A DNA stretch of 64,000 nucleotides from Prorocentrum cordatum (taxonomy: Eukaryota). Shown piece by piece: positions 1 to 64,000 of this stretch. The stretch's first letter is position 1. Each line of letters begins with the position of its first letter. The stretch is from assembly GCA_963575745.1 (NCBI GenBank), contig CAUYUJ010000015.1, positions 434,001 to 498,000 on the forward strand. Reading direction: 5' to 3'. Position numbers and translations under genes: made by a program. The notes below the pieces were generated by a model. The model worked only from the letters and a program-made list of their open reading frames with translations, was not told the DNA's origin and made no database searches.

Positions 1-814
1 GCTCCGATGTCCCGACCCGGCTTCCGACCCGAGTTCCCGAGTACATGCTGGCCGATGCTGGCCGATGCTGCCCCGGGCCCATCTTTCTCCTCTCCTCCCT
101 CGGCCGCTGCGGCACGAGCGCAGGGTGACGCAGCGCCGCCTGCGGCGGAGTGCCCGCGGCGGCGGCGGCGATCTCCAGGGACGCCTCCGCGCGCCCGCCC
201 GGGGTCCGCGGGGGGGGGGGTCTGAGCAGCGCCACGGTCCACCGTCGCGTCTGCGGGGCGGCAAGGCTCTGGGCCTGCGCACAGGCCCCCAGGGAAGTCT
301 GGGGCGGTCTCAGTGCCTGGCGCCGGCGGCGCCCCCTGGACGCCTGGCGCCCTGGGCGCAGGCTTTTGGAGCAGCAAAGAGGCCACCGTAAACGCACAGA
401 ACGGCCCGGGTGAGCAAAAGCTGCCCAGGAGGGCCTCAAGAGCGCTCGTCGCAAGACGGCCTGAGGGTTCCAAGAGCCTCACAAGGGGCATCAACAGAGT
501 CCCAGTTAAGAGAGCACCTAGAAGCCCCAGAAGCGCATCAAGAAGTTCCGACGAGTGACCACGAGGACCAGAAGTCCCGAAGGATTTCAAAACATCCCTG
601 CAGCAGCTGCAGCGGCGGCGGCGACAGCAGCAGACGCGGCGACAATGGCGGCACCATCACCATCACCACTGGCAGCAGCACCAGCAGCAGTAGCAGAAGC
701 AATGGGAGCAACGGCGGCGGCAGCACCACCAGCATCATCAGAGGAGCAGAGGACGAGGGCCTCAGAGGCCCCTTGTGGGTGCAGAGGGTTCAGGAGGTCC
801 TTGGATAAGATTTA

Positions 815-862
815 CACATATATATATACACACACGCATTTTTTATATATATATATATATAT
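815..862. repeat. (TA)n/(CA)n dinucleotide microsatellite
   Basis: acacatatatatatacacacac...tatatatatatatatatat read directly. Confidence 0.9.
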
Positions 863-872
863 CCCAAACAGT

Positions 873-2110
873 GCTTGCACTGGGGATTTGTCTGCGAAGG
901 AACTGGGCCTGCGGGCCGCTCTTGCCGCCATGTAGCTGCCGTCACCGCCTCGTCGCCGCCCGTCGCCGCCCGTCGCCTGGGCCTGCCGGCCGCTCTGGCC
1001 GCCATGTCGCAAGCGTCGCCGCCTCGTCGCAGTCCGCCTTCTCGCCGACCGCTTTGCATTGCTTTGCATCATTTTGCATTGCTCTGCATTGCATGGCATT
1101 ACTTGGCATTGAGTGACATTGTTTTGCATTGGTCTGCGCTGCTTTGCATGACTTTGCATTTCTTCGCGTTACTGTATTTTTTATTGGTTTGCGTCATTGC
1201 ATGGCAATTGCACTATTTTGGAGTCGCATTGCATTACGCTGTTGTAAGCTGATTGTGTTGCTCTGCACTGCTACGCAGTGCTCTGCATCGCGCGACATTG
1301 ATTTACACAGCTTTGCACCGCTTTGCTTTACCTCGCATTGATTTTACTTCCTCAAACATTTCTTGCACTTAGGGTGTCGCACCTGCCGTGAAAAGAGCTG
1401 GGCCTGCGGGCCGCTCTGGCCGCCATGTGGCCACCGTCGCCGCCTTGTCGCCGCCCATCGCCGCCCGTCACCCGAGCCTGCGGGCCGCTCTGGCCGCCGT
1501 GTGGCTGCCGTCGCCACCTCGCCGCCGCTCGTCGCTGCCCGTCGCCTGGGCATGCGGGCCGCTATGGCCGCCATGTGGCCGCCGTCGCCGCCTCGGCGCC
1601 GCCCTTCGCCTCGTCGCCGCCCGCTTTGCATTGCTTCGCAGTGTTCTGCATTGCACTGCTTTGCTTCACGCTGTATGGCTCTGCGTCTTCTTGAATTGTA
1701 TCCCATGGATTCGCACGTGGTCGTGACAGTGTGTTCTAGATGTATTACACGATCTATTGCATCACATAGCTTGCACCACCTACATTACACCACATCGATT
1801 GCACTACGTAGCTCTCACCGCATAGATTTGACTACGTAGTTTACGCCACATGCGTTGCACCACACAGATTGCACATGGCACCGCATAGCTTACACCTCGG
1901 ATATTGCACCACATAGATTGCATCACATATAGTATGCTAGAACGCACTGTTTGGGGTCAGCGCTGCCTAACACGCATATTTACGTTTTCAGATATAGCCC
2001 CCAAGCAGTGTTTGCACTTAGGGGTTCGTAATTTCTGTTCTACGGAACTGGGCCTGCCCGTTGGCATGGCGGCTATGTGGTCGCCGTTGCCGCCCCATCC
2101 GCCCAAGCGT
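873..2110 (+). repeat. Composite tandem repeat: GC-rich ~74-bp unit (GGGCCTGCGGGCCGCTCTGGCCGCCATGTGGCCGCCGTCGCC...) followed by degenerate (TTGCA)n tracts; module restarts about three times
   Basis: TGCACTT/GGGG...CTGGGCCTGC leader recurs near 875, 1365 and 2013; TTGCA-rich tracts at ~1050-1340 and ~1625-1680; CACATAGATTGCA-like repeats at ~1750-1930. Confidence 0.8.
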
Positions 2111-3634
2111 TTGTTTTTTTTGGATCCCCTCAGGGTACTCAGGTTCCCAAGGTTTGACCGGCGCCACCAACGGAGCAACGGTATCGGCGAAGCAACGGCC
2201 ACTTGCATCATTCTCACAAGTTTCACGTCAGCTACCATCACGCCAGACATACTACATATAAGTATGTGGGGTTCCTCGGTAGCGTAATTCTGTCCTGGGC
2301 CCACTTGTACGACTTCGAGGGTCCCCCTGAAAAGACTTTTGCCTTCTAAGGAGAACGCCCCCATCGCCCCGCCCCCTTCTGCGCACCGCCAGCTTCTCCC
2401 GTGAAGAGGCGGCGCTTCGTGCTCTCGCCCGTACCACTGTGACGAGGCGAGGCAGGTGGTTTGCGATTTTCCCGCGTGGGGGCATCCGCCAGGCGCGAGG
2501 CCGTGGATTTTTTTGATGGTACCCAGAGACACAAAGAAATAAACACAAATCCCAGGATGCCCAAGATTGTTCCATATGTTCTGGAGTTTCGCCCCCCCCC
2601 CCCCCCACTTCCCATAGATTCCCATATGTACCGGGGAAAAGACGAGGATTTGTGTCTGCGTGTGTCTTCCCCTCGTGTCATTCGCGCAGCGACAGTGCAA
2701 TCCAATCTCCCCCGTCGTGAGGAAAGGCGGAGGGGCACGAACTCGCAAGGTGCAGGGTCCATGGCGGGCCCACAGATAGTCTGGAATCGATACAGGGTAA
2801 GAAACTGGCCAGCGTGGACCCCCAGAAGGGCCTGGGGATCAGTTGGAGCAGACCGGTCGGGGCGAGGAGGGGACAGGATCAACAGTTGCGTCTGCTGTCG
2901 GGACCGCGGCAGGAGGGTTCAGGCTCGGCCTGGACGCGTCGGCATGGCCAAAAACGGCACAATCGCACGATCATATTATCTAGTTGGGCTCCAGCGTAGC
3001 GCGTGCGTGTGGGGCGTAATATACACACAGGGTCATGGTTGCCATTGGTGTAACAATGTTTTCGGTATTGTACTGTGGCATAGGCCCCATATGATGGTTG
3101 GGCAGGATCTGCCACGACACCCGAGGTCCATGGTGTGATCGTGCATTGGTAGCGTTCAAATTGATTATCGTGCATATCAGGTCTGACTGATGCGGTAGTC
3201 AACCCTGCGAGCATGTGGAATACGTATGAACCCCGGTTGTGCTGCAAAGGCATTGTACCCCCCCACGGCCAGGAGCCGCCGACTTCTTTGCCACAGGGCA
3301 GGTGGGTCAGCCTTGACGCGCGATCTGCAGGCGTCTCGTACTGCGGCAGTTCAGTTCTCCCGTCGTGTCCGTCTGAGTCCTCTTCGTACACTCCCCACTC
3401 GGGCCCAGATTTCCCAGTTTCCCGTGCCGCCACCACCGATTGCCGCGCGGGCAGCGCCGCCCAGCCTGCCCCGTCGAGCAGCAGAACCAGCCACGATGGG
3501 CAGCGGTTGCGGCACGGCCAAGGCTGCAAAGTTGGGAAGGGAAATTGTGTTGCACCAGCCCCTCACCAGCCCCCTTTGCTACCGCCCCGCCTCCTCATCC
3601 TCCTCACCTTGCTTAAGCTCCTCCTCCTCCTCCT

Positions 3635-3955
3635 GGCACCTCCGAGCGCACTCGCGTTCACATGGGCCCCGACAAGTCGCCGAAGCAGGTCAAGATGGAA
3701 TACGTCCTTAGAAAGTGCCGCGCCGCCTTCGCCACCGAGTACCCGTCGCTGCGCCTCTTCACGGATCGGGACCGCGGGTTCCTTTCCATTGGCTGGGACA
3801 AGATTCTCAAGGTCGAGGTGGAGGCTGGGGATGCTCCTCCTACTTTGCGTTGGGACGTCGCCAAGCTGGAGCGCCACGACATCTCCAAGGCCCACGCCCT
3901 GCAGCTCACCTCTTTCCTCACGGCCTCTGCGGATGAGCCCGTGTGGTGTCTTTGA
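3635..3955 (+). CDS. C-terminal remnant of LINE ORF1 (function unknown)
   Basis: Protein-like frame (..HMGPDKSPKQVKMEYVLRK...DEPVWCL*) starts right at the (CCT)n junction; its stop overlaps the ORF2 ATG at 3933. Confidence 0.6.
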   Translation, partial: GTSERTRVHMGPDKSPKQVKMEYVLRKCRAAFATEYPSLRLFTDRDRGFLSIGWDKILKVEVEAGDAPPTLRWDVAKLERHDISKAHALQLTSFLTASADEPVWCL

Positions 3956-6900
3956 CGCGCTGTCTCTGTTTTCGTGTTCGCGGTCCTGTTCCTCGGGTTC
4001 GACCACTGCCCTGCGAGTGGTTACTTGGAACTGCAGGGCCCTTCTTCAGGCTGCGGGGGCCAAAGCAGCCATCAAGCGTAACTACCTCTCCAAGCTCGGC
4101 CTCGACAAGTCCATCGTCTCTTTGCAAGAGGTGCACCAAGACGCCCTTCAACTGGAACACTTCGTGCATCGTGTGTGCCCGCGGTCCACCGTTCTTTCGA
4201 GCTTCTGTGGTCCTGAGCCTGCTGACCGTGCGCGCGGCGGTGTCGCAGTTTTGATCCCTCCTCTCGAGCATCTACCTGAGGATCCTGTGCGAGTGGAGTC
4301 CCATCCTCTGGTCCCAGGCCGCGTGTTGATGGTCGCCCTGCGTGCGACTCGCGCTTGCGTCTACCTCTTCAACGTCCACAATCACGAGCTGGGGGCCACC
4401 GCCGTCACAAAAGTTCGTGATGCAGTACGTGCTGCTCTCGCTGAAGCTCGAGCCGAGCCGTTGCGAGTCCTGGTGATTCTGAATGGGGACTTCAATATCT
4501 CTGAGGAGTCCGCAATGTCTCTGCTGGCGCCGGTTGCGGCTTCTCGTCGTGGTGGCCGTCGGCACCATGCAGCCGCGCCTTCCTGGAGGTCCATCTTCGA
4601 CGACATGCTTGAGGTCCAGGGCAGCGAGCCTACCCACTTCGAGCGGGCAGCGGGCAAGGCCAGCATCTTGGATCGGGTCTTTCTCTCCTTTCAGGGCTGG
4701 CAGGTGTGCCAGATGAACCTTACTTCCGCCACTATGGGGTCTGCGGCGGCGCTCTCGGATGCGAAAATATCTGATCACACTGCGGTCATCGTCTCTCTTG
4801 CTTCCCGCTCTGCTCGTCGTCCTGCTGCTCGCCCTATCCCGCGCCGCCTCTGTCGCGATCCTCGCTTCGTTCGCCGTCTACGTGGATTGGTGGCCTCTAC
4901 CTCATGGGACGGCATGTCGCCACCGTTCAAGCTAGAGCATTACAAACATATCATGCGTCTTGCTGCGTCAGAGGTGCGCGACTCGCTCTTTACTGACAAT
5001 CCCGACAGTCTCGATACTTTGTTGCAGGTGGCGCGAATGGTCTCGCGCGTGGTCTGGAGGCAAGATGTCAAATTGGCCCTTCGGATGCTTGAATCTCATC
5101 CTCGCGTCCGAGATCACATCACCGTCCGCTCCTCGCAGGTTGTGCTCATTCATCCCCCGTCTTTCTCGGAGTGGGCTTCATCCATCCAACGGGAAGCTGC
5201 TGAGGTGCGTCGTCGTGCTCTTGAATCTCAACTCTCTCGCCAGCCCTCTGCTCGTGCCACCCGACTTCAGTTGCGTGCTTTGGAGAGGAAAGCGAGGCTC
5301 TGGTCACCATTCTCTCGCTCTTTGGCATTGTCGTCGATACGAGTATCAGACGATTGTGCGGCTTCTGACCCTGTGGAGCGCGTTGAGGCCCTGGCTTCCT
5401 ACTGGAAACCCGTCTTCTCGCGGAAATCTTGGGGCGCTGAGGCGGCTCAGGCATATATCCCTTCCTGGCTCGGTCCCGTGAACACCATCGATCTTCCGCC
5501 TCCGACTTTGGCACAGCTTCGACGGGCCCTCCACGCGGCCCAGGACTCCGCCCCTGGCATCGACGGCCTACCTTACTCCGCGTGGGAAGCGCTTCCGTTT
5601 GGTCTTCATGCGTTGATGGATGCTCTCGATTGGATTGGTGATGGTCAAGCTCTCTTTGATTGCTCCTCTATCACTATCCAGGCCTTTCCCCCGAAGCTTG
5701 TCACAGACGCTGAGTTGCGTGATGGTGAGTGCACTCGTTCGCCCGACAAGGTTCGTGTCCTTGGATTACGAAACACTGACGTCAAGTTGCTGTCGTCCGT
5801 CATGAATCGTGCTCTTCAACCTCTCATCCATCATATCGTCCCGCCTTGCCAACGGGGGTTCGTTGGCGGTCGCAATTTTGGGGTCAACATCCTGGAGCTG
5901 GATGCGCATGCTCGCAAGCTTTCGGTGGGCCCTCATGGTTCGTCCGACATCCCGCTTCTTTTCTCGCTCGACTTCGGCCAGGCGTTCCCCTCTCTCAATC
6001 AGGAGTTCATGGCGTGTGTTCTTCAGGTGCTGGGGCTTCCCGAGACCTTCTTGGCCTTTGTCTCATTTCTCTACTCGGCCATCCAGGGCGTGGCCTCGGT
6101 GAATGGGGACTGTGTACCGATCTTTTGGATTCGCAGTGGGATTATACAGGGCTGCGCGCTCTCGGGCTCCCTCTCCGCCCTCGCAACCTCTGCCTTCCTC
6201 AAGGACCTAGTGCACTCCTTGGAGCCCTCTGGTCGCGGGTTGGTTCGGGCTTGCGCTGACGACATCGGCGGTACGACTCGGTCTGTGGCGGACCTTGTCC
6301 CTGTGCATCGGGTGATGGTCTTGGCTGACATGTTTGCGAACCTCTCCCTGAAGCCCTCCAAGTGCCTCCTGGTCCCCCTCTCGGGCGTCTTCTCTGAGGA
6401 GCTGGCTGCTGCTGTGGCCGAACAACTTCGAGTATGGGTCCCTGAGTGGGCCTCCTTTGGCGTTGTGGAGGAACTACACTATCTTGGGCTCTGGCTTGGT
6501 CCCTCAGTGACCGTTGAACGTCAATGGCGGGCTCCATTGGCCAAGGTACAGCATCGGGCTCAAGCTATCGGCCGTGGGACAACCCCGCCCAGTCTGTCGG
6601 CCATACTCTATTGCACACGTGCGGTTCCGACATTGTCGTATGTCGCTCAGTTCTGCCACATGCCGCTTGCCGTCCTTCGCCTGGAACTCATGACCTTGGC
6701 GCAGGTCTTCCGCGTGGCTCTGGGCACGTTCCCGCTTTCTTGCTGGTCTCTACTTCACGCTTGGGGAGGTCCTCGCATCTCCCGCTGGGCCTTTATGGGA
6801 TGTGCGGCGCTTGCCCGCGCAGCTCTTCATACGTTCCCGCAGTTCAATGACATCCACGATCGGCTCCGACGTCGCGTGGCTGCTCATCCTGACTGGTGCA

Positions 6901-8537
6901 CTCTGGAGATGGTTGGTTCTAGCAGATGCTATCCGCACTTCTGGCGCTCGGAGGCGTTCGTGGAGATTCTCCAGCGTGCGGCTGCTGGTACCCGCACTGG
7001 CTCGCCGTCACCTTGCTGGTCCCCTGATTGGCCGTCGGTTGCCGCGGTCGCGGCGCGTGCTGCGTTGGCAGACGCGGCGGCCCATCGCCCTCGCCCTCAG
7101 CGCGCTGCTCATGCTGCTCTCCGTGCTCTTGGCCCTGCCGTATCGCCGCTGGTGTCCCTGCTCCAGGCTCGCCTCGCCAAGCTGCTCCCGCGGCACGCCT
7201 TCCTGGTCGCCTCCCTCCCGCGGGACTCAATCGCGAGCACGCTGGCCTCTTGCCCCTGTTCCTGGGCCTGGGCTGCGCTTCGTACCTGGGCTGATGGTTG
7301 GATGACATCGCACCGCATCCTGCACCCCCTTGGCAAGCGCTGCTGTGCTTTCGGGTGTCCTGGCCACCCCGACGCCCTTCGACACTACGCCCGATGCCGC
7401 CCCTTCCACAACGCTCTACGTCGGGCTCTGGCGCGCCCTCTACCTCTTCCTGAACTTCATCGTTGGGGGCTGCTGGAACCAAGTCTGCCCGCCTTTCACT
7501 TCCTCGCGGTCGCCTACGCGGCCTACAACGCGGCCAAGGGCGTGGAGTGCTGGCCGCTTTCGGCTGAGTCCGCCTTCTCCTGTGCTTTGGCTGGGGCGCG
7601 CTCTGCCGCCTTGGCGCGGCCCGCTGGGATCTCGGCCCGAGATCGAGTGCTGCTTCGTCCGCGCCGTACGTGTCCCTCACCCTCGTCTTCCTCAACTTCC
7701 TCTGCGAGCTCATCTGCGAGTCGTTCGCCGAGGTTGACGCCGCCTGTCTCTGTCCCGTCAAGCCGCTCTACGTCGCCGCGTGCTCGGGAGTCTGCTGGTG
7801 GCCTCACCCCTGCCGCCCCCTCGCCGTCGACGCCCCCTACCGAAATTGCCACCGACCCCGAAGACGTGGAGTCTCGTGATCTTTGGGCGTCATGGATGGA
7901 GCTGCGCAATGAGAGTGATGAGTGTTCCCCTGTCCCTGCTTCGGGGGTGGGAGTGCCGCCTGCAGGACCTTGGGCGTCAAGCGCATGTGGCAGCAATGAG
8001 CAGGAGTGTCCATCTCAGACCCAGGGACGGAGCCCGTCGATGTCGATTTCCACCCCGCCGAGCTTGTCTGCGCCCACTCAACGAAGTCAGATGTCGCTGC
8101 CGAGTCAGAGGTTGCCTTCTCCGTCGGTTCCGAGTGTGTCCTCGGCTCTGAGTGCCTCGCCATCGACTTCTCTGATGTCATTGCAGTTCCTTTCTGCCCG
8201 TGATCGCCCCGACCCTCTGTGCGCTTCGTGTCCATCGCCCTGTCATCTCTCCTGCGTTTCATTTACCGCTCCCTCTTCGATTGCTGATCGTTCTCATTAT
8301 GTGTTCGACCTCTCTGGGGCTTGCAGAGTCTCCGTGGATCACGCCATGGCAGAGTCTCTTGGCCACATTTCTCGCCCTCCTCTTTCTCCCTGTCCTCGGG
8401 TGAGCCTCCCTGGTGCTGCTGCTGCTGACCCTCCCGACTCTCTCTCCCTCGCGCCGCCTGCGTCCTCGGCGGCTGCGCCCCCGCTGCGGCCCGGGCGCGG
8501 CAATGGCCGCCTGCCCCAGCGCCTGCCTCGGCGATAG
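3933..8537 (+). CDS. LINE ORF2: APE endonuclease + reverse transcriptase + CCHC zinc knuckle + long Ser/Pro-rich tail
   Basis: APE: VVTWNCRAL, SLQEVH, GGVAVL, LNGDFN, ILDRVF, ISDHTAV. RT: SAPGIDGLPY, QRGFVGGR, SLDFGQAFPS, SGIIQGCALS, ACADDIG, YLGLWLG. Knuckle: CAFGC...HYARC. The upstream extension of the ORF track to 3213 looks incidental. Confidence 0.93.
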   Translation: MSPCGVFDALSLFSCSRSCSSGSTTALRVVTWNCRALLQAAGAKAAIKRNYLSKLGLDKSIVSLQEVHQDALQLEHFVHRVCPRSTVLSSFCGPEPADRARGGVAVLIPPLEHLPEDPVRVESHPLVPGRVLMVALRATRACVYLFNVHNHELGATAVTKVRDAVRAALAEARAEPLRVLVILNGDFNISEESAMSLLAPVAASRRGGRRHHAAAPSWRSIFDDMLEVQGSEPTHFERAAGKASILDRVFLSFQGWQVCQMNLTSATMGSAAALSDAKISDHTAVIVSLASRSARRPAARPIPRRLCRDPRFVRRLRGLVASTSWDGMSPPFKLEHYKHIMRLAASEVRDSLFTDNPDSLDTLLQVARMVSRVVWRQDVKLALRMLESHPRVRDHITVRSSQVVLIHPPSFSEWASSIQREAAEVRRRALESQLSRQPSARATRLQLRALERKARLWSPFSRSLALSSIRVSDDCAASDPVERVEALASYWKPVFSRKSWGAEAAQAYIPSWLGPVNTIDLPPPTLAQLRRALHAAQDSAPGIDGLPYSAWEALPFGLHALMDALDWIGDGQALFDCSSITIQAFPPKLVTDAELRDGECTRSPDKVRVLGLRNTDVKLLSSVMNRALQPLIHHIVPPCQRGFVGGRNFGVNILELDAHARKLSVGPHGSSDIPLLFSLDFGQAFPSLNQEFMACVLQVLGLPETFLAFVSFLYSAIQGVASVNGDCVPIFWIRSGIIQGCALSGSLSALATSAFLKDLVHSLEPSGRGLVRACADDIGGTTRSVADLVPVHRVMVLADMFANLSLKPSKCLLVPLSGVFSEELAAAVAEQLRVWVPEWASFGVVEELHYLGLWLGPSVTVERQWRAPLAKVQHRAQAIGRGTTPPSLSAILYCTRAVPTLSYVAQFCHMPLAVLRLELMTLAQVFRVALGTFPLSCWSLLHAWGGPRISRWAFMGCAALARAALHTFPQFNDIHDRLRRRVAAHPDWCTLEMVGSSRCYPHFWRSEAFVEILQRAAAGTRTGSPSPCWSPDWPSVAAVAARAALADAAAHRPRPQRAAHAALRALGPAVSPLVSLLQARLAKLLPRHAFLVASLPRDSIASTLASCPCSWAWAALRTWADGWMTSHRILHPLGKRCCAFGCPGHPDALRHYARCRPFHNALRRALARPLPLPELHRWGLLEPSLPAFHFLAVAYAAYNAAKGVECWPLSAESAFSCALAGARSAALARPAGISARDRVLLRPRRTCPSPSSSSTSSASSSASRSPRLTPPVSVPSSRSTSPRARESAGGLTPAAPSPSTPPTEIATDPEDVESRDLWASWMELRNESDECSPVPASGVGVPPAGPWASSACGSNEQECPSQTQGRSPSMSISTPPSLSAPTQRSQMSLPSQRLPSPSVPSVSSALSASPSTSLMSLQFLSARDRPDPLCASCPSPCHLSCVSFTAPSSIADRSHYVFDLSGACRVSVDHAMAESLGHISRPPLSPCPRVSLPGAAAADPPDSLSLAPPASSAAAPPLRPGRGNGRLPQRLPRR

Positions 8538-8567
8538 GCAGGCAGGACAGACCTCTCTTACGCTGGT

Positions 8568-8592
8568 CTCCTCCTCCTCCTTCTCCTCCTCC

Positions 8593-8627
<35 letters not shown>

Positions 8628-8920
8628 CTCCTGCTCCTCCCACGCCAGTCGGCCTAGGCGGCACCGTAGGCAGATCATTGCGTTAGCATTTTCCCTGTTA
8701 CAACCCCCACTGCAGAGGCATACGTTTTTAGCTGTCTAGTCAGTTTGGTACTCGTGCCTCCGATGAGCATTTTACTACCTAGCCTGACCCATTGCATATC
8801 CCTTTTTGCCGAACATGTCCCTCGATTATGTTCCTCACTATCCTCCTTCTCCTCCTCCTCCTCCTCCTCCTCCTCCTCCTCCTGCTGCTGCTGCTGCTGC
8901 TGCTGGTGCTGCTGCTGCAC
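8568..8920. repeat. (CCT)n and (CTG)n microsatellites
   Basis: Runs at 8568-8640 and 8840-8920. Confidence 0.9.
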
Positions 8921-9297
8921 CACTGAAGGGGAGAGTCCCGAAGCGTCCACAATGTGAATTGGCAAAAAGGCGACGAGAGACCCAGGACACTCCAGAGACC
9001 CCACACGCAGGACAGGTCCCAAGCCAACGCACCCACCCAAGAGGAGAGACGCAAGGAAGGAAGAAAGCAAGAGCGGGAGAGCAGAAGGCCGCGGGGGGGG
9101 TGCGCAGGCCCAGGATCCGCAGAACCCCAGACAGCACCCCCTCGGGCGAGACCCCATGACAGCCAGCAGTTCGAGCCGCGCCCAGCTGCAACGCCCGCAC
9201 GGCCCCTGCCGCCACTCACAAGGCACCTCCACGCCAGCCGAGCCTCCGCCGCACGGCTCAACCGTCCATGCACTCACCATCTCGGCCGCCATGTCAT

Positions 9298-10762
9298 TCA
9301 GGGGGGGCGCCAGGCGACGTGCACCTTCCATGTGCCCGCCTCGTGGATGCAGCTGGTGAAGCCGAGGACCCTAACCTTCTTGATGAAATTCGGCAGCTTT
9401 GCCCGCAGCACGTCCGCGGAAGGGGTCGGCATCCCATCTGGGAAAGGCGCAGCCGGTCGATGCACTGCGTAGCACCAGGACTCCGCATTGACGCCCTTGC
9501 CCCAGGAAGTCACACAGTACGTGGAGTTCGTGACGGCGCGCCGCGGGAATGCCTGGCCTGCCGGGGCAGGACCTCGAGAGACACCGCCGCCTCGCACCTC
9601 TGCTGCTCTGCCTCCTGGACGCAGCACTGCTTGAAGAGCTCGATGGCTTGGTCCAGGAGCTTGGACTCGTGGCGCTCCCAGCGCTGCGCCAAGCCCATCT
9701 TCACGGAGCACGCCTCCTGCTGAGCCTTCGTGAGCACTTGCTCGATGACCGCATCAGCCCTTGGGACGTCGGCGCAGACCGGCTCGGCGTGGATTCCCTC
9801 ATCCGCCGACGGCTCGGACGATGGTGCACGAGAAGGGCGAGGGGTCCACAGCTGTCCACGGCCGGTTCGCGCGCCCGCGCTCCCATGCCGCACTTCGCCC
9901 GAATATGTCTTTCGGCCGATCGCACTGGCGGCCTCGGCACCTGGACCGAGATTCTTACCAGCACTTGGAACTGCCGCTGCCGAAGAGCCACCTGCAATCG
10001 AGGATTCGGCACGACCACCAGCACCAGGACGATCAAGCCGGACTACATCCTCGGCTGCACGGCCAGCGACCTCCCGGATATCAGCTGCACCAGGAGGCTC
10101 GGCGTGCCTATCGCACTGTCGAAGCCCATCGTCCTCGCTTCCGAGCTGCGCTGCCGACCGCAAGCCCGTTTGCAAGCCATCGCCGAATGCGCTCGCGAGG
10201 ACCTCGACGGGCGGTAGCCAGACACCTGGGGCCGGGCCGACATCGCCCAGCACTCGGCACACGGGCGCACACGCCATTGGCACCGCCTCCACGAAGCCGT
10301 TCAAGCTTGCTTCCACATGCGAACCCATGCTCACGCACTGTTTGTCATCCTGGCCGACCTTCGAAGCCCACTCCTGGGCCTCTAGGCGTGGGCCCGCTGC
10401 CGCCGCGGCAATCTCGGCGTCGGCGGCCCGCTCGCAACCCCGCGGCGGAAGGTCGGCCGCGTGGAGCGCCGCGTTGCGGCGCCTGCGGGAGCGTCCCGCA
10501 GCCCGCTGGCCCACGGCCGCGCGCCGCAGGGCTGGTCGGGCGGCACGCTCCCGATCCTGCCAGGAGCCAGGCAGGCATGCGCAACGCCTCCAAGGCCGCC
10601 AGCCGCCTGCCGCGGGCCGCGCGGCGAGCCGCCGTGGGCCCCAGGGCGCAGACCTCGGTCCTGCGCAGCGCCTCGGGCCGCCACGTCATTGGCAGCCCCC
10701 GCCCTCTCCTCCTCAAGGGAAGCCTCCGGCCGCCCAGCAGCGCCGCGCCAAGCACCGGCCAT
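9298..10762 (-). pseudogene. Frameshifted retrocopy of an SL-trans-spliced mRNA; product unknown
   Basis: ATG at 10762, 37 nt downstream of the DinoSL; protein-like segments continue through several frames (..RRRNAALHAAD.., ..LLDQAIELFKQCCVQEAE.., ..LPNFIKKVRVLGFTSCIHEAGTWKVHVAWRPP*). Confidence 0.6.
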
Positions 10763-10799
10763 GCGAAAAATAAGGAGAAGGGCCTGGGAGGATAAACAG

Positions 10800-10820
10800 C
10801 TTGAGCCAAAATGGTTACGG
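10800..10820 (-). other. Genomic copy of the dinoflagellate spliced leader (DinoSL relict)
   Basis: Minus strand reads CCGTAACCATTTTGGCTCAAG against the DinoSL core CCGTAGCCATTTTGGCTCAAG (20/21); followed by CTG, not a GT donor, so it is not an SL RNA gene. Confidence 0.92.
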
Positions 10821-10896
10821 CTCCTCCTCCTCCTCCTCCTCCTCCACCTCCTCCTCCTCCTCCTCTTCCTCCTCCTCCTCCTCCTCCTCCTCCTCC

Positions 10897-11498
10897 CTGA
10901 TCGTCTGTGGTACACTCTCCAAGAGGATCACCGCGTTGTCCCAGATGTCGTACCTCGCGATCTCCAGCGGCGCTGGCTTAATCTGCGTGAACATCTACAT
11001 CAGCTCTCTGCGGCATGGCGTTGGGCTGTACTCAAAACACTCTGCGGGGGGTGGCACACGACGCGTAGAATGCATGTACGACCCGATCGGACGAATTGCT
11101 TCCTGGGCTGTGCTGAAGCCGATGCCATCGGCCACTACTTCCCGTGTCCTCGCCTGACCCATCGCACACGTTTGCCTCGTACCTTCGCGCTCTCGCAGCA
11201 ACTGGCGCGTATTGGGCTCGGGGCAGCTACCGAATATCCACTGGCGCCAACACATGAGCGGCCCTTGCCGACCACCATCAAGCGATTAGTCCTCGCCTAC
11301 TACATCTTCCTCGAGTTGCGCAATAATCTGGCTGATGATTGGAAAGGCTCGCAGTACGATTCCCATCTCCGCGCCCTTCGGGCAGCCCGTGATCGTCTCC
11401 AACATGGGGCACTTCCGAATCCAGCGCCGCCACGACCCCACGGAGTCACGGCTGAATCTTCTCCTCAGGCTCACTCACCTCACGGCGACGCGCCTTGA
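10897..11498 (+). pseudogene. 3' fragment of a second LINE ORF2 (CCHC region)
   Basis: AWRWAVLKTLCGGWHTTRRMH...CFLGCAEADAIGHYFPC aligns by eye with SWAWAALRTWADGWMTSHRILH...CAFGCPGHPDALRHYARC in the 3933-8537 ORF; begins at the end of (CCT)n 10821-10896. Confidence 0.8.
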
Positions 11499-11879
11499 CG
11501 CTTTGCTGTCGAGCCGCTGTCACACTCTGCTGCGCCTCGCGGTCACGCCTCCCACATCACTACATCTTCAGCGGACGTTGTCAGCCCTGCAGTACCTGTA
11601 CTTCCACGGCCACCTGAAGTTCCTCATGGCGAAGCGCTTGGACGATCTGCCGCCGAGCCATTGCCACACTCCACCGCTCGCCGCGGCCACGGCTACCACA
11701 TGATCACTACATTTGTCGCTGATGATGTCATTTCAGCTGTACCTGTACAACCACGGCCCCCTGAAGTTCTTGCACCTCCCGTGGAGGCCACCATCACAGG
11801 CTCCGAATGTGAGCCACCTCTTTCAGTCGACCTCGACTACCTCCCGAACGTAACAGCGGTTGGTGAGCCCCCCAGCTGC

Positions 11880-12083
11880 ATGCTGGACATCGGCATGGAC
11901 GTCAGGCTCCGCGGTCGTTGGCGCTCGCGGGCTTCGGCCTGGCGGTGCGAGAAGGGCAGCAGGATCGGCCAGGTGCTCCCCAGGTTGCCCGAGGAGCTCC
12001 GCGCCCACGCGCTGCGCTGCGAGCGCTCGCTGGACGCCATCGTCCGCGGCTGCCCCTGCCGGGCGGCCCCCGACCCCAGACCC
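11880..12083 (+). pseudogene. C-terminal fragment of a DIRS-type tyrosine recombinase
   Basis: DVRLRGRWRSRASAWRCEKGSRIGQVLPRLP matches the YR box II pattern V..RGRW.S..S.RRYEK; the catalytic Tyr position reads Cys (TGC). Confidence 0.65.
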
Positions 12084-12161
12084 GAGGAGGAGGAGGAGGA
12101 GGAGGAGGAGGAGGAGGAGGAGGAGCAGGAGGAGGAGGAGGAGGAGGAGGGAGAGGAGGAG
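12084..12161. repeat. (GAG)n microsatellite between the YR and DNMT remnants
   Basis: Read directly. Confidence 0.95.
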
Positions 12162-12164
12162 GCC

Positions 12165-13090
12165 GTTTCGCCCTTGAGATCCCCTCGGGGCCCAGGCGGC
12201 TCGGCCGAGCGGTCTCGCGCGAGGGCGTGTAACGCGCTGCTCTTTGGGCGCGGAGCTCGGGCCAGGCTATATGGCCTTCGTCGGGCCCGCCAACCGCAGT
12301 TCCATCCGAGGCCGCATCCGTTCTGGCATCGCGATCGGGGTCCCTTTTGGGTACCCCGCGCTCGTCTTTCTCCAGGGTTCGAGACGTTCGCCCAGGGCCT
12401 CCGCCGGGGAGATCCGACACCTCTCCCATGGGTCTGGAGGGCCTCAGCCCTGCCGATGCCGACAAAGTTCGCAAGGGCGACTTGCTGATGTTGTTTCGGC
12501 CGCTTCTGTCCGCGACGCCGTGCTCTTCAGTATCCCAGCGACGCTTGAGGATCCAGCCAGGAGCCGCATTTGGCTGTGCCCAGCGACGCACAGATTGCAG
12601 AGGTCTCAAAGCAAGGGCTCCCACGAGGGCGCGAAGTTATTCGCGCTTCGCGGTCCTCGTTCCTTCTCCCCCTCCTCCTCGTCCTCCTTTTCTCCCTTTG
12701 GGAGGGCGGCGCGAGAGCGCGAAGTTATTCGCGCTTCGCGCTTCGCGCAGCGCGAAGCGCGAAGTTGGGAGCCCTAGCAAAGGATTATGTTGGCCATCGC
12801 TGATTGTTGCACGCGGGGCGCGCCGTGGCGCATGTCGACAGCCTTCCTCGGCGCAGGCCCGCGCCTTTCCAGGCGGACCGAAGCCCGCTGTCTCGGCGCA
12901 GAGCGAGGGCTTTGCAAGCGCACGGGCCTCCCCCACGTCGCCATCCAGGGGAAGGACGAGATGGGGGTCTCCAGGTCCAAGATTGCCGAGCCCTACCCCA
13001 CTCGCCTCTGCAACACTCTCTCCCTGTCTCACTACAGCGCGTGGGCCTCGTCCAGAGCCGAGTCCTTCGAGAATAGATTGTCTGCGGCCT
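12165..13090 (+). pseudogene. Degenerate C5 cytosine DNA methyltransferase of the retrotransposon-borne type
   Basis: Motifs in the correct order across frameshifts: FALEIPSG (motif I-like LE.FSG), GTPRSSFSR (motif IV PC), GPPP.RSD..PMGL, LEDPARSRIW (motif VI ENP), DCCTRGAPWRMST, CKRTGLPHVAIQG, IAEPYPTRLCNTL (motif X-like). Confidence 0.75.
12614..12776. mobile_element. ~163-bp MITE, hAT-like (TAGGG end, ~8-bp TSD)
   Basis: TIR AGGGCTCCCA (12614-12623) / TGGGAGCCCT(A) (12766-12776); flanks TCAAAGCA (12606-12613) and GCAAAGGA (12777-12784); internal GCGCGAAG/TTCGCGC repeats; removing 171 bp joins the DNMT in frame. Confidence 0.8.
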
Positions 13091-13141
13091 TGAGTAGGCC
13101 AGAGTGCTGTTCGGATGGCCCTGATGGTCCGGCAGATTTGA

Positions 13142-13520
13142 GAGTCGTTCGAGCTCGGCCCGCTCTGCCGCGTTGGCCCCGTGGATCTCGCTCGCAAAGG
13201 TGCTCGACTTGTGGCCCGCCGTCTGGCTGGAGAAAGGAGCTCGGGGGGATGCTTTGCACATGCACGGAAATCCTTCAGAGCAGATTGGGGGCAGCCGCGC
13301 ACTCGGTGCAAGCAACTGTGCCCGCCCTATCTTGGCCTTAGTTACACCCCATCTACCCCAGCCGCCGCCCTGATTATAATTTTTGTTTTCTGCCTTGCTA
13401 GTTGCTCGTGAAAGGGAGTCGTTCGAGCTCGGCCCGCTCTGCCGCGCTGGCGTCGTGGATCTCGCTCGCAAGGGCGCTAGACTTGTGGCCCGCCGTCTGG
13501 ATGGAGAAAGGAGCTCGGGG
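13142..13520 (+). repeat. Two ~105-bp direct repeats (13142-13246 and 13416-13520), candidate split direct repeats of the YR element
   Basis: GAGTCGTTCGAGCTCGGCCCGCTCTGCCGCG...GGAGAAAGGAGCTCGGGG occurs twice, about 170 bp apart. Confidence 0.85.
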
Positions 13521-13522
13521 AA

Positions 13523-14525
13523 CCATCATCATCAGCACCATCATAATCATCATCATCACCGCCATCATCAGCATCGCCATCATCATCGTCGTCGTCATCC
13601 TCATCAGCAACACCATCATCATCAGCGCCATCGTCATCATCATAGTCTTCATCACCCTCAGCATCATCATAACCAGCACCATCATCATTACCACCAGCAT
13701 CAGCATCATCATCATAACGCCCGCCATACCTCATCCCCTTCCGTCGCCCCCGCCTTCTCCGTCGTTCCGAACTTGAGTTGCAGAGCGTCTCCATCGATCT
13801 GGTTCGGAGCGACGGTCTGGCGAATGCCAAAAGATCGGGGCGGCGGCTCGACGACAGAATCGGCGCGCTCGGATCGCACCTCAATTCGTGTCGTCGCCCT
13901 GATCCTCCTCATCCTCACCATCATCAGGGCTGGTGGGCACCGCGGCACAGCCCGTGCCCCTCAGGCATCGAGGTCGTCATCGTCATCATCGTCGTCGTCG
14001 CATCGTCGTCTTCACCGTCGCCATCATCATCGTCAGCATCTGATTCAGGGCCCGACTTCTGGCATGGAGCATATCCATGGACGGAGGGTGGTTCGTTTCC
14101 AAAGCGGGGCGATCGCCGAACATATTTTGGATTTGAATGAATGGTGGTTCCTTTTCAAGACGGGGTTATCGCTTGAATGGCAACCTCATGGGGATCTACT
14201 CTTTCACGGAGCGGGGCTGCCCGTAGTGATAAGTATGGGGGACTGGAGACGGGAGGATACGATGCAGCATCGCTGATGCACCCTGAGTTTACTTTTGTCC
14301 TCCACCTCATCTATGCTCCCCCCTCGTTCCCATATTCCTCCTCCTCCTGTTGCTCCTCCTCCTGTTCCTCCTCCTCCTCATGATGATCCTCGTCCTCGTC
14401 CTCCTCCTCCTCCTCCTGCTCCCCTCCTCTCCATCATCATCACCATCATCATCATCGTCATCATCATCTTCATCATTTTCATCATCATCATCATCATCAT
14501 CATAATCATCATCATCATCATCATG

Positions 14526-14592
<67 letters not shown>

Positions 14593-14600
14593 CTCCTCAT
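13523..14600. repeat. (CAT)n/(CGT)n/(CCT)n microsatellite patches
   Basis: Tracts at 13523-13715, ~13975-14040, 14335-14430 and 14431-14590. Confidence 0.85.
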
Positions 14601-16251
14601 CTTCTCATTCTGCAGGTGGCCCCCGCGGAGGCGACCACGTCCCCCCTGGTGATGATCAAGCCTGCGCAGGGAGAGCCCATCAGCACAGTGGCGACCTGCA
14701 GTCCAAAACCTTCGAACCAGGTCCATATTCGGTTTGGGGAGAGGCTCCAGAGTCCTAAGATCCTTCCCTGGGTCTTTCTTCTGGCGCTCCTCCTAACTCA
14801 AGGCGCGAGGTGGGGCCAAACAGAGCCCTTGCCCTTGCGAAAGTCTCCATGCTGCAAGATTTCGTTTTTAGAAGGAGCAGCAGCAGGTCTTCAAAAGTGT
14901 TCGGCAACTATCGTAAGTCGCCGGTGGTACTCCGAGGTCTCTGGAGGTCTTAGGGCGTTTTCGAAGCTCCTCGGAGGCTCTCCTGGGTCTGTGGTTTTCA
15001 AAGGTGTGGGGCAGGTTTCTGGACGTGTCTGGAAGGGGAGAAGGCCAAGGAGGAAGAAGAAGAGAGGAGGAGGAAGAGCAACAGTAGGAGGAGCAGCAGC
15101 AGCAGCGGCAGTATGACGACGAGGAAGAGAAGGAGACGGGGACGGAGAAGGAGAATGAGACGGATAACTAGCAGCAGTTGCAGCAGCAGCAAAGGATTTG
15201 AAGAGTACCTTCGGTACTCGGGGATTCTTGGAGGTTCAAGGTTGGGGGCTGGGAGGGTTCTGGCAGTTCTTGGGACATCCAAAGAGGGGAGATGAGGGGA
15301 TGAAACAGCAGGATCAGTACCAGGATGGAGGAGCACCATGAGGAGGAGGAGGAGGAGGAGGAGGAGGAGGGAGAAACAAGAGGAGCATGAGCAGCAGCAG
15401 CAGGAGGAGCAGTAAGACGAGGAAGAGCGTGAACGGCGGCGGCAGCAGGGGGAAGCGCGCGAGCAGAAGCAGAAGGAAGAGGAGATCGATGAGGAGAAAG
15501 AAAAAGAAAGGATGGGAGAAGGAGAAGAAGGAAGAGTAGAAGGATGAGGAGCTGCAGCGCGAGCAGCAGCAGCAGCAGCAGCGGGAGGACGGCTGCGGCG
15601 GGCGGCCGCCAGAGGTGACCGGCACGCCGCCGGCGGAGGCGAGGGGCGCCGCGGGTGACTCGCAGCAAGCCGGGGGCGACGCCGCGCAGACCGCCTTGAC
15701 CCCCGCCGCAGCCGAGCCCGGCGCCAAGGAGTCGCCTGGGCCCGCCGCCGCTGTCGGGGGGGCGCAGCCCGTGAAGCCCGCGGCGCTCGCGGCGGCTGAG
15801 GCCACGGCCACCGATCCGCCGGCGGCGGGCGCCCCTGCGGCGGCCGCGGCCACGGGCTCAACGGCCGCGGCCGCGCCGTCAGCGGAGCCGGCGGCGGCAG
15901 AGAAAGCGGCGGCGGCACCAGAGCCCACCGTTGCCGCAGCAGATCGCGGGCTTGGCGAGGAGCTTGCCGCGGCGGCCCCGGAAATCCCTCCTCCGCCAGG
16001 TCCTCTTGGTGTTTTTCCACCTGCTCCTGTTTTTGCTGCTCCTCCTCCTCCTACTCCCGCACCTAGTATCCGTATTGCTACTATACCTATGATCCCGATT
16101 GATGCTACCAATACTGCTGCTGCTGCTGTTGCTCCTGCTGCTCCTGCTGCTCCTGCTGCTCCTACGACGCGCACTACTACCACGACGACGACGACGACGA
16201 CGACGACTACGATTACGACGACGACGATTATCATCCGTATCGACGACGACG

Positions 16252-23645
<7,394 letters not shown>

Positions 23646-23656
23646 AATATTTTATG

Positions 23657-24813
23657 TGGCACGCGTGCCCTGGCTCTTTCGCACTGAGGGGGGAATGAGA
23701 GGGAGGCGCAGGTGGAAGGATGGAGGAGACAAGGAACAGAAGGGACAAGGGAGGACAGGGCGCCCCAGTGCTGAACCAGTGGTTGTCGGTTGGGATCTGG
23801 CAAGGGCAAGGGCCAGCGGGGCGAGGGCGGCCGCGACAAACGCAACCAAGGGGACGGCGACAAACCGAAAATACAGGATCTGGGGCGACAGGGGCAGGCT
23901 GGGTCCAGGGTCAAGGACAGCGGGGCGAGGGAATTTGGGGCCAGGACCACGGGGACGACGAGCGAAAAATAAAGAGTTCCGGGGCTGGGGCTAGGGCCAG
24001 GGGGCGAAGCTGGGTCCAGGGCCAGGGCCAGCGGGGCGAAGAGGGTTGGGGTCAGGACCAAGAGGCTGGCTTCAGGGCCATCGGGGCGAGGGGAGCTGAG
24101 GCTAGGACCAGGGGCGGAGGCTGGGTCCAGAGCCAGGACCACGGGGACGACGACACCGAAAATACACCGTCTGGGGCGAGGGAAGTTGGGCCAGGGCCAG
24201 GGGGAGGCAGGGTCCAGGGCAAGGGCGAGGCGGGCTGGGGCCAAGGGGGGGGAGGCAGGGTCCAGGGCCAGGGCGAAGCTGGGTCCACCAGGGCCAGGAC
24301 CACGGGGACGACGACGAGCGAAAATTCAGGATCTGGGGCGAGGGGGGTTGGGGCCAGGGCCAAGGGAGGATGTTGGGTCCAGAGCCAGGACCAGGGCGGC
24401 GACGACGAGGGGCGCTGGGGCTAAGACCAGGGGGGGGTTAGGTCCAGGGCCACGACAAGGGGGCGACGACGAACGCAAATAAAGGGTCGGAGCGAGGAGG
24501 CTGGGGCCAGGGCCAGGGCCAGGAGCCAGCAAGGTGGGTTGGAGGCTGGGGCCAGGGCCAGGAAAGGAGCCCAGGTCCAGGGCCAGGGCCAGCGGGGCGA
24601 GGTGGGTTGGGGCCAGGAGCAGGGGGGTAGTTAGGTCCAAGAACGGGACCAGGGGGACGAGGGGGGCTGGGGCCAGGACCAGGGGGAGGAGGCTGAAGGG
24701 GCCTGGGGCCCGGGGCCAGGGGGGGAGTTCGGGTCCAAGGCCAGGACCAGGGGGGAGGACGACGAACGAAAATAAAGTGGACCGAGCTCAAGAATGCAAT
24801 TGTGCCATAGAAT
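23657..24813 (+). repeat. 1.15-kb G-rich element with internal GGGGCCAGGGCCAGG / CGACGACGA repeats (copy A)
   Basis: Both ends match the reverse complement of 30736-31879. Confidence 0.8.
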
Positions 24814-24879
24814 CACTTATGTTACCACTGCTGCTGCTGATGCTTGTGTCGCTGATGTTAATAGCATTACGAGTGCTAC

Positions 24880-28370
<3,491 letters not shown>

Positions 28371-30735
28371 ATGATCTAGACCTTAGAAACAGAGGCACAA
28401 CAATTCCTCGCAGGCTATTGAAACAAAAGTGCAATCCTTGAGAGAAAGCACAGAGGACAGTGGTTCAATGATGAAACGAGGATTGCGAAGTCGAAGGCAG
28501 GCATAATTTGCCCCCCTCAGACTACGCGTTCCTTCGCATCGTGATCGGCCGAGAATACAACAAGCATGCCTGTTTTTTCTTTTTTATATTTTTTTTTGTT
28601 TTTTTTTTGTTTTTTTTTACAAAAAAAAAACTATATTTGCTGTTCCTTGGCGCACTCAAGGAAAGGTTTCATGTCGCGCAACGGTCGGAGAACCAACAGC
28701 AACCGCGGGCGGTCGATTGGTGGCCCATAGTAGGCGCAACGACCCGACTGAAGCGACGATGGAGCGCCCCCCACCCCACCCCGCGCGCCCATGTCGGCTC
28801 GCGTGACAGATGACATAGTTGCGCCAGAGAACGGACGGGGACTTCGCGGGGGGAACGTCGCCAAAGACGGAACGGCCCCCCCCCCGGCCACGCGGTTGCT
28901 GAGTGCATGCGCAGAGAAACGGGAGAGACTCAGCCCCCCCCCCCCGCGACAAAAATCCACATTCCCGCGTCGAGCTCCCCGTCGCAAATGCAAAGGCGCT
29001 GAAGGACAGGCCGCGCATAACTTTCGAAGAAGCAAATACGAGACAAAATGATTTACTTGACCTTGGCCCCAGCCGCCCCACATTCCACGCCGTCGATTGC
29101 CAGCGCGCGGACAAACCCGAGATCGAATTAGAAGAGCGCCCTGAAGCCCTCCACTTGAAGAGCCCACCATGCGATGGTGGAGATATTGTAGAAATCGCAC
29201 AAGTTGGCACTGCAGAGACTGAAGCGACTTTTGACGAAAACCAGGGGGCATTCGCAGTCGTAGCACCCAGAGATGCAGCCGGGCGCCCTTCCACGCGAAC
29301 TTTCGCCAAGGTGGCGATTGACTCGTCGAAGGATCCAACGGCAGAAATTGCGGCGAATACTTTCAGGCAGGATGACGCAGAGGCAGCGTCCGAATTCCCA
29401 TAGCAATGCGCGACGATTGTTGCATCATTCGGAGACTATGTAAGTGAAGAGGCCATCTGCGGGAGGGTTGACATGCTCCATGACGACTTCTGGGGGGGGG
29501 TCTCACGTCGGCCCCACTGGGGCATTGGCCATTTAGCGCAATGAACATAGTCGGGGAGTGCATTTCATATTCGGACGCAACATCGTTTTCCCAACAGACA
29601 TAAGACATGTTTGATGCCCACAACACTTGTGGAAACACTACATAGGCAATAGGGTGGACCATCGCCCTTGGCAGATGCGGAGAGATTCGCGCGAATTCGA
29701 TGAACAAGGAAGAAAGTCAAGAGTTCTGCCCTGCTGGAGACACGCATCGCGGGCTTGGGGTTCAGCCTTAAGTCTAGGATACGCGAGGGCTCGTGGCCGA
29801 TGCAAGTTGCGATAGCTGGGTTCGTCGGCAAGGACAAAGGGAAGGATCCATTGCAGGATAGATGCGCTGAGATGCGCGGGGGGTTGTTCGCCGCGCACGG
29901 GCAGCTAAATGCTGCGATTGTCATCGGAATCCAACGCGTCGTTGCCAAGAACGGCTTTGCTGATATCAGCTCAGCCGACGTTGGAACATCCGTTGACGGT
30001 CCGACGTTGGGCGCGGCGGCCACCGGGGCAACGGTCGAACGCTCGCCCGAGTCTGGCAAAACCACGATTCTGGAGGGAACTGCTGCCGACTCAGCTGGCG
30101 GCGCTCCTGCGCCGAATTTGTCGGGGCCCATGGATATCGATGGCGGGGGCACTGGAGGCGCCGACTCAGTCGGCGCTCTTGTTGCTCCTCTTTTTCTTCC
30201 CGCGCGGCCGACGCGACGCGCTGGCTGCGGCCCCCGGCGGCTTCCCCCTCCGCGATGGCGCGCGCGGGCCGCCCCCGCGGCGCGCGGCGCTGCCGGCGCC
30301 GCCGCCGAGGCCCAGGGGCAGGGGCCGCGATGCTGGATGGAGACAAGCTCCATTGAACACACGACGGAACAAGGCAGCCGACGCCTCGGGCACGTCAGGG
30401 ACAGGGGGGGCAGAGGGCGGAGCGTCAGACGTCGAGCGGGCGCACGACCCAGAACAATGACCATTGGGACAAGCATCAGGACCAGTGAGACACCACCCAC
30501 CATGATGCTGATCATAAATATGGTGGCAAATGAGAGCACAATGATGCTCTTTCGGAAATGGCAGCGGTGGACTGCAGATGATTATTGCGACGTGTATGAC
30601 TACAGCGGTCGTTACATTACGAGGCGAAGAGACAGCGCCGGCAGCGGCTCAGCCGCGGTTGCGCTACTTGTTGGAGAAGGAATGGCGAAGTGCTTGCGAG
30701 CGAACTCACACGTTCACTTTTGATGTCAGGGGGCC

Positions 30736-31879
30736 ATTATCTTGCACAGTTGTTTTCTAGAGCGCGGACCTTTATTTTCCTGGTTCGTCGTCGCCCCCCT
30801 GGCTCTGGCTTCCCATCCTCGTCGCCGTCTCCCTGCCCCCCATCCCCTGGCCTCCACGCCCCGACCTGGACCTCCGGCCCCTGGTCAGAGCCCCAGTCCT
30901 CCTTTCCTGGCCCTGAACCCAGCCCCCCCCCTCTTGGCGCCAGCGCCCCCCGGCCCTGGCCCCAGCCCCCCTCGCCCCGGACCATGTTTTTTCGCGGTAC
31001 GTCGTCGCCCTCTCGGATCTGGCCCGCCCCCCCCGGCCCCCATCGCCCCCGCCCTCTTGCCCCAGCCCTGAACCCAGCCCCCCTCCTTGGCTCTGGCGCC
31101 ACCCCCTTCGCCTCGGACATTCTATTGTCGCGGTTCGTCGTCGCCCCCCTGGCTCTGGCCTGCTTCCCCTGGCCCCCTCGCCCCCGCCCTCTTGCCCTGG
31201 CTTTGAACCCAGCCTGGCGCCCCCTGGCCCTGGCCCCAGCCCCCCTCGCCCCAGACATTTAATTTTTGCGTTTCGTCGTCGTCCCTCTGGCTCCGGCCTG
31301 CCCCCGATGGCCCCCTCGCCCCCGCCCTCCTGCCCTGGCCCTGAACCAGGCCGCCCCCCCTGCCTCTGGCGCACCCTGGCCCTGGCCCCAGCCCACCTCG
31401 GCCCGGCCTTTATGTTCGCGGTTCGTGGTTTGTCGTCGCCCCCTTGGCTGCGGCCCGCCCCTCCTTCGCCCCCGCCCCCCTGGCTGCGGCCCGCCCCCCT
31501 TCGCCCCCTCGCCCCAACCAGCACCTTTGGCCTCTGGCCCCAGCCCTCTGGCCCCGGCTGAACTCAGCTTGTTTCCCGGCCTTGGCCCCGCTCGCCCCGG
31601 CCCTGGTCTTCGCCCCAGCCCTCGCCCTGCACCGTGTATTTTCACGGTTTTGACCCGGGCCCATGGCCCCTGGCCCGAGCTTCAGTCCCCCTGCGCTGGC
31701 CCTGGACCCCCGCTCTCCCCGACCTTGGCCTTGGCCCCAGCCCTCCTCGCCCTGGATTTTTTATTTTCGCGGTTCCGCCCCCCTGGCTCTGGCCCCCCAT
31801 CCCCTAGCCATCTCGCCCCCCGCGTGCCCCTCCTCTTCTTTTTCTTTTCAAATGTGCAAGAGCCAGGGCACGCGTGCCA
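30736..31879 (-). repeat. 1.15-kb G-rich element (copy B, inverted relative to copy A)
   Basis: 31858-31879 is the exact reverse complement of TGGCACGCGTGCCCTGGCTCTT (23657-23678); the reverse complement of 30736-30770 resembles 24779-24813. Confidence 0.8.
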
Positions 31880-32493
31880 TTTCTTCACGGGGCGCGCCGG
31901 TCCGTCTCGGCGCACCCCCGGAAGGGCCCCGCGGATGCATGGGCGCCACTTCCCCCGGCGTTGCAATTTTTTCCGGTGGTTTGAGCTGGCGCGGGCCAAG
32001 GGGGCGCCAGGGGCCTAGGGATCTCCCGGGGATGGGCTCAACCGTTGGGCCTACACGTCCCGCCGCGGGGGGAGTTGTTACACTTCTCTCCCCGCTCGCC
32101 CCCTGCCGCCGACTGCCGCCGCCGCTTCCGCCGCTGTAAGTTGGGGGATCGAGGCGCGAGATTCGTGCCGGGAGCGCGTTCCGCGCGCGCGTGAAGAAAA
32201 AGGCGCCTGGGTCGTCGCCTCGCCGTCGCCCCCTCCCCCTTTGCCCCCTCATCCCACTATATCAGCTTAGCGGGCAACTGTGTTTTAAAAAGTATGTCTG
32301 ATATACCCGCCATGAGCGATGAAATCGATATATTGCTGGAAACACTATTCCGATTTTTACCTAACAGCTTTTGCTGATAGGTTTCTATTGGATTCAAAAG
32401 AGAGCAGCAGATGACTCCACAGGGGGGTCGGGGCGGCATCCGGGGAGCTGTGTCCGAACTCGTGTCCGAATGCGCTATTCGCAAACAGTCACA

Positions 32494-32900
32494 CACTTCG
32501 TGCTCTTCGACCTCCCAGAACTCCATTCCCGGGCCACATTCTGAATGCCTGGAGCCAACTGTAGGCCACTTCGTGCTCTTCGACTTCCCAGAACTCCATG
32601 CCCGGGCCACATTTTGAATGCCCGGAGCCAACTGTAGGCCACTTCGTACTCTTCGACTTCCCAGAATTCCATTCCCGGGCCACATTCTGAATGCCCGGAG
32701 CCAACTGTAGGCCACTTCGTGCTCTTCGAGCTCCCAGAATTCAATTCCTGGGCATGATTTTGAATGCCCGGAGCCAACTGTGGGCCACTTCGTGTTCTTC
32801 TAGTTCCCAGAACTCCATTAACATTTTGGATGTCCGGAGCCAACTGCAGGCCACTTCGTTTTCTTCGAGCTCCCAAAACTTCACTCCCGGGCCACATTTT
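32494..32900 (+). repeat. 73-bp tandem minisatellite, about 5.5 copies
   Basis: CACTTCGTGCTCTTCGA unit starts at 32494, 32567, 32640, 32713, 32786 and 32852. Confidence 0.92.
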
Positions 32901-32963
32901 GCTTACTGGATGTCTCCGTCAGATTTCTCGCCACACGATTCCCGGTTTGTTCTGTGTCGTCAT

Positions 32964-33017
32964 CGTGCAGGGCAAGACGGCGGACCCAGGCGTCATCGTG
33001 CACTGGGCGTTTCCGCC
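32964..33017 (+). pseudogene. 54-bp orphan fragment of the Helitron helicase motif V region
   Basis: 50/54 nt identical to 42175-42228 (VQGKTADPGVIVHWAFPP against VQGKTADPGFIVHWTFPP). Confidence 0.85.
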
Positions 33018-33627
33018 AGAATTTAATACTTGCAGGAGGAGCAGGAGGAGCAGGACGAGGGAGGCTCCTTACTCTTTCCTCCCTCCCCTTTCTCTTTTCA
33101 TTTCTGTACGGGGCACCCGACCCTTTATGACGTCCTCCGCAGGCCTGGGTGGTCCACTCAGGCCGCGGGGGAGGATAGGGGGCGGGGGGGTCTTCTTCTT
33201 TCCCTAAACAGCTTGATCCTCGTCGCCAGTAGCGAGGAGGGGGGGGGCGCACCGTTCCCTCGGATGGGCACACCCCCCCTTCGGGAGCTCTCGATCCCAT
33301 CTCTCTCTCCTTCTTTCTTTCCCTCCTCGAAGCAGCACTCTCAAGATCGTCATTTTCAGGCGCCTGTGGTCTCACAGCAGTGTCTCGTTCGGAGGTTCAT
33401 CCACTGATGGCAGAGAGTCGTTGGAAGCTCCCGGGCCCTTTTACTGGCAACCTACTTGTCCTTTGCCTCTGATAGCCGCGTTTGGTTCAAAACGTGCCTC
33501 CCTGGTGGCCCTCGCCGGCCGGCCCTCAGGTGCTCTTCGCGTTCCCAGAACACGTGTCCTCAACCATATATTTGACGCAAGAGGAGGAGGAGGAGGAGGA
33601 GGAAGCAACCCACCCAGAAACGAGGCC

Positions 33628-33658
<31 letters not shown>

Positions 33659-33749
33659 GTCAGCACTCTCCCCGCAGCCTTCTTGGCTAGAGCCCTGCTC
33701 TCGAAGATTTCCTTTCAAAGGAACTGCGCAGCGCCTACTGCACGATTTC

Positions 33750-36700
33750 ATGCCAGGACATGCTGGTAGTTCTCGGTCTGGCGGCGGTGCTTTTGACCCT
33801 GCTGCATTGAACAGCTGTGCTTCTCAGCCTGCGGCAATGAACAGCGCTGCTCCTCAGCGCAGTGCAGTGAGCGGCCCTGTGCGAACGCTCGTCGAGCACA
33901 TCAAGCAGTTCAACCGGATATCGAAGCGCAATAATGGAACGTCCGAAGAAGAACGGGCCGAAAACAAGTTGTACAAACGTTTCTTGTATCATTGCGACAG
34001 CATCCCCACGGACGTTTTGCTGGAGTTGCGGGCGCTCGACGGCGCCTTGTCCTCAGAGCGGAAACAGAAGACCGAGGAGCTCAATCGTGCATTGAACAGC
34101 GGTGCTCCTCAGCCTGCGGCAATGAACAGCGCTGCTCCTCAGCGTGCTGCATTGAGCGGCCCTGTGCAAACGCTCGTCGAGCACATCAAGCAGTTCGGTT
34201 GGATACCGAAGCGCAATAATGGAACGTCCGAAGAAGAACGGGCCGAAAACAAGTTGTACAAACGTTTCTCTTACCATTGCGACAGCATCCCCACGGACGT
34301 TTTGCAGAAATTGCGGGCGCTCGACGGCGCCTTGTCCTCAGAGCGGAAACAGAAGACAGAGGAGCTCAATCGGAAACGGAAGACCGAGGAGCTCATGCAA
34401 CAAGTGCGCGACCTCGGCCGCCTCCCGAAGGAGAATGCCGGGCGTTCCCTCGCAGAGCGGCAGCTGGCAGAGAGAGTCCGGAGAGCTCGGAACGCCAAGC
34501 AGTTCTCCCCGGAGCACCTCGCCGAGCTCCAGGCCTTCAAGCAGGCGGAGAGCGAAACCACAGCAGCGACTCGCATCGCGGAGGCGGAGAGCTTCCCAAA
34601 CCCCATGGAAGGGTTCGCTGAGGAGGCGCAGAACAGGATCGACCAGGACCTGCTGATGCTCGAGAGCGGCATCCGCACCAAGGCAATCCTGCGGCGCCTT
34701 GCCGCCTACAAGGAGCTTGTGTCCAGCCTCTCTGGGCAGCACGAGGAATTCGCGCGGCGGCGCGCGGAGCGGGTGCGCAGGGCTTCGGCCGCTCCCGCGG
34801 GGAAGAGCTGCTACGTTCCCGGCGGCGAGGTGGAGGGGGAACAGCTGCGCGTCTTCTCCACCCGTCCCTTGATGACGGGGCCGCTCGTGCGCCAGCTCTG
34901 CGATTGCGACTTTGTTACAGAGGAGGACTTTGCGCGGCGCAAGCAGCAGGCCCACGCGGGCGAGGCCGAATACCGCAAACGGGTGCTGTTCCTGATGGCG
35001 GAGGCCGGCTGCAGGCCGATAACCGCCCGGGAAAAGAGGCTCATGGTGCAGAATTTTGCTCACTTCCAGCAATTCTGTCACCCGGGCAGCAAGGGCAACC
35101 GCTTCTCCGGCAACGAGGTAGTCCCCCGATGCGAGGCAGCGCGCGTAATCTGCGCGCAGAAAGATTACCTTGACCACCGCCACAAACTCTGCCTCTTGGG
35201 CGCTGTGCCGGAGGAGCGTGTATCCGAGCATTGCGAGGGCGCGGAGACCGACCAGGACGACGTGTCCGAGGGCGAGGCGAATGCGCGACCCGCGCGCACC
35301 CTGCTGAAGCACCGCGGGGTGTACTACTTGCAGTCTCCGGAGCTCGTGCACAAGGTCCTTGACGTCGACAGGTACAGGCAGCGGTGGCCTTTGATACCGT
35401 GCGAGCAGCTGCACGCATCCAGCGTGCAGCATCCGGAGCATCCAGAGTGGCGGTGGCTGCTGCACACCCGTAGAGTCCCTGTGGTTGCACCATCGGAAGC
35501 TACGGCGAGCACACGCGGTGCTTCTCAGTCTGCTGCCGACAGGTCCGGCGGGGCTTCTCAGCCTGCAGACGAGAGGCCTCCGTGCGCAGGGGTCGGAGAT
35601 GACACCGCGTTGGCGTGGGCGTGCTGGGAGTGCCTCACTGACCTGTGCGCCAAGAAACCGAAGATTCCGTTCGACGCCCTCGTGAACGACAACTGGATCG
35701 GCCGGGAGCTCGAGCACGTCCGCGGCGCTTCGAAGGCTACCAAGATGCCCGCGCCCCTTGGCCGATGCTGTTGGAAGCAAGTGCGTCTCGGCAAGGGCGC
35801 TCCAGATGTCCAGCAGAAGGGCATCTCGGGCAACACCATCCTTTTCGCCCAGCCCATAGCGGAAATCCCATCCATGGAGCTGCCCCCAGCGCCAGGCACC
35901 CTTGTGGACTCTCTGAACATCGTCTTCTCGGGCGCCGCGCACAATCTCAGCAGGGCGCACTCGGCAACAGTCAAGCGCGATGAGTACATGCGCATCGTGA
36001 GGGAGCGCAAGCAGCAGTGCGCAACCTTTTCCGAGGTGTCCGTCCGGGAGGACGTCGCCTCGACACGGCTGCCCCAGGACGGCGTGCCAGACCACATCCA
36101 GGCCTGTCTGCAACCAGTGGACGGTGCCGACAAAGCTCCGGTACGTCTGTTCGGGCCAGCAGCCAGGGCGCCAGAGGTGGGAAGAGACGACGTGGCGGGA
36201 GATGAGTCTGACCAGGAGAAAGAGTCAGACCATGACAATGAAGCAACAGCACAACCTGACATGGCCTACCTGCATGAAAATGTGGCAGAGTGCACACAGT
36301 TGCAGTGGATCCAGTGCATGACGTCGCTCCAGTCCGCATGATGCAAGCGTTGCAAGGCACGCTGGCGGCACTGCAGGAACAGGCAGCACGCATCGCAAAG
36401 AACGAAGCGACACCGACAGTGGCAGACAGCAGCGGTGCTCTTCAGCCTGTTGCAGACGAAGGCGGCAGGCATACTATGCACAGCATGGTTCTCGATGCGC
36501 AGACCGCTGCTCGTTCGTTTGACGATCGAGCGCAAATGGCACTGGAGACAGCGCAAGCAGGAGCAGACGCGCGCAGGGCGGTTGGCCCGCATTCCTTGTC
36601 GGTGCCTACGCAGAAACCCTTGAGTTCTTTCGACAGCAGGTCCTGGCTGGCGTGCTTCACAGAGTTCTGGTTCGGCGACGGCGCGCCGAACCTCCAGCGG

Positions 36701-39700
36701 GAGCGGCCCATGTTGTTCGAACAGGTCGCACGACGCCTCATCAATCTGGAGGAGCTCGAGTACTCTCTCGCGACCGACGAGGAGCCCTACGAAGCAGCCT
36801 GCCAGAGTCGCTTCAACTCGCCGGAGATCGTCGCGGCCCTCGGTGACGCGAAGCGCAGGCTGCAGCTCTTGAAGGGCACCCGAGCGGCGATAGGCAGGAA
36901 AGGCTTCGGCACTGACCTTCAGGTCCTTTCAGAGGCGTCGGCGGAGGATTTCATGGAGGCGCTGAACATCGCCAAGCCAGCCGACTGCATCGGCTCTGCG
37001 ATTTCACGCCCGGGTATGCCCGCCAAGGTCAAGAGTGCCCTCAGGACGTTGCTACTCAGCACTTCCGATGCGCCCGGCACCGAGGGTCGGAAAACCGCAC
37101 TCCGCCTCGACGGGCACGCCAACAACCTCAAGTTCGGCGCGGCCAGCTTTTTCGCCACACCGAACTTCGCGGACACGTACAGCCCGTTAGTCCTCCAGCT
37201 TCACGAAGGGCCCGGAAAGCGGAGCCATTTGCACATCCGCGAGGGCGCGGTTGGCGCGGTTGCCAGGGCCGCTGGTGCTTCTCAGCCTGCTGGCCCCGAC
37301 CTGCGGAGTCCAGCGCCGACCATGCCTTCTCTGGAGCGCATGCACCAGGTTGTGGCAGCAGACCCGCGGGCGCAGGCCAAGTTCTTTCTGCTGATGACCG
37401 AACTCCACTACCGCTACATCATCGGCTTGGAGCGCCTGCTTGTGGGCCGCACAACGCTAGCCCGACAGGCTGCGTCAACGGAGGACGAGGTGGCAGCGTC
37501 TCTGCAGCCATGCGTGGCGCCAGGCACCACTGACGTGCAGGCGCCCTTCGAAGCACAGGGGCGGGGCTTCGCGCATGGCCACGGCAAAGGCCACAGCGTC
37601 ATCGGTCCTACGATGGCGTGGCTGCGATCCGCCGTGGTCGGAGGGCTGCGCACCGCCGCTCGGAAGCTGCGAACTGCGGTTCTTTCCACCGCCATGACCG
37701 TGCAGTACGAAGCTACCAACGAGCCCGCGCGGCAGCTGGGCCTTCCTGACGTCGCGCTTGAGCCTTTCACGGCCAGGCAGCAGCGCCAGAGTCGCATGGA
37801 TGGAGGCGAAGAGGAGGACGGCACCCTGCGCGACGAGGTGCCGCTCGGCCCGCCGGTGGAGCAGCCGCACCTCGTGGAGGAGCGCGCTCGCGCGGCCGCA
37901 GAGAACCGGATGCCTGCAGTCGGCGCTGCAGCGTACCGGGGCCTCCCGCTCACAGGGGCCTTCCAGTCCACGTTTCCGGCCTACCGCCAGCGAGCCAGTT
38001 TCGGGCAACTTGATGGAGCTCCTCAGCCTGTCATGCCAAGCAGTCATGTCAGCCTCTTCGAGACCAACGAGGATGGAGCGATTGTGGGAGTCCTCAACCC
38101 AGATGGCTCGCCAGCCTCAGTCGACGAGATCAACGCAGGTGCGGGCGCGTGGGCCGCGGCATTCAGCCATGACTTCTTTTGCAGCATCTGCTCCAATCAC
38201 GAGCACGACTGCACCGAGACATGCGTCAAGTACGTCAAGAAGAAGCTCGAGGCCAAAGAGAGTCTGCGCTCGAACAGGACCCCCTCGTGCCGCTTCTGGT
38301 TCTTTCGCATCCAGCAGGTATGTCTCGCAGGCCGCACCAAACGAGCACGTCGGCGCGGCAAGCCTTTGGTCCGGACTCCCTTCATCGACTTTTCTGATGA
38401 CCGCAACCAACGGTGCCGCTGCCAGGTAAAACGCGATCAGCCGTTCAGGAGCTCCAGCAACGACGTCTGTCAGGTGACGAACCGTTGCAACGTGGATTTC
38501 CAATTTTTGATGTGCGCGCCTGACGAATCCGCCGATGCAGCAGAAATGCTTGAGCCTGGTGGTGCTGCTCAGCCTGCGCAGGACGAGCCGCCTGCGCCTG
38601 CCCCTGCCCAGCTGGTCAAGCGCAGAAGGCTCACCAAGAAGACAACCATCAAGAAAATCTTTGGCTCGACTATCGCTGTGCGCCCACCACAACACCTCAA
38701 GTGGCTCTACGGTTGTGGCTGCTTGCAGCCACAGGATGCGGCGGTCGCGGAGAGCTTCCAGGTGGCTTTCCAGAAGGCTTTCTCCATGGACTTCTACATC
38801 ACGAAATACCTAGGCAAGATGATGGAGTCCATGACGCCACTCTTCCAATCCATGCTCGGCGGCACGCAGCTTCTGGAACAGCAGGAAAAGGAAGAGCAGG
38901 AGCAGGATACCCTTGAGGTGCTGCGTGAGGGCGGCGCTGATGGAGAGGACCAGACGCTGACCAAGCGACCCCGCACGAACGAGGATCTCGCTCGCCGCGC
39001 TCGGCGAGTCTGTATCCGGCTAGCGTCGATGGCGAACCGCTGCTTCTGGCTCTCCACGACGGAAGTGGCGTTGCACATCCTCACGGGCGGCGACTGCCTC
39101 CAATCGCACCATCATGTGCGGCTCTTCACGAGACAGCTGCAGTGGGCCTGCCAACAGTGCATGCGCTTGCTGAACCATGAAGGCGTGGGAGAGCTGCAGC
39201 ATAATGACCAACTGCCAATACAAGCTGTCCGCATCCAGATCCCTATCGCCGCCGATGAGGAGGAGCACGCAGCAGGTGAGCCCAGTGGTGCTTCTGAGCC
39301 TCCTGGAGAGCTCTCCGCTGATGCTGACCAGAGTGGCGTTGCGGACTGCGAGGACATGCAAGTGTGCACCTCAAGCACGAACACGGCCGACGACTACGCT
39401 CACAGGGGCCCTCGCCTGCTGACAATGCCGCACTACATCTACCGGATGTACGTCCGGCGAGCCCCGAAGCCGAGCCGCCGGAAAGCTGCTGGACCGAGAT
39501 TCTTTCTCTTCGAGAACCACTATGTTATGGCTCCGCGGTGCGAGCAGGAGGTCCGGTTGACGCGGATGAACATCCCCACCATCGACGGCTTCCAGTGCCC
39601 GACCTGGGCACAGGACCCGGAACAAAACTCGCTCTTCAAGGCCCTCCTCTTCACGCCTTGGGCGTGCGAGGGACCCTTCTCTTGTGGCAGCGTTAACCAG

Positions 39701-42426
39701 TGCAGCCATATGTCGAGGAATTGCGCCTGCCCTGCCGTTCGCCCACACTCGTTCGAGCGGGCGCGGCGGCTTCGATGCGCGGAAATCCACGTACTGGCGG
39801 CGCGCGCAGACTCCAGGTGCCGCCTGGCTCGCAAGAGGCTCGTGCTCGCGGACACGACCCTCTTCTCCGAGCTGAAAGAGCCCCGGGCGAACCTCGACGA
39901 GGGCGAGCTGGTGCTCCTCAGCCTAACGCACTTCGCAAAGTTCCAGCTAGCGCGGCGCATGCCAGTGGAGGCGGCACGGCGCATCCTCGCCTTCAGTGAC
40001 CACCACTGCCGGTGGCGCGAGGAACAGTGCACCCTGGCGGAGTTCTGCGCGCACGTGGCGCGAGACGTGCTGGCGCACGTGGACCTCGCGGCGGAGGCGC
40101 GGGTTAAGCCTCGGCCAGCAGCGTCTGCACACCTCGAAGCGGATGAAGACTCCGCGAGCGACGCCGAAGAGCTCAAGAAGCGGGTCCCGCTGGAGCTGGT
40201 TGACGTGGGCGGAGGCAGCGGCAGCGACGTGGAGGAGGAAGTGGACGACGCCGCGATTACCGAGATCTTCCTGTTTCCGCTACGGGACCACGTCAGAGCA
40301 ACCGAGCTGGCCCTGCAGCAAGACCACTTGCAGCGCTTGGACCAGAAAAGCCGCCTCAGCTATGCCGATAAACAGTTGAGGAACCTCAACCGAGCGTACG
40401 GAGGCATGCTGCAGGCGAGCTCTGGACAGCCAGCCAGCAACGGCGCGCGAGAGCATCTGGGCACGCGGCTGGACGAGAGCTTTTCTGACATGCTGCCCCT
40501 TCAGCGGCAAACCATTGAGCTCCAGAAGAAGCAAGCGAGCCGGGATCCAGAGACCTTGCCTGATGCTGCTGACGACTGGCTACCCAGCGGTGCTCCGCAG
40601 CCTGCTGCTGAGGACGCGCAGCCGGAGTTCGTGCCGCAGCTCTTGGCCATGCAGGGCCCGGCGGCTGTTGCGTGGAAGCTTGTCACTGATGCCGAATGCA
40701 CGGAAGAGCAGATTGACGCGGTATCTTTGTTCACCCTGTCCTTGCAGAAACGTTTTGACGCCAGGCCAGACAAGACAACGCATCTGCTCCCCGTGGTGTC
40801 CGCGACGGGCAACCACAGAGCGATCTGGCTCGGGGGGGGCGGCGTCGGCAAGACACGCACCCTCTCTAAAGTGGTGGAGCCGATGGCCATCACGTACTTC
40901 GGCGAGCAGGGGCACCTAGGCAAAGCACAGTCCAATCACGCCGCGCACAATCTCGGCCCGCGCGGGAGGACGATGCATTCCTCCAACGGTCTGCTCATGT
41001 CGGATTCCATGCAGACCGCTAGGCTGCGCTTGACGCCGCAGACGCAGAACAAGCTGGACCGCCTCACCGGCACACTCGGCGTCGACGTGATCGATGAGCT
41101 GGGTGCTGTGCCGGGGCCCTTGCCGCATGCGGATGCACTTCGCACGACCCACAGCAGGGCGTTGCGCTACAACCTCGACCCCACGAAGTCCATGCGCCCA
41201 CAGGAGACGTGGGGGCGCATGGCGGTGAAGATCCTCTGCGGGGACTTCTACCAGTTGCCGCCAGTCCCCGCCAGCGCCTCCCTGCTGGCGCCTCACACTA
41301 ACCAGTCCTACGAGCACCAACAGGGTAGGAAGTTGCTCGCCGACTTCGAGGACGTCATCGACTTTGCGCAGATGCAGCGCTTTACAGACCCGTTGCAGCT
41401 CGAGGTCCTCCACGCCATGAGGACTCCAGGCGGCAAAAAGATCTCTGACGAGAGCTGGCAGGCGATCGTCAAAACAGAAGTCGTTGTCCCCAGCAGTGCT
41501 GCTCAGCCTGCTGCCACCAGCAGCGAAGCCGCTCAGCAACCTCACTGGGGCGACCGCTTGCGTGCAGCACGAGGCTGGTACGAGTCGGCATATGAGTGGC
41601 GCATCGTCTCTTACGCCATGCATGCGCAGGCCAAGCTTGATGCGCACGACGCTCGCCAGCTGCTCTTCTACGCGCCGGCAATCGACAGACCAGCTGCGCG
41701 CCCCGCGAAACCTGACTTCGACGAGATGCGCGCGGAGCCCAACATCGGCGCTACGGCAAAAATGCAAGGGCTGCTGCCGCTCTTTGTCGGCATGGAGGTC
41801 ATCCTGACGGAGTCTGTTTTGCCGCCTAAGTATGTCCGTGGCGCGCCGGGCAAGGTGGTAGGCATAGAGCTGCACGCTCTGGAGCCTCCGGTGGAGGGCC
41901 GTCCGTCCATTGTCTCGCATGGTATTGCGCTACTCCGCTACATGCCAAAGGCCGTTTATGTCAAGATCGACAACAGCGATGAAGTCTTCTTGAAGGCCGC
42001 GCCAGTGACAGCTGGCAGTGCTTCTCAGCCTGCCGGCCCCGACCTGCGCGGAGTGCTCGCGATCACTCCGCTGGCGCGCCCCTGGAAGTTCAAAGCGGCG
42101 ACAGGTGGTCCGGCCATCGCGGTTTCCAGGACACAGTTGCCCGTGCTGCCCAAGAAGCAGGGCACTCTGCATGGCGTGCAGGGCAAGACGGCGGACCCAG
42201 GCTTCATAGTGCACTGGACTTTTCCGCCGGGACTCAGGAAGGAGTCCATTTGGCTGGCCTACTACGTCAGCCTCTCGCGGCCCAGGAGCTTCCGCCAGCT
42301 CTTGAGCCACGGCTTGCCTGACCGGGGCATCATCGAATCCGGCCCCCCCGAACGGGCAATATTGCCGCGACGAAGATCGCTCGCGCGAAAGCCCGAGAAG
42401 AGATAGGCTGGCCTGCGCGAGCTTGA
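33750..42426 (+). mobile_element. Helitron (Helitron2/Helentron-like) RepHel gene of ~2,900 codons with two frame breaks (~36295 and ~42350): HA-like repeats, degenerate C2H2 finger, DUF6570-like region, HUH Rep, PIF1 helicase
   Basis: Rep: FGAASFFATPNFAD, EAQGRGFAHGHG (HUH), FYITKYLGK. PIF1: GGGGVGKT, VIDELG, LCGDFYQLPPV, QMQRF, TLHGVQGKT, YVSLSRPRS. DUF6570-like: CWECL...PFDALVNDNWIG...GISGNTILFAQP. An extra CA in TGCACACAGT explains the first break; a protein-like end (..KAREEIGWPARA*) stops at 42426. Termini not identified. Confidence 0.9.
33803..34372 (+). repeat. 285-bp (95-codon) in-frame tandem duplication encoding HA-like helical repeats
   Basis: GCATTGAACAGC at 33804 and 34089; a third, diverged unit follows (LMQQVRDLGRLPKE...FSPEHLAEL). 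Confidence 0.9.
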
Positions 42427-42432
42427 GGAACC

Positions 42433-43354
42433 GTGAGACACAGAGTGTCTTGGTGCCGCTGCCTGCTCTGCCAGCGATGCTTCTCAGCTTGCTGCTCCGA
42501 GCGTGCGTTCGGTTATATCTCTGCTTGCTTGGCGAGTTCTTATACGCCTTGCAGATAACCAGCGATGTTTACCTTCAGCCTCTCGCCTTGCAGCCGCCGC
42601 TGACATGCATGCGTCCGCGGTGCTTCTGAGCTCTCAGGTCCTGTTGTATCGCTTCACGGAATGACTCACTTGAGCCCGCAGCGCTTCTCAGCCTGCCATT
42701 GCTCTTGTGAGTGCTTCCAAACAGCGTTGAGTTCAGCACCAACCTATGTTTTATAGTGGATGCTCCTGTCATTTCGTTTCTAGACGCTTCGATGCTACGG
42801 CGGTCGGCCGTTGATCGGTTGATGGCAGTGTCCCATTCCGCAAAAAAATCTATTGATAACAGTGCCTCCGTTGTACCAACATCTATCATATCAGTGAGAC
42901 ACAGAGTGTATTGGTGCCGCTGCCTGCTCTGCCAGCGATGTTTCTCAGCTTGCTGCTCCGAGCGTGCGTTCGGTTATATCTCTGCTTGCTTGGCGAGTTC
43001 TTATACGCCTTGCAGATAACCAGCGATGTTTACCTTCAGCCTCTCGCCTTGCAGCCGCCGCTGACATGCATGCGTCCGCGGTGCTTCTGAGCTCTCAGGT
43101 CCTGTTGTATCGCTTCACGGAATGACTCACTTGAGCCCGCAGCGCTTCTCAGCCTGCCATTGCTCTTGTGAGTGCTTCCAAACAGCGTTGAGTTCAGCAC
43201 CAACCTTTTTTATAGTGGATGCTCGTGTCATTTCGTTTCTAGATGCTTCGATGCTACGGCGGTCGGCCGTTGATCTGTTGATAGCAGTGTCCCATTCCGC
43301 AAAAAAATATTTTGATCACAGTGCCTCCGTTGTACCAACTTCTATCATATCAGT
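42433..43354 (+). repeat. 461-bp near-identical tandem duplication just 3' of the Helitron ORF
   Basis: GTGAGACACAGAGTGT starts at 42433 and 42894; both copies end TATCATATCAGT. Confidence 0.93.
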
Positions 43355-43609
43355 CCCGCATGTGACGCCAGATCCATTGAACACATTTTTATCACTTCAA
43401 TGACACATGCATTAGTGGCACGCAGACGCTAGTGGATACAGAGAGAACCCACTTACTGGTATTACCATTCGCCGGCTTACCACTACTACCATTACCATTG
43501 TCCTTACCACTACTAGGCCGCTCGTATATATGTTTCTACACATCGTTGTTAGGTTGCTTTGCTGGGATAATTCTTGGAGACCGTACTCTTCTGGCGGATG
43601 ACTGTTCTT

Positions 43610-44370
43610 CCCACGGCCCCAGCGGCGCAGCCCGCATGTGGGCGACGCCCCCGTTTCGGCACACCCCTCACACGTCTCGTGGCACCGCACTGAGCTCCGC
43701 CTACAATCCCATCGGCGCAGCATGCACGTGGGCGACACCCTCGTTGCGGCAAATTCCCCGTTCAATTTGGGGCCCCACGGGGAATTCCACCCGCGGCCCC
43801 AGCGGCGCAGCCCGCCCGCATGCGACGCCCTGGATTCGGCACTTCTCTTACATGTCGCGGCCCCGCAGGAAACTCCACCCACGGTCCCAGTGGCGCAGCC
43901 GGCATGTGGGCGACACCCCCGTGTCGGTGCACCCCTCACACCTCTCGTGGCCCCACAGGGAGCTGCACCTACGGCCCCAGTGGCGCAGCCCGCATGTGGG
44001 CGACACCGCCGATTCGGCACACCCTTCACACGTTTCGCAGCCCCACAGGGAGCTCCACGTTCGGTCCCAGTGGAGCGGCCCGCATGTGAGCGACACCCTC
44101 GTTTCGGCACATCCCTCACACGCTTCGTGGCCCCACAGGGAGCTCCACCCACGGCCCCAGCGGGACAGCCTGCATGTGGGCGACGCCCCCGTCTCGGCAC
44201 ACCCGTCGCACATTTCGCGGCCCCACGGGGACCTCCTCACAGTGGCGCAACCGGCATGTGGGCGACACCCCCGTTTCGGCACACTTCTCACACGTTTCGT
44301 GGCCCCACAGGGAACTCCACCTACGGCCCCACTAGCACAGCCCGCATGCAGGCGGTGCCCCATGGGGACT
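43610..44370 (+). repeat. 90-bp satellite, about 8 diverged copies (same family as 58778-60580)
   Basis: CGGCCCCAGTGGCGCAGCCCGCATGTGGGCGACACCC...GGCACACCCCTCACACGTTTCGTGGCCCCACAGGGAGCTCC with 90-bp period. Confidence 0.9.
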
Positions 44371-44469
44371 TCCAAGTAGACGGTATTCACAGTTTCGGTT
44401 TCGTACCACATACCACGCTTCACTATACCAAGATTGGTGTTCAAACTATTATTGTTATTACAACTACCA

Positions 44470-45457
<988 letters not shown>

Positions 45458-45561
45458 GGCGGTCTCGTGCACCCCATCACCACGGCTCAACCACCTAGGG
45501 AAGAGCGTCCTTGTGGCTGCCTCATTGCCAGTATGTAACGGGCACCTCTTCTGGGTGAAAG

Positions 45562-46020
45562 GGCGGGTCTGACGTGCTTGCAGCGTCAGGCGCTTGTCCG
45601 AGGGCAGCTGGTCCCAACGGCCCAAAGTGAAGCGCTAGCGGCGGTGCAGCAGCACACGGGGCGACCCCAGTACCGCCACCCAGGCCAATTAGCGCGGGAA
45701 GACGCGAGCAGAGGCCAGGATGGCAAGCCAAAGGCGGGTCTGACGTACATGCAGCGGCAGGCGCCTGGCCGAGGGCAGCTGGTCCCTACAGCCCAAAGTA
45801 AGGCGCTGGCGGCGGCATAGCAGCACACGGGGCGACCCCAGCACCGCCACCAAGGCCTACTAGCGCAAGAAGGCGCGAGAGGAGGCCATGATGGCAGTCC
45901 AAAATGGCCAGGCGCCCGATGGCGACGCGGCAGTACACGGGGCGGCCCCAGCCCCGCCAGCGAGGCCCACGAGCGCAAGTAAGCGCGAGGGGAGGCCAAG
46001 ATGGCAAGCCAGTTGGCGGG
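45562..46020. repeat. 171-bp tandem repeat, about 2.5 copies
   Basis: GGCGGGTCTGACGT at 45562 and 45733; a partial third copy at ~45920-46020. Confidence 0.85.
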
Positions 46021-46197
46021 CCAGAGTAGCTAGGCGCACGGGTAACCATGCGCCGAGCAGAGGCTAAAGCCACAGGTGCAGCCACGCGAGGGGGGTGCCA
46101 CTGTGGGCACGCCGCACTACTGAAAGTGGCAAGCAAGACATCTTGCCTTGGACTCACGTGGCCTGTCGAGGGCTTGGTACCTGCTGGGCTTCATCAT

Positions 46198-49076
46198 TCA
46201 GGCAGGCTGGCCTGCTCCCTGCGCAATGGCCGCAAAGACCTGCGACGGCAGCGCCTGCACTTCCCCACCGAGGTCGTCACTGCCACCCGCCTGCCCTGAG
46301 GGCCAGAAGATCTGGCGCTCGAGGTCTTCACCAAGGGCCACGTTCAGGGCTGCAGCATTTGGGATCTGCTGCGGGAGCGGGTCCGTCTGCGGTGGCGGGT
46401 CCGTCGGCGGCGGCGGCACCCCAGGGGCGCCGTCGGCGGCGGCGGCGGAGAGCCCATGATGGCCGCGGCCGCTGGCGGGACTCCGACAGGCGGTGGCGGC
46501 GGGTCCTGGCCGTCGCGGGCCCCGCCCGCGGGGGGGCGCTGGCGGCGCGGACGGGGGTGGCACGCGGGGCGACCCCTGTGCCACCCCCGCCGCCCGAGAG
46601 GCTTCCCCCCCGCAGGTTGTGGCGGCGCTCGTAGAGCGCCGGCTCCCTGCGCGCCATCTCCAGGCGCTCCCTCTTGGCCTTGTTCCGCGCCTTCTTGCTG
46701 TAGCCCGCCCACTCTGGGTCGCTCAGTCCCCAGGCGACCTGCGCGTAGAGGTCGGTCCACTTGAACTCGGTCAGGCTCTCCCAGGTGAGCCCCTCCATCA
46801 GCACATAGTGGCCATCCCACTGTGGCTGGTGTGGAGCGTAGCGCTTGAAGACGGTGCCCACCGCCAACGGCTCGACCTTGGGCAGGTACTTCAGGAGGTC
46901 CACCGCGCTGACCACTGATATCCCCTCCTTCTTGAGCTTGTCACAGCGCAGCAAGGCCTTCAAGTCACGGATGTCCTCCTCGGGGTGCTCCGCGTGCATG
47001 TAGCACGCGCGTGGCGGGTCCGACTCTTCCTCTATGAAATCGATGCAGATTCCGTAGGAGGTCGAGTAGCGCGCACCGCAGTGGCAGTACCCGCGCTGGC
47101 CCGTCTGCCCCGCCGCCTCCCGTGCGCATGAAAGCAGCTGTGACCAGCGATCCGATCGGATCACCGAGCAGCATCCCCTGGGATTGCCCCAGGTCTTGTT
47201 GGCCGCGCACTTGTAGTGCATGTTGAACGTGAAGCCCTTGCCACGGTAGAACTGGTCCGCGTAGTCGCCCATGCGGCGGTAGGCCTCCCGCGCCGAGGCG
47301 TTGCCCTGGCACTCCTCCCTCCAGGCACGTTCGTGCCCCAGGAGGGCGTCTGCGACCCCCGAGGCTTCCAGGACGCCCTTCTTCAGCCTTCCCACATCCT
47401 CCTCCGCCTCCTTATTCAGCGCGTCGGGCCACTTCTGGACTCCGCCCTGCGCCTCCGTGCCCCTCACCATGTCCTCCTTCTTCCCCAGGGTGGGCCCCAG
47501 GCCGCCCAGCATGTGGGTGCGCATGGCTTCGAATTTGGGGACGCCATAGGCCCGTGCCATGCGCTTCAGCGATTTCTTGGAGAGGCCGAGCCGCAGCAGG
47601 GGCTCGATGTCCGTGACCTCATCCACGGTCTTGACGTCGGTCAGCTGGTGCTCCTGGTCCTCAGCATCGATGTCGGGCTGGGGGTCGTTCTCTTCATCAC
47701 TGGGAGGTTCTTCCTCGAGGGGCGGGGGTGGCGCACGGGGCGGCCCTGGCACCACCCCCACCTCCCTCGCCATCGGGCGACCAACCTCCTCCGCCACTGC
47801 TTCCGTGGCTGGGGGGGCGCCCGTGCTCTCGGGGTCGATGCCCGCCCCCGCGCCCCCCGTTGACCTCCGCAGGGCAAGCAAGCCTTCTTCGGAGAGCGCG
47901 AATCCCACCAGCACGTCCATGCCCTCCTTGATGTAGTCGAAGCTCGCACGGAACTTCGCCACTCGCTTGGCGGCGTGGTCGATGGAGCTTGGGCCCTTGT
48001 TCGCGCGCGCTGCGCGCGTCGCGGCCTCGTGCTCGGTGATGTTCTGCGTCGCCGCCACACAGCGCGAGCACGTGTACAGCTTGTACTGCCCCCCATTTGC
48101 CCTTCCTCAGTTCGGGGCATTGATGATTGCACCCTTTGGCCTCCGCATAGCGGCGCATCTCCCCGCAACTGAGCCCGTCCACGTACTCCACCGCCATGAT
48201 CTTCCAGTCGTCCAGCTCCGCGCACCTCCGACACCAGCCCAGGCGCTGCGGCGGGACCCAGTACGCACCCATGCAGTGGACGTAGCCCGCCTCAGCGTAG
48301 TCCTCCTCCGCCATCATCTCGGCATCTTCGAGTGCAGCAGGTGTGCCGTCGCTCGACTGAGGGGCCTGGCCGTAGACGGCCTTGTTGCTGCGTCGGCGGT
48401 GGCGTTTGCCTCCATGACCGCTGAGGGCACCCGTGGTCGCAGCACTCGGGGCCTCACTGCCCGTCCCGTCGTCCACGGAGCGACCGCCGTCAGCGACGCT
48501 GCGCGCACCTCGGCCGCCGCGGCCGCCCACAGCCTGCTCCCTCAGCTGGAGGTTGTGGAGCGCCAGGGTGATCGCGTCCAACCCACGGCGCTGCTCCGTG
48601 GTGAAGTTGGCGCAAGTGGCTGCCGCTGCCAGGGCGGCCGTCGTCATTGGCACCACCGCCGACGTGGGCATCGCTGAGGCCTCAGCGGGCGCCGCAGCAG
48701 TGCCGTCGCCATCGGAGGCGGCGGCACTGGGGGCGGCCCCCGTACCGCCGCCTCCGTCGGCGTCCTCGGCGGGCGTCACTGATCCCGTAGGCAGTGTCGG
48801 CGCCGTCCGAAAGGTCGCCGCCTCGGACATCATGTCGAACTCCTCGCCTTCGCTCTCCGACACGCTCACCTGCTTGCCAGGGCGCTGCGCCGGCCTTGCG
48901 TTGGAAGTGGGTGCGTCGGCCGCGGAAGCACCGCTGGCCTTCGCACGTGCCTCAGCCTTCGCCATAGCGTTCGCCGCCAAGGCCTCGCGAAGAGGCGCTG
49001 CATCATGACTCGGCGAGTCGGCGTGCGTCTTGGCAGGCCAGGGCGTCGGCGCGGGCTTCGAGAACTTGGGCGCCAT
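46198..49076 (-). pseudogene. Large frameshifted ORF (~950 codons) of unknown function with Cys/His clusters
   Basis: ATG at 49076 (MAPKFSKP..); a frameshift in the G run at ~48090 joins ..WCRRC..GCNHQCPELRKGKWG to QYKLYTCSRCVAATQ..; second cluster HYKCAANK..GCCSVI..YCHCGARY; C-terminus ambiguous (46328 or 46198). Confidence 0.7.
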
Positions 49077-49780
49077 CACTTGGTCGGGCGGCACGGAAGG
49101 TGCAGTTCGAGAGAATGTGCGAGACAAGGCCTCACGAGCCAAACAGCTGCCGAGGAAGAGAGGGAAGGGGGAGAGGCTGTACACCGAACCAAAATGGGGC
49201 GGCCGACTGCCAAGGCGGGACAAAGGTAGAACAGGAAGATTGAAGGCTGAAACCAACGGCTCCAGGTCCGTGGGAACCGACCCTTGTGCAGGCGGAAAAC
49301 GGCTTGACCCCCGTTCGGGACCCTGGACGGGCAGGAGAGGGGACAGGGGGGCGAGGAAACCACGCCGCGGGCGAGCGACAAAGCGGACGGCGGGCCGCCG
49401 ACGGCCCCAGGACCCGCGGGGCGGCCCCGATCTTTAACGCCTCTTGACGCCTCTTTAGCCAGTGGCCACGAACAGGTGCTACTGGCGGCATGAAGGCTCA
49501 GCCCGAGTGGGTTGAGGGAGCAGCCCAAGACAGAAATTAAGAGCATCACAAGTATGACGTGGCGAGAGCACAACGTGCACAAGACAGGGTGGCTACATAA
49601 CGCGGCGCGCAGAACAGACAGGACAAAGCAAGAGCGCACCATGCACGCAACAAGGGAACTGAACAGTACCGTGCACACTGCAGATGTGACTAATGTTTTA
49701 CGACTGATCAGGGCAGCAGGCAGGCAAGTGGGAAGGGGAGGGTCAGGGGGCGCACGCAAATGGGATGGAGCCACAGCTAG

Positions 49781-52700
49781 TCAAGACCGAACGCTCGGGG
49801 CGGCCCCTGCATCCAGTCCCGCTGCGTCCTCCGTCGCCAGGGCGACCTGCTCAGCGATTTGACCTTGCAGGGCGTTGGCCACTGCCGAGCGCAGGGATGA
49901 GCGTGCCGCGGGCCGTTCGGCCTCGGGCAATTCCCCCACGGCACGGCGCAGCCACGTCTCAGCCTCTGCGCCCCAGCAGCCGTTGACATCGAGAACAAAG
50001 GGCACCAGGCCAGAAAATGGGTACCTACGGTGCTTCACTTTCTCTCTGCGCTGCAGGGCTGCCTGATGCGGCCGCCCCGTCTGGGCCACAGCCACCTCGT
50101 CCACCAAGCTGATGTCGAGGCAAACTCGGCCATGGATGCCTCGATGGTAGACGACGTCCAGTGTGGCCGCGCCCTGTTCTTCCGTGTACCACTCTGGGAT
50201 GACTTGCTCCACCAGGGCGTGGTGGCCCACCCCGCGCAACCAGAGCGCCACGGCATCTCGGATGGCATTATGGCGGCGCGTCGGGCCGCCTCCCCTGGGA
50301 CAGTTGAGCGCATGGACGCCGCGAACGTCCACCGTGCGGCCGCTTGTCGGGCCGTGTTGCGCCATCGCGCGGGTGGGCGCTGCTGGTCGGTTCAGGCACG
50401 TGCACTCGGACTGCAGCAGCGGCAGATGCATGCGCCTCTTGGCCGCAATGCAGAACGCGTGGTCGGCGAGGGGCGAGACCCCCTCGAAGTTATCCAACCA
50501 GGCGCCCGCTGAGCTGCCCGAGGCACTATGCACCGCCGCCGCCGCCGTCACTGGCAGCGCGGCCATGAACGTCTTGGTGGCGTGGTCCCGCACGTGCTGA
50601 GGGTACGTCTTCTGGTCCTTGCCCTTCCGCCCCTCCAGAAGGCCCTGCCAGCGGTCACTCTGGGGGCGGCGGCCTCCTGCCAGCCGTCCCTGCTCCTCGT
50701 CTGCTGCCGAGAGGGCACGGCCAAGGCCTGGCCACCTCCGAAAGAGGCCGATCGTTGTCGTCTCTCGGAACTCCTGGGCAGCCGCGTGGATCCCAGCTTC
50801 CCAGGACGCCAGGAGGGCAGCGGTGCCGCGCTGTTCGGCGCTGCCACAGCCCAGGCCTCCGTCGCTGACCTTCGCGAAGATCTGCTCACGGGGGGCAGCC
50901 GCGACCCCCAGAAGGGCGTTGACGAAGGCGACCACTCCGTCATCCACCCGCCGCCGTGAGCGGGAGCGCCCGCTGGACGTGGACGAAGGCGCCCCTCGAC
51001 CAGATCCGCATCAACTGGAAGGCATCAAAGGCCGAAAGCCCTTGCCTGCGGAGTGTCAGGAGCTCTCGGAAGTAGCGGTCCTGCTTCTGGAGGAAGGCCT
51101 CGCCACAGGGGAATGGCGCGGCGGCGCTCGGGGCGGCCCCGGCGCCGCCAGCCTGCGCGAGGCCCACCTCGTCGAGGTCCTTTGGGACGGAAAAGTCCGT
51201 GAGCGGGACGCCCCTCCAGTCGGTGTCCACGTCGTGGTTCGTGTAGGCCAGGGTGGACCCCACCGCCTTGAGCTTCTGGACGCGGTACTGGGCGTACTCC
51301 ACACACTCAGGCGGCAGGACAGCTTGGGGATCTGGGGACCAGATCTGGGTCTTGTACATCTTCAGCTTCATCCCGCGGGCTTCGACGCGGGCTCGCCAGG
51401 CATCCAAGCCGCGGAACACAGCGGCCGCGGTGCCCACGAAGTACGTGTAGTCCAAGAAGGCCAGGCAGTCCCCTTCCGCGTCCACCGCACGCACGGCCAT
51501 GCGACCGATGCTGAGAACATCCGCGGTGCCGACCGCGTAAAAGCCCAGACTCATCGGGCAGCCCTGGTCGAGGCCACGGATCTGGTCGACCAGCTGGGCG
51601 GGCTGCGACCCGCCCCCCGCCACGTGGCGCGTGCGAGCAGGGAGCCAGGCCTCCGCCAGCGGCGCCAGAGCGGGCACCTTGGTGCGCACGGCCCCCTTCA
51701 CCAGGTCGCGGGGGATGTTGCTGAACGCATCCCCGAGGTCCACGGCCACCAACCACTTGTTTGGGCTCGAGTTGGCCATCGTGCATAGGCGTCGATGGAG
51801 GGCACCACATCCGTCCTTGGCAAGGCCAAACTGTTGGTCCCCCGCCGTCCGCATGTCTTTGTGGTGGACCTGGGCAGCGCTGCGGCCCACCATACGGCGG
51901 GTGACACTTCCACAGCCCAGGTCTCGCACATCCCCAGGGGTTGCCTTGGGGATGCCTGTGAGGCGCACCGCCGTCAGGGCGGCTAGCGCCTCGGGAGGGA
52001 GGTCGCCGATGGCCAGGCGTGCCAGCGTGTTGGCCACCGCCTCTGCCCCATCCTCGTCGCACTTGAGCGGGGCCCAGTGCTCGTAGCGCCCCCCCCCAGG
52101 CCCCGCCCCGCCGCGGCGGGGGAAGCGGCCAAACTGACGTTTGAGGTGGTTGGCCACACGGCGATGGAGCTCTGCTGCACCGTCGAGCTCGTGGGGGGCC
52201 GTAGCTGGCGGCATCGCCACACCGGCTCCCGCCATTGCGGGCCCCCTCCCTGGCCCATGTGGGGCGGCCCCAGTGCCAGGGAGAGGGCCCCATTCGCCTG
52301 GGCGAGGCGCCGCAGGCTGTTGGGTGGTGCTGAACTTCCTCACCACCGCCGCTGCATCCGCCATGTCCCCCTGGGGCCACACTGCCGCTGCCGCCCGAGA
52401 CATCTCTCCAGCTCGTGCGAGCTCGGTGACACGGCGCACACGGGCCGCGACATGATCCTCGCGGCCCTTCGCGGTGACCGCGGTGCGCGTCTGGTCCTCC
52501 ATGGAAAGCCAGGCGACGTTCCACTGGCCGTCCTGAATCCACCGTAAGCGCATCTGGAGACGCTCGCGCCGCGTCGTCGGAGTTGGGGTCACATTTTCGC
52601 TGAACAGCAGCCCGTCCAACGAGAGGAACACCTTCCACAGCCTCGTCAGCGTACTCGACGCCTGAGCATCGTTGCCCTGGCGGGCCTGCTCGATCGCCAA

Positions 52701-53659
52701 ACACAGCCGCACCTTCACGTGGCTGACGGCGGCCGCCATGCTGTCGGGGATCATGGCCGCGGTGGGTGCACCTTGCAGCAGAATGCGGCCCCACCCGATG
52801 GCATCCCACCAATCCAGATTGACAAAGCCAACCTCGTGGTACGCGTCCTCGTCCGTCACCTGATCGCCCAGGTAGTCGTCGTAGACGCCTGCTTCGAGTC
52901 CGCCATCATCGCCCGCTTCCGCAGGAGCATCGAGTGGCGGCTGCAGGATGTCCGCCGTGGTCGGCGCCGCTGCCTCGGCTGCCCCCAGGGGAGTCCCCCG
53001 TGAGCCTGGGCCATACGCCCCTGGCGCGGCGGCGGCAGGGAGCCTCGGGGCGGCCCCGGTGCTCCCTGCCGCGCCATCTCCCTGGGAGGGAGGAGTGGGG
53101 GCCTGGCCTTCGACTGTTTCCAGCAGGGGCAAGATGGGACCCCCTCGGGCCTCCAGGGCTGCCGTGAGGCGTTCCCTGTCGCCCTCGGGGAGCTGGGTGA
53201 AGCCCACCATCGCCGTCGCTGGTGTTAGGGGGCCATCGACGCAGGCCATGTGGAACCACTTCCTGCCCGCGTGAGCCTGGGAGCCCACGGGTGGCGCCAC
53301 GGCGCCTGCCACGCGCCATTCGCCCGCCTCGAAGCCTCCCGTGCAGCGGGTGCAGTGGGCCTTCTTGCCGCGAGCCGCCTGGGCGCTGACGCGCCAACGA
53401 GTGATCCGCCCTCCCGTCATGCGGCGCCGCCGCTGTGCTGGCTGGCCCTCGCTGTCCCGCATGTGGACGTCGGTGTCGCCATCCACGGGGATGTCGACCG
53501 CGTTCACGTCGGCCGACGCGCGCGCGGGGCGGCCCCGGCACCTCCGCTGCCTCCCGCAGCTGCCAGCACACCGCCTTCACCTCGGGCCGCCGCGGCGTTA
53601 CTCCCAGCCACTCGAGCCCCTGCACCTGCGTCCGCGGCGCCGCCAGCGGCCGCCGCCAT
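49781..53659 (-). pseudogene. CRE-like non-LTR retrotransposon polyprotein: PARP-type zinc finger + RT + CCHC + restriction-like endonuclease; frameshifts at ~53520 and ~50950
   Basis: zf-PARP-like: ARGKKAHCTRC..FEAGEWR..KWFHMAC..GFTQLPEGDRERL. RT: GAGPGGGRYEHW, GIPKATPGDVR, QQFGLAKDG, VAVDLGDAFSNI, RGLDQGCPMS, AFLDYTY (DD changed to DY). RLE: GGLG, HALNCPRGGGPTRRHNAIRD, LDVV, LDIS, REKVKHRRY, PFVLDVNGCWG. Confidence 0.88.
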
Positions 53660-53797
53660 CCCAGGACGTCCCTTCAGGGCAAGGAAGAGTGCTCGTAACA
53701 GTGAGGCCGCGAGAAAAGGAAGGGTGGCTGTCACCCGCGGTTTGAGGGCAGCAGTAGCCCCCCCGCCCACAGGCTCCCCAGAGCCTTGGGGGGGACG

Positions 53798-58640
<4,843 letters not shown>

Positions 58641-58777
58641 CCACGACGACGAGTATGTCTTTATTTATTTTATTTCCCAACCATCCTGTGGTGTCGGGTC
58701 CTCGTTTTGAAGAGACGGTGCTCCGCGTTCTCGCTTCCTTCCTCCCTCCCTCCTCCCCCCTCCTCCCCCTCCCACGC

Positions 58778-60580
58778 CCATTCTGGCACACCCCTCACAC
58801 GTTTCGTGGCCCCATAGGGAGCTCCACCGAAGGCCCCAGTGGCTGCGCCCGCATGCGGTTCCACCCCCCATTCTGGCACACCCCTCACACGTTTCGTGGC
58901 CCCATAGGGAGCTCCACCGAAGGCCCCAGTGGCTGCGCCCGCATGCGATTCCACACCCCCATTCTTGCACACCCCTCACACGTTTCGTGGCCCCATAGGG
59001 AGCTCTAATGAAGGCCCCAGTGGCTGCGCCCGCATGCGGTTCCCCCCCCCCCCATTCTAGCACACACCTCACACGTTTCGTGGCCCCATAGGGAACTCCA
59101 CCGAAGGCCCCAGTGGCTGCGCCCGCATGCGGTTCCACCCTACATTTTGGCACACCCCTCGCACGTTTCGTGGCCCCATAAGGAGCTCCACCGAAGGCCC
59201 CAGTGGCTGCGCCCGCATGCGGTTCCACCCGCAATTCTGGCACACCCCTCACACGCTTCGTGGCCCCATAGGGAGCCCCACCGGAGGCCCCAGTGGCTGC
59301 GCCCGCATGCGGTGCCACCCCCCATTCTGGCACACCCCTCACACGTTTCGTGGCCCCATGGGGAGCTCCATTGAAGGCCCCAGTGGCTGCGCCCGCATGC
59401 GGTTCCCCCCCCCCCCATTCTGGCACTCCCCTCACACGTTTCGTGGCCCCATAGGGAGCCCCACCGAACGCCGCAGTGGCTGCGCTCGCATGCGGTTCCA
59501 CCCCCCATTTCGGCACACCCATCACACGCTTCATTGCTCCATAGGGAGCTTCACCGAATGCCCCAGTGGCGGCGCCCGCATGCGGTTCCACCCGCAAGTC
59601 TGGCACACCCCTCACACGTTTCGTGGCCCCATAGGGAGCCCACCGAAGGCCCCAGTGGCTGCGCTCGCATGCGGTTCCACCCCCCATTCTGGCACACCCC
59701 TCACGCGTTGCGTGGCCCCATAGGGAGCTCCACCGAAGGCCCCAGTGGCTGCGCCCGCATGCGGTTCCACCCCCCATTTCGGCACACCCCTCACACGCTT
59801 CGTGGGTGGCTCCATGGGGAGCTCCACCGAACGCCCCAGTGGCTGCGCTCGCATGTGGTTCCCTCCCCCCCCATGTCGGCATACCCTTCACAGAGTTCGT
59901 GGCCCCATCGAGAGCTCCACCGAAGGCCCCAGTGGCTGCGCTCGCACGCGGTTCCACCCACTTGTTTCGGCACGCCCTTCACACGTCTCGTGGCCCCATA
60001 GGGAGCTCCACCGAACGCCGCAGTGGCTGCGCTCGCATGCGGTTCCACCCCCCATTTCGGCGCACCCCTCACACGCTTCGTGGCCCCATAGGGAGCTCCA
60101 CCGAAGGCCCCAGTGGCTGCGCTGGCATGCGGTTCCACCCCCCCATTCTGGCACACCCCTCGCACGTTTCGTGGCCCCATATGGGGCTCCACCAAAGGTC
60201 CCAGCGGCACTGTCCGCTTGCGTCCGCAACCACCCAGCACAGCCCTTGTTCCTTGCGCTTCGCCCACCCAGAACAGCGCTTCGTAGCCCTATAGGGAGCT
60301 CCACCAAAGGTCCCAGCGGCACCGCCCGCACGCGCCCGCCACCACCCTGCACAGCCTTTGTTCCCTGCCTGCGTTTCACCCACCCAGTACAGCGTTTCGT
60401 GGCCCCATAGGGAGCTCCACCGAAGGTCCCAGTGGCACCGCTCGCATGCGTCCGCCACCACGCAGCACAGCCCTTGCTGACCGCGTCTCACCCACCCAGT
60501 ACAGCGCTTCGTGGCCCCATAGGGAGCTCCACCGAAGGTCCCACTGGCACCGCCCGCATGCGTCCGCCACCACCCAGCAC
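58778..60580 (+). repeat. 90-bp satellite array (~16 copies) grading into ~114-bp variant units
   Basis: CCATTCTGGCACACCCCTCACACGTTTCGTGGCCCCATAGGGAGCTCCACCGAAGGCCCCAGTGGCTGCGCCCGCATGCGGTTCCACCC; TTCTGGCACA at 58781 and 58871; longer units after ~60190. Confidence 0.95.
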
Positions 60581-60659
60581 AACTGCGGCATTCACAACTG
60601 CATATGGTTGGGTCCTTCGCCAGGCTAATTTATTAGATACCGCCACAATTGTTAAACAT

Positions 60660-62930
<2,271 letters not shown>

Positions 62931-63449
62931 CGTTTCCCGTTACGACAACGATGACGACAAGGACGGCACTTACGACGACCACGACAACGACGACGACCAC
63001 GACAACGACGACGACGACGACGACGTCGACGAAGACTGCTGCTGCTGCTAATCATTGCCTCCTACTCCCCCTTGTCCTTTCCCCCTCATCCCGCCCCCCT
63101 TCTTCTGCATTCTCGTCGTCGAGGAGGAGGTCGACCGAGCCTGCGCGGCCGTGGACGGCCTTGCCACCGCGGCGGAGGCCGCCGCAGCCGCGAACCCCGC
63201 CGCAGCGGCGGGCCTGGCGCAGGCGGCGGGGGGAGGGGCGGGGGGGGAAGGAAAACCCCCCAGATCTCCAACTTGATTTTCCTTTTCCCGGCGGCTTTTC
63301 CTTCATCATTTTTTGTGTGTTTGCGGGGCCAGGGGCCATCAACAATGGACCCGGGGCGAAAATAGTAGAGGGAGAGTGACAACGAATCTGAAAAGATTCG
63401 TTGTCGGGTGGGGGGTCGCCCACCCTCTTTCGTCTCTTAACCGTTGAAG

Positions 63450-63734
63450 GGAAAAAGAAAAAGAGAGGAGGAAGTGAAGGGAGGGGAGGAGGAAGGGAAG
63501 GGAGAGGGAGGGAGGAGGAGGAGGGAATAGCAAGGGAAAGGAGGAGGAGGATGAGGAGGGAGGAGGAGGAGGAGGAGGAGGAAGGAGGAGGAGGAGGAGG
63601 CAGCAAGTACGAGCCGTACTGAGGAGCGCTCCCACGGCTACGCGGTGAGCAGCACGACAGAGAGCGCCGCTCTGCGCGAGCGCCACCCGAACGGCGGCGA
63701 CGCCGACGACGACGACGACGGCGGCGGCGGCGAC

Positions 63735-63768
<34 letters not shown>

Positions 63769-63915
63769 GCGACGGCGACGACGGCGACAGCCTCTCTCTC
63801 TCCCTCCCTCTCTCTCTCTCTCTCTCTTTCTCGTTATCTCTTCTTCCCGTTCCTTCTCTCTTCCTCTTCTTTTCCTTTCTTCCCCTCTCTCTCTTCCTGC
63901 CTCTCTCTTCTTCGC
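63450..63915. repeat. (GGA)n, (CGA/CGG)n and (CT)n low-complexity tracts
   Basis: Read directly. Confidence 0.85.
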
Positions 63916-64000
63916 TTCCCCCTGCTTTGCTTGCTGCACCGTGCCTGGGTTGTGAACCAGCCTCAGCTCTAAACATCGAGGCGGAAAGGATTCCGCTCTG

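Follow-up and report, generated by a model that had tools for sequence, protein, structure and literature searches.

Hairpins whose loop or foot is conserved are the typical substrates of HUH enzymes, as at the origins of CRESS-DNA viruses and rolling-circle plasmids, at IS200/IS605 ends and in the REP/RAYT system. Such origin and end hairpins combine a covarying, variable stem with a conserved single-stranded motif and are strand-specific; they lie outside genes, number one or two per replicon and serve for nicking, REPs being the exception in that they are dispersed in many copies. To our knowledge, Helitron-like elements are usually described with cis signals at their ends only, and no DNA transposon with an array of RNA hairpins is known to us. 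The 3' terminal signal of Helitrons is described, in the available sections of two sources, as a short sense-strand hairpin read by the Rep-helicase (PMC4778049, PMC11417382), and it is single and subterminal. DUF6570 is given as the marker of the HLE2 group (Helentron/Helitron2) in the available part of the HELIANO paper (PMC11417382). The element that we describe here, in contrast to the single Helitron hairpin, carries 17-20 hairpins, spread over more than 9 kb, mostly in coding sequence and with an invariant loop; no internal hairpin array in HLE2-type elements was found in the literature searched. An HUH-Rep origin hairpin, with one origin per replicon, was rejected on this copy number. 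In the window, the whole 64-kb stretch of DNA that was analysed, the hairpins are embedded in ORFs, unlike HUH origins, and nicking at each of them would fragment the element.

The array is carried by a Rep-helicase element of the DUF6570 (HLE2) type, of which the window has a slightly damaged copy. DUF6570 (PF20209) was detected at E = 4.9e-10 (40.4 bits, cut-off 24.3), as it was in P0004-P0006, and Helitron_like_N (19.6 bits, cut-off 28.9) and PIF1 (21.4 bits, cut-off 25.9) occur in the expected order, both below the Pfam cut-off. Walker-A-like G-G-G-G-V-G-K-T and Y-I-T-K-Y, which we take to be catalytic motifs, are conserved in the alignment. In other copies, from public runs, 2 nt are missing at 36291-36293 and a single frame results; the C-terminus of the main ORF is shortened by a deletion of 29-34 nt at 42353; intact relatives encode a Rep-helicase protein of about 2,700-2,900 aa. 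The element resembles HLE2 in its single long Rep-helicase protein with DUF6570 and a putative PIF1-like helicase, and in the RPA-like accessory gene of a relative, but differs from it in the sub-threshold scores of Rep and PIF1 and in the great length of the protein. A comparison of the flanks for terminal inverted repeats, made on one full copy, gave a 10-nt stretch as the only inverted match, about what is expected by chance; neither a terminal 3' stem-loop nor an insertion site between T and T was identified. In the related locus L018, the gene adjoining the Rep-helicase encodes a protein with no Pfam match, modelled by AlphaFold2 as tandem OB folds (pLDDT 87.3); Foldseek aligned the model with 9pd4_N (E = 1.5e-17), 4gop_C (5.3e-16) and 1jmc_A (TM 0.67 on target), and on this model the neighbour is identified as a predicted RPA70-like tandem OB-fold protein. 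The only backing for the "HA-like" N-terminal repeats named in the first-pass annotation is one weak Pfam match in a related locus (E = 0.04, 14.7 bits, cut-off 28.4).

That annotation had listed 12 copies of a 17-bp motif, GGTGCTTCTCAGCCTGC, on the + strand, reading G/S-A-S/P/A-Q-P-A. All 12 starts (33816, 34101, 35517, 35550, 36434, 37274, 38015, 38561, 39287, 40589, 41495 and 42017) were confirmed, with 0-3 mismatches, this reading and the + strand, their frame being that of the two ORFs, 33750-36341 and 36290-42406. At this tolerance of 3 mismatches the 64-kb window holds 19 matches, spanning 33786-43157, against a mean of 0.24 in shuffled sequence (0/100 shuffles reach 19); a tolerance of 4 gives 25 matches in forward orientation, 22 of them within the element, versus 1 reverse. 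Two extra N-terminal copies, at 33846 and 34131, read A-A-P-Q-R. The single orientation that had been claimed held (19/19 on +), whereas the single frame did not, two copies inside the ORF lying in another frame (39910, L-V-L-L-S-L; 37048, within the conserved peptide L-L-L-S-T-S-D). Continuation of the motif past the stop codon proved real: copies at 42476, 42619 (weak) and 42680 are repeated 461 bp further on, at 42937, 43080 and 43141, and fall in no long ORF.

We established that the 17-mer is the apical part, loop plus 3' arm, of a stem-loop of about 23 nt present on the sense strand only. With position 0 set at the G of GCT, the hairpin consists of a covarying lower stem of 5-8 bp (-6 to -2 paired with +10 to +14, often extending outward), a bulged pyrimidine at -1, an invariant GCU/AGC upper stem in which G0-C1-U2 can pair with A7-G8-C9, and an NCUC tetraloop (N3-C4-U5-C6). 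Covariation was analysed on instances picked by the invariant core GCTNCTCAGC alone, 138 on the + strand and 3 on the - strand. Pair -2/+10 is Watson-Crick in 90% of cases (GC 85, AT 23, TA 12, CG 4; n = 138) and pair -5/+13 in 87% (GC 70, AT 29, CG 18, TA 3), while pairing past -8/+16 drops to the background of about 25%. Mutual information is highest for -5/+13 (1.02), -2/+10 (0.90) and -6/+14 (0.52). Among the 132 distinct rows, cells with both sides changed number 199, versus 97.6 +/- 10.1 after shuffling (0/500 shuffles reach 199), and the covariation score is 0.494 versus 0.253, or 0.09-0.22 with the partner slid; RNAalifold independently yields the same bulged hairpin. In three comparisons wobble pairs far outnumber their mirror mismatches (G·U 77 vs A·C 7; U·G 32 vs C·A 1; G·U 15 vs A·C 5), so that folding is confined to the sense strand. 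At -3/+11 a G·U wobble is the most frequent pair (77/132), and the sole common variant of the upper stem, C1-to-U, retains a wobble with G8. Longer stems also account for the longer match (ASQPAGPDLR) noted earlier between 37274 and 42017, which is indeed present. No Rfam 15 covariance model matched 33000-43400 at E ≤ 1. Of the suggestion that the motif copies are iteron-like binding sites, the general idea of an array of sites for binding is still the best one, but the double-strand, iteron-like form is not supported, the sites being dispersed over more than 9 kb and the covarying stems, with G·U far above A·C, indicating single-strand structure.

A covariance model of the hairpin, R1, finds 17 hairpins in the window, all inside the element and all on the + strand (Table 1). 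The motif is specific to the element, as first assumed: the other 54 kb hold no R1 match better than E = 0.3, and R1 finds no hairpin in the 720 bp that precede the ATG, nor in the repeats around the element. Hairpins sit in the ORFs and just beside start and stop codons, and may be confined to transcribed parts; several of the window copies have weak stems.

Table 1. Coding regions, hairpins and 3' duplication of the element, in positions of the window; scores are bits of covariance model R1.
Feature	Position	Strand	Reading and remarks	R1 (bits)
N-terminal ORF of Rep-helicase gene	33750..36341	+	863 aa; DUF6570 at residues 636-767; frameshift before next ORF	
Main ORF, predicted Rep (HUH-type) region and PIF1-like helicase	36290..42406	+	2038 aa	
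Hairpin	33812..33834	+	in frame, C-A-S-Q-P-A	28.1
Weak hairpin	33842..33864	+	in frame, A-A-P-Q-R-S; C:G pair at -2/+10	11.6
Hairpin	34097..34119	+	in frame, G-A-P-Q-P-A	23.2
Hairpin	34127..34149	+	in frame, A-A-P-Q-R-A; 6-bp stem	32.4
Weak hairpin	35513..35535	+	in frame, G-A-S-Q-S-A; tandem pair with 35546..35568	13.5
Hairpin	35546..35568	+	in frame, G-A-S-Q-P-A	26.3
Hairpin	36430..36452	+	in frame, G-A-L-Q-P-V; 7-bp stem	22.7
Hairpin, other frame	37044..37066	+	in conserved T-L-L-L-S-T-S-D; site shared by 9 loci	28.0
Hairpin	37270..37292	+	in frame, G-A-S-Q-P-A; exact 17-mer; stem longer on the outside, one mismatch	31.2
Hairpin	38011..38033	+	in frame, G-A-P-Q-P-V	25.6
Hairpin	38557..38579	+	in frame, G-A-A-Q-P-A	31.2
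Degenerate copy	39283..39305	+	loop CTGAG; G-A-S-E-P-P; E = 0.42	13.8
Hairpin, other frame	39906..39928	+	L-V-L-L-S-L; also in 86%-identical relative L008	25.8
Hairpin	40585..40607	+	in frame, G-A-P-Q-P-A; orthologous in 5 other loci, compensatory stem changes	25.7
Hairpin	41491..41513	+	in frame, S-A-A-Q-P-A	34.7
Hairpin	42013..42035	+	in frame, S-A-S-Q-P-A; 8-bp stem	32.9
Hairpin past stop	42472..42494	+	variant GAT...CTT, A:T at -2/+10; top score in window	36.0
Hairpin, untranslated 3' region	42676..42698	+		26.4
Copy of 42472-42494 in 461-bp tandem duplicate	42933..42955	+	loop C-to-T at position 1	22.8
Copy of 42676-42698 in 461-bp tandem duplicate	43137..43159	+		26.4
Two tandem copies of 461-bp 3' unit	42434..43355	+	per copy, two strong hairpins and one weak	

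We then considered on which level the constraint acts. Firstly, the codons are fixed: in 121 sites defined by the peptide only, without selection on DNA, Ala is GCT in 115/121 (background 25%), the codon after it NCT in 106/121, Gln CAG in 111/121 (background 62%), Pro CCT in 64/92 (background 26%) and Leu CTT in 25/29 (background 18%), which bears out the T-ending codon bias remarked on at first sight. A tblastx comparison of four-fold sites gave slightly more identity inside hairpins than outside them, but non-coding frames contaminate the counts and no weight is put on it. Secondly, at least 4 of the 5 stem pairs are kept in 98/109 in-frame copies, 9/12 other-frame copies and 16/17 copies outside long ORFs, versus 6.7% of random positions. 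Thirdly, the flanking residues covary (G-P 63, D-L 20, S-P 19, V-H 8, A-R 4), and these pairs make sense only as base pairs. The hairpin is selected as nucleic acid, in line with the nucleotide-level constraint first proposed, and G-A-S-Q-P-A looks like a by-product of the hairpin, its translation in the single frame compatible with flexible loops of the protein. Haemophilus and Neisseria DNA uptake sequences likewise are nucleotide motifs that accumulate in the least harmful frame and protein positions, but these are linear, double-strand bacterial motifs with a known uptake function and without stem covariation.

That the peptide itself matters, G-A-S-Q-P-A being a protease cleavage site or a docking motif between polyprotein domains, is hardly credible on these data. 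The motif does lie in variable linkers of the Rep-helicase and, in the RPA-like model, in loops predicted with low confidence (residues 391-400 and 514-530), and as a peptide it shows 10-40 fold enrichment in 21/30 homologues; yet synonymous positions are fixed, untranslated and other-frame copies retain loop and stem, the flanking residues change as chemically unrelated, base-complementary pairs, and Pfam finds no protease domain in the window protein. The cleavage-site reading, which the annotation had offered among others, is already largely refuted. A further explanation would make the hairpins programmed C-to-U editing sites, in which the last loop C of an in-frame CAG, in a YUC-A context, would be edited so that Gln becomes UAG and nested shortened proteins result. 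APOBEC3A-type deaminases prefer hairpin substrates of such geometry, the CAG is in frame in 142/173 copies, and two flanking copies in locus L032 read TAG at this place. We consider editing very improbable, however, given that untranslated and other-frame copies are equally well kept, that C6 is 97% conserved in the DNA and that a simple pattern search reveals no deaminase signature in the element's proteins.

Searching 33 related metagenome loci with R1 revealed 120 sense-strand hairpins in 25 of them; the remaining 8 lack a sense-strand match at E ≤ 0.01, which means that not every member of the family needs the array. The coding strand carries 120 of the 123 matches, the other 3 lying in inverted Rep-helicase fragments, and no gene antisense within an element, an arrangement that would have told the RNA level from the DNA level, was found. 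The related contigs show no poly(A) tails and are therefore genomic. Relatives with about 50% protein identity share orthologous hairpin sites, whose stems have changed in a compensatory way between lineages, and in one contig the same hairpin occurs in three unrelated gene families, namely the Rep-helicase and two neighbours, one of them RPA70-like. Distant loci (L015-L017) have few hairpins, with a GTT loop variant; a lineage-specific replacement motif was considered there and dismissed, the repeated words in L015 being an 11-nt tandem repeat. Regular spacing was likewise abandoned: it looked even in the window, but across loci the spacings are bimodal, with 29/144 at 14-57 nt, and otherwise broad (CV 0.89). 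The exact 17-mer has 7 lone matches in 2.9 million viral contigs, which we presume to be background, and this collection contains no relatives of the element.

These comparisons bear on how the copies arose. A self-propagating micro-insertion, another early suggestion, does not fit: conservation is limited to about 23 nt, the sites have orthologues in these relatives of about 50% protein identity, and the stem changes are compensatory. In-frame mini-elements such as the Rickettsia palindromic elements have a conserved unit of about 100 bp or more and are present or absent between orthologues; a mini-element of this type was rejected, the information being confined to positions -6 to +15 and the sites orthologous in distant relatives. 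Alternatively, the hairpins might be functionless products of mutation, with small inverted repeats in tolerant linkers continually created and repaired by a process such as template switching or slippage at quasi-palindromes. Template switching can generate stems and apparent compensatory changes in one step, according to the available part of PMC8794818; the tandem pairs among the spacings amount to local duplication, and the number of copies per linker varies between relatives. Such a process would nevertheless leave unexplained an invariant 10-nt loop and upper stem across 40-60% protein identity, the same loop in three unrelated gene families, the placement in a conserved peptide via fixed codons and the strict strand bias, and we judge it improbable.

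The reading that we favour, tentatively and from the sequence, is that of an array of protein-binding hairpins acting on the element's mRNAs. A single factor recognising both sequence and structure would bind at the many hairpins; it might come from the host, as an RNA-binding protein with a preference for pyrimidine loops, or be a domain in one of the element's proteins. Once bound, the hairpins would mark all mRNAs of the element (those of the Rep-helicase, the RPA70-like gene and the third gene), and the marked mRNAs might share a post-transcriptional step, be it export, stabilisation, translation control or capture by the element's proteins. ASH1 localisation elements and the histone mRNA stem-loop are comparable in that stem-loops in or beside ORFs tag mRNAs for one RNA-binding protein, but they come in one to four copies, with different motifs, in host genes. 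The RNA level is narrowly preferred to the DNA level because the hairpins fold better as RNA (mean -8.98 kcal/mol vs -6.93 in flank-shuffled controls, stem kept in 96/132) than as DNA (-4.28 vs -3.59 kcal/mol), because G·U is favoured at -3/+11 and because C1-to-U keeps the wobble. The transferred strand would have the same sequence as the mRNA, and orientation therefore cannot separate the two levels. The carrier's Rep and helicase, and the RPA70-like protein of relatives, all act on single-stranded DNA, which speaks against the mRNA reading, as do the weak stems of several window copies and the loci that lack a sense-strand match. Among public runs, none recorded as RNA contains the stretch.

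As a close rival, only slightly less probable, the same array may work on the single-stranded DNA peeled off by the Rep-helicase, the pyrimidine-rich loops being bound by the Rep domain, the helicase or the RPA70-like protein, with the effect of coating, protecting or marking the intermediate, reloading the helicase or priming second-strand synthesis. This would be consistent with the hairpin reading typical of HUH enzymes, with the strand-specific structure, with a hairpin density that, within the window, peaks towards the 3' side (4 strong copies within about 1 kb) and with the hairpin carried by the RPA70-like neighbour gene of L018 itself, whose family has it at the peptide level in 54/80 members. 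The use of the 3' hairpin as a terminator by Helitrons, described in the sections available of PMC4778049 and PMC11417382, points the same way. Set against this, hairpins of DNA are barely stabler than the controls and keep the stem in just 72/132 cases, a G·T wobble is preferred at one stem position, and many internal hairpins recognised by Rep should prematurely terminate or fragment a rolling-circle element; moreover, the 5' untranslated flank of the window copy has no hairpin, and no RPA-like gene lies near the window element.

A somewhat doubtful extension, again read off the sequence, is that the hairpins constitute an identity code of the mobile element read by its own proteins. Every gene, and hence the transferred strand, would bear the same loop on a stem that is free to vary, and the reader would be the RPA70-like OB-fold protein or else the Rep-helicase, through its N-terminal or DUF6570 part; these proteins could then pick their own nucleic acid out of the host's, a cis-recognition similar to packaging signals but within the coding sequence of a eukaryotic DNA transposon. 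Packaging signals of ssRNA viruses and hepatitis B virus are described, in the available parts of PMC6281560 and PMC7612645, as many degenerate stem-loops in coding sequence that share one loop motif and bind one protein. The array shares with them many stem-loops with a common loop motif across the element, but here a DNA transposon is the carrier, the loop with its 10 invariant bases is far more conserved than in typical packaging signals, and no capsid-like Pfam match above cut-off was found in proteins of the element or its relatives.

In a family abundant in marine metagenomes, coding sequence and accessory genes alike contain a conserved, covarying stem-loop at a rate of about one per kilobase. 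Should a host factor or proteins of the element itself prove to read the hairpins, they would provide a handle on the recognition of a 9-kb intronless message or of a single-strand intermediate, R1 would be a marker for finding the family and its cargo genes, and the array would be a clean natural case in which the structure of a nucleic acid determines a peptide that recurs in disordered loops. As a caution, repeated "linker motifs" of giant proteins need not be protease sites. Joints between hairpins seen in public-run contigs have sides of about 20 letters and were read as alignment through the shared motif, not as real deletions. In the contigs of four public runs, loose ends cluster at hairpins (33817, 34095/34127, 35515/35568, 37290 and 43135), which may merely reflect the variable linkers around the hairpins.

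Comparison of sequences within the window and among related loci showed that the 17-base motif repeated along the element is the loop and 3' arm of a stem-loop of about 23 nt, a conserved, sense-strand-specific hairpin under selection as nucleic acid. Scanning the window with GGTGCTTCTCAGCCTGC at up to 3 mismatches gave 19 matches, every one on the + strand and spanning 33786-43157, against a mean of 0.24 in dinucleotide shuffles (none of 100 reached 19); at up to 4 mismatches, there were 25 forward matches (22 of them inside the element) versus a single reverse one. All 12 positions listed by the first-pass annotation are among the 19, and these copies indeed read as G/S-A-S/P/A-Q-P-A in the two ORFs of the element. 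Further copies are present past the stop codon and in the 461-bp tandem duplicate, as it had reported, and the longer match common to 37274 and 42017 is also there, because the stems of both hairpins are long. A covariance model built from the hairpin alignment (R1), applied unfiltered to the entire window, returned 17 matches at E <= 0.003, all on the + strand and within 33805-43166, while the best match elsewhere in the window reached 14.4 bits (E = 0.3). The hairpin region had no match in Rfam. The window also holds a retroelement ORF, which is without hairpins.

Window features, stem pairs, codon choice and stem retention of the hairpin
Feature	Position	Strand	Observed	Background or remark
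ORF 1 with motif copies	33750-36341	+
ORF 2 with motif copies	36290-42406	+
Retroelement ORF	3213-8537	+	1,774 aa	RVT_1, E = 1.2e-9
Rep-helicase fragment	32960-33020
(ACT)n array	16252-23614
(ACT)n array	24876-28234
(ACT)n array	44525-45457
(ACT)n array	53798-58504
(ACT)n array	60665-62931
90-bp tandem array	43610-44348
90-bp tandem array	58777-60208
Stem pair	-2/+10		Watson-Crick 90%	GC 85, AT 23, TA 12, CG 4 of 138
Stem pair	-3/+11		Watson-Crick 29%	G·U wobble 57%
Stem pair	-4/+12		Watson-Crick 64%	G·U wobble 25%
Stem pair	-5/+13		Watson-Crick 87%	GC 70, AT 29, CG 18, TA 3
Stem pair	-6/+14		Watson-Crick 70%	G·U wobble 12%
Stem pair	-7/+15		Watson-Crick 50%
Pairs beyond	-7/+15		Watson-Crick ~25%	equals background
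Ala codon at motif sites			GCT 115/121	25%
Codon after Ala			NCT 106/121
Gln codon			CAG 111/121	62%
Pro codon			CCT 64/92	26%
Leu codon			CTT 25/29	18%
At least 4/5 stem pairs kept, in-frame copies			98/109	random positions 6.7%
At least 4/5 stem pairs kept, other-frame copies			9/12	random positions 6.7%
At least 4/5 stem pairs kept, copies without long ORF			16/17	random positions 6.7%

When copies were aligned on the invariant core only, GCTNCTCAGC (138 on the + strand and 3 on the - strand; position 0 is the G of GCT), the flanks were found to covary symmetrically about it. In A3, an alignment of 132 distinct hairpin rows, 199 cells were changed on both sides versus 97.6 +/- 10.1 in shuffles (0 of 500 reached 199); these cell counts are not independent events, since the 33 loci are metagenome contigs and some are close relatives of each other. 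The covariation score of A3 was 0.494 versus 0.253 when shuffled, and 0.09-0.22 with the partner slid by 1-3 columns. An independent RNAalifold run gave a lower stem of 5 bp, a single bulged base (the pyrimidine at -1), an upper stem of 3 bp (G0-C1-U2/A7-G8-C9) and a tetraloop N-C-U-C. The upper stem is invariant, so covariation cannot test it and it stands as predicted; the one variant often seen there, C1-to-U, can still form a wobble with G8. With sites grouped via the protein alignment, compensatory stem changes were seen between lineages at orthologous sites; in the stem upstream of the helicase, for instance, G:C is replaced by T:A, and A:T by G:C. G·U is much commoner than A·C (77 versus 7, 32 versus 1 and 15 versus 5), and therefore only the sense strand folds. 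This excludes the iteron-like sites that had been proposed, and rules out a double-strand palindrome.

The hairpin is conserved across much of the family. Of 30 Rep-helicase homologues, 21 contain the peptide A-[SPA]-Q-P, with 1-12 copies each versus 0.1-0.3 expected; the 9 that lack it are mostly distant ones. A metagenome contig scan provided 33 related loci (identity 40-86%, G+C 0.46-0.65), in which the DNA motif (at most 3 mismatches) has 112 coding-strand copies and 3 copies on the opposite strand. At E <= 0.01, R1 matches 25 of these loci, 123 times in all and 120 times on the coding strand; 8 of the 33 have no sense-strand match, and the three antisense matches fall inside neighbouring inverted Rep-helicase fragments, relative to which they are sense. 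At 121 sites selected only on their peptide sequence (pattern x-A-[SPAT]-Q-[PL]-x-x, ORFs of the + strand), synonymous codons are fixed at this divergence; selection therefore acts on the nucleic acid, and the codon choice bears out the earlier claim of a nucleotide-level constraint. The viral contig collection contained 7 lone matches to the exact 17-mer and no protein relatives of the Rep-helicase were found in it. Spacing is irregular: tandem pairs at 14-57 nt account for 29 of the 144 intervals, the others being broadly distributed (CV 0.89). In one locus (L010, 1-520), two Rep-helicase copies are arranged head to head with about 400 nt between them, and a hairpin lies some 10 nt before the start codon of one copy; a distant Rep-helicase locus without the canonical array (L015, 370-660) contains an 11-nt tandem repeat with units like CTTTTAAAGG.

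Conservation of the hairpin does not depend on its being translated. Among 173 sense-strand copies of the 13-nt core (at most 1 mismatch), 142 share the frame of a long ORF, 11 occupy a different frame of a long ORF, and 20 fall in a short ORF or none, frequently right next to a start or stop codon; the description of the motif as always in one frame thus holds for most copies and fails for the last two classes. An other-frame hairpin is maintained within the conserved peptide L-L-L-S-T-S-D through fixed Leu/Ser codons in 9 loci, including the window (37044-37066). In addition, the residues flanking the loop covary (G-P 63, D-L 20, S-P 19, V-H 8, A-R 4) exactly as the second-codon-position base pair -2/+10, a pattern that has no meaning in terms of protein chemistry, so that the peptide is a side product. 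A function for the peptide is largely excluded, and with it the suggested polyprotein cleavage sites, stems being kept outside ORFs and in the other frame.

Other genes carry the hairpin as well. In L018, a 13.5-kb related locus, the Rep-helicase ORF is followed by more same-strand ORFs and spacers, also with hairpins. ORF 8109-10073 has 80 homologues (identity 36-100%), 54 of which carry the peptide motif, with 72 sites versus 2.5 expected, at two conserved places. In its AlphaFold2 model (pLDDT 87.3), these places are low-confidence loops (residues 391-400 and 514-530), and the model matches the tandem OB folds of RPA70 (Foldseek E = 1.5e-17 and 5.3e-16). The protein had no Pfam match, and most of its homologues (at least 80 in public data) are on contigs of 2-3 kb. 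As judged from the predicted fold, this is an unannotated RPA70-like accessory gene family of these elements. In a third protein family, that of ORF 12482-13519, the motif is repeated in the four homologues examined (P0115-P0118), P0118 having five tandem P-G-A-S-Q-Q-L-A-L-P-A-P units; a precomputed PF26933 label for the family was not reproduced by Pfam search. ORF 10512-11171 resembles the N-terminal repeats of the Rep-helicase, with only a weak hint of a helicase-associated domain (E = 0.04). Neutral origin by template switching (PMC8794818) cannot explain a loop that is invariant and common to three gene families.

Hairpin density is about 1-1.8 per kb in all genes of the element family's subclade, and we infer that the hairpin is a candidate multivalent binding site. 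Orientation cannot separate RNA from DNA, because the mRNA is identical in sequence to the transferred DNA strand. Folded as RNA, the hairpins average -8.98 kcal/mol versus -6.93 for flank-shuffled controls, the stem being kept in 96 of 132; folded as DNA, they average -4.28 versus -3.59 kcal/mol, with 72 of 132 stems kept. Action as RNA is narrowly favoured on four grounds: the hairpins are clearly stable as RNA and marginal as DNA; one stem position prefers a G·U wobble to any other pair; hairpins stay within ORFs or right beside them; and a rolling-circle element should suffer from many internal hairpins recognised by Rep. Action on the transferred single DNA strand nevertheless keeps a strong a priori case, given that hairpin reading is a trait of HUH enzymes, that one of the family's genes codes for an RPA70-like protein and that the loop is rich in pyrimidines. 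Helitrons, moreover, use a 3' hairpin as terminator (PMC4778049). An editing site creating UAG is conceivable and finds no support. The nearest analogues of the array are the hairpins read by HUH enzymes, stem-loops tagging sets of mRNAs, and dispersed packaging signals. The last are known from hepatitis B virus and single-stranded RNA viruses (PMC6281560 and PMC7612645). A full-text literature search, covering the main texts of a limited collection, yielded no account of Helitron-like elements with an internal hairpin array, nor any of the recurrent motif peptide.

The first ORF of the carrier has a DUF6570 domain (E = 4.9e-10, 40.4 bits versus a cut-off of 24.3), a marker of the HLE2 (Helentron/Helitron2) group according to the HELIANO paper (PMC11417382), and the second gives matches to Helitron_like_N (19.6 bits) and PIF1 (21.4 bits), both sub-threshold and in the expected order. 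The 30 Rep-helicase homologues share 31-79% identity, and the full-length ones are single-frame proteins of 2,285-2,882 residues. Relative to these proteins, the copy in the window is frameshifted near 36296-36335 and has lost the last ~35 residues after 42352. A 2-nt excess (36291-36335) splits its ORF, other copies on public-run contigs being without the 2 nt at 36291-36293; at 42353 (42352-42357), 29-34 nt retained by other copies are deleted, and the conserved C-terminus is gone. Most copies in four public runs and the related locus L008 are intact at both places, and for this reason we consider the window Rep-helicase slightly damaged. Terminal inverted repeats were searched for at the window element and none were found. 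Directly upstream of the element lies a short stretch coding for H-G-V-Q-G-K-T-A-D-P-G-V-I-V-H-W-A-F-P-P-E, which is the helicase motif from the C-terminus of a further Rep-helicase copy. L008 (1-310) and contigs of three runs lose similarity at a recurrent 5' truncation point (window ~36723), upstream of which they carry either tandem copies of a 27-nt unit or repeats resembling ACT. This break, which does not coincide with a hairpin, may mark a subfamily truncated at the 5' side or a second type of left end. The window contains (ACT)n trinucleotide arrays of giant size, up to 7 kb, and ACT/AGT-type microsatellites also abut related metagenome elements (the 3' end of L008 and the 5' ends of L012 and L022), which suggests a link between the element family and such arrays. 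On either side of a GC-rich segment, (ACT)n blocks are flanked by two arrays of 90-bp tandem repeats whose units closely resemble each other.
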